Virus record (IMG/VR): IMGVR_UViG_3300036820_000011 | Location: 1-64,000 of that record | Reading direction: 5' to 3' (one strand) | DNA: 64,000 bases | Source of the DNA: a virus | Part shown: positions 1-64,000 of the stretch, piece after piece | How positions within the stretch are numbered: position 1 is the stretch's first letter | Layout: every line of letters begins with the position of its first letter | Notes under the pieces: model-generated | Told to the model about the DNA's origin: nothing | The model's input: only the letters and a program-made list of their open reading frames with translations | Databases searched by the model: none | Made by a program: the position numbers and the translations under genes

Positions 1-105
1 CTGGTCTACCTGGCGCTCAACCGTCTCCGCAACCAGGGAAGCGTGCGCAAATGCGCCGGTGAGGGTCCGTACACTATCTGGGCTGCCGGGCAGGACTGCC
101 CGTGA
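1..105 (+). CDS. 3' end of a truncated ORF (possible winged-helix C-terminus)
   Basis: Frame-1 ORF LVYLALNRLRNQGSVRKC... ends in TGA overlapping the next GTG start (GTGA). Confidence 0.45.
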   Translation: MVYLALNRLRNQGSVRKCAGEGPYTIWAAGQDCP

Positions 106-725
106 CCCGGCTCACCGTCACCGTGGCCATCCCCACCATCCCGGGCCGCGCCGGGTCGCTGGCCCGCGCCGTGGCCTCGGTCAAGGCCCAGCAGCGGCAG
201 CCGGACGCCCTGCTGATCGAACTGGACCGCCAGCGGACCGGCGCGGCCGAGACCCGGAACCGGCTGCTGGCCCGGGTCGGGACCGATCTGGTGGCCTGGC
301 TGGACGACGACGATTTCCTTGATCCTTCCCACCTCAAGGTCTGCGTCCGCCAGTTTGAGACCTGTCCAGGAGTGGACCTCGTCTACCCGACCCCGATGAT
401 GATGGGCGGGCTCGACCCGACGGCCACCACCTACCAGGGCCGGTTCCCGGTCAGCCCCTGGAGGCTGCGCTGGTCGGCCGAGTCAGAGTGGCATATCCGG
501 ACCCGTGGCTCCTTCGTGCCGATGACGCACGTCGTCCGGACGGAATCCGCCCGGAAGGCCGGGGGGTTCCCAGCCGGAACCGTCCTTCCGGACGGACGCT
601 ACCGGGGCGAGGACGAGGCGTACCTGATCGCCCTCCTAGATGCCGGAGCGCAGTTTGTCCATGTGGACCGGAAGACCTGGTTCTGGGTCGTGAACCCGGA
701 CAGCACCGCCGGGAAGCCTCTCTGA
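102..725 (+). CDS. Glycosyltransferase family 2 (GT-A fold)
   Basis: VAIPT start, GAAETRN, AWLDDDD (DxD), GGF and ED motifs. Confidence 0.88.
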   Translation: MTRLTVTVAIPTIPGRAGSLARAVASVKAQQRQPDALLIELDRQRTGAAETRNRLLARVGTDLVAWLDDDDFLDPSHLKVCVRQFETCPGVDLVYPTPMMMGGLDPTATTYQGRFPVSPWRLRWSAESEWHIRTRGSFVPMTHVVRTESARKAGGFPAGTVLPDGRYRGEDEAYLIALLDAGAQFVHVDRKTWFWVVNPDSTAGKPL

Positions 726-745
726 CGCGGACAGGATCAGGACAC

Positions 746-777
746 AGCCCCGGACAGGTGTCCGGGGCTTCTTATTT
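746..777 (+). terminator. Intrinsic terminator
   Basis: AGCCCCGGACA-GG-TGTCCGGGGCT hairpin followed by TCTTATTT. Confidence 0.8.
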
Positions 778-789
778 GATCGGCTCGTC

Positions 790-825
790 ACATGCTTGCA
801 TGTAAGTCACGAAGACATGTATCCT
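790..825 (+). promoter_or_regulatory. Putative leaderless promoter with overlapping palindromic operator
   Basis: TTGCAT (796)-N18-TATCCT (820), 6 nt before ATG 832; palindrome ACATGC-TT-GCATGT (790-803) covers the -35; another ACATGT at 815. Confidence 0.6.
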
Positions 826-831
826 CGGGGA

Positions 832-987
832 ATGACCGAACCCAAGAAGAGAGCATCTGCCCTCCAGGTGGTCGTCTCCCCAGAGAAGCGACGACTCCTC
901 CGGATACGCGCGGCGGAGCAGATGATCTCTGTCTCGGAGCTGATGCGCCGAATGATCGACAAGGAGCTGACAGATGCTGAAAAGTGA
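832..987 (+). CDS. Ribbon-helix-helix (CopG/ParG-like) repressor
   Basis: 51 aa; beta strand LQVVVS, helix PEKRRLLRIRAAEQ, then ISVSELMRRMID, typical of RHH. Confidence 0.7.
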   Translation: MTEPKKRASALQVVVSPEKRRLLRIRAAEQMISVSELMRRMIDKELTDAEK

Positions 988-1693
988 GGTACGTACCGTT
1001 TACCGGGCTAGCACTGCTCCGCTGTCGGCATGGGTACTGATTGCTATCGTCCTGGTCAAGACCGTCATCACTACGTACGTGGTGGGTACGGGCCTCCACC
1101 TAGGGCTCGAAGGCTATGACCTCGGCATGTCTGTTGACCTGATCGGAGCCAGTTGCATAGTGGCGCGGGCGCTGCCCCGTGATCCAGATCGCGACCGCCC
1201 GGAGCTGGACAGGTGGAGCTGGGCGATGACGGTACTCGACACAGCTCTGATCGGGTGGGCTACGTATCTCGGTACGGACATCGTCCGAGGCAGTTCTGTC
1301 GGGCTGGACAGGATCATCGTCTCTGTCAGCACGGCGCTCACTCTCGCACTCTTCGGATACAGCCGCTGGATGCTCGTTGATCGACTGGACCGGGATTCAC
1401 AGCGTCTCGCCGTAGTACGCGCTCCTGTTGTGATCCCAGTCGGGAAGCACGACCCCCTGGTCTACTTCATGCGCAATGGGACCCGAATCAAGATCGGAAC
1501 CACTACGCACCTGCACAACCGGGTGCGTCGACTCGCCCTCCGTGAAGCTGACGTCATCTTTACGATCCCGGGAGACCAGCACGTGGAACAGCAGCTGCAC
1601 CAGCAGTTCAAGCAGTACCGCGTAGGGGACACCGAATGGTTCGAGGACAAGGGGCGGTTGACCCGGTTCCTTAAGACAGGGAGAGACGACTGA
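974..1693 (+). CDS. Membrane protein with C-terminal GIY-YIG (T5orf172/MUG113-like) nuclease domain
   Basis: Several TM segments, then VYFMR..RIKIGTT..L.NRVRRL...E.QLHQQF..YR..TEWF. Confidence 0.75.
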   Translation: MLKSEVRTVYRASTAPLSAWVLIAIVLVKTVITTYVVGTGLHLGLEGYDLGMSVDLIGASCIVARALPRDPDRDRPELDRWSWAMTVLDTALIGWATYLGTDIVRGSSVGLDRIIVSVSTALTLALFGYSRWMLVDRLDRDSQRLAVVRAPVVIPVGKHDPLVYFMRNGTRIKIGTTTHLHNRVRRLALREADVIFTIPGDQHVEQQLHQQFKQYRVGDTEWFEDKGRLTRFLKTGRDD

Positions 1694-2892
1694 TGCCGTA
1701 CATCAAGTTCCGGAAGCCGAAGTTGGTCAAGAGTCTGGACGGTACGCGGGACATCCCGCTGCCCGGTCAGTACGAGACCGGCGAGAAGTGGGTCCCGCCA
1801 CAGGACAGGCGTGAGAAAGAGCTGGTTCGCCATGGCCGGGTCCTGGCTGGACTGACGGCCCTGTGTCTGGCACTGTCCGTGGTCGCCATCGGCGGCTTGT
1901 TCACCCGACTGATCCACAGTTACGGCTATGCAGCGGGAGGGGTGTTCGACGCCTTCTGGCTGTACGCCCTGTACACCGAGCATCTGGCAGACCTCAAGCA
2001 CCGGGTCCGGATCGTGGCTCAGGCAGCCGGACTGGCATTCATGGCGGCAGCGGCAACAGCCATCATTCTGGACGGCTACCGGCTGCACGTCGCTGTGCTC
2101 GGCTACCTGCTCGCGATCTTCCCACTCGGCATGAAGGGCTTCTGGTGGATGCGCTTCGGTCTGGTAAAGCCGCATCTGAGCAGGGAGCAGGAGGCTCAAT
2201 TGGAGGACGCGCTGGGAGACGTGGCTGTCCGGACTCGGGTCGCTGAGACGAAGATTCTGGAAGATGCCCGGCTGTCCCGGTTGACGGAGCTTCTGGACGC
2301 TGCGGCAGACCGGTCAGAGACCGTGACGGCGGAGCAGATCACCCGGACCGAAGCGGACGCCCTGGTCGCGCTGGACGCTGAGGTTGCGCGCCGTCAGGAG
2401 ATCGAACAGCAGGCACAGGCTGCTGCCGAAGATCTGACCGCACTCCTGGAGTCCGAGACAGACGCGCGGCGTATCGCAGAACAGCAGACCGAACGCCTCG
2501 CTGTGGTGGCGCGCAAGCAGAGCAAGAAGATCCGAAAGCTCAAGCGGCTCAGCGCGGTTCAGCCGTCGACTCAGCCAGCTCAGCTGCCGCTGAGCCCGGT
2601 TGAGCCGATAGGTCAGCATCAGCTGAGCCTGGCTCAACGCGTTCCCCCGCAGCGCGGTCCGGCTCAGCTGGCTCAGCCCCCCTACGGCCAGCACGTTGAG
2701 CCACCGGCTCAGCCGTTCGGTTTCGTGGCTCAGCCTTCGGCTCAGGTGGCTGAGCGGCTCAGCCGGGTGGCTCAGGCAGCTGAGCTGCTGGCAGCTGAGC
2801 CGGGGCTCAGCTCAGCTCAGCTGGCTGAGCGGCTCGGAGTGAGTCTCGCCTCCGCAAAGCGGTACCTGTCAGACGCACGCAAGACCATCTGA
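1693..2892 (+). CDS. Spread (SpdB/DUF2637-like) protein: about 4 TM helices, coiled coil, Q/P-rich linker, C-terminal HTH
   Basis: TM region with AGGVFDAFW, coiled coil, LSSAQLAERLGVSLASAKRYL HTH; lies upstream of traA/traB. Confidence 0.7.
   Translation: MPYIKFRKPKLVKSLDGTRDIPLPGQYETGEKWVPPQDRREKELVRHGRVLAGLTALCLALSVVAIGGLFTRLIHSYGYAAGGVFDAFWLYALYTEHLADLKHRVRIVAQAAGLAFMAAAATAIILDGYRLHVAVLGYLLAIFPLGMKGFWWMRFGLVKPHLSREQEAQLEDALGDVAVRTRVAETKILEDARLSRLTELLDAAADRSETVTAEQITRTEADALVALDAEVARRQEIEQQAQAAAEDLTALLESETDARRIAEQQTERLAVVARKQSKKIRKLKRLSAVQPSTQPAQLPLSPVEPIGQHQLSLAQRVPPQRGPAQLAQPPYGQHVEPPAQPFGFVAQPSAQVAERLSRVAQAAELLAAEPGLSSAQLAERLGVSLASAKRYLSDARKTI
2535..2837. repeat. Dense GCTCAG/CTGAGC repeat field inside the spd gene
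   Basis: About 12 GCTCAG, about 6 CTGAGC and about 8 one-mismatch copies in about 300 bp (manual count). Confidence 0.85.
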
Positions 2893-2957
2893 ACAAGACT
2901 GTCCGCCGCGCCCGCGCAGCGGGCTGACCCGATCCACCGACCAGAGAGTGAGTGATC

Positions 2958-3401
2958 ATGACCACGACCACGCCGATGAAGAAAGCGGCACCCGCCGCTG
3001 CGGGCAAGCCCCCGGCCGCTCCCTCGGGGAGCGTGTCCGCCCTGGTCAAGAGCCTGGACACGGTCCAGATCAGCGACCAGTACGAGCTGTACGAGTTCCT
3101 GGAGGCGTACCGCGCGATCGGCCACCGCATCGGCGTCGAGATGCTGATGGTGGCCCACAACGTCGAGGCCGGACTGAAGGCCCAGGCGAAGAAGGACGCG
3201 ACCTTCGGCATCGTGGGCTTCAACTCCCACATGGCGATCCGCCGGTTCAGTAAGCAGATGAAGGCCGCCGGTGAGCACATGGCCAGCGGTTCCGGTGCCG
3301 CAGCGGTCGCCTGGCGGCTGTTCCAGGCCGATTTTGACGAGGCCCTGTCCCGTAAGAAGCCCGTCGCGAAGGCGTCCAAGGGCTTCTCGATCGACATGTG
3401 A
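2958..3401 (+). CDS. TraA-like plasmid transfer protein
   Basis: About 147 aa helical protein directly upstream of traB; size and position match Streptomyces plasmid TraA. Confidence 0.6.
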   Translation: MTTTTPMKKAAPAAAGKPPAAPSGSVSALVKSLDTVQISDQYELYEFLEAYRAIGHRIGVEMLMVAHNVEAGLKAQAKKDATFGIVGFNSHMAIRRFSKQMKAAGEHMASGSGAAAVAWRLFQADFDEALSRKKPVAKASKGFSIDM

Positions 3402-3416
3402 GAGGAGGCAACCGTC

Positions 3417-5357
3417 ATGGCTGTCGACAAGATCCAGGAACACCTGGAAGAGAAGATCAAAGAGGGCATCACCCCGTGGCTGCTCTGCGCCTCGGCCATG
3501 CCGGTTGCCCTGGTCACGCACACTGCCTGGGGTGGCGACCCGGCCATGAACGACATCATGGCGGCCGGGGCCACAGCACTGACCTTCAGCACCTGGGCGA
3601 CCTGGAGCCGCAGGCACGAGCACACCCGCGTCCTGGCCACGGCCATCGCCGGAGCGGTCACCGGCTGGACCGCGCTGGCCGTGGCCACCTCCCCGCTCGA
3701 CCCGGGAATGCTCAAGGCGTGGATGTTCGGCGGGACCATCCTGTCGATCATGTGGAACGCCAGGCACTTCGCGCACAAGCCCGCCCATGAGTCCGACAAG
3801 GCGTCGGGCACCCGGGACGGCCTGATGGAGAAAGTCGGCGGGGCGTTCAGCGGGGCCCGCATCCGGCGCACGAAGACCTCCCCCGGCCGCGTCGAAGCCG
3901 AGGTCGAACTGGCTCCCGGCGAGACTGAGGCCGGGGCGCAGGGCGCGCTGGGTACCCTCGCGTCGGTGGCCGGGGTCGGCACCTCCGAGGTGACGGTCAA
4001 GGGCGACCCGAAGCGGGCCCGGAAGATCCATCTCACGTTCCAGGAGATGGAGGAACTCCGGAAGACGATCCACTGGCCGGGCGTCTCCGCCCCCGGAACC
4101 TCCGTGGCGGATTCCGCCCTGCGGTTCGGTGAGCTGCGCAACGGCACGGAACTGGGCCTGTGGGTCTGCGGAAACGACGACCGTGACAACCCGCGTCCGG
4201 CCGGGCACGTGCTCAACACCGGGGTCACCCGGTCGGGCAAGACCTCGACTGCCAAGACGCTCATTGTCGAGGGCCGGTCCCGGATCGACTTCGTCCCGGT
4301 CGTCGCCGACCCGGCCAAGTTCATGCAGGGATTCGGGCGGATCGCCGACACCCTGGCCATAGCGGCGACCACAGAGGCCGAGTGCCGCCAGCTGATCCGG
4401 AACATCCCGGACGCCGTCAAGTACCGGTCCCAGCGGCTCGGTGAGCTGGGGTTCGACCAGTGGACCCCGGCGTGCTGGACCCAGTACGACATCCCGATGG
4501 TGTTCATCGACCTGGAAGAGGCCACCGACTACGCGGACGAGAGCGAACTGGACGCGGCCATCCGCAAGGCCGGGAGCGTCGGCATCCTCATCATGGTGTC
4601 GCTGCAGACTGCGATCCACACCAACATCGAGCGCAAGACGCGCGGCCAGCTCACCAACAGCCTGTGCCACGGCTGCGTCGAAGATTTCGACGCGAAGTTC
4701 GCCCTGTCCCAGGGCACGCTGGAGGCCGGGGCCGACCCGACCAAGTGGCGGAACAATTTCCCCGGCAGCCTGTACGCCGAACTGGTGGGCACCCTGCCGG
4801 AGACCTGGGCCACTGAGGCGCGGGCCTACAGCCTGACCCCGGACGAGATGCGGGCGGAACTGGACGCCAGCCGTGGCACCTGGGCGGAACTCGACCCCGG
4901 AACCGCCCTCTACCTGGAGCGCGGCATCAGCGTTCCGGACGCGAAGATCACAGCTACGCTCCCGGAAGTGGTTCCGGACGAGCCGGAAGAGGAGGCCGTC
5001 GACATGACGAAGATCAAGAACGAGCACGGGGAGGTCAACGTCTCCTTGGCGCTGACCCCGCCGACCGGCGAGCGGTTCATCCTGCGCAGCGCCGACAACC
5101 TGGTCCAGATGAAGACCGAGCAGGCCCGGCAGCTGGTCGAGGACCGCATCGACCAGCTGGAGGACAGGGGTAGCACGGAGGTGGGGTTCAAGGATCTGGA
5201 AGACCTCTCCGAGCTGACCGGCCGTCGTCCGCGCTGGATCTATGACGAACTGCACCGTCTGGTGGCCGAGGGCCGTCTGGCCGAGGGCAACGGCCGCCCG
5301 CCGTTCACCATCCGGCAGACCGTGGTACCGATCAACAGGCACCGCCGCGAAGGGTGA
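3417..5357 (+). CDS. traB: TraB conjugative dsDNA translocase (FtsK/SpoIIIE family)
   Basis: N-terminal TMs, Walker A GVTRSGKT, DPAK, Walker B IDLEEA, GILIMVSLQ, GADP.KW....PG, C-terminal wHTH (TGRRPRWIYDELHRL). Confidence 0.88.
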   Translation: MAVDKIQEHLEEKIKEGITPWLLCASAMPVALVTHTAWGGDPAMNDIMAAGATALTFSTWATWSRRHEHTRVLATAIAGAVTGWTALAVATSPLDPGMLKAWMFGGTILSIMWNARHFAHKPAHESDKASGTRDGLMEKVGGAFSGARIRRTKTSPGRVEAEVELAPGETEAGAQGALGTLASVAGVGTSEVTVKGDPKRARKIHLTFQEMEELRKTIHWPGVSAPGTSVADSALRFGELRNGTELGLWVCGNDDRDNPRPAGHVLNTGVTRSGKTSTAKTLIVEGRSRIDFVPVVADPAKFMQGFGRIADTLAIAATTEAECRQLIRNIPDAVKYRSQRLGELGFDQWTPACWTQYDIPMVFIDLEEATDYADESELDAAIRKAGSVGILIMVSLQTAIHTNIERKTRGQLTNSLCHGCVEDFDAKFALSQGTLEAGADPTKWRNNFPGSLYAELVGTLPETWATEARAYSLTPDEMRAELDASRGTWAELDPGTALYLERGISVPDAKITATLPEVVPDEPEEEAVDMTKIKNEHGEVNVSLALTPPTGERFILRSADNLVQMKTEQARQLVEDRIDQLEDRGSTEVGFKDLEDLSELTGRRPRWIYDELHRLVAEGRLAEGNGRPPFTIRQTVVPINRHRREG

Positions 5358-5379
5358 CCAGACTGTCGGGCACGGACAT

Positions 5380-5586
5380 ACCAGGCATTGCGGTGCTTGT
5401 TCGGTCCGTGCCCGGCAGTGTGGCAATCCGTCACAGACCACCACAGTTCGGCACCGCAAACCGGAAAGATTAAATCTGGACGAACCTGGACTTTACGGTG
5501 TTTGTTCGGTCCGGATTGCGGTGCCACAAACCGGCCCTGACCTGATACATATTCTCTATTCCGTTCGGCCGTACTGTGCCGAACAG
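5380..5586. promoter_or_regulatory. Candidate clt (cis-acting locus of transfer)
   Basis: Non-coding gap right after traB with CGGTGYTTGTTCGGTCCG x2, GTTCGG/CCGAAC x5, TTGCGGTGC/GCACCGCAA x3, CAAACCGG x2. Confidence 0.5.
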
Positions 5587-5603
5587 AAAGGATCACAGTC
5601 ATC

Positions 5604-5819
5604 ATGATCCGCACCATCGCCGCAGCGGTCCACGTGACCGCCGTGGCTTCCCTGCTGCTCCTGCTCGGGTCGGCGATGTCCGACCCGTCGCCCCCGGTGC
5701 TCGGCTTCACCGCGCTGGCGCTCTGCGTCGTCGTGGCCGACCAGCTGATCACCTGGCCGCTGTGGCTGGCCACCGGCAAGGGGGCCGACTGGCACCCGGT
5801 CCGGGGTTGGTGGACGTGA
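5604..5819 (+). CDS. Small membrane protein (Spd-like)
   Basis: Two hydrophobic helices; RBS AAAGGA. Confidence 0.6.
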   Translation: MIRTIAAAVHVTAVASLLLLLGSAMSDPSPPVLGFTALALCVVVADQLITWPLWLATGKGADWHPVRGWWT

Positions 5820-5917
5820 GCGCCACCGGCGGACGCCGCCCCTCGAAGATCAGCCTGTGGATCGGGCGCATGATCATCCCGATCTGCTTCCTCGGCCTGC
5901 TGTTCACCCACCACTGA
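5816..5917 (+). CDS. Small membrane peptide
   Basis: GTGA overlap, 33 aa, one TM. Confidence 0.4.
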   Translation: MSATGGRRPSKISLWIGRMIIPICFLGLLFTHH

Positions 5918-5930
5918 GAGGAACCGATCC

Positions 5931-6413
5931 ATGACCACCGACCGCACCCCCGCCGTCCGCACCGCCGACTACAGCCGCCCGCTGGTGCAGTTCGACCGGC
6001 AGGGCTTCCCACTGGTTCCGCTTCCGGAAGCCGATCAGCTCCCCGGGAGCGGAGCCCCGGAACAGCACGTGCACATCCACCACCACTACCCGCCGGAAGT
6101 TCCGGCCCCGGAACCTTCCGCCCGGAACCCGGAAGCCGGATGGCTGCTGCTGAACCGCCTGGTTCCGTACCTGGTCGCCGCTGCCCTGATCGTCTTCCTG
6201 GTCGGCGGGGTGATCGCCATTCTGGCCTACGTCTTCACCTTTGTCCTGGCCTTCCTGGTGGTCCTGATCCACAGCCTGGTCGCGATCACCACTACCGTGA
6301 TCGGCCTGGTGGCCGTCGTCGGTGTCGTGGCCGCCCTGATCGCCCCGCACCTGTCGGGCCCGAGCACGGTCACCACCATCCACGGCAACCGTAACAAGAT
6401 CGGAGCAGAGTGA
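5931..6413 (+). CDS. SpdD-like spread membrane protein
   Basis: Pro-rich N-terminus, long hydrophobic stretch; RBS GAGAGGA. Confidence 0.6.
   Translation: MTTDRTPAVRTADYSRPLVQFDRQGFPLVPLPEADQLPGSGAPEQHVHIHHHYPPEVPAPEPSARNPEAGWLLLNRLVPYLVAAALIVFLVGGVIAILAYVFTFVLAFLVVLIHSLVAITTTVIGLVAVVGVVAALIAPHLSGPSTVTTIHGNRNKIGAE
6012..6170. repeat. CCGGAA/TTCCG repeat cluster
   Basis: About 6 CCGGAA plus several TTCCG in about 160 bp; the same word clusters in traB at about 4020-4170 and 4850-4990. Confidence 0.65.
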
Positions 6414-6604
6414 GCGGGAGTACACCACCGGTGCCGAAGACTCCGCTGGACGCGGCAAAGCTGCTGGCCGCTCTCCTCAGAGAACTGAACAGTGAAGGAT
6501 TCCTGTTCTCGGGAATTCTCAAGATACGTCGTGGGACCGCATACGCCTACGTCGAGGCAGCTGCCGACAAAACCCTCCAGTACCAGGAAGTGAGCGACAC
6601 GTGA
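6410..6604 (+). CDS. Hypothetical protein
   Basis: GTGA overlaps at both ends. Confidence 0.55.
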   Translation: MSGSTPPVPKTPLDAAKLLAALLRELNSEGFLFSGILKIRRGTAYAYVEAAADKTLQYQEVSDT

Positions 6605-7293
6605 TAGACCGCATGATCGTGATCGTCCCCACCCGGGGACGGCCCGGGAACGTCGTCCGCCAGCAGGCTGCCGTCACGGCGGCCGGTACCTCGCTGGCGG
6701 ATTTCGTCTACGTGATCGACGCCGATGACCCGAGGGCGATGGAGTACTGCCGTCTCGGCCTGTCCCGGCTCGACATCCTGGACGGGCGCGGCGGCGGCGG
6801 CATGGTCCCCGCGCTCAACTTCGCCGCCCGGCAGTACTCGGACATCTATGACGCCGTCGGGTTCATGGGCGACGACCACCTGCCGCGCACGCCCGGATGG
6901 GACCGGCGGATCATCGGGGCCCTGAACGAGGACTGGTCCGCCCCGCACGTCGTCTACGGCAATGATCTGCTGCAAGGGGCGAACCTGGCCACGGCGGCGT
7001 TCCTGGACTCCCGGACGGTCAAGGCGCTCGGCTACATGGCTCCGCCCGACCTTCATCATCTTTACGCCGACAATTTCTGGATGGAGCTGGGCCAGCGTCT
7101 CGGCGGGCTCACCTACCTGGACGATGTGGTGATCGAGCACATGCACCCGATCGCCAACAAGGCGGTGTGGGACGCCGAGTACACCCGGGTCAACACCTCG
7201 GACATGGACACGGCCGACCGCCGGGCCTGGGAGACCTACCGGGACCTCGGCGACATGGCCTCGGCCGTCGCCCGGGTCCGGAGGGCAGGATGA
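6601..7293 (+). CDS. Glycosyltransferase (GT-A)
   Basis: IVPTRGRP, VIDADD, ALN, FMGDDH..RTPGWD, HLYADN, IEHMHP. Confidence 0.85.
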   Translation: MIDRMIVIVPTRGRPGNVVRQQAAVTAAGTSLADFVYVIDADDPRAMEYCRLGLSRLDILDGRGGGGMVPALNFAARQYSDIYDAVGFMGDDHLPRTPGWDRRIIGALNEDWSAPHVVYGNDLLQGANLATAAFLDSRTVKALGYMAPPDLHHLYADNFWMELGQRLGGLTYLDDVVIEHMHPIANKAVWDAEYTRVNTSDMDTADRRAWETYRDLGDMASAVARVRRAG

Positions 7294-7889
7294 TGGACCC
7301 GGTCGTGACCGTGGTGATCCCCACCATCCCGCCCCGGGCGGAGATGCTGGAGCGGGCGCTGGCCAGTGTCCGGGGCCAGACGGTCGTCCCGGCCGCCGTG
7401 CGGGTGGCTGTCGCCACGGACACGGACCATCAGGGGGCGGCAGCCACCCGGAACCGGGGGCTGGAGCAGGTGACGACACCCTGGACCGCCTTCCTGGACG
7501 ACGACGACGTCCTGTGGCCGGAGCACCTGGCCAGACTGATCGGCTGCGCCCAGGAGACCGGAGCCGATCTGGTCTACCCCTGGTTCGACGTGCCCGGCGG
7601 ATGGGACCCCTTCCCGCAGTACTTCGGGCAGCCGTTCGATGAGCAGGCGCTGAGGACCGTGCAGAACTACATCCCGGTCACCGTGCTGGTGCGCACCTCT
7701 CTGGCCAGGGCGGTCGGCGGGTTCCAGGCGCTCAACGCCTCGACCGAGCCGGGCGCGTCCCCCTGCGAGGAGTGGGGGTGCTGGCTGGCGATGCTGGACG
7801 AGGGCGCGCAGTTCGTCCACCTGCCGGAGCGCACCTGGTCCTACACCTGGCACCGGGGCAACACGAGCGGAAGAGGAGACAGATGGTGA
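7290..7889 (+). CDS. Glycosyltransferase family 2, paralog of 102..725
   Basis: VVIPTIPPR, GAAATRNRGL, AFLDDDD, ADLVYP, GGF, EEW; ATGA overlap. Confidence 0.88.
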   Translation: MMDPVVTVVIPTIPPRAEMLERALASVRGQTVVPAAVRVAVATDTDHQGAAATRNRGLEQVTTPWTAFLDDDDVLWPEHLARLIGCAQETGADLVYPWFDVPGGWDPFPQYFGQPFDEQALRTVQNYIPVTVLVRTSLARAVGGFQALNASTEPGASPCEEWGCWLAMLDEGAQFVHLPERTWSYTWHRGNTSGRGDRW

Positions 7890-8785
7890 AAGCACTAGTC
7901 AGCGGTGATCAAGGGTTCTTGGGACGCCATTTCGCCGAGGAGCTGCACCGGCGCGGGTACGACGTGGTCGGCATCGACACCAAGCGCAGCCCGTCCCAGG
8001 ACTGCCGGTCGTGGTTCTCCTCCCCGGCCGGGAAGCGGCACCGGCAGTTCGACCTGGTGGTGCACGCGGCGGCGGTGATCGGCGGCCGGGTGAAGATCGA
8101 CGGTGATCCGCTCGCCACGGCAGCGAACCTGAGCATCGACGCCGAGATGTTCCGCTGGGCCGGGCTGACCAGGCCGGGCCGCGTGATCTACTTCTCCAGC
8201 TCCGCCGTGTACCCGGTTGACTACCAGACCGAGCACGGCGGCAGACTGCTGGCCGAGCATGCCGCCGACCCGGTGGATCACCCGGACGGGGCTGTCCGGT
8301 TCCCGGACCAGGTGTACGGCTGGAGCAAGGTCGTCGGCGAGGTGCTGGCCGACCGGCTCCGCGCCGCCGGAGTGCCGGTCACCGTGGTGCGGCCGTTCTC
8401 CGGCTACGGGGCCGACCAGGACGAGGACTACCCGTTCCCCGCGTTCGTGCGCCGGGCGCGCGAGGGCCAGGACCCGTTCGAGGTCTGGTGCGGGGAGTGC
8501 GTCCGAGATTTCGTCCACGTGGACGACATCGTGGCCCGGACCCTGGCGGTGGCGCAGGACGGCACCACCGCGCCGGTCAACATCTGCACCGGCATGGGGA
8601 CCTCGTTCAACGACCTGGCGGCGCTGGTCTGCCGCCGGGGCGACCGGCTGCGGATCAGGGCGCGGCCCGACATGCCGACCGGCGTCCGCTACCGGGTCGG
8701 CGACCCGGCCCGGCTGCGGCGGCTGACCGGCGACCTGCCGATGATCAGTCTGGAGGAGGGCGTCGCACGGGCGCTGGAGACCTGA
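7883..8785 (+). CDS. NAD-dependent nucleotide-sugar epimerase/dehydratase
   Basis: GDQGFLG Rossmann motif, FSSSAVY, YGWSK (YxxxK), RPFSGYG, RDFVHVDD. Confidence 0.92.
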   Translation: MVKALVSGDQGFLGRHFAEELHRRGYDVVGIDTKRSPSQDCRSWFSSPAGKRHRQFDLVVHAAAVIGGRVKIDGDPLATAANLSIDAEMFRWAGLTRPGRVIYFSSSAVYPVDYQTEHGGRLLAEHAADPVDHPDGAVRFPDQVYGWSKVVGEVLADRLRAAGVPVTVVRPFSGYGADQDEDYPFPAFVRRAREGQDPFEVWCGECVRDFVHVDDIVARTLAVAQDGTTAPVNICTGMGTSFNDLAALVCRRGDRLRIRARPDMPTGVRYRVGDPARLRRLTGDLPMISLEEGVARALET

Positions 8786-8981
8786 TAACGCTTGCGTCAC
8801 GATGCGGAGCCCGTCCGGACGAGAAGATCGTCCCGGCGGGCTTCGATCATGTTACGCCATAAAGAATCTTGAAAAACTTACAAAGCTGCACGTCAGAGCG
8901 TTGCCGGAAGTTTGACAGACCCTTCGGTCTTTGAGATAGTTAAATCAAGCAAGAGAGAACGACAGACCAACAAACGAAGAT
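8784..8981 (+). promoter_or_regulatory. Terminator + strong promoter module, copy 1
   Basis: Hairpin 8806-8844; AT-rich 44-bp core 8861-8904; TTGACA (8912)-N17-GATAGT (8935) with extended TGn. Confidence 0.8.
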
Positions 8982-9390
8982 CTCAGCCCGGTTGGAAGAA
9001 CCGTCGATCAGAAGTCTTGATCCTCCAGATTGTCACCGGCACTACATCCGGACATGGCGTCTGCGACGACCCCGCGAGGGAGAGCAGATGGGCACAGGGG
9101 ATGAGTATTCAAATCAAGACTTCACCGAGCGAAGCGGCTGGTATGTCCCACCGGCGCTCGAAGACGTTGCACCACCGCACAGAGCCGAACGCCTCCCCGG
9201 TCGAACCGGATTGCAGGCACGGTGACAGCACAGAGCCCCGCGTCACGATCACGGTGTACGCAGCGAAGCAACGCGGGGCACGGGACGCGCGCACCAGATG
9301 ACCGGATCAAGGGGTAGCAGTGGCTGTGATCCGTCGGTCCCCCGGCATGGTGCGCGCGTCCTCCTGCACGACCACTGACGAGAGGAACCG
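8947..9390 (+). ncRNA. Putative long structured leader RNA
   Basis: About 450 nt without a credible CDS; 11-bp helix GAAGTCTTGAT (9011)/ATCAAGACTTC (9113) encloses nested hairpins, including CCC-GCGA-GGG. Confidence 0.5.
9235..9282 (+). repeat. Repeated structured motif A, copy 1
   Basis: GCCCCGCG..hairpin..GTACGCAGCGAAGCAA-CGCGGGGC-ACG; copies at 12027 and 13367. Confidence 0.8.
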
Positions 9391-9393
9391 ACC

Positions 9394-9594
9394 ATGTCGA
9401 ACTTCCAGTACCAGCCCAGCACGATCAGCCAGCACGCTGCGTACATCGGGCGGGAGCTGGCCGCAGGGCGCTTCGTCCAGACGACTTTCGACCCGGCCGA
9501 CGGAACGATCACCGGGATCGTCGGCGTCGAGCCGCGCAGCGCCTTCGCCGACCAGGTGACCGCAGCGGCCGAGCGCCGGGCCAGTACCCGATGA
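9394..9594 (+). CDS. Hypothetical early protein
   Basis: RBS GAGAGGA and start-associated motif. Confidence 0.7.
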   Translation: MSNFQYQPSTISQHAAYIGRELAAGRFVQTTFDPADGTITGIVGVEPRSAFADQVTAAAERRASTR

Positions 9595-9797
9595 GCAGCG
9601 GCGTCGCCTGTCCTGACAAGGACCACCGGCCTTCGTGGCGGGTGGTCCAGTACCACTGCAACCAATCGGTCTTCAACGGCGGTCGTATCACCCGGTCGCC
9701 GTACTCGCTCCTGCGCTGCGGCACCTGCGACGCGGCCTGGCGCACGAAGGCCGCGTACGTGGAAGAGATCGTCAACCGAAAGGGAATCTGGTCATGA
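9591..9797 (+). CDS. Small Zn-ribbon-like protein
   Basis: C..H, CGTC; ATGA overlap. Confidence 0.65.
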   Translation: MSSGVACPDKDHRPSWRVVQYHCNQSVFNGGRITRSPYSLLRCGTCDAAWRTKAAYVEEIVNRKGIWS

Positions 9798-9988
9798 CCA
9801 TGAGCCGCAAGTACTACCGCGAGGCAGCCGAGAACCTGAACCGGCAGCTGCGCAACTCCACACCGGTCACGATCGACGCCAAGGCACAGACCATCAGGGA
9901 GACGGCAGACGACCTCGCGGGCATGTTCGCCCGGGACAACAGCGCCTTCTCCCGCAGCCAGTTCATGGACGCGGTGTACAACAAGTGA
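9794..9988 (+). CDS. Conserved small phage protein
   Basis: MSRKYY...FARDNSAFSRSQF pattern; ATGA overlap. Confidence 0.65.
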   Translation: MTMSRKYYREAAENLNRQLRNSTPVTIDAKAQTIRETADDLAGMFARDNSAFSRSQFMDAVYNK

Positions 9989-10098
9989 TCCACCCGCCTC
10001 CGAACACGCCGCGAGGGTGCCCGATCGAACCGGGCCGGAGGCACGCAGCCCGCTCCCGTCCGGGAGGCGGGTCCGCCGCACGACCGAGAGGGTACGCC

Positions 10099-11355
10099 AT
10101 GGCCATCGACGTCAACGACCGCTTCGCCGCGAACAAGATCGCTCAGCTGGACAGCGACCGCAACGCCGGAATCCGCGCCGCCGCCTCCGCCGCCGAGCGG
10201 ATCGAGCGCCTGGACGCGATGGTCGCCGAGGGCAGGGCCCGGGTGAGCGGCGACACCTACACCGTCACCGAGGGCTGGGACGCGGGCGAGACGTTCACCG
10301 TCGACCGCAACGCGACCACAGGTGAGCTGATCGAGGTCACCGCGAACACGGGCCTGGACCTGCGGGCCGACGGCAGCACCGCGCTCTACCTCGCGGGCAG
10401 GCCCGCGTGGCACTCGCTCGGCCAGCTGATCCCCGAGGGCACCGCCGACATCGAAGAGGCGTTGCGCCTGTCGGGCAACGACTTCGACGTGGCCAAGGTC
10501 CCCAGTTCGTTCGAGTTCGAGGGCAGTGTCCTCCAGCAGCCCGGCCGCTTCACCACGGTCCGCGTGCAGCCGGGCCACCCGCTGCACGGGTCGCCGCTGG
10601 GGTCCGTGGGCGCGGGCTACACCCCGAGCCAGAACCGCGACGCCTTCGGGTTCCTGCAGGAACTGATCGGCGACATGTCCGCTGTCTTCGAGTCCGCCGG
10701 GTCGATGCGCAACGGCGCGAGCGTGTTCGTCTCGCTCCGGCTGCCGCAGACCGTCACGATCGACCCCGAGGGGATCAACGACGAGATCGTGCCCTTCGTG
10801 ATGGTCCGCAACACCCACGACGGCACCGGGTCCTTCCAGGCGATGACCACCCCGTGGCGTCCTGTCTGCAGGAACACCGAGGGCTTCGCCGTGCGCGACG
10901 CCCAGCGGATCTGGAAGATCCGCCACACCGCCGGGATCACCGACCGCGTGAAGGAGGCCCGCCGGGCGCTCGGCATGTCGGTGACCTACTTCGAGGCGTT
11001 CGCAGCCGAGGAGACCGCACTGGCGCAGACGGACATCGACCTGGACGGCTTCCGAGCCCTGCTCGACACCCTGTGGGAGCCCGAGACGGACGAGACGAAG
11101 AAGGCGTCGCTGACGATCGCCGCGAAGCGGACCGAGACGCTGATGGGCATGTTCGGGACCGAGGCCGGAAACCTGGGCCGCACCGCGTACGCGGCCGAGC
11201 GGGCCGTGACCGGCTACCTGGACCACGTCGCGCCCCGCCGTCCCGGCAGGACCATGACGGAGGAGATCGCCCGCGCCTCCGCCCTGCTGCTCGACACCGA
11301 CGGCGAGACCAAGAGCAAGGCGCACCGTCAGTTGATGACGCTGACCAACCGGTAG
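10099..11355 (+). CDS. DUF932 domain protein
   Basis: PAWHSLG, YTPSQN.DAF.FL, FESAGSM.NG..VF, NTHDGTGS, RPVCRNT, IRHT. Confidence 0.88.
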   Translation: MAIDVNDRFAANKIAQLDSDRNAGIRAAASAAERIERLDAMVAEGRARVSGDTYTVTEGWDAGETFTVDRNATTGELIEVTANTGLDLRADGSTALYLAGRPAWHSLGQLIPEGTADIEEALRLSGNDFDVAKVPSSFEFEGSVLQQPGRFTTVRVQPGHPLHGSPLGSVGAGYTPSQNRDAFGFLQELIGDMSAVFESAGSMRNGASVFVSLRLPQTVTIDPEGINDEIVPFVMVRNTHDGTGSFQAMTTPWRPVCRNTEGFAVRDAQRIWKIRHTAGITDRVKEARRALGMSVTYFEAFAAEETALAQTDIDLDGFRALLDTLWEPETDETKKASLTIAAKRTETLMGMFGTEAGNLGRTAYAAERAVTGYLDHVAPRRPGRTMTEEIARASALLLDTDGETKSKAHRQLMTLTNR

Positions 11356-11440
11356 CCGTCTGAGTGCACATGATCGGGTGCGGCCCTGCGGGGCCGTCCC
11401 CGTTCACGGGTGCTCAGCCCGACCACTGACCGAGGAGGGA

Positions 11441-11626
11441 ATGACCGTGTCCGAGATCACGATCACCAACCGGAACACCAAGGAAGAGATCACGCTGCAC
11501 GGCCTGAGCCGGTACGAGGTGCAGGTGCTCGCCGACCTCGTGACCCCGGTCAACGCCGACTGGAAGTACTTCTCAGACGGCGCTGTGCCGCCGACCAACA
11601 AGGCCGTCCGGACACGCGGCAACTGA
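11441..11626 (+). CDS. Hypothetical protein
   Basis: RBS GAGGAGG. Confidence 0.6.
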   Translation: MTVSEITITNRNTKEEITLHGLSRYEVQVLADLVTPVNADWKYFSDGAVPPTNKAVRTRGN

Positions 11627-11686
11627 CCCGCTGTCAGTGTCCTCTGACACCGTGGGACCGACGATCACTCGACCAAGGAGCAGACC

Positions 11687-12019
11687 ATGATCATCACTAG
11701 CTACGGCAGTTGGAACAACTACACCCACTACAACACGTGCCCGGGTGCGGACATCCTCGACGTCATCAACGGCGGCGACTCCGAGTGGCAGCAGCGCATG
11801 GAGGACACCGGCGCGCTGAACGCGATCGAGACCGAGTGGTGCGCCGCCATCCAGGCCGCTCTGCCCGAGGGTGTCACGCTGACCGGGGACGAGTTCATCG
11901 GACCGCACCACGCCGACCCGGCCTACAGCGACGAGATCGCCGAGTTCGATATCAGGGCCGCCATCGAGGACATCGACCTTCAGGCGATCATCGAGCGCCA
12001 CGACGTCGACAACACCTAA
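11687..12019 (+). CDS. Highly acidic hypothetical protein
   Basis: RBS AAGGAG; D/E-rich, no Lys. Confidence 0.75.
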   Translation: MIITSYGSWNNYTHYNTCPGADILDVINGGDSEWQQRMEDTGALNAIETEWCAAIQAALPEGVTLTGDEFIGPHHADPAYSDEIAEFDIRAAIEDIDLQAIIERHDVDNT

Positions 12020-12026
12020 TCGGTCA

Positions 12027-12075
12027 GCCCCTCGCCGTGCACCCCGGCGTACGCAGCGAAGCAGCGCGGGGCACG
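12027..12075 (+). repeat. Repeated structured motif A, copy 2
   Basis: GCCCCTCG-CCG.TGCACCC.CGG-CGTACGCAGCGAAGCAG-CGCGGGGC-ACG. Confidence 0.8.
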
Positions 12076-12107
12076 TACCGACCGACCACTGATCGAGAGG
12101 AACCGCC

Positions 12108-12404
12108 ATGGCCAGTATCCAGCAGCTCACCGCAGCGGCAGCGAAGGCGGGGTTCGTGCGCACCGAGTGCGCCCACCTCGACTCCCCGCACCACCTGGTG
12201 TTCGACTACCCGGAGCCGCTCAGCGAGGACCGTATGCGTCCGCCGTTCTTCCGGGTGCACACCGACACCGCCCGGGTGCCGCACGCGACCTACATCCACG
12301 GGGGCGGCTCCGACGATGACGTGCCCGTCGAGCAGCGCACCACGCTGGTGCACGCGATCACGTGGATGGCGGAGATCGCCAGGCAGTACCCGAAGGAGGG
12401 CTGA
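12108..12404 (+). CDS. Hypothetical protein
   Basis: Start-associated motif and RBS. Confidence 0.7.
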   Translation: MASIQQLTAAAAKAGFVRTECAHLDSPHHLVFDYPEPLSEDRMRPPFFRVHTDTARVPHATYIHGGGSDDDVPVEQRTTLVHAITWMAEIARQYPKEG

Positions 12405-12405
12405 G

Positions 12406-12630
12406 ATGCCCTACTGCGCGGACGACATCGTGATCGCCACGGTGCCCGGGGCGGGCATCCGCCGCGTATGGCTGTGGAAGCCCGCCCGGGGCGGCTGGCT
12501 GGTCAAGGATGTCAACGGCACCCCGTACTGGGTGGACACCGGCGGGATCGAGAGCGTGGCCGCCTACCGGCTGCGCACGGGGTCCGGGCTGCTGCCCGGC
12601 GAGAGGAGCACGCATGCAGACGATCACTGA
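12406..12630 (+). CDS. Hypothetical protein
   Basis: RBS GGAGG; high-GC3 ORF. Confidence 0.55.
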   Translation: MPYCADDIVIATVPGAGIRRVWLWKPARGGWLVKDVNGTPYWVDTGGIESVAAYRLRTGSGLLPGERSTHADDH

Positions 12631-13066
12631 CCAGCTGGTCGCCTCCGGGGCGAAGGGCCTGACCCTGCACTCCCCCTGGGGTGACCTGATCGCACTCAAG
12701 GCCAAGCAGGTCGAGAACCGCAGCTGGCCGACCGACTACCGGGGGCTCGTGCTGATCCACTCCGGACTGCGGCACGACGGCTGGGCCGAGCGGGACGAGC
12801 ACGTCCGCACAGCTCTGCCCGAGGACTACGACCCGGCCGGGAACGCGGGCACGGTCGTCGCGGTGGCCCGGCTCGCCGACTGCCACCGCGACGCCGGGTG
12901 CTGCCGCCCGTGGGGCGAGGCCGGTCTGTGGCACTGGGTGTTCGCCGACGTGCACCGGCTCACCACCCCGATCCCGCAGCGCGGGGCGCAGGGGCTCTGG
13001 AGCGTGCCCGTCTCGCTGCTGCTCGGCGTCGTCACCGGGGTCGAGCGGGCCGCCAGCGGTCGATAA
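12614..13066 (+). CDS. ASCH domain protein
   Basis: GLTLHSPW..LI...K.VENRSWPT.YRG.VLIHSG ... RGAQGLW. Confidence 0.88.
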   Translation: MQTITDQLVASGAKGLTLHSPWGDLIALKAKQVENRSWPTDYRGLVLIHSGLRHDGWAERDEHVRTALPEDYDPAGNAGTVVAVARLADCHRDAGCCRPWGEAGLWHWVFADVHRLTTPIPQRGAQGLWSVPVSLLLGVVTGVERAASGR

Positions 13067-13260
13067 CGCTTCCGTCACAGTCGGGGACCGCCGGAGCGGA
13101 TGTGATCACTCCGGCGGTCTTCGATCTTCTGATCGCCGAAAGAATCTTGAAAAACTTACAAATCTGCACGTCAGAGCGTTGCAGCAAAGTTGACGAGGTC
13201 TCGGTTCTTTGAGATTATTAAATCAGAGCGAAGAACACAGACCAACAACTGAACAAGATC
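13062..13260 (+). promoter_or_regulatory. Terminator + strong promoter module, copy 2
   Basis: Hairpin 13084-13122; core 13139-13182 matches copy 1 at 43/44; TTGACG (13190)-N17-GATTAT (13213). Confidence 0.8.
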
Positions 13261-13445
13261 GCCGGTGATAGGGAACCGGACATCCCAGAGATAAGGCCCC
13301 CGGAAAGGCTAAGGCTGGGAGGGACGGGAGAGTCGGCGAACCCGATAGGCGTCCATGAGTGAACAAGCCCCGCATACGTGATCACGACGTACGCAGCGAA
13401 CGCAACGCGGGGCACGTAATGATCGACACCACTCGCACGGACGAA
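13225..13445 (+). ncRNA. Putative structured leader RNA 2, including motif A copy 3 (13367-13416)
   Basis: Consecutive hairpins CCGGT/ACCGG, TCCCAG/CTGGGA, GGACG/CGTCC; shares CCGG..CCGGACAT and ATGAGTnnnCAA with leader 1. Confidence 0.5.
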
Positions 13446-13456
13446 GGAGTCTTCTG

Positions 13457-13717
13457 ATGACCAAGAACTTTGAACTTGTCACCATAAGTGAGACCCAGGC
13501 CCGTGTTCTCCGGAGTGCCAGTTGGTACAGCTACGTATGGTTCGCCTACAACGTCCGCAGCAGCTCGTACATGACTTTCCACAAGTTGTATGCGCTGGGA
13601 CTTATCGAGAGCCCTTTCGCAGGTTCCGCCTTGACGGCCAAGGGAGCGGCGCTCCGTGATCACCTGGTCAAATTCCCGGCCGCCGGAGGATCGGTCATCC
13701 TCAACTGGGAGGACTGA
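13457..13717 (+). CDS. Hypothetical protein (lower GC, possible winged-helix)
   Basis: RBS AAGGAG; KLYALGLIE...LTAKG pattern. Confidence 0.6.
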   Translation: MTKNFELVTISETQARVLRSASWYSYVWFAYNVRSSSYMTFHKLYALGLIESPFAGSALTAKGAALRDHLVKFPAAGGSVILNWED

Positions 13718-13807
13718 CTAGCACTGACCCACCAGCCCGGCCGGAGTTCACCGCTCCGACCGGGCACTGTGACCGCAACGCACGACCACCCGAGTGAGGA
13801 ATACACC

Positions 13808-14059
13808 ATGTCGAACGTCACCGCATCCCAGGCCCGCCTGCTCACCGCCCTCGCATCGTCCACCGCCACCGACCCGATTCTTGTTCAGTGCTCCTCCCTC
13901 CGCAGTGCTACACGCATCTACGGGACCAAGGCGACGATGACGACTGCCGTGTCCCTCTGCAACCGGGGCCTGGTCCACTGGGACCACTCGACCAACCTGT
14001 TCAACGGCCAGCGCCTGACGCTGACCGACGCCGGGCGCAAGGTCGCTGAGAACCTCTGA
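13808..14059 (+). CDS. Hypothetical winged-helix-like protein
   Basis: TASQARLL...SLCNRGLV...LTDAGRK. Confidence 0.65.
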   Translation: MSNVTASQARLLTALASSTATDPILVQCSSLRSATRIYGTKATMTTAVSLCNRGLVHWDHSTNLFNGQRLTLTDAGRKVAENL

Positions 14060-14091
14060 TCCGCACGACCGCCGCCCGAGCGAGGAGCACG

Positions 14092-14439
14092 ATGACCACC
14101 GACCGGAAGACCGCGCACTGCCTCCGCTGCCGTGGACTGCTGACCGACCCCGCGTCGGTCGCCCGGGGCACCGGCCGCACCTGCGCCCGCATCATCCGTC
14201 AGCAGGAGACCGCGCTGCGCATCGCTGCCGCCTTCACGACCGGGCAGTGTGCAAGCGCCCGGGAACTGATCGAGGACAGCGCGATCGTGCACATGCGGGC
14301 CGACCTCTTCCAGAGCGTCTCCTCCGACGGCACCTCGTTCTACCTGACCGCCGCCCGGGGCAACTGCAACTGCCCGGCCGGACTCAAGTCCCACCTCTGC
14401 TACCACCTGCTGAGCGCCCGCCTGCTGCTCGCCGCTTAG
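14092..14439 (+). CDS. DUF6011-like zinc finger + SWIM zinc finger protein
   Basis: CLRCRGLLTDP.S..RG.G..C and CNCPAG....CYH. Confidence 0.8.
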   Translation: MTTDRKTAHCLRCRGLLTDPASVARGTGRTCARIIRQQETALRIAAAFTTGQCASARELIEDSAIVHMRADLFQSVSSDGTSFYLTAARGNCNCPAGLKSHLCYHLLSARLLLAA

Positions 14440-14447
14440 GAGTACCG

Positions 14448-14627
14448 ATGATGCCGATCCGCACCGGGCAGGTAGAGGCCGAACGCGCCCACCTGCTGGA
14501 CATGCGCCTGCGCTGGCAGGCCGACGAGCACGACCAGGCCGGGCAGAAGTGCCTGGCACTGTCCTTGCGTGACCGGGCGGACGCCGCCTGGGGACGCTAC
14601 CTGAAGATCGGGAGGTATCCGGCATGA
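14448..14627 (+). CDS. Hypothetical protein
   Basis: RBS AGGAG. Confidence 0.55.
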   Translation: MMPIRTGQVEAERAHLLDMRLRWQADEHDQAGQKCLALSLRDRADAAWGRYLKIGRYPA

Positions 14628-14812
14628 ACTATCTGCCCATCGCCTGTGACGAATGCGGGAAGCCGCTCCGGGCCGATCTCGACACTCGCGTCCAGTGCTC
14701 CGAAGGACACTCGGTTCGGATTGAGGATCTGCGTGCGGAGTACACCGCATTGATCAGGAACGGTGAGTGGGTGACCACCTCTTATTCTCTCGATCCCGCC
14801 CTGTACGACTGA
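14624..14812 (+). CDS. Small Zn-ribbon protein
   Basis: CDECG...C..GH; ATGA overlap. Confidence 0.55.
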   Translation: MNYLPIACDECGKPLRADLDTRVQCSEGHSVRIEDLRAEYTALIRNGEWVTTSYSLDPALYD

Positions 14813-14831
14813 CACTCGAAAGGAATTGATC

Positions 14832-15029
14832 ATGAACAAGCTGGAGAACGAGGCCACGATGATCGGCAAGTCCCGTGGCTGGGACCACGCCAACTACACC
14901 GCCGCCTACGGGGGCGACCCGCACGCCGCGCCCGAGGTGCCCGCACGATACGCCCCGGTGCGGACCTACTTCACCGCCGCCTATGCGGAAGGTGTCCAGC
15001 AGTTCCTGGACGACGACCACGACGACTGA
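14832..15029 (+). CDS. Hypothetical protein
   Basis: RBS AAAGGA. Confidence 0.6.
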   Translation: MNKLENEATMIGKSRGWDHANYTAAYGGDPHAAPEVPARYAPVRTYFTAAYAEGVQQFLDDDHDD

Positions 15030-15163
15030 TCCACCGCACAGCCGGACCGGCCCCGACGCGTGGCGAAGGGGCACCTGGAGAGACGGCATCACACGGCACG
15101 CCGTCGAGCGGGGTCCGAATCCTCGCCGGTTCACGCACGACCACCGACCCGAAGGAGCAGCCA

Positions 15164-15418
15164 ATGATCACCAAAGCACAGGCGGAGACCGTCGACATGT
15201 TCCACCAGGGCACCTGCTCGGTCACCAAGGGACCCCGGGGCGGCACCACGGCCAACGTCGTCCGTTGGCGTCGCAACGGGTCGACCCAGGCATGGAAGAC
15301 CCGTCCGAAGGACTTCCGCATCCCCGTCAAGTACGGCATGCGCAGCTACGGCGATATCAACCAGAACAACGCCGTCGACTTCCACACCGAGGCCGACTGC
15401 CCGGCCCACCTGATCTGA
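15164..15418 (+). CDS. Conserved hypothetical phage protein
   Basis: WRRNG....WKTRP..FRIPVKYG pattern; RBS AAGGAG. Confidence 0.7.
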   Translation: MITKAQAETVDMFHQGTCSVTKGPRGGTTANVVRWRRNGSTQAWKTRPKDFRIPVKYGMRSYGDINQNNAVDFHTEADCPAHLI

Positions 15419-15441
15419 TCACCGACTAGAAGGAGAGCCCA

Positions 15442-16374
15442 GTGACCAACTCGGTCTGCAGTACCAGGCACGTCGTCATGTGGTCCGGCGGTATCACGTC
15501 TTGGGCCACCGCCCGCATCGTGATCGACCGACACGGCCGCGAGAACACCACGCTGCTGTTCGCTGACACCAACTATGAGGACCCGGACCTGCACCGCTGG
15601 AACGCGGATGCGGTGGTCAGCCTCGGCATGGATCTGGTGCGTGTCGCTGACGCGCAGGAGCGCAATCCGTGGGACGTGTTCCGCGACAAGAAGTACATCG
15701 GTAACACCCGCATCGCTCCCTGTTCGCACCTGCTCAAGCAGGTTCCGTGCCGCGAGTGGCTAGCCGAGAACTGCGACCCGGCAAACACCATCGTCTACGT
15801 CGGTATCGACTGGGATGAGACGCACCGGATTCCGGCGATCGCTGCAGGCTACGCGCACACCATTAAGGGCTGCGCGAGCCGCAAGCACTGTCTAGATCTC
15901 TTCGGTCCCGGGGGTCGCAGGCAGGGTCCGGGTTGCCGGAACTTGCTGCCGCTCGCCTGGACTTCGGTCGCGCCGCTGACGGAGCCGCCGTTTCAGGACA
16001 AGGACTTCTGGATTGCGGAGGCCGAGCGCGCTGGCCTCCGTCCCCCGCGTCTGTACGGCCTCGGGTTTCCGCACAACAACTGCGGCGGGGCATGCATCAA
16101 GGCAGGTCAGGCCCAGTGGAAGCGCGTCCTCGAAGTGTTCCCTGAGCGGTACGCCGATGCCGAGGCATCCGAAGAGGCGATGCGCGCGGACCTTGGCAAG
16201 GACGTGGCATTTCTGCGGGACCGACGCGGCGGGGAGACGAAGCCGTTGCCACTGAAGCTGCTCCGTACCCGGCTTGAGGCCGATGCGGAGGCCATGCCGG
16301 GCCTGTTCGACGCTGATGACTGGGGTGGCTGCGGCTGCTTCACCGAGACCGATGAGATGCCCGAAATAACATGA
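15442..16374 (+). CDS. PAPS-reductase-like / PP-loop (adenine nucleotide alpha hydrolase) protein
   Basis: MWSGGITS PP-loop, FADT..ED.D, CSHLLK, GFPHNNCGGACIKAG, C-terminal GGCGCF. Confidence 0.8.
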   Translation: MTNSVCSTRHVVMWSGGITSWATARIVIDRHGRENTTLLFADTNYEDPDLHRWNADAVVSLGMDLVRVADAQERNPWDVFRDKKYIGNTRIAPCSHLLKQVPCREWLAENCDPANTIVYVGIDWDETHRIPAIAAGYAHTIKGCASRKHCLDLFGPGGRRQGPGCRNLLPLAWTSVAPLTEPPFQDKDFWIAEAERAGLRPPRLYGLGFPHNNCGGACIKAGQAQWKRVLEVFPERYADAEASEEAMRADLGKDVAFLRDRRGGETKPLPLKLLRTRLEADAEAMPGLFDADDWGGCGCFTETDEMPEIT

Positions 16375-16474
16375 CCAGTGATCACCGACAGCACGACCCC
16401 GACCACCAGGGAGAGCACCATGAAGACGATCAACCTGACCGTGAACCAGAAGTTCCGGAGGAGGGAGAGCAGCC

Positions 16475-16780
16475 GTGGATGACATCGTGCGCGAGGCGAG
16501 CGCAGAGGTCCGTATCAATTTGGACCGCAGCGGGCCTGTCCGGAAGATCGAGGACCCGTTCGGTGGTCAGCGCATCGTCTATGGGCTGCGCATCAGGTAC
16601 GTCCGGGGCAACTGGCGCAACTCAACCGGAAAGCAGGTGGACAGGGCCGACGTCACCGCCGAGTGCCGAAGTGATGCCTTCGCGGTTCTCGGCGACTTCC
16701 CGCAATGGCTCGCCGACCTGGTGGAACAGCACCGCCCCGTCGCCCTGCTCGGCTCCGTGCCGAAGCCTGAGGAGCGCTGA
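16475..16780 (+). CDS. Hypothetical protein
   Basis: ORF with RBS, in operon. Confidence 0.55.
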   Translation: MDDIVREASAEVRINLDRSGPVRKIEDPFGGQRIVYGLRIRYVRGNWRNSTGKQVDRADVTAECRSDAFAVLGDFPQWLADLVEQHRPVALLGSVPKPEER

Positions 16781-16782
16781 CA

Positions 16783-17286
16783 ATGGCCTACCAGGACGCG
16801 TCCGCTGCTCACGACGGGCCGTGGACGCCGGAGGAGGAAGAGTTGCTCGCTGCCAGCGTCCCGCAGGCACAGAGTGCGCGGGTGGGTGATCTCCAGGCGC
16901 TGCACGAGGCGTACCGGCCGACGTCACTGGCCGGGTACACCCGGGGCGACCAGCTCCGGTTCGAGGCGATGGACCGGGAGGTGAAGCGCCGGGACGGCCT
17001 GTTCGCCGCACTCATGGAGATCCTGCCGACCTATACCCGGGGCAGCGGGGCGTTCGTGCCGCTGCGCGACCAGGGCCGGGCCATGGGACCGGTCGCCGAC
17101 TCAGCCAGTGAACGGAGGCTCCGCCGGATGCGGGACGACCTGCCCGCACTCAGGGCTGAATACGAGATGGTCATGGAAGCGTCCAGGACCTGCAACCTGA
17201 CCCGGGAGACCCGGACCCGGGTGTTCAACCACCTCCACGCACTCCGGAACATGATCCGCATCTGTGACGCAGGGAGGCCGTTCTGA
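16783..17286 (+). CDS. Hypothetical protein
   Basis: RBS GAGGAG; operon packing. Confidence 0.65.
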   Translation: MAYQDASAAHDGPWTPEEEELLAASVPQAQSARVGDLQALHEAYRPTSLAGYTRGDQLRFEAMDREVKRRDGLFAALMEILPTYTRGSGAFVPLRDQGRAMGPVADSASERRLRRMRDDLPALRAEYEMVMEASRTCNLTRETRTRVFNHLHALRNMIRICDAGRPF

Positions 17287-17609
17287 TGGCCGGAACACCG
17301 CTGCGCCTGTGCGGCGGCTGCAACCGCAACTTCCTGACCTGGGCAGCGAACCGGCCCGGCACGGACATGTACCTGTGTCCGGCGTGCACGGCGAAGCTGC
17401 CGCAGTGGGACCCGCAGCCATGGGCACCCCGCGAGATCGGCCGCCGTCTCGTCAGTGACGAGTGCTCACTGACCACCGACAAGCGCCGCCACCGGGTGAT
17501 CGCCCGGGACGGGGACGCGGTCACCGTGGCACGGTACCTGTACCCCGGGCTCGGTACGCCGTTCACCGTCCGTCTGTCCGCTACCGTGCCCGTCGTCTTC
17601 GGGCAGTGA
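17286..17609 (+). CDS. Zn-finger protein
   Basis: CGGC...CPAC; TGATG overlap. Confidence 0.6.
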   Translation: MAGTPLRLCGGCNRNFLTWAANRPGTDMYLCPACTAKLPQWDPQPWAPREIGRRLVSDECSLTTDKRRHRVIARDGDAVTVARYLYPGLGTPFTVRLSATVPVVFGQ

Positions 17610-17736
17610 GGGGTGACCATGACCACCAACACGGTCTTCCTGATCGCCGCCGCCGCGTGCTTCGCGGTCGGCGTCGTCCTCTGGGCCTGGGGGACGCTGC
17701 GATGACCCGTGAGCTGACCCGGAGGGGTGAGAGCTG

Positions 17737-17949
17737 ATGCTGTCGAACACCAACCGGGACCGCAGGGACGAGGCGAACCCCGATCTGGCGTGCACCGCCT
17801 GTCGGGGCATCCTGCGCTGGTACGGCCACGGCGGTGTCGGCTATCTGCACATCCATGTGAGTGGTCCGTCCCGGGGGAAGTTCTTCGGGACGGACCACCC
17901 GGTCCCTGAGAACCAACGGCACAATCCGAGAAAGGACCACCGGTCATGA
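17737..17949 (+). CDS. Hypothetical Cys/His protein
   Basis: CTAC...H...H. Confidence 0.5.
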   Translation: MLSNTNRDRRDEANPDLACTACRGILRWYGHGGVGYLHIHVSGPSRGKFFGTDHPVPENQRHNPRKDHRS

Positions 17950-18176
17950 GCGTCCCGAAGCGCCGCAGGGACTACGCGAGCAACGCCCGCAAGCGCCCGG
18001 CCAAGCAGTCCGGGTGCACCTGGTGCGGGGCGGACACCGACCACGTGTCGATGTACTGCTCCGACGCCTGCCTCCAGGCCGACATGGAGGGGATTGAGGA
18101 CCGCCCGCCGGTCACCGTCCTCGCCTTCAACGCGGCCGGGTGCTCGGACGAGTACCTGGCCCGGAAGTGGAGCTGA
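17946..18176 (+). CDS. Zn-ribbon protein
   Basis: CTWCG....YCSDAC. Confidence 0.6.
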   Translation: MSVPKRRRDYASNARKRPAKQSGCTWCGADTDHVSMYCSDACLQADMEGIEDRPPVTVLAFNAAGCSDEYLARKWS

Positions 18177-18343
18177 CCATCGAGCACGCGGGCTCCTGCG
18201 GACCGTCCCGTGGGGGCTTCCGCGTGTGCTACTGCACCGGGCCCTGCTGCCGGAGAGAGGTGCACGGACTGCGCGTGTGCGTCTGCCCCGGCTGCCGGGC
18301 CACCCCGTCCTGTGCGGGCCACCGACAACGAGAGGACCACTGA
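18167..18343 (+). CDS. Cys-rich small protein
   Basis: 9 Cys in 58 aa. Confidence 0.45.
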   Translation: MELTIEHAGSCGPSRGGFRVCYCTGPCCRREVHGLRVCVCPGCRATPSCAGHRQREDH

Positions 18344-18345
18344 TC

Positions 18346-18564
18346 ATGGACGTCACCGATCTGGAGATCAAGCGCCGCTACCGCAGCGTCCGGGAGCCGG
18401 ACAGGCTGGTCGAGGTGACCCGCATCTGGGACAAGGGAGCCGGGACCGAAGACGTCGGTGTCGCCTACGACATCGTCTCCGACCGCAAGGGTGCCTACCG
18501 GCCGGGGTCCTACTTCAGTGTCCTGCGCATCGGCCTGTTCCTGGAGCTGTACCGGCCCGCCTGA
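18346..18564 (+). CDS. Hypothetical protein, paralog A
   Basis: RYRSV..VTR..YDIV.D...Y.PG..SVL...F.ELYRPA shared with the next gene. Confidence 0.75.
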   Translation: MDVTDLEIKRRYRSVREPDRLVEVTRIWDKGAGTEDVGVAYDIVSDRKGAYRPGSYFSVLRIGLFLELYRPA

Positions 18565-18585
18565 CCCAACGAGAGGACAACTGGT

Positions 18586-18795
18586 ATGAATCACGACGAG
18601 GTAGCCGTTCGGCAGCGGTACCGGTCGGTCATAGACCGGGCTCATCTGGTGAAAGTGACCCGGGTGTACATCCGGGGCGGACGCCTGAACGTTGAGTACG
18701 ACATCGTTGCCGACTCCGAGAACAGGTATGCACCCGGCACCCACGGCAGCGTACTCAGCATGACCGATTTCGCCGAGCTGTACCGACCCGCCTGA
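18586..18795 (+). CDS. Hypothetical protein, paralog B
   Basis: Tandem paralog of 18346..18564. Confidence 0.75.
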   Translation: MNHDEVAVRQRYRSVIDRAHLVKVTRVYIRGGRLNVEYDIVADSENRYAPGTHGSVLSMTDFAELYRPA

Positions 18796-18930
18796 GCGAC
18801 GGCAGCCACCGCCGCAACCCGGCAGCGGCCCACCCCGCTGCCGGGCACCCGCAGCCTCCCCGGGATGCCGCCTGCCCGGGAAGGCTGCCGCCACGTCCAC
18901 CGACCGAACCGACCACCGAAGGGAACCGCC

Positions 18931-19137
18931 ATGGCCGCCACCGTGCGCCAGGAACTGGAGCAGCACCTGATCAACTGCGGCAACTGCCTCGGAGACATCG
19001 ACGCCGGAGGCAACATCGTCCCGGTCAGCCTGTGCAGGACCGGGCGTCGGCTGCACTTCGCCTACGCCTGGGACCTGGACGTCCAGGACGCCGTCCTGTC
19101 CGCCATGGAACGCGACCTGGCCGGGGGCACCGCATGA
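18931..19137 (+). CDS. Hypothetical protein
   Basis: Start-associated motif; H...CGNC...C..G pattern. Confidence 0.6.
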   Translation: MAATVRQELEQHLINCGNCLGDIDAGGNIVPVSLCRTGRRLHFAYAWDLDVQDAVLSAMERDLAGGTA

Positions 19138-19433
19138 AGATCCTGATCAACATTGAGGTGCTGCTGCCGGACGACGAGGACAGCCTGGAGTTCTGGGCCG
19201 AGTTCGCCGACCGCCCGGTCCCCCGCGTGGGGGACGCCGTCCAGTTCGACCTCGCCCATGACTTCGTGGTCGAGCGCGTCCAGTACGTGTTTCCGGCGGA
19301 AGGCGCGGCGGACGCCGGACCCGAAGTCTGGCTCTACTGCGTCCAGGGCGAGGTCGAGTCCGGCATGGGCTGCACCGTCGCCACCTACCGCGAATACCTG
19401 GCCAGATTCGCTGCTGTCAGCTGGGAGCAGTGA
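19134..19433 (+). CDS. Hypothetical protein
   Basis: VPRVGD motif; ATGA overlap. Confidence 0.6.
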   Translation: MKILINIEVLLPDDEDSLEFWAEFADRPVPRVGDAVQFDLAHDFVVERVQYVFPAEGAADAGPEVWLYCVQGEVESGMGCTVATYREYLARFAAVSWEQ

Positions 19434-19434
19434 C

Positions 19435-19671
19435 ATGACCGTCTACTCGATCCTGATGGGCCTGAACGGCATGTGGGGCGCGTACCTGGCCGGGAAGGCG
19501 AAGCCGCGCGGCTGGGCGATGCTCTTTCTCGGCCAGGTGCTCTGGCTCGGTTACGAGGTGATGGGCTGGGCCACGCTGAAGTGGCTGATCCCCAGCACGC
19601 TCGGCTACCTGGCTGTCTACATCGTCAATTACCGGCGGCTGCGCCGGTCCCGAGCAGAAGAGGACACCTGA
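19435..19671 (+). CDS. Small PnuC-like membrane protein
   Basis: G.YLAG..K..GW....GQVLW..Y, about 3 TMs. Confidence 0.6.
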   Translation: MTVYSILMGLNGMWGAYLAGKAKPRGWAMLFLGQVLWLGYEVMGWATLKWLIPSTLGYLAVYIVNYRRLRRSRAEEDT

Positions 19672-19673
19672 CC

Positions 19674-19871
19674 ATGCCCATCCGCTACAGCCACAAGACC
19701 ACGATCATCCCTGGCCTGCTGGCCATGCACGTCAACAAGGAATCGCACAGCTGGACCTGGGGCAACGCGCTGATCGGGCACCTGACCCTCTCCAGTAACG
19801 GCACCCGGACCTACTCCCACGTCCTGCTCGGCGGGGCCAGCTACCGCAGGACGAGCCGGAGGCAGCCGTGA
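19674..19871 (+). CDS. DUF4236-like protein
   Basis: MPIRYSHK..IIPG...VNK...SWT.G....T.SS.G.RT......GGASYR. Confidence 0.6.
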   Translation: MPIRYSHKTTIIPGLLAMHVNKESHSWTWGNALIGHLTLSSNGTRTYSHVLLGGASYRRTSRRQP

Positions 19872-19999
19872 GCCACTACGCATACGCCTACGCCTACGTC
19901 GAGAACTGCTGAGCGCAGCACGGTGGGAGCCGTTTCACGTGAAACGGCTCCCGGCCACGGGTGCTCAGCCCGCACGACCAACGACCGAGAGGAACCGCC

Positions 20000-20239
20000 A
20001 TGTCCGACACTTACGCCATCCGCACCGATCGCCTCCGCCCGGGGGACGTCATCGTGGAGCGGGAGCACACGTTCACCCGCCGTACCGAGGTCGTCATCCT
20101 TCCGGCCCCGGTCACGATCAACTACGGCCCGCTGACCGTGGACGTCTTCGAGGTCAGCGGATTCGACAACGCCCACGGCACGGACCGCAAGGTCCGGTTC
20201 GTCGCTCCCGGGTCGCGGCTGTGGTCCGTCGCCCGGTGA
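20000..20239 (+). CDS. Hypothetical protein
   Basis: Start-associated motif; LRPGDVI. Confidence 0.65.
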   Translation: MSDTYAIRTDRLRPGDVIVEREHTFTRRTEVVILPAPVTINYGPLTVDVFEVSGFDNAHGTDRKVRFVAPGSRLWSVAR

Positions 20240-20574
20240 CCGGGCTCCCGCTGTCCGCCATGGAGCTGTTCATCCTCCAGCGCATGGCGCTGGGGGACAC
20301 CTACACCGAATCGGGCAGGCGGTGGGGGACGACCGGGAGGAGTGCGGGATTCGCCGGGTACCGGGCCATCCACAAGCTCGGTGCCCGGAACATCGTGCAC
20401 GCCGCAGTCATCGCCCTGACCACCGGTCTCATCCACCCTGAGGAGTGCGGGACGGTCCGGACCTACTACTGGCACAAGGCGCACGGCGAGAAGCCGTGCA
20501 CCGCCTGCAAGGCCGCGCGCGGGGACCACGACCGGCCACTCGCCTACTACCGCCGAAAGGACCAGCAGTCATGA
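20236..20574 (+). CDS. LuxR-type HTH regulator with C-terminal Cys/His zinc motif
   Basis: LSAMEL.IL..MA.G.T..E....IHKLGARN..HA..IA...GLI; CGT...Y..H...GEKPC.AC. Confidence 0.75.
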   Translation: MTGLPLSAMELFILQRMALGDTYTESGRRWGTTGRSAGFAGYRAIHKLGARNIVHAAVIALTTGLIHPEECGTVRTYYWHKAHGEKPCTACKAARGDHDRPLAYYRRKDQQS

Positions 20575-20756
20575 CACGCAAGCCGAAGGACATGCCCGAC
20601 CCGGTCACCGATCCCGAGGCGTTCGACGCCTGGGCCACGGAGCTGGCGAAGGAGACAGCGAAGTCGGCCCACAAGAGCCGCGTCGTGAACAACTCCGGGA
20701 TCATCAACACCGGAACAATGATCAACGTCCAGAACGGCGGAGGTGACCAGCGGTGA
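20571..20756 (+). CDS. Hypothetical protein
   Basis: RBS AAAGGA; ATGA overlap. Confidence 0.55.
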   Translation: MTRKPKDMPDPVTDPEAFDAWATELAKETAKSAHKSRVVNNSGIINTGTMINVQNGGGDQR

Positions 20757-20959
20757 GCTGCAAGCGCTGTCCGCACGGGTACGAGACCCTGGTCCGCCTG
20801 CCCTACCACGGGGCCCGCCGGGACAACGGCCCGGCCGCCGACGCCATCGCCGAGATGACGGGCGACGGCGCGCACGTCCACCACAACATGGACACCGACA
20901 ACTTCGACGTCGTCCGGCCCCTGAGCGACCCCGGTCTCCGGCTGCGGGCGCACCCGTGA
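20753..20959 (+). CDS. Hypothetical protein
   Basis: GTGA overlap. Confidence 0.5.
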   Translation: MSCKRCPHGYETLVRLPYHGARRDNGPAADAIAEMTGDGAHVHHNMDTDNFDVVRPLSDPGLRLRAHP

Positions 20960-21204
20960 GCAGGCCGGTCTGGACCCATCGCGTCCTCCTGGCCTATGAG
21001 CCGGGAGCCAGCCCTGTGCATCTGGCCAGGCAGCTGCCCGGCACGCGGTGGATGGTCACCGCCTGCGCCGTCACCGCCTCGCGGATCAGTTGGCACGACT
21101 GGATCAGCGACGACACATCCGAGCCCGCCACCTACCGGGACTGCCTCGCCGTGCAGGCATCCCTGCAGAACGGCCGGGTCCGGGAGAACACACGCCGGAA
21201 CTGA
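20956..21204 (+). CDS. Hypothetical protein
   Basis: GTGA overlap. Confidence 0.5.
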   Translation: MSRPVWTHRVLLAYEPGASPVHLARQLPGTRWMVTACAVTASRISWHDWISDDTSEPATYRDCLAVQASLQNGRVRENTRRN

Positions 21205-21231
21205 CCACCGACGAACAGAGAGGAAACGACC

Positions 21232-21633
21232 GTGCCGCACATCGACTCGTACAGGATCAGGGAGGTAGGTACCCGGGCCGGTCTGCGGATCGGCCCCCAC
21301 TACCGCACCCCGCAGGACGACACGGCGCTGGTCGCCGTGTCCCGCTCGGCCTCCGACACCGGGATATCGTTCCTGCTGGAGCGCGACCAGGTCGCCCCGC
21401 TGGCCGACTTCCTGGCCAGCGGCGGCCAAGTACTCGCCTGGGAGACCGCGTCCCGGACCCTGACCGTCCACCGCTCCGGCGGTTCCTGGCGGTGGTCCGT
21501 CGGGAGCAGCACCGTCGACGGGTCCTCGCGCAGCGTCTGCCTGGACCGGGCGCAGATGCTGGAGCTGGCCGACTGGCTCTCGCACATCGACGCCTTCGGC
21601 TGGGCCGGATGGAAGTCGGGTGTATCCGCATGA
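21232..21633 (+). CDS. Hypothetical protein
   Basis: Start-associated motif GAGAGGAAAC. Confidence 0.65.
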   Translation: MPHIDSYRIREVGTRAGLRIGPHYRTPQDDTALVAVSRSASDTGISFLLERDQVAPLADFLASGGQVLAWETASRTLTVHRSGGSWRWSVGSSTVDGSSRSVCLDRAQMLELADWLSHIDAFGWAGWKSGVSA

Positions 21634-21676
21634 TCCAGGCGTACCCTGCGGCCAGGACCCCGCTGCAGGAGGCGCT

Positions 21677-21970
21677 GTGATCCACGACATCCTGATCTGG
21701 TTCGGTGTCACCAACGGCTCCGGCCACGCCTACCTCGCGTGGTCCGGTGCGGGGTCCGATATAGGGGAGATCACCATCATCGGTGGTCTCGCCATGGTCC
21801 TGCGGAAGCACAACTGCGAAGTGAGCGGCTGCTGGCGGCTCGGCCGCCACGACACGGCAGCAGGGCACACGGTCTGCCGCAGGCACCATCCGGACGGAGC
21901 ACCGACCCACGCGGACATCGTGGCCGCACACCATGCCGCCCTAGCGGCGGCGCGGGACTCCTCACAGTAA
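21677..21970 (+). CDS. Small membrane protein with C/H motif
   Basis: Y.AWSG.GSDIGE...HNC.V.GCWR.G.H......C.RHHP. Confidence 0.65.
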   Translation: MIHDILIWFGVTNGSGHAYLAWSGAGSDIGEITIIGGLAMVLRKHNCEVSGCWRLGRHDTAAGHTVCRRHHPDGAPTHADIVAAHHAALAAARDSSQ

Positions 21971-22070
21971 CCGCATCATCTCGAATCCCCCGGACCCCGG
22001 GATTCCCCGGCACCCCGCGAGCCAGCACACTCGTGCCAGGTGCACCTGTCCACCGGCCCGAGGGGACCAC

Positions 22071-22523
22071 ATGACCATGGCCGCGCACGTCCCGCCCGTC
22101 CGCATCCCGGCCTGGGAGGACTCCGCGCTCTGCCGCAGAGCGACGCCGGAGCAGATCGAGGCCGATTTCTTCCCGCTCATGGAGACCGAACTCCGGGCCC
22201 AGCGCACCTACGACCGCTGGTGCGGCGAGTGCCCGGTGATACATGAATGCCTGACCAGGGCACTGCTGTGCCACTCCGAGGGCATCTATGCCGGGACGAC
22301 CACCGGCACCCGCACCAAGCTGCTGAAGCGCCGCAGCCGGGCCAGGTGCCCGGTGCCGGGATGCCACGCGGCTGTCGACATAGAGATCACTGACCCGAGG
22401 GATGGAGAGATCATGCTGTCCGAGGTATGCCGCTGCTGCGGTGCGTCCTGGAAGGCCGACGGCCCGCCCGGCTCCAAGCCGGTGGCCCTGAGACTGAGCA
22501 CATCCCCTGCGGTGGAGCCGTGA
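22071..22523 (+). CDS. whiB: WhiB-family transcription factor with extra C-terminal Zn ribbon
   Basis: W...ALC....FFP...C.ECPV..EC..AL....GIYAG.T..R; CPVPGC..CRCCG. Confidence 0.85.
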   Translation: MTMAAHVPPVRIPAWEDSALCRRATPEQIEADFFPLMETELRAQRTYDRWCGECPVIHECLTRALLCHSEGIYAGTTTGTRTKLLKRRSRARCPVPGCHAAVDIEITDPRDGEIMLSEVCRCCGASWKADGPPGSKPVALRLSTSPAVEP

Positions 22524-22726
22524 GCGCGGCCTACACCGCCGCCGATCTGGCCGACCACGCCGACCGGCTGACCGAGCTGCTGGAGGCCAAGCGCGAGCAG
22601 TGCATCCAGGCCAGCCCGCAGTACACGATCTGGATCAACTGCCAGATCAAGGCGTTGTCCGAGCGGCTGGCAGAGATCGACCGCCAGTGCCGCGTCCTGC
22701 AGCGGAAGACCCCCCGCGCTGGATAG
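22520..22726 (+). CDS. Hypothetical coiled-coil protein
   Basis: GTGA overlap; last gene of the plus-strand operon. Confidence 0.5.
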   Translation: MSAAYTAADLADHADRLTELLEAKREQCIQASPQYTIWINCQIKALSERLAEIDRQCRVLQRKTPRAG

Positions 22727-23777
22727 CCAGCGCTTCTGCCCAGACCTCAGCCCATCGCCACGCATGATCACTAATCCTGAGCCCGTCTGTGGCTGCCCGA
22801 CCCTGGTCGGACAGCTCCAGGCGGGCTCTTTCATTTGTCCGCAGCAGATTGATCTTGGAGTACCAGGTGCGCGGCCGATCGGCCAGCAGGCCCACCCCGA
22901 GTGCGTGCAGCCGGACGTAGTCCTCACGCGGGGACATCACACACGGCACACCAGTCACTGCCATCTCCATCGGCTTGAGCGCCGATTTTCCGGCGTTGAA
23001 TTTCGTGTCCGCCAGCGGGGCGATGCCGATGCCGAGCCGGGCCACGGCGGCGGGCCACTCGGCCATGTCGATGATGTCCCCGCCGGGCGGGTCCTTCAGC
23101 AGCCCGAACGCCTCGCCGCATCCGGCCGGACCGCCCACGATGCGGAACTGCGCACCCTCGTTGACCAGCCGGGCCACGGCCCCGCCCAGGACCGAGGGGT
23201 CGTCCGGGTGGGAGACCAGGGTAGCGGGCCAGCCGATCACCTCGCTGTCGGTGCGCGGCAGGCCGTAGTAGTGGTCCGGCAGGAAGTTGGGGATCACCCG
23301 GCCCCGGCCGTGCTGGGCGTAGACCTTCAGCAGCGCGGGCGTGGTCGCCGTCACCAGGGTTGCGTCCCGGCACGCTTGCGCGAGGTAGGTCCAGGAGTGC
23401 CGCTGCTGCCTGCCGCGCTGCTGCGGGACCCGGGTGTGCCGGGGATGCAACTGCTCGTACGCCGGGTTCCGGGGGTGGATCGAGGACAGGTCGTCGTCCA
23501 CGTCCACCACCACGGCGACCCCCTTGCCCCGCAGGATCGAGACGGCCTGGCACAGCCAGGGGTGGGTGAGCCGCTGGAAGACCACCACGTCGGTGTCGTC
23601 CGTGGTCATCAGGACGTCGGAGACGATGTTGTCCGCACCGACGATCAGTTTGATGTCCCGGCCGCTGGGCTCGATCACCTCGACGTCCAGGCCCTGGGCC
23701 TGCAGCGCGCGGGCGGGCCAGGTCAGCCGGAAATGCCCACACGCGAAGACATCCGCCGGGTAACAGGTGACACGCAT
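22647..23777 (-). CDS. Glycosyltransferase (GT-B, GT4-like)
   Basis: CGHFRL..P, VVFQR, VVDVDDDL, VIPN, IGIAPL.DTKFN.GKS.LK.ME....G.P.V.S. Confidence 0.85.
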   Translation of the reverse strand: MRVTCYPADVFACGHFRLTWPARALQAQGLDVEVIEPSGRDIKLIVGADNIVSDVLMTTDDTDVVVFQRLTHPWLCQAVSILRGKGVAVVVDVDDDLSSIHPRNPAYEQLHPRHTRVPQQRGRQQRHSWTYLAQACRDATLVTATTPALLKVYAQHGRGRVIPNFLPDHYYGLPRTDSEVIGWPATLVSHPDDPSVLGGAVARLVNEGAQFRIVGGPAGCGEAFGLLKDPPGGDIIDMAEWPAAVARLGIGIAPLADTKFNAGKSALKPMEMAVTGVPCVMSPREDYVRLHALGVGLLADRPRTWYSKINLLRTNERARLELSDQGRAATDGLRISDHAWRWAEVWAEALAIQRGGSSAAGRGTGGRSLPAARTTP

Positions 23778-23786
23778 GTTCAGTCC

Positions 23787-24104
23787 TTACACGGCGGGGT
23801 TGGCAGTGGCGTGCCCGGCAGCGAGCCCGGCAGTGGCGACGACGACTGGCACCGGCTGGGGGGCGACGACCGGCTCCGGCGGGTACCGACCGGCCAGTGC
23901 CGTGTCCAGCTCGGCCAGGAGTTCGCTGTCAGTGATCACGCCGCTGTCCACCAGCAGCTTGATCAGAATGGATACGATGAACAGCACGCTGACCACGGCG
24001 ACCCGGATCGACTGGCTCTCCATCGCCAGGTCGACCCCGAGCGAGGCGGAGAACTTCTCGACGGCGGGTCGCAGCACGCCGCCGTACTGCCCGATCGTGG
24101 TCAC
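23787..24104 (-). CDS. Hypothetical protein
   Basis: GTGA overlap with the upstream gene. Confidence 0.6.
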   Translation of the reverse strand: MTTIGQYGGVLRPAVEKFSASLGVDLAMESQSIRVAVVSVLFIVSILIKLLVDSGVITDSELLAELDTALAGRYPPEPVVAPQPVPVVVATAGLAAGHATANPAV

Positions 24105-24646
24105 AGCGGGATCACCGTGATCCACCGGTCGGAGAAGGTGCCGGTACCAGAGCCGACCCGGTAGGCAGCCGTGAACGTGTTGCTGCCCGCCGTCAGTCCG
24201 GTGAACAGGCCGAACCAGCCACTGCGCCCGCCCTGGGTACCGAAGTTGCCGCCTGCGCTGGTGTCGTCCACCGCACTGATCGAAGACGCGCCGGAGACCT
24301 CGAAGCTCATGACAGAGCTGACCGTTCCGGAGTTCTGGCTGGCGCAGTAGACACTCACCAGGGCGTGCTGACCGGTCGTGACGGTGACTACCGGTCCGCT
24401 GGTCGTCGTCAGATTCGTCGTGTAGGTGGCCGAGGTCGTGGTATCGCTGGTTGCCACTTCCTGGGCGGCGATGGTCCGGGCGGCCAGGGCGTTGGCCCCG
24501 GTGGCCACCAGGATCTGGGCCCCTGCGGAGACCAGGGCGTTGCAGGAGGCGTTGAAGTTGTCCCGGACGGAGGCGTTCCATTGCGCAGCCGTCAGGATGG
24601 CTCCGGAAACCGCAGTCAGCGGCGCGGTCCACGCAATCTTGATCAC
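24101..24646 (-). CDS. Minor tail / structural protein
   Basis: AWTAP....G..LTAAQWN..VRDN N-terminus typical of actinophage tail proteins; GLTAGSNTFT..YR. Confidence 0.7.
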   Translation of the reverse strand: MIKIAWTAPLTAVSGAILTAAQWNASVRDNFNASCNALVSAGAQILVATGANALAARTIAAQEVATSDTTTSATYTTNLTTTSGPVVTVTTGQHALVSVYCASQNSGTVSSVMSFEVSGASSISAVDDTSAGGNFGTQGGRSGWFGLFTGLTAGSNTFTAAYRVGSGTGTFSDRWITVIPL

Positions 24647-24667
24647 CTCCTTCCGGATAAGTCGGTC

Positions 24668-24931
24668 TCAGGGGTTGGCGGTACCGGACGCCTTCGCCGT
24701 TCCGGTCCTGACCGTGGCCGACCGGGACGCCGTCGGGGACGCCGTCGGGGACGCCAGCCTCCCCTCCAGTTCGAGCAGCCGGGCCTCCAGTGCGGCGACC
24801 TGGGCGGCTAGCGCAGCGGTCTCCTGTGCGGCCCTGGCCCGTATCTTCTCCTCGGTGCTGGCGACCGCCGCCTCCAGGCGGGCCTCCATCGCCTGGACAG
24901 CTGCCTCGATCGTCTGTGCGTTCACGCCCAT
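24668..24931 (-). CDS. Coiled-coil hypothetical protein
   Basis: Heptad Ala/Glu-rich; RBS GGAG. Confidence 0.6.
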   Translation of the reverse strand: MGVNAQTIEAAVQAMEARLEAAVASTEEKIRARAAQETAALAAQVAALEARLLELEGRLASPTASPTASRSATVRTGTAKASGTANP

Positions 24932-24971
24932 GTCTCCACTCCCCTGCCTCGTTCCGGACGGTGCCAGGATG

Positions 24972-25361
24972 TCACGTCCGCGCCCTCCTGCCGTCCGGGA
25001 CGCCGTGCGCCTCGTTCTCGGCCCGCAGGTCGGCGATGCTCTGGCCGTGGGGAACATGAAATGCCACGGCTACCGGGTGGTCCGCCGGGTACCAGTTGCG
25101 GGTGCCGGGTACGGGCCGCTGATGCAGGACGGCCATCGCGGCAGTAGCGAACCGCTGGGACGGCCAGCTGATCTCCGCCGAGGCGTTGCACTCCGAACAG
25201 CGGAACAGCAGTCGGGGAACGTCCCGGGGGTTGTCCGGTCCGACCGGCAGGTGTGGCCTGCGCAGAGCGAACAGGAACTCAGTGTCCGCGCAGTCCGGCC
25301 GTACGCAGTCGGCTACCCATTCACCCCGGTAGACGTAGGCGCGTGCTTCCACGGTGCTCAC
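24972..25361 (-). CDS. Zn-binding hypothetical protein
   Basis: WVADC...C ... CSEC ... RNWYP. Confidence 0.65.
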   Translation of the reverse strand: MSTVEARAYVYRGEWVADCVRPDCADTEFLFALRRPHLPVGPDNPRDVPRLLFRCSECNASAEISWPSQRFATAAMAVLHQRPVPGTRNWYPADHPVAVAFHVPHGQSIADLRAENEAHGVPDGRRART

Positions 25362-27484
25362 ATCCCGAAGACGTTGGTGTTGAACAGGCCGTTAGTGGCG
25401 CTGTTGAAGATGAACACGTTGGCCGGGTTGTTGTACAGGGGGTCCTCGTTCTGCTGCTCACAGGCGAGCACCACGGCATGGACCGGCGGGACCCCGAGCT
25501 GGTTCATGCGCTGGATCGTGTGGGCGACGTTCTCCACGTAGTAGGTGTTGTCGGAGCCCAGCTCGTCGTTCTGAATGGCCACCAGATCGGAGATCGTCCG
25601 GCTGATGACGTGGGTGTAGTGGCCCGGGTCGCCGCTCACCAGCCGCATGGAGATCGTCGGCACCCGCTGCGCGTACCGGCGGACGATCAGTTCGGCGATG
25701 GCCTGGGCATCCCACAGCCCGGCCCACGGGCACGGGTTCTGGTAGTCCTGCTCGCCGTGTTCACCGATGCTGGTCAGGTCCTGGTAGACCACATTCAGGG
25801 TCTCGGTGACCGGGATCGGGTAGGCCTGCAACTGGAGTCCGGACAACTGGACGACCGACCCGGTCGCCGTATAGGTGATACTGACCGCTGCACCGGATGT
25901 CTGGCTCAGGCTCACCGCCACGGTACCTGACCCGATCACGGTGTAGTCGACTCCCAGTTGCGGCACGACGGCTCCGGTGAACGGGTCGGACGTGGTGACG
26001 ATGAGCACGTACGGCGTTCCCGGGGTGACCGTGATCGTGTCGGTAGACGACCAGACCGGGCCGAGGACCCCGGTCGGGGCCCGCTGGGTCACGCTGAACT
26101 GCACACTGTTCAGGATGGCCAGCCAGCCGTGGTCGTAGGTGAACGGTGGCGTGAAGGTCAGTGCCGTGACCGGCGGGGTTCCGCAGCCGGGCGGGTCCGT
26201 GATCTCGGGTGTGTAGAAGGAGCCCTGCACGTTCTGGCTCGCCGCGTACAGCGCCCGGTGGCTGCGGTCCCGGAAGGTGAAGGTCCCGTCGGGGGCCACG
26301 TAGGCGATCGACGGCGGTCCCTCGGACTGGATGATGTCGTTGATCGCGTTCCCGGCCGCGTAGGCGCTCAGCCACCAGTACGGGAGGTAGCTGACTCCCG
26401 GGTCGATCGACGTCGGACCCGTCCAGCCGACGGCGTCCAGTATGTAGTTGATCGCGTCCCCGGTCCGCAGTCCGGTGTAGAGCGGTGTCGTAATCAGGTT
26501 GTTGGTCCAGAACTGCTCGTCGTCGCTGACCGTGAAGTCGACGGTGCGGTTGCCCCAGTCGACGTTCACCGTGTAGTTGTTGATCCGGCCGTGCAGGATG
26601 TCCGTGGTCGCACCGTTCCAGGTGGTCTGCAGGGACACAGTGCGGGCAGCGTCCAGGTTGCCGTACAGCGGGGAGTCGGACCGCTCGGGGGAGTAGGTCC
26701 GGGCGGTGTTGTTCAGCGAGAACGCACCCTGCCCGAGAGAGGCCGGAGTGGTCTGGCGGTAGGTGTCCCGGCCGTAGCTGTAGGTGATCCCGCCGCTGAG
26801 CAGGTCCGGCAGGGCGAAGTCGAGTGGCGGGACCGAGTTCATGTTCTCGGCCCCGGTGGGGTCCATGAGCATGAGCCCGTAGACATAGAAGACGTTGGAC
26901 GGTCCCGGCGTACCGCTGGCGCGGGCGTACACCTCGGCCTGGGAGGAGGACGACGGCGCGGTCAGTGGCGCGGTCAGCCGGGTCCATTGCCCGGCCGGAA
27001 TCGCCGTGCTGCTCCCGGCACTCCCGGACAAGAGCGTTCCGGACGAGTTGTACCAGTTGGTTCCTACCTGGATGCCTGCCGCCCACCCGCCGGGAGAGTA
27101 GACCCAGCAGTCGCCGGTGTAGGAGTTGGAGGGGACGATCGTACCGGTTGCCGTGTGTACTGCTCCGTTGACCCCGCAGGTACTGAACCCGCCGGTCGGC
27201 AGGACTTCGATGCACGGCACGGCGGGCTGCGTCGGAGCATTCTTCACCCAGTTGATTGAGCACTGGAAGGACTGCCAGCCGGAGGCGTCGAACAGCATGT
27301 AGGGATTGGCAGTGAGCACGTTCCCGGCGGCGGTGAACCCGGCCTGCTCCCAGTCGATGCCGAGCACGTAGGTCGGCATCGCGGAGGCGTTGCACAGGTT
27401 CCACTGCGGGACCAGGTACGGAGTCCCGCCCAGTACGGTCCCGGTGGCAGTGGCGACTCCGGGATGGGCGGTCGTGGACGGCAT
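25358..27484 (-). CDS. Minor tail (hub-like) protein with carbohydrate-binding module
   Basis: Follows tape measure; CBM-like W..L motifs; GR.....G...F.LNN..R.YSP; G.F.FRDR. Confidence 0.75.
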   Translation of the reverse strand: MPSTTAHPGVATATGTVLGGTPYLVPQWNLCNASAMPTYVLGIDWEQAGFTAAGNVLTANPYMLFDASGWQSFQCSINWVKNAPTQPAVPCIEVLPTGGFSTCGVNGAVHTATGTIVPSNSYTGDCWVYSPGGWAAGIQVGTNWYNSSGTLLSGSAGSSTAIPAGQWTRLTAPLTAPSSSSQAEVYARASGTPGPSNVFYVYGLMLMDPTGAENMNSVPPLDFALPDLLSGGITYSYGRDTYRQTTPASLGQGAFSLNNTARTYSPERSDSPLYGNLDAARTVSLQTTWNGATTDILHGRINNYTVNVDWGNRTVDFTVSDDEQFWTNNLITTPLYTGLRTGDAINYILDAVGWTGPTSIDPGVSYLPYWWLSAYAAGNAINDIIQSEGPPSIAYVAPDGTFTFRDRSHRALYAASQNVQGSFYTPEITDPPGCGTPPVTALTFTPPFTYDHGWLAILNSVQFSVTQRAPTGVLGPVWSSTDTITVTPGTPYVLIVTTSDPFTGAVVPQLGVDYTVIGSGTVAVSLSQTSGAAVSITYTATGSVVQLSGLQLQAYPIPVTETLNVVYQDLTSIGEHGEQDYQNPCPWAGLWDAQAIAELIVRRYAQRVPTISMRLVSGDPGHYTHVISRTISDLVAIQNDELGSDNTYYVENVAHTIQRMNQLGVPPVHAVVLACEQQNEDPLYNNPANVFIFNSATNGLFNTNVFGM

Positions 27485-27485
27485 G

Positions 27486-30400
27486 TCAGACCCCCGGGAT
27501 CAGGCCACGGAGGCGGCCGTGCTGCTTGGCGTCCTGGAGCGCGGAGATCAGCCAGTTCTGCAGCTCGTGCCTGCTGCCGACCGGTCCGTGGAAGTGGGCG
27601 TGCACGTGCAGTTCCCCGCCGCCCGCCGACTGCCCGGGGCCGAGCACCCGCTCCGGCCGCCCGGTGCCGTTGTTGGCGATCGAGCGGCCGACGGGGAGGT
27701 AGCCGCCGGAGTCGTACCAGTTGTTGCTGTTCCCGGTCAGCATCGGCTGACGGTCCTGGCGCATGGTCCACGAGCCGAGTTCCGTGGTTGCGCACCACAC
27801 GGACTCGGTCCCCGCGTCCCCGGTCCGGATGCTCTCACCGCCCAGGAACGGCTTCGCCTCCCGGATGGCCACACCGGTCCGAGGAGTTGTGCAGCCCAGA
27901 TTGCTCCGGCCGCTGCGCTTCCACTCGGTCATGGCAGGGCGCTTCCCGCTGAGGTAGACCGCCAGGACGATGGCGTCCTGCTGCGCACCGTCCGCCTGCG
28001 AGTAGCTCTTCCCCCCGGAGTAGTGGCCCTTCCCCAGAATCGGCCCTTCCTGGATCTTCGTCACGCCTTCCGCCCCGAACACCCCGCGTAGGAAGGCTTC
28101 CCGCTGCGGCTCGGACAGCGATAGGACGAAGGGGACCGGATCGGCATGGTCGTACCCACTGCGCCTGAGCAGTTCCGCCGACCACGGCCGGTGAAACTCC
28201 CAGGTGGTCAACGGGAGTCCCGGCTCCCCACTGGGCTTTGTCATCGGGCGCACGGTACGGGTGAACGGGAGTCCGGACACCAGCGACTCGATCGCCTTCA
28301 CGTGTTCCGGCTTGGACTGACCGAGCCGAATGGACGGCCGGGACCCGCGAAGGGTCCGCCAGTGCGTGCTGTTCGGCGTACGACTCTTGGGCTTGATCAC
28401 CCAGCCGTCGCCCAGGACCCATCCCAGCAGCTCGGCTTCCTGCAAACTGACCGAGGCGTTTTCACCGACATCCGACGGTGCGGCGAGTCGAAGGGTGTGC
28501 CGAGTGGTGATCTTCTGTGCTTCCACGAAGACGTCATCAGTCCGGAATTCGTTCTTGGTGCGTCCGCCAACACCCTTCCGGCCGACGTGCTTGCGGTGGA
28601 CCGCCACCCATCGGTGGTGCGGAGTGCACACCGCGTGCCATGTCTTGTTGGTGAGTCGGACCACTGGGACGTCATCATACCGGTGAATGTCCGTGACCCG
28701 GGTCCACTCATTGCGTTCGGTCCCGGGGTTGTACCCGACCGTCATGTCTCCGATCTGGACGTTCTCGTAGGTCAGCCATCCGCGCTGTGTCAGAATCTCT
28801 ACACTCAACGGTACGCACATCTCGTGGGACCAGGCAGCACCCGGAGAGCCGTACCTCCCGGCGATGTAGCCCAGGCCCCAGCGGATCTGGGTCTGGTAGT
28901 TGCTGTGCCAGTCGGGTCCGGCGGATGCCATCTTGTCGGCCGGAAGCGCCTGAGGAATCCCGTAGGCCCCACTGGATGCATTGAGTGCGTTCCAGCGCCA
29001 ACCGCTTTCCTGGTTCCACAGCTTGATCAGCGGGCCCATCTGGTTGCTGCTCCAGTAGTACCGGCCGAGCAGGCTCTGGGCGTAGTTCTGCGCCGCGCCT
29101 GCCGCGACGCCGGAGAAGCCGCCGTTGTTGTTAAGTCCGGAGTTGGCCGATGCGGCTGCGGTGACCGCCGCGTAGATGCTGGCCGCGTTGCTCTGGGAGA
29201 ACGCCTGCGTCCACGCGGCGATATCCCGGGTCACCGTGTTCGAGGTCGGCTCGGTCACGTGGACGCCGACCGCGCCGCCGACGGAGAACTTGCCGATCCT
29301 CCCGGCCTTCACCATCTGGCGCAGGGTCAGCATGGCCTGCTGACCGCCGAGCGCGTTGACCTCGTCCGCCGTCCAGACGTGCTCGCCCTTCGAGAGCCAG
29401 GTTAGGTTCGAGTCGGAGGTGGCCGTGCCGATCCCGCCGACAGGCCCGCCGAACGCCAGGCCGGGCAACCCTTTCTTGTTGCCCGCCGTCGCCGCGTTGT
29501 TGAAATCGACGGAGAGGTTGACTGTCTTGTTCTGGATTCCGCCCAGCGAGGCGTTGACCGATGCCCGGAAGTTGTCGAACGCCTTCTCGGCGGACTTGAG
29601 CTTGCCGCCGACTCCGGGCACCCAGCCGAGCATGTCGGACGCACCGTGGAGTACGTCGCCGACCATGGTCATGAAGCCGTTGACGATGAACCGCAGCGCA
29701 GGCTCGATGCCGTTGGTCCACAGCCACATGAACGCTGATTCGATCGGGTGGATCACGTCGTTGAACAGGAAGTTGTATGCCCCCAGGGCAGCGCTCTGAA
29801 TGACGTGCCATGCGCTGACAAAGAAATTGACGAACGGCCCGGCAAACCAGTTACCGATATTCAGGAAGAAATTGACGAACGGCCCGGTGAACCACCGTCC
29901 AATACTCAGGAAGAACCCGACAAAGGGACCGGTGAACCAGTTACCAATACTCAGAAAGAAATTGACAAAAGGTCCCGTGAACCATCTTCCGATATTCAGA
30001 AAGAAATTGACAAAAGGTCCTGTGAACCAACGACCGATGTCCAGGAAGAACCCGACGAAGGGACCGGTGAACCAGTTCCCGATACTCAGGAAGAATCCGA
30101 CGAAGGGTCCCGTGAACCATCTTCCGATATCGATGAAGAAGTTCACGAAAGGACCGCTGAACCAGCGGCCGATATCCAGGAAGAAGTTGACGAACGGCCC
30201 CGCGAACCAGTTGCCGATGTCAATGAAGAAGTTGACGAAGGGCCCGGCGAACCATTCGCCGATGCTCTCCATGATTGACCTGAACAACTGGCTGTGGGTC
30301 CACGCATACGCGAATCCTGCCGCCAGGGCGGTAAGCCCGAGCACCACCAACATGATCGGGTTGGCGTCCATGACAAGATCCAGCGCGCCTTGGGCGATCG

Positions 30401-32300
30401 TCTGCAACTTGGTCGCCACTGTAACGATCCCGCACCACAGATTGTAGATCTTGAGGGCGATCCCACCAGCGATCATTTGGATATTGAGCAGTAGCAGGCC
30501 CGCAGTAAACACACCGATGGTGATGGCCAGCGAAGTGATCAGCGTCTTGTTCTGGGCCAGAAAACCAGTGAGCCCCCGGAACGCCGGACCGATCACATTG
30601 TTCAGGGTCACGCCTACCAAGGACAGTGCCGGGCCGAGAACATCTCCCACCAACTGCGCCAGCGGGGAGATCATCTGAAGCAGCGGGTTGATGAAGATCG
30701 TCAGATTCCGGAACGAGGGGATCACAGTGTTGTCGATGAAATTCGCGGCGATCTTGAACGCACCGGTCACGATCGGCATACCGACCGAGACGACAGTCTG
30801 AATCACGCCGAGCACGTTGGAGAAGACACCCCCCACGGCTGGGAGCCCCTTGGTCACGATCTCTTTGATCACCGTGACACCGGTGGACATGATCGACTCT
30901 ACGCCTTTGAACGCTATGGACGCGATGGAGCCAATCGAGGCGAACGAGGAGCTGAACTCCTTCGTCAGCTGTGAACCCATGCTTGCCGCCGGATTGGCCA
31001 CCGATGTCGTCGGCATGAGGGACTTGTTGACCCCGCCCCGGTTCAGGGTCATGGCCGGAGCCATCTGCGCTTTGGTCGTCGTCCCGAAATTGCTCTTGAA
31101 AAACCCCCCCATGACCTGGGTCAGGGTGTTGAGCCCGGACTGGATCGCCTTGGTGGGGATCATGTTGACCATGGCAGTGGTGACCCGGCTCGCGGAGGGG
31201 ATCAGGGTCGTGTTCAGGAAGGTCACGAACGCGGTGACCGGCGGGAGCAGCGCCTCACCGACCTTGATCCCGAAGTCCTCCAGATTGGTCTTCATCATCG
31301 CGAACTGAGCCGACAAGGTCTTCTGCTGCGCGGCCACAGCGGCGGGCAGGTCTCCAGCAGTCTTGTTGATCTGCACTAGCTTGCCCTGGAGCACACTGTA
31401 GTTCTGGACCAAGGCCTCGATGGTCGAGGCCGACTTACCGCCGCCGAACGCCTTGGACAACAGGATGCCCTGCTGGGACAAGGACAGGCCCGACTTGTCC
31501 AGTGCCGCCTTCAGCAGGCCGATGGTGCCGACCAGCCCGGCGGGGGAGCGCATCTCGTTCGCCATCTGTAGCCCGGTCAGGCCGATCGTGGCCAGCTGCT
31601 TGGCCGCTGTCGCCGACGGAGCGGCCAATAGCGAGAATGAGGTCTTGAGCCGGGTGGCCGCCTCCTCCGCCCCCTGGCCGGAGTCGGTCATCAGCGCCAG
31701 GGCCGCACCTACCTGGTTGAGCCCGATACCGAAAGTTTTCGCCGCCGGAAGGATGCCTGTGCCGACTGCGCCGACGAATTCGGTCATGGTCATGTTGCCT
31801 GCGCCGATGATGGCGTTGACCGTCCCGGCCGCTTCACCGAAGGTCTGTGCACCCTTGATGCCGGAGCGCCAGGCACCGGCCAGAGCGTTGGTCGTCGCCT
31901 CCAGGTTCGACCCGCCGACCGAGGCCAGGTCGGATGCGACCTTCAGGTCCTTCATCGCCGTAGTGTTGTCGAGTCCGACCGACTTGAGGTGGTAGAGCGC
32001 TTCGGCCAGCTGGTCGGGCCCCTGTTGGGCCGTGGACAGATTCAGCACCGCGTTGCTCAGCACCTTGACGTCGGCCGCCGACCCGCCCGCCTGAGTCTGG
32101 ATCTTCAGCATGGCGTTGTTGAAATCGTTGGCCATGTGCACGGTGACGGCCGCTGCCGCACCGACGGCCAGCACGGCGGTGGCGGCCCCGGCCAGGCCGA
32201 TGCCCACCTTCCCCAGGGACGTCTCGGCGTCGGCGGTGTCCGCCGTGATCGCGATGTAGCCGATCCCGAGCAGGGTCCCCTTGCCGATGCCGAGCGCCAT
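27486..32300 (-). CDS. Tape measure protein with SLT lytic transglycosylase domain and intein
   Basis: 1604 aa Ala/Gly-rich with W/F repeats; LWNQESGW...A.N.SSGAYGIPQ...QIRWGL.YI.GRYGSP. Confidence 0.93.
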   Translation of the reverse strand: MALGIGKGTLLGIGYIAITADTADAETSLGKVGIGLAGAATAVLAVGAAAAVTVHMANDFNNAMLKIQTQAGGSAADVKVLSNAVLNLSTAQQGPDQLAEALYHLKSVGLDNTTAMKDLKVASDLASVGGSNLEATTNALAGAWRSGIKGAQTFGEAAGTVNAIIGAGNMTMTEFVGAVGTGILPAAKTFGIGLNQVGAALALMTDSGQGAEEAATRLKTSFSLLAAPSATAAKQLATIGLTGLQMANEMRSPAGLVGTIGLLKAALDKSGLSLSQQGILLSKAFGGGKSASTIEALVQNYSVLQGKLVQINKTAGDLPAAVAAQQKTLSAQFAMMKTNLEDFGIKVGEALLPPVTAFVTFLNTTLIPSASRVTTAMVNMIPTKAIQSGLNTLTQVMGGFFKSNFGTTTKAQMAPAMTLNRGGVNKSLMPTTSVANPAASMGSQLTKEFSSSFASIGSIASIAFKGVESIMSTGVTVIKEIVTKGLPAVGGVFSNVLGVIQTVVSVGMPIVTGAFKIAANFIDNTVIPSFRNLTIFINPLLQMISPLAQLVGDVLGPALSLVGVTLNNVIGPAFRGLTGFLAQNKTLITSLAITIGVFTAGLLLLNIQMIAGGIALKIYNLWCGIVTVATKLQTIAQGALDLVMDANPIMLVVLGLTALAAGFAYAWTHSQLFRSIMESIGEWFAGPFVNFFIDIGNWFAGPFVNFFLDIGRWFSGPFVNFFIDIGRWFTGPFVGFFLSIGNWFTGPFVGFFLDIGRWFTGPFVNFFLNIGRWFTGPFVNFFLSIGNWFTGPFVGFFLSIGRWFTGPFVNFFLNIGNWFAGPFVNFFVSAWHVIQSAALGAYNFLFNDVIHPIESAFMWLWTNGIEPALRFIVNGFMTMVGDVLHGASDMLGWVPGVGGKLKSAEKAFDNFRASVNASLGGIQNKTVNLSVDFNNAATAGNKKGLPGLAFGGPVGGIGTATSDSNLTWLSKGEHVWTADEVNALGGQQAMLTLRQMVKAGRIGKFSVGGAVGVHVTEPTSNTVTRDIAAWTQAFSQSNAASIYAAVTAAASANSGLNNNGGFSGVAAGAAQNYAQSLLGRYYWSSNQMGPLIKLWNQESGWRWNALNASSGAYGIPQALPADKMASAGPDWHSNYQTQIRWGLGYIAGRYGSPGAAWSHEMCVPLSVEILTQRGWLTYENVQIGDMTVGYNPGTERNEWTRVTDIHRYDDVPVVRLTNKTWHAVCTPHHRWVAVHRKHVGRKGVGGRTKNEFRTDDVFVEAQKITTRHTLRLAAPSDVGENASVSLQEAELLGWVLGDGWVIKPKSRTPNSTHWRTLRGSRPSIRLGQSKPEHVKAIESLVSGLPFTRTVRPMTKPSGEPGLPLTTWEFHRPWSAELLRRSGYDHADPVPFVLSLSEPQREAFLRGVFGAEGVTKIQEGPILGKGHYSGGKSYSQADGAQQDAIVLAVYLSGKRPAMTEWKRSGRSNLGCTTPRTGVAIREAKPFLGGESIRTGDAGTESVWCATTELGSWTMRQDRQPMLTGNSNNWYDSGGYLPVGRSIANNGTGRPERVLGPGQSAGGGELHVHAHFHGPVGSRHELQNWLISALQDAKQHGRLRGLIPGV
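27729..28817 (-). mobile_element. Intein with LAGLIDADG homing endonuclease (363 aa) in tape measure
   Basis: C-VPLSVEILTQRGW...CTPHHRW...LLGWVLGDG...FLRGVFGAEG...VWC.TT..G.W...TGN|S. Confidence 0.9.
29813..30263 (-). repeat. 10 x 45-bp (15-aa) tandem repeat in tape measure
   Basis: IG[RNE]WF[TAS]GPFV[NG]FF[LIV][DSN] x10. Confidence 0.9.
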
Positions 32301-32312
32301 CAGTCCACCGTC

Positions 32313-32690
32313 CTAGTCGAGCACGACGCCCATGGACGCCAGGAAGGAGTCGGACGCCTCCTCGTCGGAGACCCACCACGCCGGAGCGCTCGGGTCGCGC
32401 GTGTCGGCCTTCTGCTCCTGCTCCCGGCTGATCCGCCACACCGACACGGAGAGGCTGTTGTCAAACTCCTGGTGTACCGCGTCCAAGGTCTTCCCCTCCT
32501 CCGCCGACAGGCCCTCTTTGATCGTGAAGTAGACGACGTTCAGGAAGCGGTCGAAGGGGAGCTGACGGAGATCAACTCCAGCGGCGGAGTGCTTCCCGTC
32601 GAGCTGGTGCCAGATCCCGGGGCGGGTGGCCCATCCGAGGAGTTCCCGGATGGCGGCGTAGGGCGCAGCCCGTACTGCTCGAACAGCCAC
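32313..32690 (-). CDS. Tail assembly chaperone, frameshifted (GT-like) part
   Basis: Overlaps the upstream chaperone in the -1 frame; directly precedes tape measure. Confidence 0.65.
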   Translation of the reverse strand: MAVRAVRAAPYAAIRELLGWATRPGIWHQLDGKHSAAGVDLRQLPFDRFLNVVYFTIKEGLSAEEGKTLDAVHQEFDNSLSVSVWRISREQEQKADTRDPSAPAWWVSDEEASDSFLASMGVVLD

Positions 32691-32965
32691 CCGGAGACGT
32701 CGTCCAGCTGCTGCAGGTCGATGCCGTTGGTCTTGCTGGAGAGCCGGGCCACGAACCGCTGGTAGGAGACCGGCTCCAGGGTCAGTTCCAGCAGTTCGCG
32801 GTATGCCCCGTACTGCGCCTTGGTGTCGGCACCCGCCAGCTCCTGGAGCTTGACCGCAGCATCGATCAGGTCGTCAGCCGGGATGGTGTCGTACGCGGTG
32901 AACGTGTCGGGGTCGATCGTGAACTCGATCGGCTCCCGTGCCTTCGAGAAGTCCTTCTTCGCCAT
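32540..32965 (-). CDS. Tail assembly chaperone (G-like)
   Basis: KDF....IEFTID...WLFEQYG.RPT.PS, typical of actinophage TACs. Confidence 0.75.
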   Translation of the reverse strand: MAKKDFSKAREPIEFTIDPDTFTAYDTIPADDLIDAAVKLQELAGADTKAQYGAYRELLELTLEPVSYQRFVARLSSKTNGIDLQQLDDVSGWLFEQYGLRPTPPSGNSSDGPPAPGSGTSSTGSTPPLELISVSSPSTAS

Positions 32966-33007
32966 GCCGACCACGGTAGTTCCGAGTCGGTCATGATCCA
33001 CCCGGAG

Positions 33008-33394
33008 CTACATCCCGCCGATCGTCATCGCCTTCGCCATGAAAAAATTCGGATGCGTGCCTGGGTGGTTGACCCTCATCGCGAACACGGTGCCCCCGCC
33101 CATGACGAACCGCAGGGCTTTCTTGTTCGACGGCATGATCACGTGCGGCCGGGTGCCCTTGGACACGAAGATGATCGCCGGGTGGTCGCAGTACACCGTG
33201 ACCGTGGTCCCGGTCAGCACAGACCCGGCCACCGTCAGATGCACGTAGCTGCCCATGGTCCCCGGGGCCAGTTTCTTGGCGGCCTCCTCGATCCGCTTCC
33301 CGCGCTCCGCCAGGTTGCGCCCGACCTCCCCGGTCGGTGAGCGGAACATCTTCCGGATCGCCACCCGGTCCCAGTCGATCTTTATGTCAGCCAC
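33008..33394 (-). CDS. HK97 gp10-like tail/neck protein
   Basis: AK.LAP, GTRPH.I.P...KALRF......FA.RVNHPGT.PN.F. Confidence 0.75.
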   Translation of the reverse strand: MADIKIDWDRVAIRKMFRSPTGEVGRNLAERGKRIEEAAKKLAPGTMGSYVHLTVAGSVLTGTTVTVYCDHPAIIFVSKGTRPHVIMPSNKKALRFVMGGGTVFAMRVNHPGTHPNFFMAKAMTIGGM

Positions 33395-33902
33395 GGGGCA
33401 TCGCCACCGCCACGCGCAGTTCCACGCCGACACATCCGCCCTCGGGACCCTGCGGCGACACTGGACCGACCACGTAGTCCCAGATCGCGTCGTCGCCCTT
33501 GAGCTGGCACATCAGGTTCGTGGTCCCGGACAGCACGGCGTAGGCGTCCGACGCCAGGATCTGCGCCGCCGTCTGCTGCGCACCCTCGGACGGGTATATG
33601 GTGCTGCTCGCACCCGCGCTGGGTGAGGGGGCGCACCGGATGATCTGGATCACGATCTCCGTGCCCTCCATGACCGGCGGGCAGTTGCCGTACGGCAGTC
33701 CCTCCGGCTCCGGGAAGTCGTTGGTCAGGTACACACTGCCGACCGAGACGGCCAGCATGCCGCAGTCGCAGGCGTCCCAGGGGATCGTGCCGGGCACGAC
33801 GCAGGCTCGGTCCACATCCGAGGTGAGCAGGTCCTGGATGGTGGTCACCAGCGTGCTGGCGATGCTGTAGTACTTCATCGCCCCGTACAGCGGCAGCGTC
33901 AC
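33387..33902 (-). CDS. Putative tail terminator
   Basis: PWD.CDCG.L.V...IRC.P...PQGP.GGCVG; position in operon. Confidence 0.6.
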   Translation of the reverse strand: MTLPLYGAMKYYSIASTLVTTIQDLLTSDVDRACVVPGTIPWDACDCGMLAVSVGSVYLTNDFPEPEGLPYGNCPPVMEGTEIVIQIIRCAPSPSAGASSTIYPSEGAQQTAAQILASDAYAVLSGTTNLMCQLKGDDAIWDYVVGPVSPQGPEGGCVGVELRVAVAMPRG

Positions 33903-34705
33903 GTGTCGGTCCTCCGGACGAAGGGCCGGTCGATGTTGTAGACCCGGGCGCGGGCGGTGAGCCGGTTCGGGTTCTCCGCCGCCAGGAAAAGGTCGCACAG
34001 GTAGAGCCCGGTCCGGCCCTCGGTCAGGAGTTCGTTGATGTCCGGGAAAGTGATCGACACACCCTGCCGGACGAGCCCGGTCACTGTCGACGGCAGGCCG
34101 CAGGAGTCGTCCCCGGTCGCTGCCTTCAGGATCTCGTAGGCCAGTTCCCCGACCGCGAACTGCGCGCTGATCGGCACCGCGAGGCCCACGTCTGCGGTGA
34201 CCGACCAGGTGCCGACCTCGGTGGCCGCTTTCGTCAGGTCGTTGCAGCGGGGCCAGTGCTGGCCGTCGGTCCGCACCAGGATGCGGGTGTTGTCGATCCG
34301 GTAAGACGAGGACGGCAGGACCGCGCCGTCGACCAGTACCTGGGTGACGTCGGCGACCGGGGCCGGGAGGATCGTCTCGGAGACGTACGAGCACGAGCAG
34401 CTGTCGGAGTTGCAGCCGCCGCACATGAACGGGAACCAGTAGGCGAAGTCCCAGGCGGCCGACGCCAGCGGAGCGCCGTAGCTGGACCACGGGTAGGCGT
34501 ACGAGCCGCCCGGCCACATGTCGTAGCAGTCCTTGCGGCACGGCCGCCAGGTCACCTGGCAGGTGCCGAACCTCCGGCCGGACAGCGCCCACAGGAAGCG
34601 GGTGGCCGACTCGACCGCGTAGCCGGTGAGCACCGGTGAGAAGGTGCTGACGTCGGACGCCCAGTAGGGGGTCCAGCTGGAGCAGGGTCCCGCGTCGACC
34701 GTCAC
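33899..34705 (-). CDS. Head-to-tail adaptor
   Basis: LWALSGRRFG.C...RPC...WPRC.D...A.GELA.E...C.LP..V..L.RQGV. Confidence 0.8.
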   Translation of the reverse strand: MTVDAGPCSSWTPYWASDVSTFSPVLTGYAVESATRFLWALSGRRFGTCQVTWRPCRKDCYDMWPGGSYAYPWSSYGAPLASAAWDFAYWFPFMCGGCNSDSCSCSYVSETILPAPVADVTQVLVDGAVLPSSSYRIDNTRILVRTDGQHWPRCNDLTKAATEVGTWSVTADVGLAVPISAQFAVGELAYEILKAATGDDSCGLPSTVTGLVRQGVSITFPDINELLTEGRTGLYLCDLFLAAENPNRLTARARVYNIDRPFVRRTDT

Positions 34706-34714
34706 AGCCGCCTC

Positions 34715-35053
34715 CTAGATCTCCGGTACCGCGCCGACGGGGAGCTGCACGGTGAACTGGATCGGCACCGAGGCGTAGCGCTGGGTCCCGTTCCCGCACC
34801 ACAGGTACGCCGTGTACCGGCCCGCCGTGGCGAACTCCGCCCCGGTCCAGATGTAGGTGACGACGCCGTTGGTGGGATCGCTCACTGAGGCGCTGCCGCC
34901 GAACGGTGAGCCGTCGTGCTCCTGGCAGGAGAAGTCGGCCTGGTACCCGAACAGGTCGATGGCCGCCCCGGTCGAGTCCAGGAAGGTGTAGCTCAGCGGC
35001 GGCGGGATCTCACCGAGGGTGTAGGGCGTACTGATCACGACAGCGTTGCTCAC
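34715..35053 (-). CDS. BppU-N/Ig-like structural protein
   Basis: D.TG.AIDL.G.....D..NG.V.Y.W....A.AG.Y. Confidence 0.6.
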   Translation of the reverse strand: MSNAVVISTPYTLGEIPPPLSYTFLDSTGAAIDLFGYQADFSCQEHDGSPFGGSASVSDPTNGVVTYIWTGAEFATAGRYTAYLWCGNGTQRYASVPIQFTVQLPVGAVPEI

Positions 35054-37299
35054 GGCTCACCTCCTGCCAGTGACGATACCGGTTCGCGCCCCTTGATCCC
35101 GGCGGTCTGCTCGGAGCCGGACGGCGTGGCGAACGGCTCCTTCCCCCGGAGTCCGGCGGTCTGCTCCGCTCCGGCGGCCACCGTCACGGGCTCGCGTCCC
35201 CTGATCCTCGTCCGGACAGTCGTCACCGGGTAGCGGGTGAGCACGCCGGACGCCGCACCCGTCGCCGGGGCGGTCCCGGCCACGGTGACCACGGCCACCG
35301 TGGCGAACTGCACGTACCCGGACGCGTAGGCCGACGCAGGCACCGCGTCCAGGGCGGGGGGCACGCCCAGAGCAGTACCGGCAGCCGCCGCTGTGCCCGC
35401 TGTCACCACCGCAGCCTGCACGGAGGCCACCTGGTAGCCGGTACCCGCTGCCGGGGCCGCAGACGGTAGCACAGTGATCCCGGTCTGGGCCGCCGGTGCG
35501 GTACCCGCAACCGCCGCCAGCCCGGCCACGGCCTGCGGGTCGAAAGTGATCGGCTCGCCGGTGCCCGTGGCAGCGGCTGCCCCGGCGACCGCTCCCGCGT
35601 CCGTGCCCGCAGGCCCGGCAGCGCCGTCGGCCGCAGCGGTCCCGGCGGTGGTGACGACGGCAGCCTGCGGTGCGGCAGCGGTTCCGGTGGCAGCCGCCGC
35701 ACCGGCCGCAGCAGTGATCCCTGCTGCCGCAGGCAGCGCAGCACCCGTTGCCGCAGCGCTGCCTGCGGTGGCTTCGGGGTCGAACACCAGGGAACCGGCA
35801 GCTCCGGTTGCCGCAGCGGTGCCTGCCGTGAAGACGATCGACACAGACGGGTCCAGGGCCGCGCCAGCAACCGCCGCGCATCCGGGCTGGGCCGTGGCCG
35901 TGCTCTCGCTGGACACCGCAGGCGCGTACGCCTGGCCCACCACTGCGGCGGTGCCGGGCACAGCAGCGGTCCCGGCAGCAGCCTGCTCGCCGGTACCGGT
36001 GACGGACGCCGTACTGGGCACGGCAGCCGGGGAGGCGGTGACGGTGTAGGCCGTACTGGTGGCCGCAGCCGTCCCGGCGACGACGGCCACGGCGGCGGTC
36101 GGCGGCAGGCCGGTGCCCGCTGCGGCGGCGCATCCGGTGTTCGGTCCGGGCACGGGTCCCAGGCCGGTACCGGTACCGGCGGCGGTATCCGCGACGGCTG
36201 CCGGGGACGCGAGCGGCTGCAGTGCGGCAGCAGTGGCGGTGGCAGTGGCCGGGACAGCTGCCACTGCTGCGGTAGCGGGAAGTGCGGCACCGGTTCCGGC
36301 CGCCGACCCGGCAGGGGCACCCGGACCCGCCGCAGGCGGTTCGCCCGTGCCGGTACCGGCAGCGGTGCCGGTGCCCTGGACGACTGCGGCCACCGACGGG
36401 GCCAGTGCCGTGCCTGTGCTCGCGGCGGTGGCCGGGACCGCTGCCGGAGCGGGCACCGGTGCGTACGCCGTCCCGGTCGCTGCCGCGAGTCCGGCGGGAG
36501 CAGCCACCCCGGCTACCGGCTGCCGGGCCGTCCCCGTGGCTGCCGCGCACCCGGTGTTCGGTCCGGGGACCGGCTGGAGCGCGGTGCCCGTGCCTGCCGC
36601 TGTCCCGGAGATCCCGGCCAGGGCAGCGACCGGAGGCAGCGCGGTGCCTGTCGCGGTCGCGACGCCCGCCAGCGCGATGGTGCCCGAGTAGACGGACGGC
36701 GGGTAGCCGGTCCCGGTCGCCGCAGCCGAGCCCGCCGGTACGGCGATGGCCGCTGCAGCGGCGTACGCCGTGCCGGTGGCTGCTGCCGATCCGGTCGGGA
36801 CAGCGACCGCTGCGGCCGGTGCATAGCCCGTGCCGGTGGCTGCGGCGGTGCCCGGGATACCGGCGAGCCCGGCGAGGACGCCGTACGCGGTACCGGTGGT
36901 GTTCGCCACTCCGGCCGGGGCACCGGGTCCGGCGGGTGCGGCGTACGCCGTACCGGTAGCGGCGGCCAGCCCGGCGGTGACGACTGCCTGGACGGCGGGG
37001 CTGTAGCCCGCGCCCGTCGCCGCTGCGGTGCCTGACAGAGCAGCCGGTGCCGGGACAGCGGTGTAGGCGGTCCCGGTCGCGGCAGCGAGTCCGGCCGTGG
37101 CAGTGACACCGGCCGCCGGGGCGTAACCGGTACCGGTGGCCGGTGCGGTGACCGGCGCGGCCTCGGGGTCGAACACCGGGCCGTTGGCGGTACCGGTGGC
37201 GTTCGCTGCTCCGGCTGTCGCCGTCGTGCCGGTGACCAGCGTGTCGACCAGCAGGTTGTGCCGGGCCTGGATCGGGATCGCCCTGCCGAGGCGTGCCAT
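35050..37299 (-). CDS. Ala/Thr/Gly-rich repeat protein (putative fibre)
   Basis: 749 aa, about 20-aa period AGxAAATGTAYxP; located among virion genes. Confidence 0.75.
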   Translation of the reverse strand: MARLGRAIPIQARHNLLVDTLVTGTTATAGAANATGTANGPVFDPEAAPVTAPATGTGYAPAAGVTATAGLAAATGTAYTAVPAPAALSGTAAATGAGYSPAVQAVVTAGLAAATGTAYAAPAGPGAPAGVANTTGTAYGVLAGLAGIPGTAAATGTGYAPAAAVAVPTGSAAATGTAYAAAAAIAVPAGSAAATGTGYPPSVYSGTIALAGVATATGTALPPVAALAGISGTAAGTGTALQPVPGPNTGCAAATGTARQPVAGVAAPAGLAAATGTAYAPVPAPAAVPATAASTGTALAPSVAAVVQGTGTAAGTGTGEPPAAGPGAPAGSAAGTGAALPATAAVAAVPATATATAAALQPLASPAAVADTAAGTGTGLGPVPGPNTGCAAAAGTGLPPTAAVAVVAGTAAATSTAYTVTASPAAVPSTASVTGTGEQAAAGTAAVPGTAAVVGQAYAPAVSSESTATAQPGCAAVAGAALDPSVSIVFTAGTAAATGAAGSLVFDPEATAGSAAATGAALPAAAGITAAAGAAAATGTAAAPQAAVVTTAGTAAADGAAGPAGTDAGAVAGAAAATGTGEPITFDPQAVAGLAAVAGTAPAAQTGITVLPSAAPAAGTGYQVASVQAAVVTAGTAAAAGTALGVPPALDAVPASAYASGYVQFATVAVVTVAGTAPATGAASGVLTRYPVTTVRTRIRGREPVTVAAGAEQTAGLRGKEPFATPSGSEQTAGIKGREPVSSLAGGEP

Positions 37300-37312
37300 G
37301 GCCTGCCTCCCG

Positions 37313-37825
37313 TCAGATCGTCTCGATCCAGCGGGCTCCGACCTTGAGGGTCACCGTGGCGAAGGTCTGCACACGGAACTGGAGGTAGACGGCGCTGGAC
37401 CCGCCGATGGGCGGATAGTCGGCCAGTGGCCAGATCTTGCCGTACGAACTGTAGACGTACTGGCTGTCCAGGGTCTTCAGCGTGGTGTTCGTCGTGATCA
37501 GTCCGGTGCCGTATCCGGTCGACGCGGTTCCCATGGTGAGGCGGGACGCCAGGAGGCCGGTGTCGTCCATGACCGGGAACACGGTCGTGGTCGTGTGCGC
37601 CGTGGACATGGTGGACGCCGACGCCGTGGTGGCGACCTCGAACAGCGCGCCCGCCGTCTGGATGGAGTTGAGCGAGCACCACCACTCGACCAGCTGGATC
37701 TGGCCGTTGGCGGGCACACCGAGCTGGAGCGTGCAGCCGGTGGCCGTGTTGATGGCCTCGCCGCCGTTGATCGCCGTTCCGGTCGACACCCCGGCGTTGT
37801 ACGTCTGGAACATGGAGCCGGGCAC
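37313..37825 (-). CDS. Putative structural protein
   Basis: Beta-rich, Thr-rich; virion operon. Confidence 0.6.
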   Translation of the reverse strand: MPGSMFQTYNAGVSTGTAINGGEAINTATGCTLQLGVPANGQIQLVEWWCSLNSIQTAGALFEVATTASASTMSTAHTTTTVFPVMDDTGLLASRLTMGTASTGYGTGLITTNTTLKTLDSQYVYSSYGKIWPLADYPPIGGSSAVYLQFRVQTFATVTLKVGARWIETI

Positions 37826-37833
37826 AGATCACC

Positions 37834-38373
37834 TCACCAGACCGAAGCGCGCGAGACGGCCTCGTGCCGCTGGAACAGCGGGCCGACCGGGTCCTCTGTC
37901 GGCGTGCCGAAGAAGTGGACGTCCGTGTAGAAGATGTCCCCGCCGGTCGTGGCGATCGGCAGGAACATCGGGATGCAGGTGACCGACAGTGCCGCCGGGG
38001 CAGCCCGGAGGACGACATGCGTCCACGCGTTCTGTGCCAGGGGAATGGGGCTCCCGGACAGGTCGGTGTCCGAGATGTAGGTTCCCCCGGAGTTGTACCA
38101 GTCGATCTCCGCACTGCACGTCCGGCTGGCCAGTGCCGTGTACACCCAGCAGGACAGGGTGTAGGTCACGCCGATTGTGACGGCGATCTTCGCGTCGTTG
38201 TACTGCGGCCCGGTCGTCCCGGCAGCCGTGGCCGTGATCTTGATCGAGTGCGTGTCGCTGTAGGCAAAGGTCGTGGACGAGGCGACTGTCCCGTTCCCGG
38301 CGGTGACCCAGTCGCCGATGCCCCCCTCGACGTCCTCCGCCGCAGCCGAGAACTTGTTCCCGTAGAGCGCCAC
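37834..38373 (-). CDS. CBM4/9-like carbohydrate-binding protein
   Basis: E.G...W....S...AYS.T.S.K.....G.TYT.S.WV.....W.......Y.D. Confidence 0.7.
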   Translation of the reverse strand: MALYGNKFSAAAEDVEGGIGDWVTAGNGTVASSTTFAYSDTHSIKITATAAGTTGPQYNDAKIAVTIGVTYTLSCWVYTALASRTCSAEIDWYNSGGTYISDTDLSGSPIPLAQNAWTHVVLRAAPAALSVTCIPMFLPIATTGGDIFYTDVHFFGTPTEDPVGPLFQRHEAVSRASVW

Positions 38374-38391
38374 TGGGGACTCCCATCGGGA

Positions 38392-38655
38392 TTACCGGCT
38401 GCAGCCGTAGGCACAGAGGATCACTGAGTCGCCGCTGGCCCCGGTCGGGATAGTGACCACTGTGCCGGACACGGCGGCGCTTCCGGTGAACACGACGGTG
38501 ACCCCGAGGATCGATGCCCGGCGCACGGACGAGAACTCGTTGGACAGATCAGCGGTGTCACCGCCGTTGACGTTCAGGAAGGCGTAGGCGGCAACCCGGT
38601 CGGTGTCACCGTTGAGCCACTTCAGCGGGTACTGCGACACGGGCAGGACGGCCAT
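38392..38655 (-). CDS. Hypothetical structural protein
   Basis: RBS GAGAGGAG. Confidence 0.6.
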   Translation of the reverse strand: MAVLPVSQYPLKWLNGDTDRVAAYAFLNVNGGDTADLSNEFSSVRRASILGVTVVFTGSAAVSGTVVTIPTGASGDSVILCAYGCSR

Positions 38656-38694
38656 CGGTCTACTCCTCTCCGGGACGTTTCCGCAGGTCACATA

Positions 38695-39180
38695 CTAGAC
38701 CGTGAAAGTAAAGATTCCGGAAGCGCTGAAATTGACAGAGAAAGTTCCTGCGGTGACTGTCTGTACACCGCCAAAATAATTGAAGCAGATGCCCTGCTTG
38801 GCCACAGTGCCACCGGTGATCGTGCTGTCGTAGACCAGGATTCCGTAGGCGGTGATCGTAGCCGTGGCTGAACTGGAGATGTTGGCTGCCGCGTACGTGA
38901 GCACCCCGGCGCTGACGGAGACCGCCGCACTGGCCAGTGCTATGCCGCCAGCGACCCAGTCAGTACCCGAGTTGACTTCGTTCCCAGTAGTCCAGGTACT
39001 GGTGTTGTACCCCGTAGACGTAACAGCTGCGGTCCGGTCCGGTGCGGTCGTGTTGTCGTAGAGCGTCACCTTGACCGTGTCGGCCACCAGTCCCGCATAC
39101 GAGGTCGGCAGGCTCGCCTTTGGCCCGCACATCGGGTTGTTCACCCACTGCACGAAGATATTGCTCGAAGACCATGCCAT
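38695..39180 (-). CDS. Virion structural protein
   Basis: DT.KV.LY...NEV..G..W.AGG..L....GI.VYD.....GTF...F.ASGIF, a common siphovirus family. Confidence 0.7.
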   Translation of the reverse strand: MAWSSSNIFVQWVNNPMCGPKASLPTSYAGLVADTVKVTLYDNTTAPDRTAAVTSTGYNTSTWTTGNEVNSGTDWVAGGIALASAAVSVSAGVLTYAAANISSSATATITAYGILVYDSTITGGTVAKQGICFNYFGGVQTVTAGTFSVNFSASGIFTFTV

Positions 39181-39181
39181 G

Positions 39182-39487
39182 TCAGGCCGCCCCTCCGCGT
39201 GCCGTCGGCACGTTCGACAGCAGATCGTTGGAACCGTCGGGCCGCTCGACGGACACCGCCATGATCGGGCGTCCGTCGCCGTCGTAGTGGACGATCTCGT
39301 TGCCGACGTAGTCTTCGCGCTCGACCGCCCGGACCCGGCACACGGTACCCTCCAGGACCATCGGGGCGAGCAGGCCCTTCAGTCCACGGCACTGGTGGTA
39401 CCTGTTCGTCTGGCCCCGGGCAGCTTCCCGGACCGGGCAGTTGGGGCACACCCAGACCTGGAGCACGGGAGTGAGAATCGGGATCAT
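39182..39487 (-). CDS. Zn-ribbon hypothetical protein
   Basis: W.CPNC...H.C..L.GL.APM. Confidence 0.6.
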   Translation of the reverse strand: MIPILTPVLQVWVCPNCPVREAARGQTNRYHQCRGLKGLLAPMVLEGTVCRVRAVEREDYVGNEIVHYDGDGRPIMAVSVERPDGSNDLLSNVPTARGGAA

Positions 39488-39499
39488 GTCAGCCGCCCG

Positions 39500-40195
39500 T
39501 CAGTTCAGCGTGACCGGGTTGCACCCGGCCGCCGGTGGCTGGACGGTGGTCACGGTCCACAGCCAGTGGTCCAGGCTGCTGACGACGTTGCTGCCCGGCA
39601 GCCAGGTCGTCCCGTTGCCGGGCCCGGCTCCCCACCCGGTCGTACTGACCACGCCTGCCGCCCTGGTCTGGCCGATGATCTGGACCGAGGTGCGGGCGTT
39701 GGCGATCGTGTACTGCCCGATCTTGCCCATGCCCACGTTCGGCCACGCGTTGTAGATCCACCGCTGGAGTCCGGTGACCGGGTCGCACTGGGAGGTCCCG
39801 GCGACGCGCTGCCACACCTCCAGGGAGAAGTGGTTGGACATCAGGCCCTGCATGGCCGCGAAGCCGTAGCCGGTGGTCGAGATGGCCAGTTCCCGGGCGC
39901 TCATCATATAGGCGATCGCAGTCTGGTTGACCTCGCAGAAGTCCATGGTCAGCTGGAAGCGCTTGAGGACCGGGTCGTCCATCTGGTTCACGCAGGGGCT
40001 GCCGTCGGCCGTCAGCTCCATGAACTCGACGCCGTCGTTGTACTGCGGGTCCATCTGGACCTGGACGAAGCCCTGGGAGACGATCTGGATGCTGCTGGTT
40101 CCGGTTACCGGGTTGCCGCAGGCGTCGACCGCACACATGCGGTAGTAAGATCCTTTGATCGGAGTTACGCAGGTAGCTACAGCGGACATGGACAT
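39500..40195 (-). CDS. Major tail protein
   Basis: G...R...VD.CG.P...G.E.....A.G..CV.......L...FC.V....F.LEVW (cluster-B-like MTP). Confidence 0.78.
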   Translation of the reverse strand: MSMSAVATCVTPIKGSYYRMCAVDACGNPVTGTSSIQIVSQGFVQVQMDPQYNDGVEFMELTADGSPCVNQMDDPVLKRFQLTMDFCEVNQTAIAYMMSARELAISTTGYGFAAMQGLMSNHFSLEVWQRVAGTSQCDPVTGLQRWIYNAWPNVGMGKIGQYTIANARTSVQIIGQTRAAGVVSTTGWGAGPGNGTTWLPGSNVVSSLDHWLWTVTTVQPPAAGCNPVTLN

Positions 40196-40202
40196 TCACC
40201 CC

Positions 40203-41117
40203 TTACGTGGGTACTCCGAGCAGGACGTTGGCGGCCAGGTGGGCGCACTCCCAGCCGAGGCAGTAGGTGCGCATGGCCAGGCGCTTGACCGTGTTCTTGC
40301 TCCGGTCGAAAGTGCCCGGCATCTGCATGATCTCGATGTCCGAGCGGTAGCCGAACACCGCCCCGGTGGCGTAGATCCACACCTGGACCGAGGTGGCGGC
40401 CGACCCGGCAGGAGAGCTGCCGGTGTAGCCGCCTCCGGCCACGACCAGGTTCCCGGCCGGAGTGTAGAGCTTGCCGTCGTCCGGGTTGAGCAGGACGAGC
40501 TTCCAGGCCCGGAAGGTGCTCAGGGCCTGGCGCGGGATGTGGATGACGCCCTGGCCGCCGTAGCTGGCCGCCAGCTGGGTCTCCAACTGGCCGAGCGCCG
40601 TGGCGGCGTCCACCCCGGTCCCGGTGACCGTCTGACTGGCAGCCGTCTGCAGGGTGATGCCGTTCGGGTCGCTGAGCGTGCCCGCCGAGGCCAGGTGCGG
40701 CCACACGGTGGGCTGGCCGCCTGCCTGCCCGGTCCAGAACGCCTGCTCGACCACGAAGGACTCGACGCGCTGGAGGTTGGTCTCCGCCAGTGCCCGCAGG
40801 CCGAGCGAATCGAGACCGACCGGCGAGGCGTCGAACTCGGCGTAGACCGTGAACGGCGTCGCACCCCGGTAGGTCTCGGTGACGTTGGATGACAGGGCGG
40901 AGTTGACCGGAGGGGAACCGCCGGTGCCGGTGACCGCGATGCAGTCGTCGTAGGCCGTGACCGAGGCGGACACCGTGGACGGGCAGAGGTCCACCCACGT
41001 GATGCCGTTCTGCCAGTGCGGGTCCCCGGAGGGCCGCTGCTGGACCCCGGTGTCCCACAGGCCGTAGGGGAGCGCGGTGAAGTCGGGACTGTCGACTACC
41101 TGACGGGCTCCGGCCAT
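40203..41117 (-). CDS. Major capsid pentamer / minor capsid protein
   Basis: HWQNGITW, PFTVYA, VE.AFW, LE..LA..Y.G.G.IH, TP.GN.VV.G.GY; follows the capsid gene. Confidence 0.75.
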   Translation of the reverse strand: MAGARQVVDSPDFTALPYGLWDTGVQQRPSGDPHWQNGITWVDLCPSTVSASVTAYDDCIAVTGTGGSPPVNSALSSNVTETYRGATPFTVYAEFDASPVGLDSLGLRALAETNLQRVESFVVEQAFWTGQAGGQPTVWPHLASAGTLSDPNGITLQTAASQTVTGTGVDAATALGQLETQLAASYGGQGVIHIPRQALSTFRAWKLVLLNPDDGKLYTPAGNLVVAGGGYTGSSPAGSAATSVQVWIYATGAVFGYRSDIEIMQMPGTFDRSKNTVKRLAMRTYCLGWECAHLAANVLLGVPT

Positions 41118-41153
41118 GACTCACACTCCCTTCGCGCCTACGGTACGGACGGT

Positions 41154-42938
41154 CTAGTACGCGGGAGTGATGGTGCCGGAACCGGCACCGCTGGTCTGGT
41201 AGGTCACGGTGTAGAGCCGCGACTCGTGCCCGACCTTGGCGATCAGGTGCGCCTCTTCTGCCCAGGCTGCCGTGAAATCGTTCTCCGCGTTCAGGATCGA
41301 GTCCCGGACGATGCCGAGGTCGAGGCTGAGCCCGGTGCCGTGCAGGAAGGTCCCGGCGGCGTAGAGCATGAACTTCGCCGTGGTCTGCCAGGCCGTGACG
41401 TTGGCGGCCGACTGGCCGAACTGCCCGGAGCCACGGACCTGCCAGTCCGAGACGAACTGGACCGCGATGCCACGGTCGGCGAACATCCCGGTGATGACCG
41501 AGTCCGGCACCGACAGCATGCTGTCGTCACCGTAGGTGCGCCACGCGAGGTCGGCCCGGATGTTGGCGAGGACCCAGGTGGGCAGCACGCATTCCAGGAC
41601 CGCCGTGTCCGACATGGCGAACTTGTTCCGGTAGTCCACCGCTGCCAGCTCGACGCCGTTCATGATGCCGTTGAACGCGGTCATGGTGGAAGACCCACCG
41701 ATACCGATCGAGTTCGTGGACGCCGTCTGCATCAGCGAGATCAGCCGGGCGTTCATGGCGTGCGCATAGGCGTTGCGCAGCAGCCGCAGGAAGTTCTGGG
41801 TCGCCTCGGGATAGGCCGAGTCGGTCAGGTTGCCTGCGGTGAGCGTGAGGCCGTACGCCTCAAGCCGGGTGGTGTTGAAGCTGGCACACGGTACCCGCAG
41901 GGTGGGCTTGTTGACCGAGCCGGTAACGGTGAGGATGTCGTCGGTCTCGGACCACAGCCACGGGTCGGAGGCGTTGCTGAAGGCGAAGGCGAACCCGCCC
42001 ATGCCGGACGCGGCGTTGGACGCCCCGGCGGTGTAGAACACGTCCGAGATCGCCGGGCTGGTCGGGTACATGATCCCGCCACGGGACACGCCCACGGTCG
42101 GCAGGTCGATCATCCCGGACGGCGTGTCGGAGATGTTGAACAGGTCGTACTTGATCTCGCTCGGGGCGCACCACCCACCACCGGCCAGCAGCGACTCCTG
42201 CCGGTCCTTGCTGGTGAGGTCCCGGACCAGGCGCTCGATCTGGGCCGGGGAGGTGCGGTCGTCCACCGTGTGGGAGAACTCGTTCTTGATCGACGCCACC
42301 TGGTAGCGCGGCGCGCCCTTGCCCATGGCGGTCGCCGGGATGGACTTGGCCCGGTCGATGAAGGCTTCGGCCAGCGCGTCGATGCCGGGCACGTTGGCCC
42401 CGGCGTGCAGGCTGCGTCCCGGCATGTCGACGGCGATGACCGTCTGGAGCGTGGAAGCGGTCTGGACCTTGGGGTCGGGAGCCGCTGCCTGGGTGGCGCT
42501 GAGTCCGGCCGCGCGGCGGACGACCTCGGCCGCGCCGTTGCTGCGCTGCGGTCCCATGGCTGCGATCAGGCCCTGGGTGACGCCGCGCGCCGCCGCTGCC
42601 GCGATGGCTTCCTCGTCCAGGGTGTGGGCCGGGGCCGCAGGCTCGCCCTCGTTCCCGTGCACCCGGGCCGCGAGGCGGGCCATGGTCTGAGCTGCCGCGT
42701 CCTGGGACGACTTGGCGTTGAGGTCGGCGCGGACCTTGCGGACTTCGAGTTCGGCCCGGAGGCGGTCCAGCGAGTCCGTCAGGACCATCGCGTACTGGAT
42801 GACCGCCGTCGAGAGGTTCTCCGGGTCGTTGACGCGCTCGAACTCGGCCTCCGCCCGGTCACGAAGGGTCGACAGCTCCGCATCACTCACCAGGGTGAGG
42901 TCGTCGGGGCAAGAGAACTGTTCCTCAGGCACCGGCAC
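41154..42938 (-). CDS. Major capsid (hexamer) protein with N-terminal scaffold-like region
   Basis: AGGGWCAPSE..YD, DLP.V.V.RGGI, K....VPC..F...RL, YPE, VQFV.DWQ, DS.LN.END.T. Confidence 0.88.
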   Translation of the reverse strand: MPVPEEQFSCPDDLTLVSDAELSTLRDRAEAEFERVNDPENLSTAVIQYAMVLTDSLDRLRAELEVRKVRADLNAKSSQDAAAQTMARLAARVHGNEGEPAAPAHTLDEEAIAAAAARGVTQGLIAAMGPQRSNGAAEVVRRAAGLSATQAAAPDPKVQTASTLQTVIAVDMPGRSLHAGANVPGIDALAEAFIDRAKSIPATAMGKGAPRYQVASIKNEFSHTVDDRTSPAQIERLVRDLTSKDRQESLLAGGGWCAPSEIKYDLFNISDTPSGMIDLPTVGVSRGGIMYPTSPAISDVFYTAGASNAASGMGGFAFAFSNASDPWLWSETDDILTVTGSVNKPTLRVPCASFNTTRLEAYGLTLTAGNLTDSAYPEATQNFLRLLRNAYAHAMNARLISLMQTASTNSIGIGGSSTMTAFNGIMNGVELAAVDYRNKFAMSDTAVLECVLPTWVLANIRADLAWRTYGDDSMLSVPDSVITGMFADRGIAVQFVSDWQVRGSGQFGQSAANVTAWQTTAKFMLYAAGTFLHGTGLSLDLGIVRDSILNAENDFTAAWAEEAHLIAKVGHESRLYTVTYQTSGAGSGTITPAY

Positions 42939-43015
42939 GGTGTCCTCCCCAAGGCAGGTGGATGGTCTGGCGGAACCATACCACCGCACCTGCGATTCTC
43001 AGGGGATCTCGCTAT

Positions 43016-43042
43016 TTCACTTAACCGATGCGGTTAAGTGAA
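43016..43042. promoter_or_regulatory. Perfect 12-bp inverted repeat upstream of the capsid gene
   Basis: TTCACTTAACCG-ATG-CGGTTAAGTGAA; extended -10 TGG-TATGGT downstream on the minus strand. Confidence 0.55.
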
Positions 43043-43043
43043 G

Positions 43044-43178
43044 TCACTCCTCCATGGATTCCACGAACACCGGCTCGGGGATCTCTGCGTTCTCCAGCCC
43101 GGTCGCCTGCTGGATCGGCTGCGGTGCCTGGTAGGCGGGCGGGGGCGGGAAGTAGGGCTGCTGCGAACACCCACACAT
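43044..43178 (-). CDS. Small MCGC-start protein
   Basis: RBS GAGGT; such peptides commonly lie between protease and capsid genes in this phage type. Confidence 0.5.
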   Translation of the reverse strand: MCGCSQQPYFPPPPAYQAPQPIQQATGLENAEIPEPVFVESMEE

Positions 43179-43183
43179 GATCG

Positions 43184-46100
43184 TTACCTCTTCACCTTCC
43201 GGACCAGCATCGCCATCACACGCTGCATGGCCTGCTGGTCGAGGTCTTCCTCGGACAGTTCCACGGTACGCGGCGGCGGGGAGCCCGCAGCCACGAGCGA
43301 CTGCAGGACGCCGCTGGCCACCCGGACGCGGGGGGACGGCGCGGCGAACCCGCCGACGTTGACACCCAGCAGACCGACCAGCCGGAGCTTGCCGCCGATG
43401 CGCCGCCAGTCGCCGGAGACGCGGCCGGACGCCCGGAGCGCCGCGACCTTCGCCGGGTCGGCGTCGGGCCGGATCGCGCCCGCCACCCAGATGCCGACGC
43501 TGTCGTTGCCGCAGGTGACGTCGGCGACCACGGCCCCGGTGTGGTCGTAGTGGTCCACCGCTGCCTGCGCCCCGGCGTTCGGGGAGGCGTGGCCGGTGGC
43601 GATGGTGATCTGCCCGACGGCCACGGTGGTGTCGTCGTCGCACAGGATCTCGCCGGTCAGGTAGTAGGCGTGCTGGTCCTCGACCGGCATCGTCACGCAC
43701 TGGTTGGCGTAGCCGATGTGGCAGCTGCCCTTCGCGGCGGCGTGCCCGTACACCCGGCCGTCGGCGGTCACCGTGATGTCCGTCCACAGGTTCAGGCCCG
43801 GGTTCTCGAACCACTCCGCAGGGGGCGCGTAGTCCATGACCGGCGCGGCGTAGGCCACCAGCGCCTCGGGTTCCGGCTGGGCGGCTTCCCACTCGGCCGG
43901 GTCCATCGCGCCTCCGGCGACGACCGATCCGGTGTCGGGGTCGGTCAGCTGGATATAGGCTTCGGCGAACGCCGGGATGTCGCACAGTGTGGCGGCGGAG
44001 ATCCGGCCACCGTGGTAGATCACCTTGTCCGGTGGGGCGAACAGCGCCAGGAACGGGTCGGCGTCGGGGTCCTCACCGTCGACCTGCGGATAGATCATCT
44101 CGACGTCGGCGTCCTTGATCGAGTCGGCATCGATCGACACGCCCCGCAGCATCTGGTTCTGGACCTTGCTGTAGGCGGTCTGGCCGTCCGGGGTGGACAG
44201 GTCGAAGACACCGGATGCCTTGATCAGTCCGCCGTCCCGGTTGATCGAGTCGATCCGGCCGACGTTGACGGCTTCGGTCCTGGGCTCGCCGCCGTGGCTG
44301 TCCACCCGGTTCCAGCGCAGCGGGATCGGCAGGTCCCGCCAGGTCAGGGCATCTGGTGCGAATTCCCGGCCGTCGCCGGAGGTCTTGCCCTCGGGAGCCA
44401 GTACGCCTTCCCACGGCGCGGTCTGGCCGCCTTCGGGCATCGCGACCGGGGCAGGCGCTGCGGGCTCGGGGACGAACAGGTGGCTGTGGCCGGTCGCCGA
44501 GAGGTTGTCCGGCACGGGCTCCCCGATGGCGTGGTAGTGCGCGACCAGGTGGGACTTCGCTGCAGCGACCGCCGCCGGGCTGTGGCCCTTGAGCCCGCTG
44601 AACCGGCCCGCCGCTGCTCCGAGCCCGGCCCGGCTCAGTTCGCCGTCCGGTTCGTGGTGCGGCAGGAAGCACGCCGTCTTCGGCGGCTCATCCCCGGGGT
44701 CGCAGGCCGCCGACGCGGTCTTGTACTGCTGGTCGGAGAACCGGGAAGCCGCGCCGTCCCAGGGCGCGTCGCTGACCGACGGCCCGGAGGCGAAGTGCGC
44801 CGCGTCGTCCGGGCAGTCCGCGCACGGCGCGCCGTTGATCTCGCTCATCTCGCTGCCCGGGGCGGTGCTGCCGTTCGGCTTGTTGGCCTTGAGCCGCTTG
44901 TCCTTGGCGGTGCCCGTGCTGGGCTTGCCGCCGAGTTCCTCTTCGGTGACGGTGGTCACAGTCGTTTCCTCCTCGGCGGATGCCAGCATCCCCTGGTCCC
45001 ACACAGCGTAGATGGTGCCCCGGCAGTTGCCGCCGCCCAGGCAGTCGATGTAGCCGCCGCCAGGATAGGCGCTCTCCGCGTCGTCCAGGCTGGAGAACGC
45101 CTTGCCGTCGATCGCGGTGCAGTTGGAACAGGTGCGGTCGTCCATCAGTTCGGTGGCGTAGTACGTAGCCGCCGGAGCCGCTTCCAGCACCGCGATGCGC
45201 CCGGCGTTCTGGGCAGACGACATGGCGTTGCCGAGCCACTGCTTCTCGAATGCGTCGGTCAGGCTCTGCAGGAACTGCTCGATCTCGGAGGCGAGCCGGA
45301 TGCCGGAGAACGTCCCGAGCAGGGACATGGCCCGCTGCACCGCCGACTGGACCAGCCGGGTGCCCAGCGTGCGCGAGGTGAGCTGGGAGACGCTGCGCAG
45401 CAGGTCGAGTCCCTTGAGGGAGGCGGTCAGGCTCCAGTCGCCGACGGTGACGCCCTGCTGCTCGGCCTCCCGCTGCTGGGCCTTCCCGGCTGCCTGGGCC
45501 ACGATGGTCATGCGCTGGTAGAGCACCTCGGCCGCCGCGCTGGTGTCGACGCTCAGGCTGCCCAGGTCGTCCGCGCCGCCGAGGGAGATCTGGTTGTAGA
45601 TCTGGTTCCGCCAGTCGGCGGTGATCCCCTTCCAGTCGTGCAGCGCCCCGCTGACAGCCGTGTCCCAGGACCGCTGGTGCTGCGCGAAGTCGACTTTCGC
45701 CGCCTGCTCGGTAGCGTTCGGCAGCCTCCGGAACTCGCCCGGGTGCTTGGGCGGCTTCACTTTCGCGGCGGCCGTGACCCCGGAGCTACCGCTCAGCGGG
45801 ATGTCCGTGTCCTCGCTGCCGAAGGAGACCCGGACCCGGTCGAAGGTCACCGGACCCAGCGCCTTCTCCAGGGTCGGGGCCAGGGTCAGGTCATCGGTGT
45901 AGGCGGCACAGATATGGGCTGCCCAAGGCGTGTGCTGGTCCGGTGCGTTGACGTCGTCCGGATCACTGCCGAGTACAGCATCCAGGACGGCGTCCACAGT
46001 GCCGTGGATGTGCTCCAGATCCGGGCAGTCCACCGCCGGGTCGTCGCCGATGTTCCAGATCCAGGACGGAGAAGACCCGGTGCCGTTCCAGTGCCCGATC

Positions 46101-46405
46101 CCGAAGATGTTCGCCTGGACCGGAGCGAGCCCGCCCAGCATGTCCGTGGCGGCAGCGATGATCCCCGCTCGCAGGTCGGCGGAGTAGATCGATGCGTTCG
46201 GGCCCAGGTAGTAGAGCGTGCAGTGCAGTTCGGCTGCCGCCTCGCCTCCCTTGACCGCCAGCCGCTTGGCATCGGCAGGCGTTGGCATCAGCGCGATCAT
46301 GCAGCCGGTGTGGGCGACGGCACTGGCGTCACCGTTCGCCAGCGCGGTCCGGCGGCCGTGGGCGGACTGCACGTGGTGGCCGCGCTGGTGGAAGTCCTCA
46401 GGCAT
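43184..46405 (-). CDS. 2H-phosphoesterase + MuF-like + capsid maturation protease fusion
   Basis: LHCTLYYLG and HICAAY (2H); D.RTC.NC..IDG...C.GG.NCRG (MuF); W.G..A.EG..SGDGR.F, G.ID, GVSID, IPAF.EA, SGDWR (protease). Confidence 0.85.
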   Translation of the reverse strand: MPEDFHQRGHHVQSAHGRRTALANGDASAVAHTGCMIALMPTPADAKRLAVKGGEAAAELHCTLYYLGPNASIYSADLRAGIIAAATDMLGGLAPVQANIFGIGHWNGTGSSPSWIWNIGDDPAVDCPDLEHIHGTVDAVLDAVLGSDPDDVNAPDQHTPWAAHICAAYTDDLTLAPTLEKALGPVTFDRVRVSFGSEDTDIPLSGSSGVTAAAKVKPPKHPGEFRRLPNATEQAAKVDFAQHQRSWDTAVSGALHDWKGITADWRNQIYNQISLGGADDLGSLSVDTSAAAEVLYQRMTIVAQAAGKAQQREAEQQGVTVGDWSLTASLKGLDLLRSVSQLTSRTLGTRLVQSAVQRAMSLLGTFSGIRLASEIEQFLQSLTDAFEKQWLGNAMSSAQNAGRIAVLEAAPAATYYATELMDDRTCSNCTAIDGKAFSSLDDAESAYPGGGYIDCLGGGNCRGTIYAVWDQGMLASAEEETTVTTVTEEELGGKPSTGTAKDKRLKANKPNGSTAPGSEMSEINGAPCADCPDDAAHFASGPSVSDAPWDGAASRFSDQQYKTASAACDPGDEPPKTACFLPHHEPDGELSRAGLGAAAGRFSGLKGHSPAAVAAAKSHLVAHYHAIGEPVPDNLSATGHSHLFVPEPAAPAPVAMPEGGQTAPWEGVLAPEGKTSGDGREFAPDALTWRDLPIPLRWNRVDSHGGEPRTEAVNVGRIDSINRDGGLIKASGVFDLSTPDGQTAYSKVQNQMLRGVSIDADSIKDADVEMIYPQVDGEDPDADPFLALFAPPDKVIYHGGRISAATLCDIPAFAEAYIQLTDPDTGSVVAGGAMDPAEWEAAQPEPEALVAYAAPVMDYAPPAEWFENPGLNLWTDITVTADGRVYGHAAAKGSCHIGYANQCVTMPVEDQHAYYLTGEILCDDDTTVAVGQITIATGHASPNAGAQAAVDHYDHTGAVVADVTCGNDSVGIWVAGAIRPDADPAKVAALRASGRVSGDWRRIGGKLRLVGLLGVNVGGFAAPSPRVRVASGVLQSLVAAGSPPPRTVELSEEDLDQQAMQRVMAMLVRKVKR

Positions 46406-48692
46406 GGCTGGTGCCGTTCACCCGGGGCACCGACGGCTGGAGCACGGTGGAGACCATGTGCGTGGTGTCCAGGTAGGGGTTCATGCCGTCGATCCGCAGC
46501 AGTCCGAAGGCGTCCAGGTGGCAGACGTACGTGCCCGGCGCGCCGGGCCGGGCCACAGGCGCGTCGGTGACCACCGCGTGGGTGAACGGGCAGCTGTAGG
46601 CGTACTCGGTGCACACCGCCGGGTGCTTGAGGTCCCAGCGGCCGTCAGTCCGGAAGACCAGCGCGTGCTGGGTGCTGGACTGCTGGGCGCGCAGTTCGGC
46701 CGACGCCGTCTTGGACGGCGGCGTACCTCCGGACGGTGGCGGACTGCTGCCTGCCTGCGGCGGGCCGCCCGGAGGCGCGCCCGCGACCGGCGGCCCCTCG
46801 TCCACGGGCTCCGGCTGACCGGGCTCGGGAACGGGCCCGGCGATCTCGGACACCGCACCGGGGCCCGCCGTGGCGGGCACCATCAGGTCTTCGCCGATCA
46901 GCAGGTCGAACGCTGCCGGGGTCGCCCCGTGGGTGAGCCGGATCATGGACTTCAGACCCATGTTCTTCAGATCCTCGGTCGTCGGCGCGTCGTCCTCATC
47001 GAACCCGGCCTCGCGCCGGTACGCCTTCGGGGACAACTCCATCCGGTCGAACGCCTCCATGGCGTTCTGCGACCGGTCGGGGCGCAGGGTCAGCTCCGAC
47101 ATGTCGTACCAGGTCACGATGTCCGTGGCGTCCACGCCGGGCGTGGCCGTCAGTCGGGGGGTGAGGTAGCCCTTGGTCAGTGAGTCGCAGATGATCTCAG
47201 CATAGGGGGCAATATGGACTTTGAGACCACTCTCCTCAACTGCCCATGCGCTGTTCCCGGTGTAGAAGACGTGGCCGTTGTCCTCAGCCAGCCAGGTGCC
47301 GTTCCCCGTGGTGGGGCACCAGACCGTTCCGGTGTACGGCTCACTGGAAATGACCGCTGCTGCCAGGTCTCCGTCATCCGCGTTCCACGTCAGCAGATGA
47401 CGATCAGAAATGTCGTATGCATCACGGAGATCTGCGCTCGTCATCCACGTACGCGCACCACTCCGGGTAACCACCGGCCAACGGTGCGCCTCAGTGGACA
47501 GGGATTCGTGACCCGGGGTCTTGATCCGCACCATGGTCTCGGCGGTGACATCCCAGGTGTTGATCGCCTCAAGCGGCTGCCACTCGGACAGTCCGGTGGC
47601 GTGGTTGAGCGTCAGTACTGCATCCCCGACCGCGAGATCCTTCCGGTACGCCCAGCCGGTCTGGGTCCAGATACGGACATGATCCGGCACGCACCAGTGA
47701 TTCGCATCAGCAAGCCCCAGCATCACGTCCGAGGGAATGTCCAGCTTGGTGGCCAGACGCCGGATCACCTGGTCCCGCTTCTCCAGGATCTGGTCATCGA
47801 TCTTGAGTGTGAAATCGATCAGCTTGATGTCGCCGATGAACTCGGCGGGCACCCGCAGCGGGATCGGCACGACCGAGGACGCGGTGCCCGGCTTCTTGAT
47901 CGCGGTGGCAGCGATCTCGATCCACTCGGACATGAACGGGTCCTCCTGGTCCGCGAACTCCTCGCGCACCGGGAACGTGATCTCGTCCGGGAGGATCAGC
48001 ACTCCGGCGGAGGCCAGCCGGGACAGGTACTGGGCGGTGATGTGCCGGTTGACCAGCTCCAGCTCCTGCATGATCGTCAGTGCGGAGCGGGCCGGGCTGT
48101 CGGCCAGGTGGTAGAACCGGGCGTGCGGCTGCCAGACCCGGATCACGGCGGAATCGGGGGCCAGGTTGCGCCACTTGTTGCCCAGCAGCGGGTTGTACTC
48201 CTCGGTGACCTGGTACTGGCCGCCCATGGCGCGGACCTCGTCCACGGCCCGGACCATCCAGTTCTCGGTGCCGTCCGGCTGTGTCTCGCCGATCAGGTAG
48301 CACTCGCCCGGGACGGCCAGGTGGACCGTGAGCCGACGCATGATCTCGGACTTGCCGCCGATCCCCTTGCCCAGTTTCTGGATCAGCTCAGCAGGGAGAC
48401 CGGTGTCCAGCACGGTGGGCTCGTCGTTGTCCGGTGCGAGCTGCCCGGCGCGGAGCCGGACCCGGCTCATCATGTTCGCCAGCCAGGTCACGGCGTAGTT
48501 GAACTCGCCCAGGGTGTCGTAGTAGCCCCAGCACTCGTTCTGCCAGCGGTCGGTGTGCCGCAGGTACTGCGCGAGCGGTGCCTCGGCCGGAACGGCGGCG
48601 GCCGTGAGCGACCTGGCCCGGAAGGCGGCAGGTACCGCTGGTCCGGCCGGGGCGGGCAGCGTGCGGTTGAACTTGAAGTTGTACCAAGCCAC
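46398..48692 (-). CDS. Portal protein with mini-intein
   Basis: WQ.ECW.YYD..GE.....W.....SR.RL; L.VPGE; W.PH......DSP; SRLA.AG; R...IRRLA..LD.P. Confidence 0.88.
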   Translation of the reverse strand: MAWYNFKFNRTLPAPAGPAVPAAFRARSLTAAAVPAEAPLAQYLRHTDRWQNECWGYYDTLGEFNYAVTWLANMMSRVRLRAGQLAPDNDEPTVLDTGLPAELIQKLGKGIGGKSEIMRRLTVHLAVPGECYLIGETQPDGTENWMVRAVDEVRAMGGQYQVTEEYNPLLGNKWRNLAPDSAVIRVWQPHARFYHLADSPARSALTIMQELELVNRHITAQYLSRLASAGVLILPDEITFPVREEFADQEDPFMSEWIEIAATAIKKPGTASSVVPIPLRVPAEFIGDIKLIDFTLKIDDQILEKRDQVIRRLATKLDIPSDVMLGLADANHWCVPDHVRIWTQTGWAYRKDLAVGDAVLTLNHATGLSEWQPLEAINTWDVTAETMVRIKTPGHESLSTEAHRWPVVTRSGARTWMTSADLRDAYDISDRHLLTWNADDGDLAAAVISSEPYTGTVWCPTTGNGTWLAEDNGHVFYTGNSAWAVEESGLKVHIAPYAEIICDSLTKGYLTPRLTATPGVDATDIVTWYDMSELTLRPDRSQNAMEAFDRMELSPKAYRREAGFDEDDAPTTEDLKNMGLKSMIRLTHGATPAAFDLLIGEDLMVPATAGPGAVSEIAGPVPEPGQPEPVDEGPPVAGAPPGGPPQAGSSPPPSGGTPPSKTASAELRAQQSSTQHALVFRTDGRWDLKHPAVCTEYAYSCPFTHAVVTDAPVARPGAPGTYVCHLDAFGLLRIDGMNPYLDTTHMVSTVLQPSVPRVNGTSHA
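47253..47693 (-). mobile_element. Mini-intein (147 aa) in portal
   Basis: NHW|CVPDHVRIWTQTGW...TEAHRW...VWCPTTGNGTW......FYTGN|SAW. Confidence 0.9.
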
Positions 48693-48765
48693 GGTGTACG
48701 CCTCCCTGCCTGTCGGCTGGGAGCAGCGTACCGTCTGGCAGCCCGGCAGCATCCCGGGAAGGCCG

Positions 48766-49041
48766 TCAGTGCGGCAGGATCAGCCCGTTCATCTCGCTGA
48801 TCTTCTTACTGATCACGTCCCGCCAGTTCATCGCGTCGTCCTTGGCCAGCGGGACCGACAGCGTGGTGTTGGCCACCCGGAAGGTCAGCATCAGCCGCTG
48901 GCCCTTGGGGCTGTCCACCAGCTCGGCGTCCAGCATGGCCGGGTAGTCGCTGATGTAGGGGTTGCTCGGGTCCATCAGGAAGTGCGGGGCCTGCGGCGGG
49001 GCGGGCACCGCCTGCGGCGGCATACCGTTCGGCGGCGTCAT
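48766..49041 (-). CDS. Hypothetical protein
   Basis: ATGA overlap; high GC3. Confidence 0.6.
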   Translation of the reverse strand: MTPPNGMPPQAVPAPPQAPHFLMDPSNPYISDYPAMLDAELVDSPKGQRLMLTFRVANTTLSVPLAKDDAMNWRDVISKKISEMNGLILPH

Positions 49042-49634
49042 CGGGCCAGCACCACCTGGAACAGGCCCACCTGCTCATGGCGCTCGATCTCCCAGCCCGC
49101 TCTGCTGATCATGTTCGCGTACCCCTCCGTGTCCCACGCCCAGGCGTGCTCCGGGCAGTGGTTGCCCGGTCCCTCGTTCCAGGGGCTGGAGCAGACCAGC
49201 CGCTGCGCCCCTGCCGCTCTGGCCCAGCCGAGTGCGGTCAGCGGTTCGGCGATGTGCTCCAGCACCTCGGTCATGACCACGATGTCCCCGAGCACCGACC
49301 GCTGGCGGTCGGCCCCGAAGACGTCGCGCTGCCAGGCCCGGACACCGCGCTCCTTCCAGCCCGCCGCGTTCGTCGGCTGGAAGTCGTACCCCCAGGCGTC
49401 CAGACCCGGCAGGCCCTGCACCAGCGACAGCAGGCCGCCGTCACCGCAGCCCAGGTCGGACAGCGTCGCCAAGTTGTCCAGCTCGGCGAACGCCTGCCGG
49501 ATGAAGTCGGCGGCCCGCTCCAGCCGGGGACGGTGGCCCTCCTGCTCCAGGTGCGGAGCCCTGGGCCGGTCGGCGTGGAAGGCGGCCGTCGAGACGTACG
49601 GCACGTCCTCGGTGGTCAGTCGGTGCTCGGTCAC
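49038..49634 (-). CDS. Class I SAM-dependent methyltransferase
   Basis: DLGCGDG.LL, GYD, EVLEH..P, H.WAW. Confidence 0.88.
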   Translation of the reverse strand: MTEHRLTTEDVPYVSTAAFHADRPRAPHLEQEGHRPRLERAADFIRQAFAELDNLATLSDLGCGDGGLLSLVQGLPGLDAWGYDFQPTNAAGWKERGVRAWQRDVFGADRQRSVLGDIVVMTEVLEHIAEPLTALGWARAAGAQRLVCSSPWNEGPGNHCPEHAWAWDTEGYANMISRAGWEIERHEQVGLFQVVLAR

Positions 49635-49831
49635 GGGGCACGGTCCTCTATCGGGTCGGGCACGCCGCCGGGGCAGTCGGCGGGGCCCTTGGCGGTGTTG
49701 CGCCGGTGCGGCTGCACCCGGAATCCGGCGGTGCCGACCATGCGGCTGCCGATCCGGCGCACCTCGTGGCAGCTCGGGCAGTAGTAGCGGGGCACGCTCT
49801 CCCAGCGCCGCCGGGCCCTGGTGTCGGACAT
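49631..49831 (-). CDS. Small Zn-binding protein
   Basis: CPSC...H......CPG. Confidence 0.5.
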   Translation of the reverse strand: MSDTRARRRWESVPRYYCPSCHEVRRIGSRMVGTAGFRVQPHRRNTAKGPADCPGGVPDPIEDRAP

Positions 49832-49856
49832 CGACGGCGGATTGTTGGCGGTGTCC

Positions 49857-50378
49857 TCAAGCAGACTGGGCACGGGTCTGCTCCTGCTGGTCGTAGAGCT
49901 TGTGAAGATCACCAGGTGTGATCGACCCCACCCACCGGTTGTCGGTGAACAGGTGCCAGCCTCCGGCCTGGGCGGCGGCGTCGGCCAACTGGCTGCAGAT
50001 CATGTGTCCCGTGCTGGCGATGTACGCCTTGAGCTGCGGATACGGGATGTGCACCCGGTGCGCGGCGATGGCGGCGTAGTCCAGGAAGCTGTACGGCGTG
50101 CCCAGATAGGTGATCGCGGCAGCGGCCACCGCCGGGCCGAACTCCGGCGGGCAGCGCAGCCACTCGATCGTGTCCGTGGCGTACTCCCGGATGTCCGCCT
50201 TCCGTGCACCGCCCGGCTCGGCCTCGATCAGCAGGCCACTGCCGATGAAGACGAAAGCGTGCTCGTAGTCGGCGAAGCCGTCCCCGTTGAGCCACTGCCC
50301 GAACCGGATGCCGAAGCCGACCTCTCCGCCGATCTGAGTCAGCCCGATGTCCCCGGGCTGCGGGATGTAAGGGCTCAT
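49857..50378 (-). CDS. Permuted NlpC/P60 (YiiX/YebB-like) papain-like hydrolase
   Basis: PGDIG...Y.HA.V......IEA.P.G...G.PY.......ICSQL........TPGDL. Confidence 0.82.
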   Translation of the reverse strand: MSPYIPQPGDIGLTQIGGEVGFGIRFGQWLNGDGFADYEHAFVFIGSGLLIEAEPGGARKADIREYATDTIEWLRCPPEFGPAVAAAAITYLGTPYSFLDYAAIAAHRVHIPYPQLKAYIASTGHMICSQLADAAAQAGGWHLFTDNRWVGSITPGDLHKLYDQQEQTRAQSA

Positions 50379-50379
50379 A

Positions 50380-50649
50380 TCACAGGTCTGCCGGGTCGAT
50401 CACACCGAGAACCAGGGCCAGCTTTCCGAGCAGCACGGTGGCGTCCGCTTCGGTCATCGTGCCGGATGTGGCGAACACCGGCGAGGCAAAGCCTCCCGCA
50501 GCTGCGGTGTCCGGGATGTTCCCCTGAACCACGTAGTACGTGCCGTCGTTCGGATTGGCCGCCACATACAGGCTGAGCAGGGTGCCCGTGTTGATCGGGG
50601 TACCGTTCCAATCCTTGAACCACATAGCGCTCTCCTTCGAGTCGGTCAT
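50380..50649 (-). CDS. Hypothetical protein
   Basis: ORF in operon. Confidence 0.55.
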   Translation of the reverse strand: MTDSKESAMWFKDWNGTPINTGTLLSLYVAANPNDGTYYVVQGNIPDTAAAGGFASPVFATSGTMTEADATVLLGKLALVLGVIDPADL

Positions 50650-50964
50650 GCCATCTTCCTCGATCCGATCGGTACGGCTCCGGCCCACACGGCGAAACCG
50701 CTCACGACCCGGCCCCCGTGGTCCCGGACCGGCGCGCTGCCTTGCGCAGACGGCGTGCCTGCGCCGGGGTCGGCCGGAACTCCTCCTGGCGGTTCTGCCT
50801 GTGGTAGGCGCTGACGCGCGCTGCCGTGGTCATCTTTTTCGGTACCCTGCTCACTCTCGCTCCTTCTCTCGACATCGGCAGGGAGGCGGCTTGCGCACGT
50901 CACGGCTGTCCGTCGGCCTGTCCCCTGCACGGAGGGGCGGATATCGACGGAGGTGCCGTTCAGC

Positions 50965-51381
50965 TCACGCGCCCGTCCTCCATGACGCCAGCAGTGCCGC
51001 AGCCCCCCACACGGCGGGTCCCGCCAGCCAGGGTGCGGGCAGACTGGTGGTCAGTGCGGTGGCGGCCGTCACGGCTCCGGCGAGCCATCCGGATGTGCAC
51101 CACGGACAGGTAATCAGTTCGGCGAGCCAGTGCGGTGACCAGGCCGCCCGGACCACGAACCGGTTCTCCACCTTGTTGATGTCCCGGTGGGCGAACGGCT
51201 CCGGCGCACCCGCGTCCCTCGGCTTCGCCAGGAGCAGCCACTCCGGTTCCGTCATCGGACGCCAGCCCCCGGCCAGGTGATCGCGTAGCGCGAGCACGGG
51301 CGGGAAGTCGTCCGTGGTGACCAAGCGGGTCAGCCGGAAGACCGTGAACACCATCAGGACCAGCAGGAGCCATGCGGGCAT
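50965..51381 (-). CDS. DUF1360-like membrane protein
   Basis: RLTRLVT.D....LR ... L.ELITCPWC.S.W. Confidence 0.8.
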   Translation of the reverse strand: MPAWLLLVLMVFTVFRLTRLVTTDDFPPVLALRDHLAGGWRPMTEPEWLLLAKPRDAGAPEPFAHRDINKVENRFVVRAAWSPHWLAELITCPWCTSGWLAGAVTAATALTTSLPAPWLAGPAVWGAAALLASWRTGA

Positions 51382-51563
51382 CAGTGCTTCGGCCTCCAGC
51401 GCATGGAGCCCGGAGGGGTCTCGTTCCGCAGATGGGTGCCGTGCTCCCGGTTCCAGCGGGCCAGTTCCTGCTCGGCGATGTGCCAGTCGGAGGGCACGAC
51501 CTCGGTCCAGGCATCGGGAGTGGGCCGCAGCGCCTTCCGCATCCGGTCCCAGAACCTGATCAC
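51381..51563 (-). CDS. Hypothetical protein
   Basis: Overlaps both neighbours. Confidence 0.5.
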   Translation of the reverse strand: MIRFWDRMRKALRPTPDAWTEVVPSDWHIAEQELARWNREHGTHLRNETPPGSMRWRPKH

Positions 51564-51901
51564 TGGCCGCTCTTGGCGGTCGGCGTGACACCGTGGCGGG
51601 TGATCAGCATCAGGACGGCGAGGACCAGCATGTTGACCGCGCCCACCGTGGCGGTGCTCACGTGCAGGTTGAACGCGGCCACCAGGTCGGCGACGGCTGT
51701 CACCAGTCCGGTGAAGGCGGCCGGGGCGATCGGCCTGGTGGCGACGGCAGCGACCACGGCGAAGACAGCGGTGATCACTGCGGTGATCGCACCCGCCTTG
51801 TCGGTGGTGAGATGGAACGCACCCAGGGTGACCAGCAGTCCGAGTGCAGAGCTGATGACCGTGGTGAGCAGGACGGGCTCGTCGCCCAGGTTCAGCCGCA
51901 T
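51560..51901 (-). CDS. Putative holin
   Basis: EPV start, 4 hydrophobic segments, R..VTP C-terminus typical of actinophage holins. Confidence 0.65.
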   Translation of the reverse strand: MRLNLGDEPVLLTTVISSALGLLVTLGAFHLTTDKAGAITAVITAVFAVVAAVATRPIAPAAFTGLVTAVADLVAAFNLHVSTATVGAVNMLVLAVLMLITRHGVTPTAKSGQ

Positions 51902-51931
51902 GGAGTTCCTTCGATCGACGGAATGTCCCGG

Positions 51932-53788
51932 TCAGAGTATGACACTGCGCAGGTTCACTTCACCGATCTGCCGCGAGGCCGCCTCACCGCCGCCGAGACG
52001 GCCCATGCCCGCCGACGTGGTGTGCGCCAGTTTCAGTGCCCATGCTGCCCAGACACTGTTGTGCACCAGAATCCCGTTGGCGAAGAACTCCGGCACTTCC
52101 TCCACCGTCAGGTCATAGACCGGCTGCCTTGTTCCGAGCGCGCAGATACGCTCCACAGGAGCTGGAGCAAGTAGCGGGTACCGGTCTGAAGGTGATGCCG
52201 TTGGAGACAACTGACTCAATTCCGGGTGCCATGCCCCCGGGCTGTCGCCCCAGACTATTGCGTCCAGTCTTACGAACCCCTTTCCGAGCACCCATACCCG
52301 GTGGTTGGCCGTCCCGGTGAGAGACCCGCCCGGGGTGTCCACCCGGAGGACTTCAGCGCTGGGCGACGTCATCCAGGAGCGCAGGACGCACCGCCATCCC
52401 TGCCGTGTCATCACCTGGTCGTCCGTGGTCACCGCTTCGATCGGGACTTGCCCTCGGCGAGTGGTGACCAGAGTCCCCGCTACCAGGCAGGCGTCCACAC
52501 GGTCCGGGCTCCAGTTGAGTTCCGGATGCCAAGTGACCATCTGGTCCTCCAGCGCCTCGAAGGTGCCCGCGTGGTGCCAGCGGCCCTGGGCCGTCATCGC
52601 GCTGACCGGCTGCGCCCGGATCACCTTGCCCCGGGACGCGGTGACCTTGCGCACCGGGATGCTGACGCCCAGCGCCTCGGCTGCGGATCTCAGTGTTGAC
52701 ACGCACATATCACCTCCGAAGTTCACCTCGCAGACCACCTCGTGCGCCTGCCAGTCGACAGCAGCCTGGATAGCCCGCTTGCCCCAGCCGTCCGGAGACA
52801 GGTGGCAGGTGCGATCGTCCAGGACGTAGCCCTGGTGCTGCGGGCGGGTCGACACCGGCAGGTCGATGTCCGGGTCCACCGGCATGGCAGAGGACGGGAG
52901 CAGCAGTTTCGACCGACCGGCGACCACGATGCCCTGCTCGCCCGCACCGCCGGACGGGTCGACACCGACCACGATCCGGCTGAGGTCCGGCAGACCGGCA
53001 GCAGGCACCCGGGCCGCGTCGATCGTGGCCATCTTCCACAGGGCGTTGACGTCCTCGCCGATCAGCTGGCCCATGAGTTCCTGGCGGCCGAGCTGGGTCC
53101 CGCCGTAGGCGTCCTCCAGTGCCTCGCGGACCTCCAGCGGCAGGTGCGGGTTGTCGTAGGTGGACGCCCGGGTGACGACCGTGTTCGGGATCTCGCCGCG
53201 TTCCAGCCGCTTGATCAGCGGACGGGACTTCGGAGTGGTCGACGCCACCCAGTGCGGATGCGGTCCCGTACGCAACCCGAATCGCATGTGGTCCCAGCAG
53301 TCATCCAAATACCTCCAGGCTGCTAGCTCCTCAAGCCAATTCAAGCATCGATTTCCGCCACTCCTTAGTCGTTCTACATCTTCCGGGTTATTCGTACCGA
53401 ACAGCTTCGCCTCACTGCCGTTGGGCCACAGGATCGACAGCCCGCCGGGGCGCTGCACCATCCGGGCGTCGGGGGAGTGCACCCGGATGCCGGACGGCCC
53501 GGAGAAGCAGGACGTGGCCGCGTCACCGAGGGTCGGTGCGATGATCCCGATCCAGTGCGGGACAGGGCCGGGCAGGCAGGGCGGTCCCTTGACGTGCTGG
53601 GAGATGTAGTTGGCGCATACATCAGTTTTTCCAGCCCCCCGGCCTGCAAGGGTTACCCAGCCAGCGAAGCCGGGCGGTGGCGGGACCTGGTGCGGCAGCG
53701 GTGTCCAGCGCGGCGACGACAGCTGGCTGATCTGCTGCGCCAGCTTGTCCGCTGCCTTGGCCGCTACCTCCTGCGGACCGCCCGCCAT
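51932..53788 (-). CDS. terL: Terminase large subunit with mini-intein
   Basis: AGRGAGKT Walker A, WLEELA Walker B, TTP, T.DNP.L, GRQEL, VGVDP, E.N.GG, SPDR.DA. Confidence 0.93.
   Translation of the reverse strand: MAGGPQEVAAKAADKLAQQISQLSSPRWTPLPHQVPPPPGFAGWVTLAGRGAGKTDVCANYISQHVKGPPCLPGPVPHWIGIIAPTLGDAATSCFSGPSGIRVHSPDARMVQRPGGLSILWPNGSEAKLFGTNNPEDVERLRSGGNRCLNWLEELAAWRYLDDCWDHMRFGLRTGPHPHWVASTTPKSRPLIKRLERGEIPNTVVTRASTYDNPHLPLEVREALEDAYGGTQLGRQELMGQLIGEDVNALWKMATIDAARVPAAGLPDLSRIVVGVDPSGGAGEQGIVVAGRSKLLLPSSAMPVDPDIDLPVSTRPQHQGYVLDDRTCHLSPDGWGKRAIQAAVDWQAHEVVCEVNFGGDMCVSTLRSAAEALGVSIPVRKVTASRGKVIRAQPVSAMTAQGRWHHAGTFEALEDQMVTWHPELNWSPDRVDACLVAGTLVTTRRGQVPIEAVTTDDQVMTRQGWRCVLRSWMTSPSAEVLRVDTPGGSLTGTANHRVWVLGKGFVRLDAIVWGDSPGAWHPELSQLSPTASPSDRYPLLAPAPVERICALGTRQPVYDLTVEEVPEFFANGILVHNSVWAAWALKLAHTTSAGMGRLGGGEAASRQIGEVNLRSVIL
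52058..52489 (-). mobile_element. Mini-intein (144 aa) in the terminase nuclease domain
   Basis: DA|CLVAGTLVTT.RG...T.NHRV...VYDLTVE...EFFANGILVHN|S. Confidence 0.92.
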
Positions 53789-53790
53789 GG

Positions 53791-54846
53791 CTAGGCAGCC
53801 GCCCAGACCCGGGCGTAGTCCACCAGCATGGTCGTCGGCGTGACGTGCGGTCCGCCGTAGGTGCCCGAGGTGTTGTTCAAGATCATAAACATCGGGGCGT
53901 CGGTGATGCCCTGGGACACATTGCCGACCTTGACGCCGTCGTACCAGTAGTCGACGTTGCCCTCGGTCCAGTGGGCCGCGAACGTGTGCCAGCCGCTGCC
54001 GGTGTTCGAGCAGTTGCCGCTGGCACCGTTGTCCTGCGGGGACTGGAAGTGACAGCCGGTACCGCCGGACAGCCCCTCCATGACGTCCATCTCGCCAGTG
54101 GCTGGCCAGGCTCCGAGCCCGTCACACCAGGCCGCAGGCCAGTTGTAGACCGTCTCACCGCTGCCGGGCAGGAACACCCGGAATTCGACCACGCCGTAGG
54201 TGAAGGAGAACTGCTTGGACGACTCGACCAGCGCGCCGTACGCGGAGGTGAGAACCAGGTTCAGGCTGCCGCCGGACACCGAGACGTTCTTGGAGTCGTA
54301 GCCCTGGTCCTCCGCACCGTTGACGGGCCCGGTGAACTCGTTGCTCGACAGCCAGCCGTTGTTCCACTTGGTGGTGTCCAGCGCGGTGCCGTCGAACTCG
54401 TCACTGAAGACCAGGTCCCAGATGCCCGGGATGCCGGTCGGCACCGGGTTGTCCGGCACCGGCGGAGTAGGCGTCGGCGGCACTGGTACGGGCGGCACCG
54501 GCGGCACAGGCGGCGTGACGGACGCCGGAGTGACCACCAGGGTCCCGGACGGCTGCGGATGCCAGGTGCCGTTGATCTCGTACGAGCCGAAGATCTCATA
54601 GACCCCGGTCGGGAGCGACCGCATCCCGGACAGGTAGGTGGTCCCGGCCGGAATGATTGTAGCGGCGACCGCACCCGGGAAATCGAAGTTGTTCCCCAGG
54701 GCGTCCCGCACCGCGACTGTGACCCGGTCGGCGTGCAGGGAGGCCGTGGCCGACAGCCGCAGCATGGCCTGGGCCTGGACTCCGGCGGTCATGGCGGCGG
54801 GGCCGACGCTGTCCTGGGTGACGATGACAGGCGTGCTGCGTGACAT
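53791..54846 (-). CDS. Glycoside hydrolase family 16
   Basis: W.LVFSDEF.G..LD..KW, F.YG..E.R, WPA.W, WP..GEMDVME, WH.F...W......Y.DG. Confidence 0.9.
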   Translation of the reverse strand: MSRSTPVIVTQDSVGPAAMTAGVQAQAMLRLSATASLHADRVTVAVRDALGNNFDFPGAVAATIIPAGTTYLSGMRSLPTGVYEIFGSYEINGTWHPQPSGTLVVTPASVTPPVPPVPPVPVPPTPTPPVPDNPVPTGIPGIWDLVFSDEFDGTALDTTKWNNGWLSSNEFTGPVNGAEDQGYDSKNVSVSGGSLNLVLTSAYGALVESSKQFSFTYGVVEFRVFLPGSGETVYNWPAAWCDGLGAWPATGEMDVMEGLSGGTGCHFQSPQDNGASGNCSNTGSGWHTFAAHWTEGNVDYWYDGVKVGNVSQGITDAPMFMILNNTSGTYGGPHVTPTTMLVDYARVWAAA

Positions 54847-54862
54847 GGCGCTCCGATCCAGC

Positions 54863-55129
54863 TCAGGTATGCATCGTGATCGTGGTCTTACCGATGTTCC
54901 GGTGCTTCAGTGCCTTGGTCTTGTGCGGCCGGTGGCGACCGGCAGCGGCACGGGCATCCATCGCCTTGATCTCGGCCCGCCTCGCCAGGACGGCCTTGCT
55001 CGGCGGCTTCCGCTTACGCGGCTTCTCGTGCCTCTTGACCTTGTGCGTGGCCTTGGGCTTGGCCGTGATCTTTTTGACCTTGTGGTGCTTGACGGCCTTC
55101 CGTTTCTTGGCAGGCTTCCGAACGGTCAC
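54863..55129 (-). CDS. Very basic Lys/His-rich protein
   Basis: KPAKKRKAVKHHKVKK...; GTGA overlap. Confidence 0.6.
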   Translation of the reverse strand: MTVRKPAKKRKAVKHHKVKKITAKPKATHKVKRHEKPRKRKPPSKAVLARRAEIKAMDARAAAGRHRPHKTKALKHRNIGKTTITMHT

Positions 55130-55734
55130 GCCGGACCCTCCTCGATCTCGCCGACCACTTCGCCGTCCACCACGCCCGACAGCTTGACCTGCGCCGCCTC
55201 CAGCGCCTTCATCCGCAGCGCAGGCGACAGTCCGGCGGCATCGAACCCGGCCAGGATCGCCTCGACCACGATGGTCGACTCCAGGTCGGTCCGCTGCGCG
55301 AAGGCGATCTCCAGCTTCTCGTTGGCGTCCAGGCCGTGCAGCCGGGCGTACTGCCGGGAGATCGTCAGCAGCCGGTCCATGGCCTTGAGCGCGGGTTCGT
55401 CGTCCACCAGCGGATTGCCGTCCAGGCCGGTGACGACCTTGCCGCCCTGGACCACGTAGTGCGGCCTGGTCATGATCGCATAGGCCCGCCGCCGGTAGCT
55501 GTCGTACCGCTCGTCCTCCATCTGGATCAGGTCTTCGAGACTGGCGTCGATCTCCCGCCGGGACTGCTTGAGTGCGGCCTGCACGTCCTTCCAGACGGCC
55601 GACTTGGCACCGTGGTAGTCGTCGTACATCTGATCGGCGATCTGCTGCCAGGTCATGCCGGTGTTCTTGAGCTGGATCGCCTTGGACCGGCGCGCGGCGT
55701 CCTCGGCCGCGTCGCCCATCGGTACACGCCCCAC
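55126..55734 (-). CDS. Putative terminase small subunit (HTH)
   Basis: R..A..L...G.TW..IA...; A.DR.L.I....A.L.GLD; upstream of terL. Confidence 0.7.
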   Translation of the reverse strand: MGRVPMGDAAEDAARRSKAIQLKNTGMTWQQIADQMYDDYHGAKSAVWKDVQAALKQSRREIDASLEDLIQMEDERYDSYRRRAYAIMTRPHYVVQGGKVVTGLDGNPLVDDEPALKAMDRLLTISRQYARLHGLDANEKLEIAFAQRTDLESTIVVEAILAGFDAAGLSPALRMKALEAAQVKLSGVVDGEVVGEIEEGPA

Positions 55735-55808
55735 GGCAACCACCTCCAGGTCAGGACTGTCCCTAGACTAAGGGACGGGAACCACCGCACCAGCCCGAGG
55801 GGGCGTAC

Positions 55809-56762
55809 GTGACAGGAATCTACGGTCAGGACTGGTCAGCCTACTCACCCGGTCAGCCGGGCACGGCCGGTCTGGCGTTCGCGTTCGTCAAGGCCACTGA
55901 GGGTGTCGGCTGGATCAACCCGCTCTACACCGAGCAGAAGGCGCACGCCGAAGCCGCCGGGCTGATCACCGGGTCCTACCACTACCCGCACATGGCGAAC
56001 AGCGCCGTGGCAGAGGCCGAGTACTTCCTGGCGCACGCCGACACCTCGCCCGGGCAGTTCCTCTGGCTGGACTGGGAGGGCAACGGTCAGGGCGAGGCCA
56101 GCTACGGGCTTTCGAACGCCGAACTGGAGTCGTTCAAGAACAACTTCCTGGCCTACGTCAAGGCCCGGTTCCCGCTCACCGTGGTCGGGGTCTACTGCGA
56201 CAAGGACTTCTGGCTCAACATCGACACCACGTCCTACTGCCAGGACGCGCTGTGGATCGCCACCGCCGGACTGCCCGCAGGCGAGCCCGGGATCTCCTAC
56301 CCGTACCTGATCCACCAGTACGGCACCGGAAGTGGTGTCGATCTGGACTTCTGTCCGCTGCCCGACAAGGCGACCCTCGCCCAGTGGGTCGTCAACACCA
56401 TCGGAGGAACCGTGTCCACTCCCGCAGAGATCGCCACTGCCACCGTCAACCTGATGAACACCGACCGGGACACGCTGGCGTTCGCCGGGCTGTACTGGCT
56501 CCGGCTCGGTCTCGACCCGGCCACCGTGTTCACCCCGAGCCAGCTGGCGCTGCCCGTCGGTCAGCAGGCGTCCCTGCTCCAGGTCCTGGTGCTCGACCAG
56601 ATCGATACCATCTCCGCGCTGACCGACAAGGTCGACGCACTGGCTGCCGCCGTGGCCGCAGCGGGCACCCTGTCCGACGCCCAGGCCCAGCTCGCCGGGA
56701 CGGCGGGCGCGACCGCCGCGCTGGCGATCCTGGGCAAGGATCTCGAAGGCCCGGCCAGCTGA
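55809..56762 (+). CDS. GH25 lysozyme (endolysin)
   Basis: G.DWS.Y, FAFVKATEG, G.YHY, LDWE, LWIA, HQY, D.D. Confidence 0.9.
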   Translation: MTGIYGQDWSAYSPGQPGTAGLAFAFVKATEGVGWINPLYTEQKAHAEAAGLITGSYHYPHMANSAVAEAEYFLAHADTSPGQFLWLDWEGNGQGEASYGLSNAELESFKNNFLAYVKARFPLTVVGVYCDKDFWLNIDTTSYCQDALWIATAGLPAGEPGISYPYLIHQYGTGSGVDLDFCPLPDKATLAQWVVNTIGGTVSTPAEIATATVNLMNTDRDTLAFAGLYWLRLGLDPATVFTPSQLALPVGQQASLLQVLVLDQIDTISALTDKVDALAAAVAAAGTLSDAQAQLAGTAGATAALAILGKDLEGPAS

Positions 56763-56773
56763 TCCCGAACGCA

Positions 56774-56873
56774 CGAGGACCCCGCCGTGAGCGCCATTCT
56801 CCGGCGGGGTCCTCGCGTTGCAGCGTACATGCAGAAGCCCCTGCGCCGGTCGCCGCACAGGCGCAGGGGCTTC
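56774..56873. terminator. Two tandem hairpins between convergent genes
   Basis: CGAGGACCCCGCCG/CGGCGGGGTCCTCG and GAAGCCCCTGCGCC/GGCGCAGGGGCTTC. Confidence 0.75.
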
Positions 56874-56907
56874 ACCGTGCTCCGAGGAGCGGGAACGGAC
56901 CACGGGT

Positions 56908-57405
56908 CTAGGGGGAGGCCAGCGCACCGATCTGGGTGGACGCCGACTCCAGTGCAAGGGTTCCGCTGTCCAGCTCGGCGACGGCCTTCGCCAGGTCGGC
57001 GGTGTTCTGCCCCGTGCTGCCCGCTGTGCAGTCCGACGCGGCACTGCCGTAGTCGGACATCGCCGCCGACCAGCTGGCCTGAACAGCGGCATCGGGGACC
57101 GGGCCGTAGGCGACCATACCGGACACGTCGGTGCCGAGCTTCGCGCAGTCGGTGCCCAGCTTGGCGTAGTCCAGGCTGCTCGCATCGTTGCCTGCGGCCG
57201 TCAGGTCGGTCTCCAGCACGCCGACCTGTGCGGACATGCCGCCGGTCCACCAGGCGGCCACCTGCTGCGCGGTGGTCTGGCTGCTGGTCGTCGTGGCCGC
57301 GACCGGACTGGGCACCGGCGCTGGCGCGGACGGCGAGGACGAGCACGCGGCCACGGAGAGCAGACCTGCCGCCAGAGCCAGGGCTGCCTCTACAGCGCGC
57401 CTCAT
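56908..57405 (-). CDS. Lipoprotein
   Basis: Signal peptide with lipobox VAAC; helical bundle with a Cys pair. Confidence 0.75.
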   Translation of the reverse strand: MRRAVEAALALAAGLLSVAACSSSPSAPAPVPSPVAATTTSSQTTAQQVAAWWTGGMSAQVGVLETDLTAAGNDASSLDYAKLGTDCAKLGTDVSGMVAYGPVPDAAVQASWSAAMSDYGSAASDCTAGSTGQNTADLAKAVAELDSGTLALESASTQIGALASP

Positions 57406-57635
57406 CCGAGTCCGTCCTGGCAGAACCCGGCGTGCACCACGAACGAGTTCTTGGCCTCCCACAACCTGCGGAGTCCTGCGGTCAGCTCCGGGCCGTCCGG
57501 CGTGTGGTCGATCACGTGCTGCGCCAGATCGCTGCACGGCTTGCTGACCAGTTGCAGGTGCTCCGGCAGGTGCTCATAGGCGAACAGCGGTGCGAAGTGC
57601 ACGGTGGCCGGGTGGCGGCCCTCGACGTCGAGCAC
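57402..57635 (-). CDS. Conserved small phage protein (DUF7681/Acb2-like signature)
   Basis: F.Y.HLP.HLQ.VS.P...LA.......GPE.TAGLR.L.EAK...V. Confidence 0.7.
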   Translation of the reverse strand: MLDVEGRHPATVHFAPLFAYEHLPEHLQLVSKPCSDLAQHVIDHTPDGPELTAGLRRLWEAKNSFVVHAGFCQDGLG

Positions 57636-58576
57636 TACAGCCCCTGGGAGGTCAGGTAGGCACGGACACCGGTGGCCACCTGCTCAGCCGTGACGGTACC
57701 CGGCACCGGCGGCACGGGGACAGGCGGAGGCGTCGGCGCGGGCGGGGTGACCGCCGGGAACGGGTCCCCGGTGATGTCCGTCCAGTCGGCCTCGAAGGTG
57801 GTCAGGTTGACCCCCGCCAGGAACGCGGGATCAGTCAGCATCTCGGGCCACAGGACGACCCACGCCTCCTCGATCTCGTGCTTCCAGAAGGTGTCGGTGA
57901 AGCTCGTCTCCTCGGCCCAGGTGATGAACCGCTCGTCACCGCCCAGCTGTCCGGCACCGGCCGGACCGTAGCCGCCGACCACGACCGAGTGGCCGCCGTC
58001 GACCGGGCTGCCCTTGACGTAGTTCCACGGCTGGCCCTCATCGAACTCGGTCATGTTCGCGTCCAGGACGTTGAGCCCGACCCAGATGCTGCCGAAGATC
58101 GCGATGGCAGCCTGGACCTCGGCCGCGTTGGTGTAGTCAAGACTGGCGTAGCCGAGCGACTTGACACCGTCCGGGCCACCGGTTTTGACCAGGTAGTCGA
58201 GCAGGGTCTGGATGTCCATGCCGTTGTCGTACGAGGACCCGGGGCCGTTGGTGTCGGCGGAGCCGTTCGGGTCGAAGCCGGGGTTCTGGGTCTCGTAGAC
58301 CGCCCAGACCTGGCTGATCGGCGGGTAGTTCTCGACAGCGAGAACGGCGGTGACCAGGCGGCGGACGTTGGCCCAGGTGACTGCCACACAGTCACCGGCG
58401 GTGTCATTGCCCAACATTTGCCACTCTGACAACCTGGAGAGGTAGTCGGCGGCAGCAGGGTGGATGGGCACGACACCTGTGAGGTGCCGACCGAGCTGGA
58501 CGGCGGGCTTGCGCGTCGGAGGCTTGCGACCGTAGCGGCGATCCGGGTGGTCCCGGTGGTGGCGGTTGAGGCTCAT
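57635..58576 (-). CDS. Papain-like (C1-type) cysteine peptidase
   Basis: MLGND..GDCV.., GGH.VV..GY, FITW. Confidence 0.75.
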   Translation of the reverse strand: MSLNRHHRDHPDRRYGRKPPTRKPAVQLGRHLTGVVPIHPAAADYLSRLSEWQMLGNDTAGDCVAVTWANVRRLVTAVLAVENYPPISQVWAVYETQNPGFDPNGSADTNGPGSSYDNGMDIQTLLDYLVKTGGPDGVKSLGYASLDYTNAAEVQAAIAIFGSIWVGLNVLDANMTEFDEGQPWNYVKGSPVDGGHSVVVGGYGPAGAGQLGGDERFITWAEETSFTDTFWKHEIEEAWVVLWPEMLTDPAFLAGVNLTTFEADWTDITGDPFPAVTPPAPTPPPVPVPPVPGTVTAEQVATGVRAYLTSQGL

Positions 58577-58739
58577 GCGCGCACTCTACCCGAGCGGCCC
58601 GGACAGACCGCTCCTGGCGTGGACGACCGTGCATCTGCACGTGCAACAACTGGGATATGGGGCCCGGGAATGATCCCTGACAGCCCGGACATCGGGCATC
58701 ATGTGCGCAGTGAACGTACGTACGGGGACGGAGGACGGC

Positions 58740-59063
58740 ATGGGCACCGCAACCGGAGTCCTCCTGCAGTACGGGGCCGTCGGTCTGATCGCCATTCTGG
58801 CGCTGATCGTCGCCAAGATGATGTACGACCGCTGGTGCGACGACAGGGACCAGGAGGTGCAGCGGCTGACCACGACGATCGAGCGCGAGCAGCAGCGGGC
58901 CGACCGGGCTGAGGAACGGGCTGACCGCATTCAGGCAGAACTGGGTAGGCTCAACGAAACGGTACGCAATGACTACGTACACACGCTCAGTGCCGCCAAC
59001 CTGGCCATGGCCGAGTCCAGCCGGGCCGTTGCAGATGCCCTCGCCGCCGTGCGCAGGAGATGA
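58740..59063 (+). CDS. Membrane/coiled-coil lysis-associated protein
   Basis: LQYG..G TM followed by coiled coil. Confidence 0.6.
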   Translation: MGTATGVLLQYGAVGLIAILALIVAKMMYDRWCDDRDQEVQRLTTTIEREQQRADRAEERADRIQAELGRLNETVRNDYVHTLSAANLAMAESSRAVADALAAVRRR

Positions 59064-59067
59064 CCCC

Positions 59068-59262
59068 ATGGCCAAGCCCAGCCCGGTGGACAGGCTGCTG
59101 GCGGAATCCGAGCGGCTCCGTGAGGAGCTGCGCCGGACCATCGACGGCCTCCGGGAGTTCTCCACCGAGCTGCTGGCCGAGTCCCGGCTGCTGCGGCACG
59201 AGGCGGCACCGCCGAACGTGAGCCTGGTCAAGGACGACGACAAGGGAAGTGATCAGCCGTGA
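59068..59262 (+). CDS. Hypothetical protein
   Basis: RBS AGGAG. Confidence 0.5.
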   Translation: MAKPSPVDRLLAESERLREELRRTIDGLREFSTELLAESRLLRHEAAPPNVSLVKDDDKGSDQP

Positions 59263-59732
59263 GCGACGACCCTCCGGCTTCCGCACCCGACCGGCTGGCT
59301 CAGCTGGCCGAACTGGCGTCCGGCCTGATGGGCGAGGTCGAGGAGCTGACCGAGGCCAGCGGCAACCAGTTCGTCTCCCTGGCCGAGCGCTCCGCCGCCA
59401 ACCTGCGGCTGACCCAGCGGGTACGCAGGTTCGCCCGGTGGCTGGCCGTGAGCGTCGCCGTGGACATCGCCCTGTCCGGTGCGCTGGCGTACAGCCTCGC
59501 CCAGGTCAGCGACAACACCCACAAGGTCAACGAGCTGACCCAGCGGCTCAACATCTCCCAGACGGTCACCCGGCAGGACACGCTCTGTCCGCTCTACACC
59601 CTCTTGCTGGCCGGAGACACGGCCGCCAACCGGGCGAAGGCCCCCGACAAGGCTGCGTTCGACCACTCCTACACGGTGATCACTGCTGGGTACAAGGCAC
59701 TCGACTGCACAGCGGTGACCGCCAAGAACTGA
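59259..59732 (+). CDS. Membrane protein with coiled coil and Cys pair (spanin-like/lysis accessory?)
   Basis: One TM; LCP...LDC. Confidence 0.6.
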   Translation: MSDDPPASAPDRLAQLAELASGLMGEVEELTEASGNQFVSLAERSAANLRLTQRVRRFARWLAVSVAVDIALSGALAYSLAQVSDNTHKVNELTQRLNISQTVTRQDTLCPLYTLLLAGDTAANRAKAPDKAAFDHSYTVITAGYKALDCTAVTAKN

Positions 59733-59890
59733 TCAGCCGGACGCCTCGTCCTGGGCCCGGTGCCAGTCGATATGCACCGGGGCCGTGGTGTCCAGGGTCA
59801 GGCAGCCGCAGTCCCGGCAGACCAGGACCGTGGCCCGGTTGTCGGCGGGGCCGATGTCCACGACCGGGTCGAACCTCGGGATACCGGCCA

Positions 59891-60451
59891 TCAGGAGCGG
59901 GGCACCCGGGTGGCGCTGACCGTCTGGTAGTGGGCCACGACCCAGGCGTGGATGGCGTCGATCCGGGCGGTCGCCTCGGCGGCGACGCCTGCGTCCATGA
60001 TCACAGTCAGCTCGTTGTCCTGCTTGGCCTCGCCGCCCGCCGACCAGTTGGTCGAGCCGCTGACGCGGATCGCCCCGTCGATCACGAACTCCTTGAGATG
60101 GATGATCGCTCCCTTCTCGGACCGGCCGATGGCGATGTCCGAGTTCGGGTACTCTTCGTGCTCCAGGATGCGGCGCTCGGTCGCGCCGCCCGCCTGGCTG
60201 GAGTCCAGTGTCAGGCTCACGGCGATGGCCGGGTTCTGGAGCGCCGCTTCGATCGCGTTCGCCAGTTCGAGGTCATCGAATCCGTACATCGCGATGTCCA
60301 GGCTCACCGTGGCGGAGGAGACCAGCGCCACCAGGGCGGCGTGCACCTGGTCCACCGGGCTGTAGAGCGTGCGCACACCCGGCAGGTCCCAGGTGGCGGG
60401 CAGCGGGACGGCGCGGTACTGGTCGAGCACGGTCAGATCGGTGAAAGTCAC
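59891..60451 (-). CDS. Phospholipase D-like (HKD) protein
   Basis: IAMYGF, HLKEFVIDG....SGSTNWS..G...QDNE. Confidence 0.85.
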   Translation of the reverse strand: MTFTDLTVLDQYRAVPLPATWDLPGVRTLYSPVDQVHAALVALVSSATVSLDIAMYGFDDLELANAIEAALQNPAIAVSLTLDSSQAGGATERRILEHEEYPNSDIAIGRSEKGAIIHLKEFVIDGAIRVSGSTNWSAGGEAKQDNELTVIMDAGVAAEATARIDAIHAWVVAHYQTVSATRVPRS

Positions 60452-60506
60452 GCTTGCCTCCTGGGCCGGATCGGCAGCAGCCGCCGCCGTGAGGGATGCT
60501 ACCCGC

Positions 60507-61277
60507 ATGACACAATTCGCCGTCCAGCTCCGCAAAGCGCCCCGGTGGCAACGGGCCACCGTGTACGGCCTGGGCAGTCTCGCCCTGGCACCGGTCGTGT
60601 TCATGAGCCGCGTGATCGTCACTGGCAACTTCGCCGGGATGGCCGACGTGGTCGCCGACGTCCTCGGCAGCGGGGCACTGATCGTGTTTCTGGCGATGCT
60701 GACCGTCACCCCGGCCATGACCGTCACCGGGCAGCGCTGGTTCGTCCCGCTCCGCTGGTGGTTCGGGATCATGTTCTTCGCCATCGCGCTGACCGACCTG
60801 GTGATCGCCTCCATCACCACCGGCGGCGACTTCAAGGGCGGCTTCGTCTCCCGGCTCGCCGGGCACACCTTCCTGCTGGTCGGCACCGCGATGGTGCTGC
60901 TCTCCGCCGTGCTCGCCGCCACCGCCTCGCACCGGGCCCAGCGCTGGCTGGGCCGGTACTGGAAGCCGCTGCAGCGGACCACCTACGCGGTCTGGGCCCT
61001 GGTCCTGCTGCACCTGGCCCTGCTGTTCGGTGTCGGACCGGCGAGCAGGTTCACCGAGGCCCTGGCCGCGTCGGTGCCCCTCGCCGTGCTGCGGGTCCCG
61101 GTCGTACGCCGGTGGTGGGAGCACGAGCGCCGCAGAGCGGGCTGGCGCAGCCCGTGGCTGTGGACCGCCGGACTGGTACTGGCGGCCCTGTTCGTCTTCG
61201 GCATGGCGCACCTGGTCGGCGAAGAGGTCAACCGGGGCGTGGACGCCCTGTCGAACACTCCGGACAACCCCGCGTGA
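60507..61277 (+). CDS. Ferric-reductase-like (MsrQ-like) membrane protein
   Basis: L.VTP......LR.W.G...F, LA.T.....R.LG..WK.LQR..Y....L.LLH. Confidence 0.75.
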   Translation: MTQFAVQLRKAPRWQRATVYGLGSLALAPVVFMSRVIVTGNFAGMADVVADVLGSGALIVFLAMLTVTPAMTVTGQRWFVPLRWWFGIMFFAIALTDLVIASITTGGDFKGGFVSRLAGHTFLLVGTAMVLLSAVLAATASHRAQRWLGRYWKPLQRTTYAVWALVLLHLALLFGVGPASRFTEALAASVPLAVLRVPVVRRWWEHERRRAGWRSPWLWTAGLVLAALFVFGMAHLVGEEVNRGVDALSNTPDNPA

Positions 61278-61534
61278 CGCCCGTACACCACGCCGCGCCG
61301 CGCCGTCCGAAGCCGAGGCACGCGAAGCCGACCCGACGCCAGGTGCTGGCCCGCCGCAGGACGGCCGCAGCCGTGGCCGCAGCCGTCCTGGTCGTCCTGG
61401 GTGCGGGCACCGAGCAGCTGGCCGTCCACGGAGCCCGGTTCTTCGTCACCCGACCGCCGGGAGTGGGCAGCGAACCCGCCGCGCCTACCTCGGCAGGTGC
61501 AGGAACGCTGCGGCCACCGGCCAGTAGTGGCTGA
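61274..61534 (+). CDS. Small membrane/secreted protein
   Basis: Basic N-terminus plus TM; GTGA overlap. Confidence 0.45.
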   Translation: MTPVHHAAPRRPKPRHAKPTRRQVLARRRTAAAVAAAVLVVLGAGTEQLAVHGARFFVTRPPGVGSEPAAPTSAGAGTLRPPASSG

Positions 61535-61652
61535 ACCGGTAGCCGACGGCGAAGGCGAGGACGGCGATCAGCATCCCCATCCGGTGGCCACGGTTCTCGA
61601 CCACGAGCACGACCAGGATGGCAGCGAGGATCAGCCAGATGGCGAAGGTCAT
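61485..61652 (-). CDS. Small membrane protein
   Basis: 55 aa, 2 TMs; ATGA overlap. Confidence 0.45.
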   Translation of the reverse strand: MTFAIWLILAAILVVLVVENRGHRMGMLIAVLAFAVGYRFSHYWPVAAAFLHLPR

Positions 61653-62347
61653 AGCGGAAGGCAGATCCCTAGAATGCAGACCGGCTTGTGTGTCGGCCGC
61701 TGGGTGGGAGTGCTGGACGGTGCCGACGATACCGGAGCAGCACTGGACGAGGACGGCGCGGGCGGCTCGAACGGTGCCGCACTGGTACTGGTCGGCTCCG
61801 TGGTCGTCGGTGCCACAGTCACCGGAGCGGTGGTCGTCGGCTGCTGGGTCGGCTGCTCTGTGGGCGTAGTGGTCGGCTGCTCCGTGGGCGGCGTGTAGAC
61901 AGGCGCGGACACCGGAGTGGTCGGTACGGTGTCTGTCGGCTCAGCAGGTGTCCCCGCGACCGTGGTCGGTGCGGTCACCGGGGCACTCGTCAGCACCCCC
62001 GCAGCCGATGACTGCACCCGCACGAGCACCGGTACGGAGCTGACCGCGCGACTGGCCGAGGACGCCGACGCCAGGGCGATCGTCATCGCCTCCCCGGCCG
62101 TGAACGGGATCGTGACCGGCTCGGCCGGGACCGTGGCGAACGGCAGGGTGGACGCGGCCGTGGTCGACAGCGGTGCACCGCGCGACTGCAGCGGGGACGG
62201 CTGACCGGCCGCAGCCGGGGGAGGCGTGCTGGACCCCGTGTCCAGCTGGGCGAGGGCGACGCCTCCCCCAGCTGCGGAGAACAGGACGACCAGAGCGAGG
62301 CGGGCACGCCACGGCTCGGGCCGTCGGTGCTGGGCGGTGCTGCGCAT
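61649..62347 (-). CDS. Secreted Thr/Pro/Ser-rich protein
   Basis: Signal-like N-terminus, mucin-like PT repeats, C-terminal CILGICL. Confidence 0.65.
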   Translation of the reverse strand: MRSTAQHRRPEPWRARLALVVLFSAAGGGVALAQLDTGSSTPPPAAAGQPSPLQSRGAPLSTTAASTLPFATVPAEPVTIPFTAGEAMTIALASASSASRAVSSVPVLVRVQSSAAGVLTSAPVTAPTTVAGTPAEPTDTVPTTPVSAPVYTPPTEQPTTTPTEQPTQQPTTTAPVTVAPTTTEPTSTSAAPFEPPAPSSSSAAPVSSAPSSTPTQRPTHKPVCILGICLPL

Positions 62348-62365
62348 GCTGCCACCGTAGCGCCG

Positions 62366-63340
62366 CTACGCCGGGCGTACAGCGAACCAGCCCATCCCCT
62401 GGGCGTCGTAGCCGACCGTGCGCACCCGGATGCCGGTCAGCGGGTTCTCCGCCACCACCACGTCCCCGTGGCCGATGTAGAGCCCGACGTGGCTGCCGCC
62501 GTAGTAGACGATGATGTCTCCGGGCCGCACCTCGCTGTCCGGCACCCGGCGCAGCCCGGACGCCTGGGCCTCGCTGGTGCGGGGCACGCTCACCCCGGCG
62601 TGCTTCCACGCCTCCATGGTCAGTCCCGAGCAGTCGAACACGTTCGGTCCCGTACCGCCGAAGACGTACGGCTTGCCGACCTGGTCCAGCGCGAAGGCCA
62701 CGGCCCGCGACGCTGCGGATGCCGTGGCCTGGTGGACGACTGCCTTGTGCACTGCCCTGCGTACCGCTGGCCTGGTCACGGCCTTCACAGCGGGCTTCAC
62801 CGCCAGCGGCTTCTGGACCGGGTGGACGACCGCCGTCGCCACCCGCTTGACCGCCGTCCTGGCCTTCGGCTTCACCACGGCCTTCGGCTTCGGCTTCGGC
62901 TTGGCCGCAGGCTTCGGTGTGATCGCGAACTGCGGCACCGGACCGCCCTCGGTGAGCCCGGCACGCGGTCCGCAGACCGGCCACGCTCCCGGTCCCTGGG
63001 CGGCGGCACGGCCCGGCCAGCCGTTGAGCACCCGCTGCCCGATGATGATCTGATCGTCCTTCGTGGCCCGGTTCGCCGTTTCAGCGAACACCCCGCCGCC
63101 GTAGGCAAGCCAGGTAGACCCGCTGAACTGCAGTCCGCCGAAGAACCCGTTGCCGGTATTGATCGACCAGTTCCCGGACGACTCGCACGCCGCGACACGG
63201 TCCCAGACGGATACCGTTGCGGCCTCCGATACCGGTACACTCACCAGCGTCGATCCGGTGCCGATCACCCCGGTCATCGCCGCTGCAACCATCCCTCGAC
63301 GCAGTCGCGTCGTCTCCTTCGGCCGCCTGTGCATGCCCAT
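62366..63340 (-). CDS. rpf: Secreted Rpf (resuscitation-promoting factor) transglycosylase + NlpC/P60 endopeptidase
   Basis: WDRVA.CESSGNW.INTGNG..GGLQF...TW...QG.GAWPVC; G.PYV.G..GP..FDCSGL...PGD....HVG.Y.G. Confidence 0.92.
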   Translation of the reverse strand: MGMHRRPKETTRLRRGMVAAAMTGVIGTGSTLVSVPVSEAATVSVWDRVAACESSGNWSINTGNGFFGGLQFSGSTWLAYGGGVFAETANRATKDDQIIIGQRVLNGWPGRAAAQGPGAWPVCGPRAGLTEGGPVPQFAITPKPAAKPKPKPKAVVKPKARTAVKRVATAVVHPVQKPLAVKPAVKAVTRPAVRRAVHKAVVHQATASAASRAVAFALDQVGKPYVFGGTGPNVFDCSGLTMEAWKHAGVSVPRTSEAQASGLRRVPDSEVRPGDIIVYYGGSHVGLYIGHGDVVVAENPLTGIRVRTVGYDAQGMGWFAVRPA

Positions 63341-63467
63341 GTTGTGCCCTCTAGATTCCTGTCGCCCCACGACGGATGTCCTGACCGGGACACAATAACG
63401 GAGCACAGGCGGCTGTCCAGCAGGCCCGGCCCTGGCGAATTCAGCAACCAACGGGGATGACAGATCG

Positions 63468-63995
63468 TCAGATCTCGTACCGGCCATCCTTGTTGCGCAG
63501 GTTCGACCGACGCCAGGCGTCGTCCCGGAACGGCTCGGAGACGGTCTCACCCCGGTACTCGACCCGCACTCCCGCACCCGCCCTGCCATAGGTGCCGGGA
63601 GCGTCCCAGGGCGGTGCCACACCGTCCCGGACAGCGGGGACGACCGCCTCCCCCTCGACCAGCTTCGCCAGTGCAGCGGCCTGCCGGACGACGAAGTGGC
63701 CCGGCTCGGTCCCTGCGAGGGCCTTGAAGGCGAGCCAGAGTCTGGCGGCGGTGTCACCGATGTAGACCGGTATGTAGCCGGTATGGTCGCCCCAGGCCCG
63801 TGCCTGTGCCACAGCGTCGAACGACCGGCCGTCGAAGTCGTCCCGCAGGGACACCCAGCGGACCCCGAGCCGGACCGCCTCGGCCGCCGGGTCGACTCCC
63901 CAGGACTGCCAGGTCTGCGCCCGGATGTTGTCCACCACCACGTCGTACCGGCCCGGTTCCAGGTCTGCAACATCCCGGGCATGCCGGAAGGTCAC
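63468..63995 (-). CDS. Hypothetical protein (start may lie beyond the window)
   Basis: High-GC3 ORF at the window edge. Confidence 0.5.
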   Translation of the reverse strand: MTFRHARDVADLEPGRYDVVVDNIRAQTWQSWGVDPAAEAVRLGVRWVSLRDDFDGRSFDAVAQARAWGDHTGYIPVYIGDTAARLWLAFKALAGTEPGHFVVRQAAALAKLVEGEAVVPAVRDGVAPPWDAPGTYGRAGAGVRVEYRGETVSEPFRDDAWRRSNLRNKDGRYEI

Positions 63996-64000
63996 CGACT

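Follow-up and report, generated by a model that had tools for sequence, protein, structure and literature searches.

A conserved traA-traB module of the Streptomyces plasmid type in the genome of a tailed soil phage

A plasmid-type module in a closed phage genome

We found that a tailed phage from soil, whose genome is closed at about 82.7 kb, contains a traA-traB module resembling those of Streptomyces plasmids. The module genuinely lies within the phage genome, at positions 790-6604 of the window (the 64,000-nucleotide stretch that we analysed), and its gene identities, conservation, selection and repeat arrays can be read directly from this DNA and that of its relatives. Because the phage carries a TraB-type double-stranded DNA pump, of the kind by which Streptomyces plasmids drive their transfer between cells, it may spread without virus particles. 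Our preferred reading, with a probability of roughly 0.55, is that this is a working, vertically inherited transfer module, belonging to the core of a siphophage-like clade with genomes of about 78-99 kb that infects or resides in Streptomyces.

Genes for the tape measure, adaptor, capsid, portal, TerL and endolysin share the contig with traB, bearing out the preliminary description, which had reported a complete virion module there. It had also noted no rep, int or xis beside the module, and indeed we found no integrase, resolvase or ParA gene across the entire genome, which encodes its own family-A DNA polymerase. The contiguity of the region was confirmed by a single Logan contig from run X1 that covers positions 1-9000, and by contigs from runs X2 and X3, of a second, independent soil study, that pass through the same module junctions. 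The X2 and X3 contigs diverge from the window exactly at position 769, and a near relative has a different cassette in place of 770-2888. The module has no flanking direct repeats of 16 nt or longer, in agreement with the earlier report of no att-like flanks; flanking matches of 14-15 nt are present and are explained by the paralogy of GT2a and GTc.

The module comprises genes for a small RHH protein, for two membrane proteins and for TraA and a full-length TraB, followed by a gap with repeats and by further small genes. These and the neighbouring features are:

102-725, + strand: GT2a, family-2 glycosyltransferase, left flank (Pfam PF00535, E = 5.4e-8; phrog_14775, E = 2.1e-22)
746-769, + strand: terminator-like hairpin after GT2a, a 10-bp stem and then a T-rich tail; left edge of the swapped cassette
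786-810, no strand: putative operator-like palindrome ACATGCTTGCATGT (790-803), GTCAC-flanked, just 5' of the RHH gene, found by sequence inspection
817-987, + strand: small RHH-like protein, 56 aa, overlapping the start of the following gene
974-1693, + strand: membrane-anchored T5orf172/MUG113-domain protein, 239 aa, two hydrophobic segments
1693-2892, + strand: SpdB-like membrane protein, 399 aa; N-terminal membrane segments, coiled low-complexity linker, C-terminal HTH
2547-2830, no strand: GCT(C/G)AGC array within the SpdB-like gene (3' part), upstream of traA; 16 copies over 284 bp
2952-3401, + strand: traA-like gene, 149 aa (NCBIfam plasmid_TraA, E = 1.3e-7, 31.8 bits)
3417-5357, + strand: traB, 646 aa; FtsK-like dsDNA translocase with an N-terminal membrane part, P-loop motor and C-terminal HTH-like block
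5358-5603, no strand: non-coding gap after traB, 246 bp, in a clt-like position; GTTCGG x5, two 21-nt direct repeats, inverted repeats
5604-5819, + strand: small protein, 71 aa, two membrane segments by hydropathy
5931-6413, + strand: conserved membrane protein, 160 aa, hydrophobic block at about residues 80-135
6410-6604, + strand: soluble protein, 64 aa, coupled to its neighbours at both ends by GTGA overlaps
6601-7293, + strand: GTb, glycosyltransferase (phrog_14945, E = 8.7e-52)
7290-7889, + strand: GTc, family-2 glycosyltransferase, right flank; GT2a paralogue, with an ATGA overlap with GTb
7883-8785, + strand: NAD-dependent sugar epimerase (phrog_540, E = 8e-45)

Gene content of the module

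TraB was described beforehand as full-length, with intact Walker A/B motifs and wHTH, and this is borne out, the wHTH as an HTH-like block. Its residues 10-625 align with positions 2-625 of the 639 in the NCBIfam plasmid_TraB profile NF041214 (E = 2.3e-109), with a score of 366.7 bits that is below the equivalog cut-off of 800, and it also matches phrog_24831 (E = 6.6e-72). All 26 homologues that we aligned share the Walker A (G269, G274, K275) and Walker B (E368) residues without exception, and the C-terminal helix-turn-helix-like block, GR.R.W.Y.EL..L, is conserved. The identification of TraA holds as a family match, at a score short of the NCBIfam cut-off of 80 bits, but a BLASTP comparison with the TraA protein of pSN22 gave no match. 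In tblastn searches a traA homologue lies immediately upstream of traB at 17 of 35 related loci.

Upstream of traA, an RHH repressor with an operator had been proposed. The palindrome and an RHH-like gene are both present, but the gene is in the frame 817-987, and we rejected the ORF at 792-980. The 56-aa product has sub-threshold matches to five RHH-clan Pfam families (the best NikA-like, E = 6.5e-5; others RHH_10, E = 1.4e-4, and RHH_1, E = 3.6e-3) and is probably the regulator of the module. GC3 across 817-2892 is 0.66-0.75, lower than in traA-traB (0.90-0.91). Both of the next two proteins, previously called Spd-like, have membrane segments, but we rejected this label for the 239-aa protein, whose C-terminus is a T5orf172/MUG113 domain (residues 168-224; Pfam MUG113 E = 6.2e-8, T5orf172 E = 2e-6). 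Only 2 of the 35 loci have a homologue of it by tblastn, and it is probably an accessory or mobile gene.

We call the 399-aa protein SpdB-like by its architecture and position: it has membrane segments at residues 50-68 and 107-125 and HTH matches at residues 355-398. Sequence and profile comparisons, which did not include two newer SpdB Pfam families, gave no link to DUF2637 or to the Spd proteins of plasmids. The Atlas clusters nearest to it carry SpdB_N, HTH_SpdB_C or DUF2637, which we treat as a lead only, and among its positional equivalents upstream of traA in related genomes, 3 of the 10 scanned are DUF2637 proteins.

Downstream of the gap, two of the three small genes originally described as encoding membrane proteins do so. 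Many relatives have proteins of 64-95 aa with one or two membrane segments in place of the 71-aa protein, and the 160-aa protein belongs to a BLASTP family of 30 members at 30 loci (window included), with no match in Pfam, PHROG or NCBIfam. The third, of 64 aa, has no membrane segment and no match in these three databases; the GTGA overlaps reported at 6410 and 6601 were both verified. Among the glycosyltransferases, paralogy between the flanks holds for GT2a and GTc (39.4% identity over 203 aa, E = 1.4e-34) but is not detectable between GT2a and GTb (E = 0.73). By tblastn, GT2a has a homologue 2.5-4.4 kb upstream of traB at 31 of the 35 loci, and GTb has one at 27. The central claim of the preliminary description, a TraB module on a tailed phage, stands as regards TraB, TraA, the RHH-like gene, the gap and the virion genes, but not as regards Spd likeness of the 239-aa protein or a third small membrane gene.

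Repeat arrays upstream of traA and after traB

The strongest repeats are not in the clt-like gap. The GCT(C/G)AGC array upstream of traA, which is a new observation, is the densest 7-mer cluster genome-wide and is much stronger than the repeats after traB. There are 34 matches to GCTCAGC in the window, 16 of them inside the array, and none of 100 shuffles reached 34. The copies are spread over all three reading frames, encoding different peptides. Most related loci (29 of 33) likewise have their densest 7-mer cluster 0.5-2.4 kb upstream of traB, and genes at the same position beside traA-traB in real plasmids hold similar arrays (the gene in pFP4 being of DUF2637 type). The array is a candidate protein-binding array, possibly clt- or sps-like.

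The gap and its repeats are present, and the earlier proposal that it is clt-like fits its location: in pJV1 and pWTY27 the clt repeats described in the literature occupy the matching position, at or just after the traB stop codon. The window's own gap repeats are weak, with a clustering P of about 0.06 (140 of 2220 control windows equal it). The gap is 72% identical to that of the nearest relative, L007. Post-traB gaps in relatives contain strong repeats (CTGACA x8-9, GTGATCA x8) that resemble the footprinted clt of pWTY27 by position and motif (TGACACC, CCCGCCC). A link between the HTH helix of TraB and the motif in the gap is suggested by one clade.

Conservation, origin and selection

TraB relatives were found at 31 IMG/VR loci and on four Streptomyces genome contigs; those in isolates are only 36-39% identical to the window's TraB. 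The traA-traB neighbourhood is common to 32 distinct related elements, in the conserved order membrane protein, traA, traB, gap, small membrane proteins. A search for traB alongside capsid genes, which the preliminary description had suggested, showed a single capsid family in every one of the 21 virus records with TraB and a completeness of 90% or more. TraB and capsid identities are strongly correlated (Mantel r = 0.91; none of 2000 permutations was as high). In a quick TraB tree, one branch (SH-aLRT 100) separates 33 TraBs of the phage clade from 7 plasmid TraBs; in the capsid tree, one branch (support 99) separates 24 TraB-positive from 6 TraB-negative elements, so that TraB presence is a single change on that tree. 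Selection on traB is purifying, not relaxed: dN/dS is 0.31-0.45 in 10 of 10 pairs, compared to 0.13-0.37 for the capsid gene in 4 pairs. It is well supported that the module is domesticated in this phage lineage, as had been claimed, and that it is old and maintained.

Possible roles of the module

The 32-relative neighbourhood, the single capsid family, the correlated divergence, the single change, the dN/dS values and the independent assembly together show the module to be neither a chimera nor a recently inserted AICE. The broader idea that it is a passenger, including a functionless, decaying remnant, is largely refuted and very improbable: the lower GC3 of 817-2892 and the replacement of the 770-2888 cassette in a near relative would fit it, but the open reading frames are intact, dN/dS is below 0.5 in every pair, flanking direct repeats of 16 nt or longer are absent, and contigs cross the junctions. 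Considerably less remote, though still unlikely, is a role in vertical inheritance, in which TraB and the arrays would carry phage genomes across septa, whether vegetative or formed at sporulation, or hold them there, so that a hypothetical carrier-state genome would reach spores and all compartments. The FtsK-like nature of TraB and the dense putative DNA-binding arrays in a genome without ParA or integrase would suit such a role, as would SpdA2/sps of pIJ101, described in PMC4170104 as affecting segregational stability and not transfer; against it, the characterised TraB-family members covered in PMC4447253 all act in intermycelial transfer and spreading. Slightly less probable again is that the module is directed at other DNA or elements, by excluding or competing with conjugative plasmids or AICEs, mobilising host DNA, or remodelling the envelope together with the glycosyltransferases (superinfection exclusion). 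The module lies within, and is translationally coupled to, a gene block that encodes three glycosyltransferases together with an epimerase, and the TraB-less relative G031 lacks both module and glycosyltransferases, retaining only the epimerase from this block. However, the phage's own DNA has lineage-specific arrays and, after traB, a conserved gap, which is what is expected of a cis-acting site, and there is no match to any exclusion-type family.

Under the transfer reading that we prefer, the phage may be conjugative, and we infer binding partners, transfer and benefit as follows. An RHH-controlled operon would produce the SpdB-like membrane protein with its C-terminal HTH, two small membrane proteins, TraA and the motor TraB, which as a hexamer would sit in the membrane at cross-walls or hyphal contacts. 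There its C-terminal HTH-like block would read short repeats on phage DNA, most likely those of the post-traB gap, while the GCT(C/G)AGC array might be bound by the HTH of the SpdB-like protein or by TraB. TraB would then pump the double-stranded phage genome into the adjacent hypha or compartment. In those relatives that have ParA and integrase, and that Streptomyces isolates carry as a 'plasmid' or on contigs of their own, a plasmid-prophage would thereby conjugate in the manner of pZL12; for the window's genome, with its own DNA polymerase and neither of those genes, the outcome would be virion-independent spread of an infecting genome through the mycelium. A point against this reading is that a lytic phage may gain little if the donor compartment lyses anyway.

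Comparison with known systems

The motor resembles FtsK/SpoIIIE in its order of membrane anchor, motor and C-terminal DNA-recognition module, and FtsK provides the best matches of the TraB family profile among solved structures (E = 9e-4). However, TraB is phage-encoded, scores only 11 bits against Pfam FtsK_SpoIIIE (cut-off 24), and has no gamma-domain match. The plasmids pSN22, pJV1 and pWTY27 share the traA-traB pair, with TraBs that align over the whole length at 27-29% identity, as well as the clt position and arrays within same-position membrane-protein genes. They differ in having a divergently transcribed GntR-type regulator and rep genes, and the window's TraA and TraB fall below the NCBIfam equivalog cut-offs.

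The concept of a conjugative Streptomyces plasmid-phage is not new, pZL12 and pFP4 having been published already. pZL12/phiZL12 (Zhong et al. 2010, J Bacteriol 192:3747, as cited in PMC3583192 and PMC4487206) is a tailed phage that is at the same time a conjugative replicon. As described there, it is a plasmid with ParA and ParB and characterised replication, whereas the window's genome lacks ParA and integrase and has its own family-A DNA polymerase. In pFP4, also a plasmid-phage (Chen et al. 2012, Plasmid 68:170, as cited in PMC4170104 and PMC6950372; record NC_017833), a gene upstream of traB encodes a DUF2637 membrane protein and contains a repeat array. It differs in its size (40.9 kb), its GntR rather than RHH regulator, and its TraB, which is 28.6% identical and on the plasmid side of the tree. 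pCQ4, which we assign to the pZL12 type partly on its gene content, has a capsid gene that is different and much shorter; its regulator is of the GntR kind, and its TraB falls among the plasmid TraBs.

The closest named relative is pS1D4-14.2 (NZ_CP041606.1), deposited as a linear plasmid of Streptomyces sp. S1D4-14, where it is a separate 98.8-kb replicon carrying portal, capsid, tape measure, ParA and integrase genes. Its capsid is 59-62% and its TraB 38.6% identical, and it shares the order GT2, membrane protein, traA, traB, GT, epimerase; every gene of its module is annotated as hypothetical. Its ParA, tyrosine integrase and P4-type primase are all absent from the window. What is new compared to the published plasmid-phages is a large, separate clade, some members of which, including the window's genome, have no integrase or ParA and encode their own DNA polymerase.

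A transfer module within a glycosyltransferase cluster

The annotation of the module, which runs from 790 to 6604 in the window, is solid. Its genes and flanking features are listed here in order.

102-725, + strand: GT2a, glycosyltransferase gene forming the left flank
746-769: terminator-like hairpin after GT2a
790-803: palindrome after the hairpin
817-987, + strand: RHH-like ORF, 56 aa, with sub-threshold matches to five RHH families
974-1693, + strand: 239-aa protein with two hydrophobic segments and a C-terminal T5orf172/MUG113 domain
1693-2892, + strand: 399-aa SpdB-like protein with membrane segments, a coiled/low-complexity linker and a C-terminal HTH
2952-3401, + strand: TraA
3417-5357, + strand: TraB
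5358-5603: 246-bp gap after traB
downstream of the gap, + strand: 71-aa protein with two membrane segments
downstream of the 71-aa gene, + strand: 160-aa membrane protein
downstream of the 160-aa gene, + strand: 64-aa soluble protein
after the 64-aa gene, + strand: glycosyltransferase genes GTb (6601-7293) and GTc (7290-7889) and an epimerase gene (7883-8785)

This gene list revises a preliminary description of the module in several places. That description included an RHH repressor, and an RHH-like ORF does exist at 817-987, but the ORF suggested for it (792-980) is in the wrong frame and matches no family. Of the two membrane proteins described as Spd-like, the 399-aa protein resembles SpdB in architecture and context, though not by sequence membership, and the 239-aa protein is not Spd-like, having a C-terminal T5orf172/MUG113 domain instead. 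Three small membrane genes had been placed downstream of the gap; the 71-aa and 160-aa proteins have membrane segments but the 64-aa protein is soluble. Paralogous GT2 genes do flank the module, the true pair being GT2a and GTc (39% identity), but no similarity was found between GTb and GT2a. The GTGA overlaps between genes are present as described.

The module is nested within, and translationally coupled to, a group of three glycosyltransferase genes and the epimerase gene (102-8785). The protein encoded at 974-1693 is unusual in joining an N-terminal membrane region to a T5orf172/MUG113 (GIY-YIG-related) domain. Just two of the 35 related loci have its gene, whose GC3 of 0.71 is below that of the neighboring genes.

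TraB and the SpdB-like protein

TraB matches the NCBIfam profile NF041214 (plasmid_TraB) from end to end: residues 10-625 align to positions 2-625 of the 639-position profile, with an E-value of 2.3e-109. The score of 366.7 bits is below the equivalog cut-off of 800, so we regard the protein as a divergent homolog and not as an equivalog. A second match, to phrog_24831 (E = 6.6e-72), is to a phage/prophage family whose function is unknown, and the best solved-structure match to the TraB family profile is FtsK. The Walker A/B residues G269, G274, K275 and E368 are invariant in all 26 homologs compared, which bears out the earlier reading of intact Walker motifs. In a crude Kyte-Doolittle scan the first ~110 residues are hydrophobic and one segment (72-90) exceeds the strict hydropathy threshold, giving TraB an N-terminal membrane anchor by this measure; its relatives have one to four membrane segments by the same scan. 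The C-terminus contains a conserved HTH-like block with weak matches to solved wHTH chains (E = 0.5-0.9).

The resemblance of the 399-aa protein to SpdB is of another kind. A search of the genome with DUF2637 returns nothing up to E = 10, the 399-aa protein is missed by an HMM made from the proteins of the relatives, hhalign gives a probability of ~1%, and the family HMMs do not match plasmid Spd proteins. By BLASTP single linkage the protein falls in a 33-member cluster, and 3 of 10 positional equivalents in relatives pass DUF2637; the Atlas gave a lead only for membership of the SpdB/DUF2637 type. Sequence comparison therefore does not place it among the SpdB/DUF2637-type spread proteins, and because the profile and hhalign tests were negative we claim likeness for the architecture only. 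In that respect it has a polytopic N-terminus, a charged linker, a C-terminal HTH, a position beside traA-traB and an embedded array of short repeats, features that it shares with o666 of pJV1, the DUF2637 gene of pFP4 and o22747 of pCQ4.

A complete tailed-phage genome

The IMG/VR record is 82,852 bp long and labeled linear and 91% complete, with the window as its first 64 kb. Bases 1-163 recur at 82690-82852 with 98.2% identity. The contig ends therefore overlap by 163 bp, and the genome closes at ~82.7 kb and is effectively complete. A shortfall of ~150 bp at the contig ends, considered from a comparison with G001 (the TraB-positive relative nearest by capsid and TraB), is ruled out by this overlap. 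The contiguity of the left end, for which a check had been proposed, is sound: a Logan contig from run X1, the probable source of the record, covers 1-9000 with one difference, and contigs from runs X2 and X3, which belong to a different soil study, cross the same junctions.

The genome is that of a real tailed phage. We found virion genes for a tape measure, head-tail adaptor, major capsid, portal, MuF/protease-like giant protein, large terminase and endolysin, and replication genes for a primase-helicase, family-A DNA polymerase, helicase-nuclease and Sak4-like annealing protein. Other genes include a WhiB-like regulator (22071-22523; E = 3.8e-9), a GH16-like glycoside hydrolase adjoining TerL (53791-54846; E = 1.6e-6) and a PLD-like domain protein (59891-60982; E = 2.6e-10).

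Virion and transfer genes thus lie on one replicon, as in phage-plasmids in the sense of pZL12 and pFP4, but no ParA-type partition gene accompanies them. Searches of the whole genome found no tyrosine integrase, serine recombinase/resolvase or ParA-type ATPase (PF13614), which extends to the whole genome the earlier remark that there is no int beside the module. A ParB-like gene is present in a cassette with an ABC-ATPase/acetyltransferase-like gene, with no partition ATPase beside it. Among TraB-positive relatives at least 90% complete (n = 21), 5 have ParA and 9 have a tyrosine integrase. The carriers are mainly a subgroup of 89-99 kb that includes Streptomyces isolate contigs, and the others have neither gene, like the window. 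Members that resemble plasmid-prophages and members that look virulent have thus both retained TraB.

TraB is a core gene of a phage clade

A megablast search with 790-6604 and a tblastn search with TraB gave no match among 50,697 GenBank phage records, so no cultured, deposited phage there has a close TraB. TraB is detectable in 51 plasmid records, of which 45 come from Streptomyces, and most of these TraBs are 24-31% identical to that of the window. The exception is pS1D4-14.2 (NZ_CP041606.1; TraB 38.6% identical), a 98.8-kb 'linear plasmid' of a soil Streptomyces that carries portal, capsid, tape measure, terminase, ParA, ParB, integrase and primase genes; its virion genes are 50-63% identical to those of the window. 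Protein searches returned ~90 clusters of TraB homologs (36-55% identical), and contigs of 60-93 kb hold many of them. A scan of IMG/VR with the single TraB protein returned nothing, but a scan of IMG/VR and isolate genomes with an alignment of 26 TraB homologs identified 31 IMG/VR loci and 4 Streptomyces isolate contigs (53.7 and 92-96 kb), two of which are the same records as IMG/VR entries.

The search of phage databases for traB beside capsid genes, proposed earlier as a check, was positive in IMG/VR: the window's capsid family is present in 22 of the 30 searchable TraB-positive virus records, and none of the 21 with a completeness of at least 90% is without it. Ten have terminal repeats. 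Among 35 loci compared by tblastn, 31 have GT2a, 17 have TraA and 27 have GTb. Directly upstream of traA-traB the relatives have a protein of 250-520 aa with membrane segments, and downstream they have small membrane proteins; the 160-aa protein family occurs in 30 loci. Capsid relatives without TraB comprise one 82.9-kb record and five terminally repeated genomes of 48-67 kb (23 searched). The 82.9-kb record, G031, shares the polymerase, helicase-nuclease, Sak4, epimerase and virion genes and lacks GT2a, GTb, traA and traB. Its lack of TraB is thus accompanied by a lack of glycosyltransferases.

We considered whether the module could be an assembly chimera, a recently inserted AICE or a decaying remnant. 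In the capsid tree a single branch (SH-aLRT 99) separates 24 TraB-positive from 6 TraB-negative records, and in a quick tree of TraB one branch with support of 100 separates 33 phage-clade sequences from 7 plasmid sequences, the latter including those of the plasmid-phages pFP4 and pCQ4. Pairwise identities of TraB and capsid are strongly correlated (Mantel r = 0.91; 0 of 2000 permutations were as high), with TraB evolving faster (mean identity 47%, versus 62% for capsid). Relaxed selection on traB had been named as grounds for abandoning the proposal, and we found a dN/dS of 0.31-0.45 for TraB in 10 of 10 pairs of relatives, with 0.13-0.37 for capsid in 4 pairs. No direct repeat of at least 16 nt flanks the module, in agreement with the earlier remark that att-like flanks were not seen. 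Together with the synteny and the sound assembly, these results lead us to reject all three alternatives. An AICE in particular is at odds with the lack of an integrase and of flanking repeats and with the syntenic position of the module inside phage genomes. The module is better described as domesticated, as had been proposed: it is syntenic in phage genomes, co-diverges with the capsid and has dN/dS below 0.5. What had been a single odd contig becomes a defined clade of 33 elements that share TraB as a core gene. Cultured strains that carry relatives, each on a contig or replicon of its own, are Streptomyces sp. S1D4-14 (pS1D4-14.2), S. africanus NRRL B-24243 and Streptomyces sp. NRRL S-455.

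Two candidate DNA sites

The heptamer GCTCAGC has 34 matches in the window, a number reached in 0 of 100 shuffles, and 16 of them lie inside 2547-2830, in the SpdB-like gene. Copies of GCT(C/G)AGC occur in all three reading frames and encode different peptides (AQL/AQP, AER/AEL, xLS and SSA), so the repetition lies in the DNA rather than in the peptide. No other 7-mer cluster in the whole genome is as dense as this array. In a survey of 33 distinct related loci of 14-22 kb, the densest 7-mer cluster lies 0.5-2.4 kb upstream of traB in 29, in or just before the membrane-protein gene; two other loci have it in the post-traB gap. The relatives' arrays have 5-22 copies of motifs that are lineage-specific (GGGACA, GGACAG, GAGACG and others).

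Plasmids have comparable arrays. The genes in the corresponding position beside traA-traB in pJV1, pFP4 and pCQ4 hold 11 of 13, 11 of 13 and 9 of 14 motif copies, respectively, and end in HTH-like sequences; the pFP4 gene is annotated as DUF2637. This gene is upstream of traA-traB in pFP4 and pCQ4, and downstream in pJV1.

Positions of the plasmid arrays
pJV1 (L138): 1093-1741
pFP4 (L139): 4562-4931
pCQ4 (L144): 23255-23620
pWTY27 (L141): 108-324

These plasmid 7-mer arrays sit in the 3' half of a membrane-protein gene, which in pWTY27 is also annotated as DUF2637, and the copies in pJV1 and pCQ4 fall in several reading frames. The literature passages that we searched contain no mention of such embedded arrays.

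The second candidate is the gap after traB. In relatives these gaps are 120-280 bp long and contain CTGACA (8-9 copies), GTGATCA (8 copies) or similar repeats, the best of which are matched by 2-8 of about 580 control windows. The window's own gap has longer direct and inverted repeats and five copies of GTTCGG, a cluster that is marginal, as 140 of 2220 control windows equal it. The gap is 72% identical to that of the nearest relative, whereas the adjoining TraB proteins are just 55% identical. Rfam families gave no match across 1-14000. According to passages of PMC4447253, clt regions contain direct 8-bp repeats read by TraB. Passages of PMC3583192 describe the clt of pWTY27 as 16 bp inside tra plus 159 bp downstream, with TGACACC and CCCGCCC repeats footprinted by Tra, and give nine CCGCACASS repeats as the published clt of pJV1; we find that the latter map exactly to the post-traB position. 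The C-terminal helix of TraB differs between relatives with TGATCA-type and TGACA-type gaps, but all the TGATCA-type gaps are in one clade, so this co-variation counts as one event and is confounded by phylogeny.

In our reading, the post-traB gap is the more likely candidate for the TraB site (clt). The array inside the SpdB-like gene may instead be bound by the SpdB-like protein's own HTH, by analogy with SpdA2, which is described in PMC4170104 as binding palindromes inside its own gene. The analysis thus points to two concrete candidate DNA sites and two putative DNA-binding domains. Embedded arrays in the SpdB-type genes of phages and plasmids may be a general, overlooked binding array of the Streptomyces DNA-transfer apparatus.

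Exchange of parts between near-identical phages

The phage represented by the X2 and X3 contigs is 95-97% identical to the window in its flanks, with 37 differences in 1-769 and 94 in 5602-8890. Between these flanks, window positions 770-2888 (the RHH, T5orf172 and SpdB-like genes, with the array) are replaced by 1070 other bases, positions 5276-5601 (the gap) are replaced by 304 other bases, and in traA-traB just patches reach 90% identity. The recognition parts of the module have therefore been exchanged, or are diverging much faster than their surroundings. The replication module is also mosaic. G001, the capsid-nearest genome, shares 57 of 105 crude gene calls and lacks the window's polymerase, helicase-nuclease and Sak4. 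These three genes, at 74805-81316 of the genome, beyond the window, are shared with G031 at 41-50% identity.

A possible role in virion-independent spread

Streptomyces forms hyphae divided into compartments, and the question of how phages travel through an organism built in this way has not been settled. On the best-supported reading of the module, to which we give a probability of about 0.55, it would transfer the phage genome independently of virions, a function that is wholly inferred. A more detailed scheme is speculative, and we consider it unlikely as a whole. In this scheme a virulent tailed phage, having no integrase or partition system and its own DNA polymerase, would use plasmid-derived TraB, the SpdB-like protein and the cis arrays as a 'movement' apparatus. 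Its dsDNA genome would be pumped, while replicating, through the cross-walls of a hypha and into hyphae in contact with it, and infection would thereby pass through a multicellular bacterium with no need of virions or receptors. Where near-identical phages differ by exchange or fast divergence of recognition parts (SpdB-like cassette, TraB and gap), the differences would then be signs of an arms race or of a specificity code.

Should TraB move phage DNA from one compartment or hypha to another, phages would gain a second route of transmission that needs no receptor. The boundary between conjugation and infection would be blurred, which would matter for phage resistance, for plaque biology and for gene flow in soil bacteria that produce antibiotics. 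The cultured strains that carry relatives make the transfer reading directly testable.

Comparison with known systems

TraB and clt constitute the dsDNA conjugation system of Streptomyces, and Spd proteins form complexes with TraB for spread inside the mycelium, as set out in passages of PMC4447253. Elements that combine phage and Tra genes are already in print: pCQ4 has GntR-traA-traB beside terminase, portal and capsid genes. In the window's clade an RHH takes the place of the GntR regulator. The conjugative plasmid pWTY27 (NC_013667.2; 14.3 kb) has a gene annotated as 'phage major capsid protein' two genes after traB (locus 4295-4446; record 10642-12102). Recent papers on Streptomyces phages list FtsK/SpoIIIE-like genes and assign them no role, and the main texts that we searched contain no description of TraB in the window's phage clade. 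Four plasmid-borne TraBs are reported as 'data not shown' in PMC9513070; its supplementary tables may cover the TraB of pS1D4-14.2, and elements of the window's clade may already figure as phage-plasmids in Dataset S1 of Pfeifer and Rocha 2024. What the analysis adds is a large clade, separate and for the most part uncultured, that has a capsid type of its own and TraB as a core gene. Its arrays are conserved in position but lineage-specific in motif, and some of its members have no recognizable plasmid or lysogeny function.

Follow-up and report, generated by a model that had tools for sequence, protein, structure and literature searches.

The leader behind the second of two predicted early promoters in this phage genome carries a compact RNA fold, hereafter the core, that is almost certainly real and previously undescribed. 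It lies in leader 2 of the window, the whole stretch of 64,000 nucleotides that was analysed, as one copy at 13255-13354, approximately 100 nt long and built from five helices in three tandem domains. An earlier note on this DNA had proposed a novel phage RNA in which the structure is kept as the stem sequences diverge, had placed it in the upstream leader 1, and had regarded leader 2 as a structural homolog of leader 1. An RNA of this kind indeed exists and matches no Rfam 15 family, but it resides in leader 2 (13255-13354) and not in the interval proposed, and leader 1 is in all likelihood not a member of the core family. The explanation that we favor as a whole, namely that leader 2 bears a new fold, that leader 1 does not belong to it and that the core acts in cis on the RNA polymerase, has in our estimate a probability of roughly 0.4. 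The parts of the core are the following.

13255-13354, + strand: the core (111.5 bits with model R1, 105.3 bits with model R2)
13262-13266 / 13275-13279, + strand: core hairpin 1, the first domain
13283-13288 / 13315-13320, + strand: outer stem of core hairpin 2, the second domain, 6 bp
13289-13314, + strand: invariant internal loop plus inner hairpin of the core (inner stem 13295-13298 / 13307-13310)
13322-13326 / 13350-13354, + strand: core helix 3, the third domain, which encloses hairpin 3 (13333-13336 / 13342-13345)

In the core, the stem sequences vary freely with pairing kept, and the loops are invariant. Within hairpin 2, both the asymmetric internal loop and the 4-bp inner hairpin are invariant, and the G-U/G-C base of the inner hairpin is kept in every copy; this step may resemble ribosomal protein S15 sites. 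When the whole window was searched with model R1 with filters off, 13255-13354 was returned at 111.5 bits (E 8e-25). The core occurs as a single copy in the whole 82.9-kb genome, and R1 yields 12 matches of 52.7-115.3 bits on 10 uncultured soil-phage or metagenome contigs. Covariation, which the earlier note had named as a check, is strong in leader 2. The main count was made on an alignment of the 12 copies that was fitted to the model: here, 98.0% of 295 cells are paired versus 72.1% in shuffles, with 0 of 500 shuffles reaching the observed value, and compensatory double changes occur at 20 of the 25 pairs. Because four close phages account for seven of the 12 copies, these cells do not represent independent events. 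Slid controls were 20-45% paired. RNAalifold, applied to a plain MAFFT alignment of 11 copies, predicted 20 pairs, 14 of them with compensatory changes. The core alignment further holds 14 G-U cells, with 12/12 at one pair, and these are compatible with the + strand only.

Several weaker hits were discarded. An R1 match at 24102-24187 (17.2 bits, E 0.019 on a rough calibration) is without the invariant loop, lies among long ORFs and is considered noise. With the broader model R2, for which the search of the window covered 8000-23000, a weak match in the genome G005 (12.2 bits, E 0.3) was set aside. A pattern match on a low-GC contig (L025/L031) was without model support and had been removed as a chance hit before the covariation count.

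Searches for a known counterpart of the core and the leaders returned nothing. At gathering thresholds, Rfam 15 (4227 models) gave 0 matches in the window, and the novelty raised in the earlier note stands; at E ≤ 5 within 8800-13900, the only matches were 12435-12496 (− strand) and 11547-11747, both far under their thresholds and outside the leaders. The cores of the relatives L019 and L021 likewise had no Rfam match. Neither leader had a blastn match among 50,697 GenBank phage records, nor had leader 2 among 72,556 PLSDB plasmids. Searching the GTDB species genomes with the core pattern, and IMG/VR with a 21-mer from the promoter cassette, gave 0 matches in both cases. The literature searched, supplements aside, describes no such element in actinophages. 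A tmRNA or tRNA reading of the window leaders, prompted by T-loop motifs in relatives, was rejected, as ARAGORN was blank on these leaders: it predicted 0 tRNA or tmRNA genes in the window and none in the relatives' cores and leaders, the one exception being a tRNA-Arg in L032, which is separate from the core and located downstream of it. In the minihelices of the relatives, the 5' acceptor strand is found just 15-30 nt before the T arm.

The two leaders follow promoters of very similar layout.

8912-8940, + strand: early promoter P1, with TTGACA, a 17-nt spacer, GATAGT and TG before the −10 box; 10 of 12 consensus matches
13190-13218, + strand: early promoter P2, with TTGACG, a 17-nt spacer, GATTAT and TG before the −10 box; 9 of 12 consensus matches

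The promoter search found 2 sites versus 0.5 expected, with transcription starts predicted near 8947 for P1 and near 13225 for P2. The promoter cassette at 8826-8947 (repeat D5) displays 78% identity to 13104-13225. Across a group of uncultured phages from soil, the core recurs in the sense orientation of the early transcripts, and five of its copies begin downstream of a sigma70-type promoter, 32-37 nt behind its −10 box. The −10 boxes in question end at 13218 in the window, at 404 in L001, and at 8742, 9847 and 13349 in L018; the matching cores start at 13255, at 441, and at 8775, 9879 and 13382, respectively. In one phage, G003, a core is present behind each of its three early promoters. 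In G002, the core lies ~645 nt from the promoter, behind the first gene, and is preceded by a GC-rich hairpin (motif A), which in the window and in G001 is located directly behind the core. No core is present behind P1 of the window or behind the second G002 promoter. The genes that come after the core copies are unrelated to one another. From the core to the start codon there are 100-330 nt with variable modules in between, and the 12 sequences downstream of the core are different in each lineage.

Leader 1 (8947-9393) is a modular, hairpin-rich 5' UTR that has the promoter cassette, an A/C-rich start and motif A in common with leader 2. Its elements, together with the motif A copy of leader 2, are listed below.

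8947-8981, + strand: start of leader 1, A/C-rich and poor in G, predicted to pair little
9011-9123, + strand: 5' domain of leader 1, an 11-bp helix around the CCGG and 9059-9089 hairpins
9191-9218, + strand: hairpin, GCCT/AGGC at its base and CCGG-TCGAA-CCGG at its top (fold z −1.14)
9234-9282, + strand: motif A copy (GC-rich closing stem, then ACG)
9283-9361, + strand: long hairpin with a perfect 14-bp GC-rich base, 9283-9296 / 9348-9361 (−49.6 kcal/mol)
9370-9396, + strand: ribosome-binding site context, GACCACTGAC ... GAGG ... ATG; the first gene is 9394-9594
13366-13416, + strand: motif A copy directly behind the core, ending 43 nt before the start codon of gene 13457-13717

The start of leader 1 has conserved counterparts in leader 2 (13225-13257) and at the beginning of the relatives' leaders; in a close relative, it differs at two positions, 8968 and 8975. 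The helices that the earlier note had described in the 5' domain are all found as described: the 11-bp helix 9011-9021 / 9113-9123 is perfect, the CCGG/CCGG hairpin occupies 9036-9039 / 9048-9051 and is followed by ACAT, and the GTCTGC/GCAGAT stem (9059-9064 / 9084-9089) carries the cap CCC-GCGA-GGG at 9071-9080. Indeed, the MFE fold of 9005-9130 gives exactly this helix and both enclosed hairpins. Further downstream, a 53-nt block (9173-9225) shares 89% identity with a leader block of G003 located behind the first core copy of that phage; in the close relative, the hairpin 9191-9218 shows 9215 A>G, which results in a G-U pair, and 9210 A>G, which adds a C-G pair. Motif A has a further copy at 12045-12086 and also occurs in relatives; identities between copies are 86% and 94%, and its folds reach z-scores of −1.99 and −2.33. 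The ribosome-binding site context is conserved as well, with 19 matches versus 8.3 expected. As a whole, leader 1 folds with ordinary stability: 6 of 100 shuffles were as stable in one test (z −1.60) and 32 of 200 in another (z −1.14).

The best-supported structure in leader 1 is the long hairpin 9283-9361. Its z-score is −4.45 with 0 of 200 shuffles as stable, and a perfect inverted repeat of at least 14 bp appears in 0 of 300 shuffles of leader 1. In the close relative, 9296 A>G and 9348 T>C together constitute a compensatory exchange of A-U for G-C. The hairpin stops 32 nt before the start codon, and at the same place, before the ribosome-binding site, four further leaders of 10 have strong hairpins of other sequence.

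Situated directly downstream of early promoters, the core is suitably placed for a role like that of put or nut, and it probably acts on early transcription. More tentatively, and by analogy with these systems, it may be a cis element on the nascent RNA that alters transcription elongation in the way of put- or nut-like antitermination; for the role of a decoy RNA, which the earlier note had also mentioned, we found nothing in support. The core would fold on the nascent early transcript and act in cis on the transcribing RNA polymerase, either alone, like HK022 put, or with the preceding A/C-rich segment and Nus-type or phage factors, like nut. The polymerase could then pass Rho and hairpin stops in the untranslated leaders of 230-450 nt and in the multi-gene early operons. 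Since no + strand terminator with a T-run turned up in 8000-14500, such stops are hypothetical and would consist of Rho or of hairpins without a U-tract. The long hairpin ~30 nt before the start codon, seen in leader 1 and in several relatives, would most likely serve as a site of RNA processing or stability. Similar operons, with intergenic hairpins that are likewise similar, are driven from P1 and from the second G002 promoter in the absence of a core, which is thus no general requirement for early transcription.

The HK022 put elements, putL and putR, are RNA-only processive antiterminators of lambdoid phages that act in cis, contain a short triplex and involve the zinc-binding domain of the E. 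coli polymerase beta' subunit. According to PMC9378689, they are ~70 nt long with two stem-loops, and one copy lies behind each early promoter, putL just behind PL and putR ~270 nt from its start. The core resembles put as a structured RNA predicted on the nascent early transcript behind early promoters (the core-less P1 and second promoter of G002 aside), and also in its near or more distant placement, from 32-37 nt behind the −10 box in five cases to ~645 nt in G002. In addition, its copies resemble each other with different genes downstream. In contrast to put, with which it was compared by published features, the core has ~100 nt, five helices and three domains and belongs to high-GC soil phages. 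With nut and rrn sites, the core shares the general layout alone, a conserved linear A/C-rich segment directly before a structured element near the start of the early transcript. In lambda, nutR lies behind cro, much as the core of G002 lies behind the first gene. As a side observation, the invariant loop of the core contains AUA, a trinucleotide that PMC2724277 describes as critical for binding of M. tuberculosis NusA to boxC RNA; a 3-mer is a lead only.

A further likeness concerns large structured RNAs that allow read-through of very long operons and lie close to where these begin. One is EAR, which belongs to the Bacillus eps operon. ConAn2 of pLS20, according to PMC8191782, is the RNA half of a bipartite antitermination system on conjugative plasmids, a large element at the 5' end. 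The likeness of these elements to the core is one of description, with no sequence or fold relation shown; their hosts, however, are Firmicutes, and conAn needs the partner protein ConAn1. The leaders gave no Rfam match to the eps-associated RNA. As for RNAs released from early leaders, CI RNA of the satellite phage P4 is cut out by RNase P. P4 CI and P1 C4 have in common with the core that a structured RNA sits in an early leader, with tRNA-like signals nearby in the distant relatives, but the window contains no complementary targets, its leaders are without a tRNA-like element, and no Rfam match was obtained.

To our knowledge, only a few structured RNAs influence RNA polymerase during transcription, chiefly put, EAR and conAn2, and we know of none for phages of Actinobacteria. 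It is conceivable, although rather unlikely, that in the group studied here a non-lambdoid RNA element, alone or with host Nus factors, makes a bacterial (actinobacterial) polymerase termination-resistant, that high-GC soil phages in this way guard their exceptionally long, untranslated early leaders from Rho, and that the tRNA-like minihelices of distant relatives would be cleavage signals detaching the polymerase-bound RNA. If the core gives read-through, it would supply Streptomyces engineering with a portable part for anti-termination or insulation and yield a second, independent solution to set beside put; if it binds a protein or ligand instead, it would still be a new RNA class, so far seen only in uncultured soil phages. 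The core is compact, its covariation is strong and its invariant loops are suited to mutagenesis. Because it lies behind consensus-like promoters that the host polymerase should read, a reporter or in vitro assay would be straightforward.

Invariant loops next to covarying stems are usual for protein recognition sites. The combination found in the core, with a G-U/G-C step kept beside freely covarying stems, and its presence behind several early promoters irrespective of the gene would suit a site at which a protein steers the fate of early mRNA after transcription, be it by timed shut-off, stabilisation or translation control. We nevertheless consider such a site unlikely: no candidate protein has come forward, and a core that is separated from the start codons by 100-330 nt of variable modules is unlikely to occlude the ribosome-binding site directly. 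Release of the core from a processed leader as a stable, trans-acting small RNA, like P4 CI RNA, would fit the T-loop motif GGTTCRANNCC, present 127-285 nt downstream on the same strand in all six of six distant relatives as part of a tRNA-like minihelix or a real tRNA-Arg that would serve as a signal for RNase P/Z, and it would be in keeping with the strong hairpins before the ribosome-binding site in leader 1 and four further leaders of 10. This is quite improbable, however, for the leaders of the window and of its three closest relatives are without the T-loop motif, ARAGORN is blank there, and no + strand site in the window other than the loop itself is complementary to the invariant loop. 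The pattern of the core, in which the stems covary and the nucleotides of junctions and loops stay fixed, is also aptamer-like, and the motif A hairpin directly after the core in the window and G001 could be seen as part of a riboswitch through which a small molecule controls early transcription. Against this, which we judge very improbable, the core lacks a closing P1 helix and shows no conserved alternative pairing to a downstream terminator or ribosome-binding site; inspection by eye of the 12 sequences downstream of the core revealed no conserved expression platform, what follows the core differs in every lineage, three copies precede unrelated genes in one phage, and in G002 motif A comes before the core, not after it.

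For leader 1, the question is whether 9029-9110 shares the function of the core and is structurally homologous to it, as a diverged version or a decayed paralog. The flanks of the two leaders are homologous (promoter cassette, A/C-rich start, motif A), and, as claimed in the earlier note, they share an order of landmarks: a hairpin ending in CCGGACAT, then an internal-loop stem with a small capped hairpin, which in leader 2 corresponds to CCGG-loop-CCGGACAT at 13263-13283, the internal-loop hairpin, ATGAGTnnnCAA at 13355-13366 and motif A at 13366-13416. Moreover, the best R1 match within leader 1 falls exactly on 9029-9110 of the + strand. This match is insignificant, however (1.5 bits, E 0.71, when leader 1 is searched alone), and that of the broader model R2 (4.7 bits, E 5.2) is in another register. 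At E ≤ 10, the search of the whole window with R1 has no match in leader 1 (8947-9396). Leader 1 is without any of the invariant loop nucleotides and without the third domain. The sequence shared by the leaders is no more than expected by chance: the best local alignment of 8985-9130 with 13255-13365 is the 8-mer CCGGACAT, the score of which was reached by 571 of 1000 shuffles. Only near-identical relatives of the leader-1 domain turned up, none of them diverged. The structural homology asserted in the earlier note was not borne out, and we regard it as most improbable.

A more open matter is whether 9011-9123 is merely ordinary GC-rich folding that does nothing by itself, with motif A, the long hairpin and the segment next to the promoter as the sole parts of importance, which we consider possible, if still doubtful. 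The stability of 9005-9130 is unexceptional (z −0.92, with 36 of 200 shuffles folding as well), 9011-9123 has no homolog in G001-G005, the soil runs contain only a near-identical relative of this domain, and leaders are swapped wholesale between close relatives. The validated core is itself ordinary in z (−0.44), so that z-scores do not discriminate here. Conversely, only 6 of 300 dinucleotide shuffles of leader 1 contain a perfect inverted repeat of at least 11 bp, and in the close relative the sole change within the helix, 9117 A>G, retains pairing by turning A-U into G-U; this relative has no listed difference in 8976-9111 versus 10 across the rest of the leader. The 11-bp helix 9011-9021 / 9113-9123 is weakly supported.

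Judging by its sequence, leader 1 is very probably untranslated. The one sizeable ORF in this leader, 9101-9301, bears on the translation check that the earlier note had called for and displays no protein-coding constraint: its GC3 is 0.77-0.83 versus at least 0.9 in the flanking genes, and in the close relative only one of seven changes is synonymous versus 15 of 21 in the neighbouring DUF932 gene. In the homologous block of G003, a stop interrupts its frame (read by eye). A small protein encoded here was rejected, as GC3 and the substitution pattern are against it and the ORF has no Pfam match. The close relative keeps leader 1 as a unit, with the two genes behind it absent (joint 9391→9792), and joints and loose ends between close relatives are located at 8947, 9391 and 13232; the leaders show these phages to swap entire 5' UTR modules at fixed junctions, one at the promoter and the other at the ribosome site.

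The virus record is a single contig of 82,852 nt with 68% G+C, and its first 64 kb form the window. The genome is, judging by its large terminase, that of an uncultured, actinophage-type virus, because this protein is at most 44% identical to the terminases of GenBank phages and has its best match in Streptomyces phage mu1/6. A promoter search of the region containing the two leaders returned two sites, against 0.5 expected from shuffles, and each lies in one copy of a duplicated cassette:

Promoter-like sites and cassettes of the two leaders
8912-8940, + strand, sigma70-type promoter-like site P1
13190-13218, + strand, sigma70-type promoter-like site P2
8826-8947 and 13104-13225, two copies of a ~120-nt promoter cassette, each holding one promoter, 78% identity between copies

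Predicted starts near 8947 and 13225 would yield leaders of 447 nt and 232 nt, the first start codons behind them being at 9394 (leader 1) and 13457 (leader 2).

Searching IMG/VR with a pattern for motif A, a GC-rich closing stem followed by ACG, led to the phage contigs G001 and G002, and a DUF932 protein search led to a third, G003. All three share 90-91% identity with the window across the central part of leader 2 and have different genes around it; the substitutions occur in pairs within stems. A pattern for the invariant loop of the core fold (13255-13354) added two phage contigs (G004, G005) and another four from metagenomes, and had no match in one genome per GTDB species. R1, a covariance model made from seven core copies, finds 12 sites on 10 contigs with 52.7-115.3 bits: one each in the window, G001, G002, G004, G005 and at L026, L028, L029 and L032, and three in G003. 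The window's genome has exactly one copy.

Of 295 cells in the model-fitted alignment, 98.0% are paired; for shuffles the figure is 72.1%, and 0 of 500 attain the observed value. In all, 20 of the 25 core pairs are changed on both sides, and sliding the partners by 1-3 columns reduces pairing to 20-45%. Because this alignment is biased towards the model, 11 copies were also aligned with MAFFT alone and folded with RNAalifold, which recovered hairpin 1, the outer and inner stems of hairpin 2, and helix 3, with 20 pairs, 14 of which show compensatory changes. The outer stem of hairpin 2 occurs as eight different sequences, every one of them paired; no copy varies in the 4-bp inner hairpin, in the loop it carries or in the internal loop beside it. 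One G-U pair, kept in 12 of 12 copies, fixes the strand of the core. Read on the − strand, 13289-13313 has a weak terminator-like score (a 5-bp stem, then CTTATCTCT) in the window and at L001 and L018; this reading of the inner hairpin and loop is probably incidental in view of the + strand G-U pairs.

A scan with Rfam 15 gave no match in the window at gathering scores; at E ≤ 5 the leaders were likewise without one, as were the cores of the relatives' loci L019 and L021 at E ≤ 1. Among 50,697 phage records and 72,556 plasmids, blastn found no match, and literature searches yielded no account of such an element. The core family is new to Rfam and to annotated phage collections. The earlier note was right to propose a novel phage leader RNA: the core fold shows covariation and lacks an Rfam 15 match. 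That note had placed the RNA in 8947-9390, with a structural homolog in leader 2; such a conserved RNA exists, but it sits in leader 2, and no structural homolog of it is present in leader 1.

Several results argue against structural homology of the two leaders. Leader 1 was found neither by R1 in the whole window nor by the broader model R2 in 8000-23000, and when it was searched alone the best R1 match (9029-9110) had 1.5 bits and an E of 0.71. Sequence likeness between the leaders is confined to CCGGACAT, a score attained by 571 of 1000 shuffles, and leader 1 lacks all of the invariant loop nucleotides as well as the third domain. Since the flanks are homologous, it may be a decayed paralog of the leader-2 element.

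The sequence contains all helices proposed earlier for leader 1, and MFE folding of 9005-9130 gives the same arrangement. Stability is ordinary for the whole leader (z −1.60) and for this 5′ domain (z −0.92), a measure that is uninformative here because the otherwise validated leader-2 core itself reaches only z −0.44. Perfect inverted repeats of at least 11 bp occur in 6 of 300 dinucleotide shuffles of leader 1, and of at least 14 bp in 0 of 300. The exceptional element is the hairpin at 9283-9361 (−49.6 kcal/mol, z −4.45, 0 of 200 shuffles). Hairpins of differing sequence that end 26-47 nt before the start codon, present in leader 1 and four others among 10 leaders examined, are best read as processing or stability elements.

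The sole sizeable ORF of leader 1 (9101-9301, 66 codons) does not look gene-like in its composition and substitutions. Its GC3 is intermediate (0.77-0.83 versus at least 0.9 in flanking genes), it has no Pfam match, and 1 of 7 changes in a close relative is synonymous versus 15 of 21 listed in the neighbouring DUF932 gene. The block 9173-9225 is 89% identical to a G003 block that, by eye, has a stop in the corresponding frame.

This close relative, on contigs from two soil runs (X2, X3) of one study, spans 8871-9391 with 12 differences, 10 of them listed, and the pair partners of the changed positions were checked. Changes 9296 A>G and 9348 T>C together convert one A-U pair of the long hairpin to G-C, with both partners altered; 9117 A>G and 9215 A>G turn A-U into G-U within the 11-bp helix and the GCCT/AGGC stem, respectively, and 9210 A>G turns a C/A mismatch adjoining the CCGG stem into C-G. 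None of the 10 listed differences falls in 8976-9111. A-to-G opposite U is neutral only if the RNA is from the + strand. The pattern, consistent within this one relative, is modest evidence for pairing. The leader continues there to 9391 and then joins 9792, the two small genes 3′ of it being absent, and therefore travels as a unit.

The relative differs from the window by whole modules. It has 18 nt inserted 3′ of 9975 and 446 nt (11610 to 12057) exchanged for 528 other letters, and a further cassette copy runs at 8947 into a short, different leader. Its match past P2 breaks off at 13232 and is taken up again at 13725, so this phage may lack the core or have something else in its place. Its mosaic joints coincide with a junction (9391) of the 10-mer GACCAC(T/C)GAC, which with at most one mismatch occurs 19 times (8.3 ± 2.6 expected), with + strand sites in the window that include 9370, 11421, 12084, 14094, 15139, 17471, 18335 and 21203. 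At the three sites inspected (9370, 11421, 12084) it lies directly 5′ of the ribosome-binding site. It resembles start-associated sequences of some mycobacteriophages.

The core is tied to early promoters, not to particular genes, and the genes 3′ of its copies are mutually unrelated. It starts 37 nt behind the −10 box in the window and in G001, and 33, 32 and 33 nt behind the three G003 promoters (R1 match starts); in G004 it is ~120 nt from a promoter read by eye, and in G002 ~645 nt away, 3′ of the first gene. A genome may hold several copies. The core lies well away from start codons and follows a linear, A/C-rich segment that is conserved. This promoter-linked, multi-copy layout is shared with HK022 put and, more loosely, with nut sites. 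According to passages in PMC9378689, put consists of two similar ~70-nt RNAs, one directly behind PL and the other ~270 nt downstream of the start at PR, which work in cis on polymerase. By this likeness the core would act in cis on RNA polymerase during early transcription, as an antitermination element, a reading to which we give a probability of about 0.35. A rationale would be that long untranslated leaders are expected to be vulnerable to Rho.

Other functions are less probable. That the core is a site at which a bound protein exerts control is rather unlikely; a processed RNA acting in trans we regard as improbable, and a riboswitch as slightly more so. Antitermination in cis has evidence against it: there are no classical + strand terminators nearby, and some operons do without the core, which is lacking behind P1 of the window and also behind G002's second promoter.

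All six distant relatives carry a T-loop motif, GGTTCRANNCC, 127-285 nt 3′ of the core on the same strand; none occurs in the leaders of the window's clade.

Positions of the T-loop motif in the distant relatives
L019, 716
L021, 316
L026, 1046
L028, 900
L029, 7537
L032, 3297 (reverse strand)

MFE folding of L021 and L029 gives an acceptor-like 7-bp stem stacked on the T arm, an arrangement seen in L019 by eye only and not given by its MFE fold. The tRNA-like element of L029 has ACCA at its end, and the L032 motif is part of a real tRNA-Arg(CCT). ARAGORN called none of the relatives' minihelices.

The early promoters of G003 (L018 8714-8760, 9819-9865 and 13321-13367) are near-identical to each other and carry palindromes spanning spacer, −10 box and start, which look operator-like for a repressor. 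In the P2 operon, a hairpin-bearing intergenic stretch 3′ of the first gene (13726-13780) is 98% identical over 56 nt to L001 (G001:23229-23284), although the preceding genes are unrelated; its hairpin is one of a set ending in GGCAC.

The large terminase (51932-53788, − strand) has 618 aa, and matches to other terminases end near residue 446. Sub-threshold matches of its C-terminal part to Hint_2 (27.0 bits, cutoff 28.4) and Intein_splicing (25.3, cutoff 35.8) suggest a possible intein or a Hint-domain tail. At least eight tandem 45-nt repeats lie at 29775-30269 within a 1604-codon ORF (27486-32300, − strand), and a second GC-rich repeat field occupies 35600-37240 within the ORF 35050-37299.

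Follow-up and report, generated by a model that had tools for sequence, protein, structure and literature searches.

In phages lambda and HK022, the nut (boxA/boxB) and put sites, respectively, are RNA elements found as a few same-strand copies past the early promoters and an early gene; a lambda-type nut site consists of boxA plus a boxB hairpin acting with an N-type antiterminator. The RNase III sites of the T7 early genes are intercistronic stems with conserved unpaired interiors, at which polycistronic RNA is cut and stabilising 3′ hairpins are left. U-less hairpin terminators have reportedly been described for the phiC31 early region by Ingham, Hunter and Smith in 1995. In Cluster K mycobacteriophages, the ESAS are imperfect 17-bp inverted repeats 4-13 bp apart, by the 13-bp SAS at the start codon, and the authors found little support for ESAS acting as an mRNA hairpin (Pope et al. 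2011, PMC3203893). Plant mitochondrial t-elements and 'acceptor-stem-like stem-loops' are RNase P and RNase Z signals for mRNA ends; they coexist with real tRNAs in the same role, and the ends were mapped experimentally (Forner et al. 2007, PMC1920247).

The window analysed here spans the initial 64 kb of the 82.9-kb (82,852-nt) record of an uncultured soil actinophage, whose relatives are Streptomyces-type prophages. It carries three copies of a motif, named motif A, in its early region (Table 1).

Position and distribution of motif A

The original prediction placed three same-strand intergenic copies upstream of genes, and all three positions proved exact and far above chance. The 12-mer GTACGCAGCGAA, with one mismatch or fewer, was observed 3 times versus 0.28 expected (0/100 shuffles reach 3), and the arm-gap-arm-ACG pattern 3 times versus 0.02 expected (0/100 shuffles). 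The strand bias is established over the whole record, which has 3 forward and 0 reverse copies versus 0/0 for the control. The copies, 48, 49 and 50 nt long, all fall within gaps (8786-9393, 12020-12107 and 13067-13456) of a GC3-based ORF map, which is a crude filter and not a gene finder.

Table 1. Features of the early region, in window coordinates
Feature	Position	Strand	Remarks
sigma70-like promoter, first early operon	8912..8940	+	TTGACA, 17 nt, GATAGT; TG before second hexamer
motif A copy 1	9235..9282	+	77 bits with model R1
class B element (mini tRNA-like)	9996..10045	+	7 nt past TGA stop at 9986-9988
motif A copy 2	12027..12075	+	71 bits
A/C-rich translation-initiation module	12076..12107	+	starts at post-stem ACG; type ACCGACCACTGA..GAGAGGAACC..ATG
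sigma70-like promoter, second early operon	13190..13218	+	TTGACG, 17 nt, GATTAT; TG before second hexamer
leader segment directly 5′ of copy 3	13260..13360	+	89.9% and 91% identity
motif A copy 3	13367..13416	+	76.2 bits
cloverleaf tRNA-like element	15044..15136	+	default ARAGORN: no tRNA call

In the first early operon, copy 1 is located about 288 nt inside the untranslated leader, where the upstream leader ORF (9088-9225) has a GC3 of 0.57 versus about 0.9 in genes, and the next start codon lies 111 nt downstream. Copy 2 begins 7 nt past the TAA stop (12017-12019) of a 110-aa gene and ends 32 nt short of ATG 12108, and copy 3 is about 142 nt inside the leader of the second early operon, 40 nt short of ATG 13457. 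Motif A was detected in three related phages only, namely that of the window and the viral contigs G001 and G002, and for 4/6 copies the next start codon is 32-40 nt downstream. This distribution is very narrow, and the carriers are best explained as soil phages of one small clade whose hosts are of Streptomyces type. With the related elements described below, the family occupies one slot, either 7-14 nt past a stop codon or towards the end of a long leader preceded by a sigma70-like promoter. The former holds six elements (motif A copy 2, the G002 ortholog, G002 14779, class B at 9996, G002 17788 and the cloverleaf at 15044), and non-coding leaders behind sigma70-like promoters hold three motif A copies. 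For 13 tabulated elements, the distance to the start codon is 27-64 nt in 10 and 111 nt in one, with no start within 130 nt in two.

The promoter scan returned 2 sigma70-like sites versus 0.3 expected, which lie within repeats 8826-8947 and 13104-13225, respectively, these being 78% identical to each other. The leader segment in front of copy 3 is about 90% conserved in the three phages, above the surrounding coding DNA, and in G002 it is followed by a decayed-looking motif A copy. The A/C-rich module behind copy 2 is general to many early genes. An association with mosaic junctions was also established: homology with G001 ends exactly at 13416, the 3′ end of copy 3. A close strain, from soil runs X2/X3, loses homology at 11610 and regains it at 12057, in the core of copy 2, the 528 letters in between being different. 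In a short contig of run X6 the match likewise begins at 12057. The X2/X3 strain is devoid of the copy 3 leader altogether.

Structure and conserved core

The outer arms of motif A are 7-8 bp, G+C-rich and 29-33 nt apart, with spacing shifts of 1-2 nt. In copy 1, an 8-bp outer stem encloses a 3-bp inner hairpin with a 7-nt loop and the core ACGCAGCGAA, and is followed by ACG; the letters after the stem in copies 1, 2 and 3 are ACGGGAC, ACGTACC and ACGTAAT, respectively. Like an acceptor-type stem, the 7-8-bp stem is followed by an unpaired A in 6/6 copies. Pairing of the predicted outer stem is kept, but copy 2 contains a T-C mismatch, and in copy 3 the eighth pair is an A-C mismatch. Compensatory inner stems (CAC/GTG, CCG/CGG and ACGT/ACGT) had also been proposed; these do not share one register relative to the invariant block, but a 3-bp inner helix in fixed register is present in 6/6 aligned copies (CAC/GTG, CGT/ACG and CGT/GCG with T.G). 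Covariation inside class A, to which motif A belongs, is thin: in the inner helix only 2 pairs are altered on both sides and 42/500 shuffles match the observed score, and in the outer stem 0 pairs are, for a sample of 6 copies, only about 4 of them independent. Folding energies are not unusual for the composition (z of -0.72, +0.16 and -1.77 for copies 1, 2 and 3). Minimum free energy folds of copies 2 and 3 contain a third helix of only 2-3 pairs, so that the three-way junction originally suggested is possible but weak. The gap between the class A core and the 3′ strand of the stem is only 4-5 nt.

The block described as invariant turned out to vary: the 12-mer has G9265A in the X2/X3 strain and is diverged in one copy of a relative. 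The copy flanks are mutually unrelated, whereas the 27-30-nt 3′ half varies by one base and one inserted base only, and copy 3 is 50/50 identical in G001 versus 89.9% for the surrounding leader. Exact matches to the core ACGYAGCGAR number 7 across the three phages, always on the + strand and inside these elements, versus 0 at the 17 loci from more distant relatives. In two G002 leaders the core forms a 10-nt hairpin loop, on stems of unrelated sequence. T.G wobbles in the motif A pairing are seen on the + strand only; one is in the outer stem of the G002 ortholog of copy 2. At 7/17 loci in relatives, those at which the homolog of the 110-aa gene ends at the conserved C-terminus, a perfect 8-18-bp GC hairpin follows its stop codon; two of these seven loci are identical in sequence. 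The variable arm gap, the strand-specific wobbles, the core presented on differing stems and the plain hairpins in the copy 2 slot together support a predicted strand-specific structured element of the transcript rather than a symmetric DNA operator. To this extent the original reading holds, and its ribozyme and CRISPR-mimic proposals are without support.

tRNA-like relatives

Motif A is one class of a graded family that includes the tRNA-like elements at 9996-10045 and 15044-15136. The class B element has a 7-bp stem (GCCTCCG/CGGAGGC), the core-like ACGCCGCGAG and, abutting the 3′ strand of the stem, a hairpin of 5 bp with the 7-nt loop ATCGAAC; an unpaired A and CGCA follow. A three-way junction is predicted for it, and its G002 ortholog (15091-15139) keeps the stem via changed pairs. 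The cloverleaf has a 7-bp acceptor-like stem, a D-like arm, a middle arm whose loop is 12 nt long and a T-arm, then A and CGCA; in comparison with the G002 copy, 1 pair is altered on both sides and 2 on one side. Its match to mascRNA is weak (16.3 bits, E 0.94) and below threshold. The arm of 5 bp and 7-nt loop abutting the 3′ strand is common to class B and the cloverleaf elements and absent from class A, and it is a match or near match to the T-arm motif GGTTCRANYCC quoted in PMC1920247. Across 10 elements, 67/70 cells of the 7-bp stems are paired, with compensated changes between classes at stem positions 2, 3, 4, 6 and 7. The apparent homology linking class A to class B and to the cloverleaf depends on short strings that they have in common (stem, core-like 10-mer and trailer).

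A genuine tRNA in G001, which resembles the elements in stem and trailer, has the acceptor GCCCCGG, no CCA and the trailer T-CGCAG; a start codon comes about 28 nt after it. The G+C stem of 7-8 bp, the unpaired A and the CG-rich trailer of motif A are best explained as probable imitations of the acceptor end of a CCA-less tRNA. Default ARAGORN found 0 tRNAs in the window, and neither ARAGORN nor Rfam recognised the motif A, class B or cloverleaf elements as tRNA, Rfam giving no tRNA hit at E up to 10 over 8780-13480; relaxed ARAGORN was non-specific and uninformative, with 256 calls at 80% thresholds. Rfam 15 gave 0 matches at gathering score across the 64 kb, and 4227 families searched against 8780-13480 (E up to 10) gave 4 unrelated weak hits, none on the motif A copies. 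For the ASCH protein suggested in the original prediction as a candidate binder, a role that finds no support here, Pfam returned no hit at 12509-13066.

Possible function

We tentatively favour, at somewhat short of an even chance, the reading that motif A is cis-acting RNA punctuation guiding processing or stabilisation of early polycistronic mRNAs. The reading draws on the fixed slot, the hairpins in the same slot of relatives, the core shown by differing stems, the conserved pairing, the link to tRNA and the plant mitochondrial precedent. We infer that motif A is transcribed and cleaved, and by what kind of factor. A host endonuclease that reads acceptor-like stems would cut the transcript, RNase P at the 5′ foot and RNase Z, or some other enzyme, beyond the unpaired A, which would take off the long leader or part the cistrons. 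The downstream message would then keep a defined A/C-rich ribosome-loading region and the upstream message a protective 3′ stem. The 10-nt core may serve as a single-stranded recognition patch for the cutting enzyme or for some phage or host protein. Since the inner hairpin is on the 5′ side, the mirror of a tRNA minihelix, and no T-arm abuts the 3′ strand, motif A would not be a standard RNase P/Z substrate. The processing idea leaves the strong core conservation unexplained. The thin class A covariation and the ordinary folding energies also count against RNA punctuation.

A less likely possibility is a regulated attenuator, in which the outer stem, resembling a U-less terminator, would halt the host polymerase in leaders and between genes until a phage factor bound to the core opened the stem or made the polymerase termination-resistant, as at lambda nut or HK022 put, so that the downstream early genes would be delayed. 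Two copies in the leaders behind both early promoters and one after a gene repeat the nutL/nutR layout, the copy 2 slot holds plain GC hairpins in relatives, and U-less stem-loop terminators are reported for the early region of the actinophage phiC31. An alternative helix of 3-4 bp (4, 4 and 3 for the best flanking stems) could also loop out the core and unpair the outer stem at its inner end, but it is very short. Against it, none of the motif A copies is followed by a T-run, whereas hairpins of canonical terminator type with T-rich tails are present elsewhere in these phages (e.g. 746-769), and Pfam and PHROGs scans of 60 ORFs revealed no antiterminator, sigma factor or RNA polymerase. The mycobacterial polymerase is reported to require a U-tract at intrinsic terminators (PMC3993855), which likewise argues against attenuation. 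Action as double-stranded DNA, as an operator, a partition-like or recombination site binding a phage protein, or a shared recombination 'linker', is improbable. The junctions at 13416 and 12057 would suit it, but whatever the conserved function, junctions would be expected at conserved intergenic blocks as its by-product. With arms 29-33 bp apart, a spacing shift of 1-2 bp would rotate the half-sites; the interior is asymmetric, 7/7 exact cores and 6/6 copies are on the transcribed strand, and stems that vary around a kept loop are expected of a hairpin and not of a duplex site.

We regard it as equally improbable that the copies are functionless relics of decaying duplicated leader cassettes or phage tRNA genes, kept alike by recent duplication or gene conversion. 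The restriction to three related phages, the duplicated promoter cassettes, the decayed-looking G002 copy behind a conserved leader and the total absence of the copy 3 leader from the close strain fit such decay, but not the nearly constant 3′ half between unrelated flanks, the unchanged copy 3 within a diverged G001 leader, or the paired stem cells with changed pairs between classes. Still less probable is a small RNA that senses a ligand or cleaves itself, whether a riboswitch or an undescribed ribozyme, in which a three-way junction would carry the conserved core. Compatible with it are the size, the core being conserved and unpaired, the two copies in leaders and the junction predicted in class B, and weakly in copies 2 and 3. 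The small ribozyme of the original prediction, however, finds no match to the copies among the 4227 Rfam families at a cut-off as loose as E 10. Nor can an expression platform be seen: the motif does not pair with the ribosome site, and copy 2 is flanked by a gene on either side. The core is also found as the loop of a simple hairpin, a change that would not be tolerated by a catalytic or ligand pocket. An RNA anti-CRISPR decoy mimicking the type I-E repeat hairpin is very improbable indeed, with only the G+C-rich outer stem in its favour: judged by geometry, the arms enclose 29-33 nt instead of forming a compact short-loop hairpin, intervals of 2792 and 1340 nt separate the copies, which form no array, and the 3′ flank is part of the general ribosome-loading module. 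The graded family with its tRNA-like elements points to tRNA-processing enzymes rather than Cas6e.

Comparison with known systems

In the literature search, none of the titles among the matches listed dealt with tRNA-like mRNA punctuation in phages. With nut and put, motif A shares the same-strand layout and a small purine-rich loop presented by a stem, but it has no sequence likeness to them, copy 1 is about 288 nt from the predicted transcription start, and no Nus-related component was identified and no N-like protein recognised in the Pfam/PHROGs scans of the phage ORFs. The T7 RNase III sites are similarly a handful of intercistronic stems with conserved unpaired interiors; RNase III, however, would have only a short stem of 8 bp to act on, and other enzymes are suggested by the tRNA-like relatives. 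Like the phiC31 terminators, motif A has a G+C-rich stem that no T-run follows, directly after stops and in the early genes' part of a phage of Streptomyces type, but its interior is large and structured with a conserved core, and 2/3 copies precede the first gene of an operon. As to canonical intrinsic terminators, motif A encloses 29-33 nt with a hairpin of its own instead of a short loop and lacks a T-run, and none of the three sites was called in the terminator scan.

The SAS/ESAS (PMC3203893) are likewise actinophage-specific, in one orientation, linked to starts, conserved across related phages and of unknown function, with upstream inverted repeats in some. Motif A differs in its arms of 7-8 bp set 29-33 nt apart, its asymmetric conserved interior, 3 copies versus dozens and a distance of 32-111 nt from the start, and shows no sequence likeness; by arm length, arm spacing and distance to the start it was not assigned to them. 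In comparison with the t-elements of PMC1920247, the setting is a bacteriophage, the elements are known here from sequence whereas the mitochondrial ends were mapped, and the strongly conserved 10-nt core and 5′-side inner hairpin have no counterpart there. Both are tRNA-like or bare acceptor-like stem-loops within long transcripts, beside mRNA ends, and the phage clade displays, in slots comparable to one another, the same kind of graded series, from a real tRNA through a cloverleaf-like element, a stem with T-arm and a branched stem to plain hairpins.

Position and context of the motif A copies

Examination of the window bore out the original prediction that motif A, a stem-and-core element of about 50 nt lying between early genes, is present in three copies on one strand, and over the complete 82,852-nt record there were three forward and no reverse copies. 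The 12-mer GTACGCAGCGAA was observed 3 times against 0.28 expected, and the arm-gap-arm-ACG pattern 3 times against 0.02 expected, with none of 100 shuffles reaching three in either case. The distances from copies 1, 2 and 3 to the next start codon were 111, 32 and 40 nt, respectively. The ACG located 3' of the stem is the start of an A/C-rich ribosome-loading module of the type GCACGACCACCGACC..AGGAG..ATG, which is common to many early genes, with or without motif A.

Long GC hairpins (8805-8845 and 13080-13125) stand ahead of the two occurrences of a 122-nt repeat (8826-8947 and 13104-13225, respectively; 78% identity), and neither hairpin was called by the terminator scan. The scan for sigma70-like promoters gave 2 sites against 0.3 expected, one inside each repeat, and from their positions copies 1 and 3 would lie about 288 and 142 nt, respectively, into long leaders. 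These leaders had a non-coding look, with a GC content at third codon positions (GC3) of 0.57-0.58 versus about 0.9 for genes; a 45-aa ORF in the first leader (9088-9225) was rejected as a gene on its GC3 of 0.57. Reading by eye also revealed a perfect 13-bp inverted repeat (9283-9295 and 9349-9361) directly 3' of copy 1, which encloses about 53 nt and ends just ahead of the ribosome site of the gene at 9394. In the second leader, the segment 13260-13360 was about 90% identical across the three phages (this phage and two related viral contigs, G001 and G002), above the neighbouring genes, and its CCGGT/ACCGG hairpin is changed to CCGGC/GCCGG in G002; it matched nothing in Rfam and is possibly a structured RNA in its own right.

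Coordinates of motif A copies, promoters and related elements (L064, stretch of G001; L067 and L068, stretches of G002)
Feature	Location	Strand	Remarks
Motif A copy 1	9235-9282	+	Leader of first early operon
Motif A copy 2	12027-12075	+	7 nt after TAA stop of 110-aa gene
Motif A copy 3	13367-13416	+	Leader of second early operon
Sigma70-like promoter	8912-8940		Inside repeat 8826-8947
Sigma70-like promoter	13190-13218		Inside repeat 13104-13225
Plain core-loop hairpins	L067:14962-14989; L067:17478-17499		G002 leaders; motif core ACGTAGCGAG as 10-nt loop
Class B elements	Window 9996-10045; G002 15091-15139
Cloverleaf tRNA-like elements	Window 15044-15136; G002 21326-21416 (L068:1326-1416)		85% identity
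tRNA-shaped element	G002 17788-17861 (L067:17788-17861)		71-nt; starts 14 nt after stop codon
tRNA-Val	G001, L064:5806-5879		Acceptor GCCCCGG, G.T first pair, trailer T-CGCAG, without encoded CCA

Predicted fold of motif A

In a six-row alignment, the 8-bp outer stem and a 3-bp inner helix in fixed register were paired in 93.9% of the cells, and pairing dropped to 21-64% in slid controls. The inner helix occurred as CAC/GTG, CGT/ACG and CGT/GCG, the last with a T.G pair, and the outer stem had one T.G wobble (in G002) and mismatches of three kinds. Only about four of the copies are independent; pair changes on both sides numbered two, and the observed score was reached by 42 of the 500 shuffles. 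Since the covariation statistics are weak and the folding energies are ordinary for the base composition, motif A taken alone provides modest evidence for an RNA fold.

Elements sharing the core, the stem or the trailer

The three phages together hold seven exact occurrences of the core ACGYAGCGAR, each on the + strand in a leader or an intergenic slot, and 17 loci of more distant relatives hold none. Two of the G002 leaders carry it as the loop of a plain hairpin behind a promoter of the same kind, each preceded at some distance by GAACAGCGCG; the two stems (6 perfect pairs, and 8 of 9 pairs) are unrelated. In class B, a core with one mismatch to that of motif A is combined with a 7-bp stem, whose sequence differs between this phage and G002 with the pairing kept, and a 5-bp hairpin with a 7-nt loop adjoins the 3' strand of the stem, followed by an unpaired A and CGCA. 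This geometry is that of a tRNA acceptor stem plus T-arm. The copy in the window directly follows the stop of a 64-aa ORF (9794-9988, GC3 0.92), and from this position the probable start of the DUF932 gene is ATG 10099 rather than GTG 9985; GC2 was 0.78 over 9985-10098.

Two small early genes flank the cloverleaf element of the window, which combines an acceptor-like stem of 7 bp with three arms: one D-like, a middle one whose loop measures 12 nt, and a T-arm. Relative to the G002 counterpart, one pair of the T-stem is changed on both sides and two pairs on one side. The tRNA-shaped element at G002 17788 is built of a stem of 7 bp, a D-like arm and a further arm of 4 bp each, the latter with a loop of 12 nt, and a T-arm whose loop reads TTCGAGT. 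None of these cloverleaf-like elements (one in the window, two in G002) was called a tRNA by ARAGORN at default settings, the relaxed settings being uninformative, and in Rfam the cloverleaf element matched the tRNA-like mascRNA family below threshold (16.3 bits, E 0.94). Genuine tRNA genes are present in G001; the stem of its tRNA-Val resembles that of motif A, the trailer is like the one in class B and in G002 17788, and the gap to the next start codon is similarly short (about 28 nt). The 7-bp stems of ten elements were paired in 67 of 70 cells, with positions 2, 3, 4, 6 and 7 varying between classes with compensation. In the slot of copy 2, 7 of the 17 relatives' loci had the conserved gene C-terminus, and all seven (two of them identical in sequence) had a plain GC hairpin of 8-18 bp after the stop. 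Loose scanning for hairpins that end in RGGCAC lacked specificity (25 of 91 sites on the + strand versus 11 of 69 on the - strand), and the T-arm scan was noisy in its loose form, only the strict class (5/5 and 7/7 pairs) being informative.

Distribution of motif A

True copies of motif A turned up only in this record, G001 (IMGVR_UViG_3300037258_000283) and G002 (IMGVR_UViG_3300029951_000013) when IMG/VR, 185,579 species genomes and JGI metagenomes were searched by pattern, named phages were searched by blastn, and a covariance model (R1) was run. G001 (66 kb) has one copy, identical to copy 3 at 50 of 50 positions, and the two in G002 (88.9 kb), which is syntenic at 65-80% identity, are an ortholog of copy 2 and, at 14779-14826, a diverged one. 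Scans of viral contigs yielded true loci in 2 of 2 and then 2 of 7 matches. In bacterial genomes the 5' arm was present in none of 50 pattern loci, many of which were in coding DNA, and the 2 pattern loci in metagenome contigs were the G002 contig again and one chance match. The 16 named-phage records matched by blastn were each partial, with E of at least 2. No new members came from patterns written for the hairpin variant (2 matches, both in coding DNA), for class B, for the leader segment or for the cloverleaf element.

Searched against the three phages, a locus of the related provirus G003 and 16 loci of relatives, R1 separated its six seeds (64-77 bits) from the next best match (19.4 bits). 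In four host-type genomes, where scoring covered 150 of the roughly 6000 first-look candidates in each genome, no convincing match was found; one match at E 0.25 lay within coding-like DNA. For Rfam, the 64 kb contained no match at the gathering score, and relaxing the limit to E 10 over 8780-13480 brought up nothing relevant. A phyletic profile for a trans-factor left a dozen or so ORFs shared by the three phages and absent from G003, with no informative Pfam hits. No such motif in Streptomyces phages was found in the literature searched.

Genome organization and mosaic junctions

The window makes up the first 64 kb of the record, which is that of an uncultured virus. In this phage the small-gene block lies on the + strand (1 to about 22.7 kb) and the head and packaging genes on the - strand (about 41 to 54 kb), and the genes for a family-A DNA polymerase and an SNF2 helicase are located further along the record, outside the window. 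The capsid protein shared just 25-28% identity with those of named actinophages. Homologs of the 110-aa protein encoded just upstream of copy 2 occur in Streptomyces, Kitasatospora, Actinocrinis and Nocardiopsis genomes, from which we consider the host to be probably a member of this group. An ORF of 1604 aa (27486-32300, - strand), presumably the tape measure gene, contains eight to ten tandem 45-nt repeats at 29776-30309. Record positions 72935-73308 (L101:8935-9308 in a stretch of this record) stood out with 95% identity to G001, far over the genome average; this region, which takes in a small Cys-rich ORF and the beginning of the ORF after it, has the look of a module exchanged recently.

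Homology between this phage and G001 stops exactly at 13416. A close strain (about 98% identity) was represented in soil runs X2 and X3 by DNA contigs, in which stretches without cover are uninformative. It keeps copy 1 with one core change (G9265A), lacks 9392-9791, a 400-nt stretch comprising two small genes from start codon to start codon, and has 528 other letters in place of 11610-12057, with homology restarting inside the core of copy 2; its leader differs after 13232. Behind 9975, the strain contains an additional 18 nt inserted in frame. From the breaks at 13416 and at the X2/X3 junctions, the motif elements mark, as judged by sequence comparison, the seams of module exchange.

Interpretation of motif A

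A DNA site or recombination linker would be in keeping with these seams. Against a duplex DNA site speak the strand specificity, the variable arm spacing, the wobble pairs, the pairing kept despite changed sequence, and the occurrence of one core in different scaffolds in a fixed slot, after stops and before ribosome-loading modules, and we consider such a site improbable. Motif A is therefore best read as a putative cis-acting RNA element in early mRNAs. Of the original interpretation, the structured RNA-like element stood and the three-way junction is possible; the analysis turned up no evidence for a ribozyme or for a CRISPR-repeat mimic. A riboswitch or ribozyme is quite improbable, and the mimic very improbable.

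The series running from a real tRNA through cloverleaf-like elements, stem plus T-arm and branched stem to a plain hairpin, with similar stems and a common CG-rich trailer, argues that the outer stem may act as an acceptor-like stem. Because of this series and of the likeness to the t-elements of plant mitochondria, the closest described system, we tentatively favour, at somewhat less than even chances, a processing and stability signal of early mRNAs with the core as recognition patch; transcription, cleavage and the enzymes at motif A are what we infer. Counter to processing, motif A is without a T-arm, compared with a tRNA minihelix it has the inner hairpin on the "wrong" side, and the strong conservation of the core is unexplained by processing alone. 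A regulated, U-less attenuator or antitermination site is an unlikely alternative to processing, and a functionless relic has as slim a chance as the DNA site.

A wider and more speculative form of the processing proposal, which we rate as unlikely as the attenuator, is that a Streptomyces-type phage clade made tRNA genes into graded RNA punctuation. The marks would comprise the cloverleaf-like elements, the stem with its T-arm and, in motif A, the branched acceptor-like stem, and RNase P and RNase Z, the host enzymes of tRNA maturation, would cut at them; the cuts would take off long leaders and split early polycistronic RNAs into separately translated, stabilised messages, and control at a second, factor-specific level would come from the 10-nt core. 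The series from tRNA to punctuation is a clear and testable proposal for a tiny family. If true, the phage would organise its early mRNAs with recruited host tRNA-processing machinery, three related genomes would hold tRNA genes at several stages toward pure processing signals, a concrete function would be assigned to one of the actinophages' many conserved but unexplained intergenic motifs, and a compact, portable processing signal would be available for operon engineering in Streptomyces. If wrong, motif A keeps its value as a clean, strand-specific marker of where modules meet in the clade.

Comparison with known systems

Motif A appears to be a very narrowly distributed new form of an already known kind of signal. 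In plant mitochondria, t-elements and acceptor-stem-like stem-loops direct RNase P and RNase Z in the making of mRNA ends (PMC1920247), and the punctuation reading, if true, would provide a bacteriophage counterpart of this mitochondrial tRNA/t-element system. Among actinophages, the nearest phenomenon is the SAS/ESAS of Cluster K mycobacteriophages, which resemble motif A in orientation bias, in the tie to translation starts and in having a function without explanation, but differ from it in architecture (PMC3203893).
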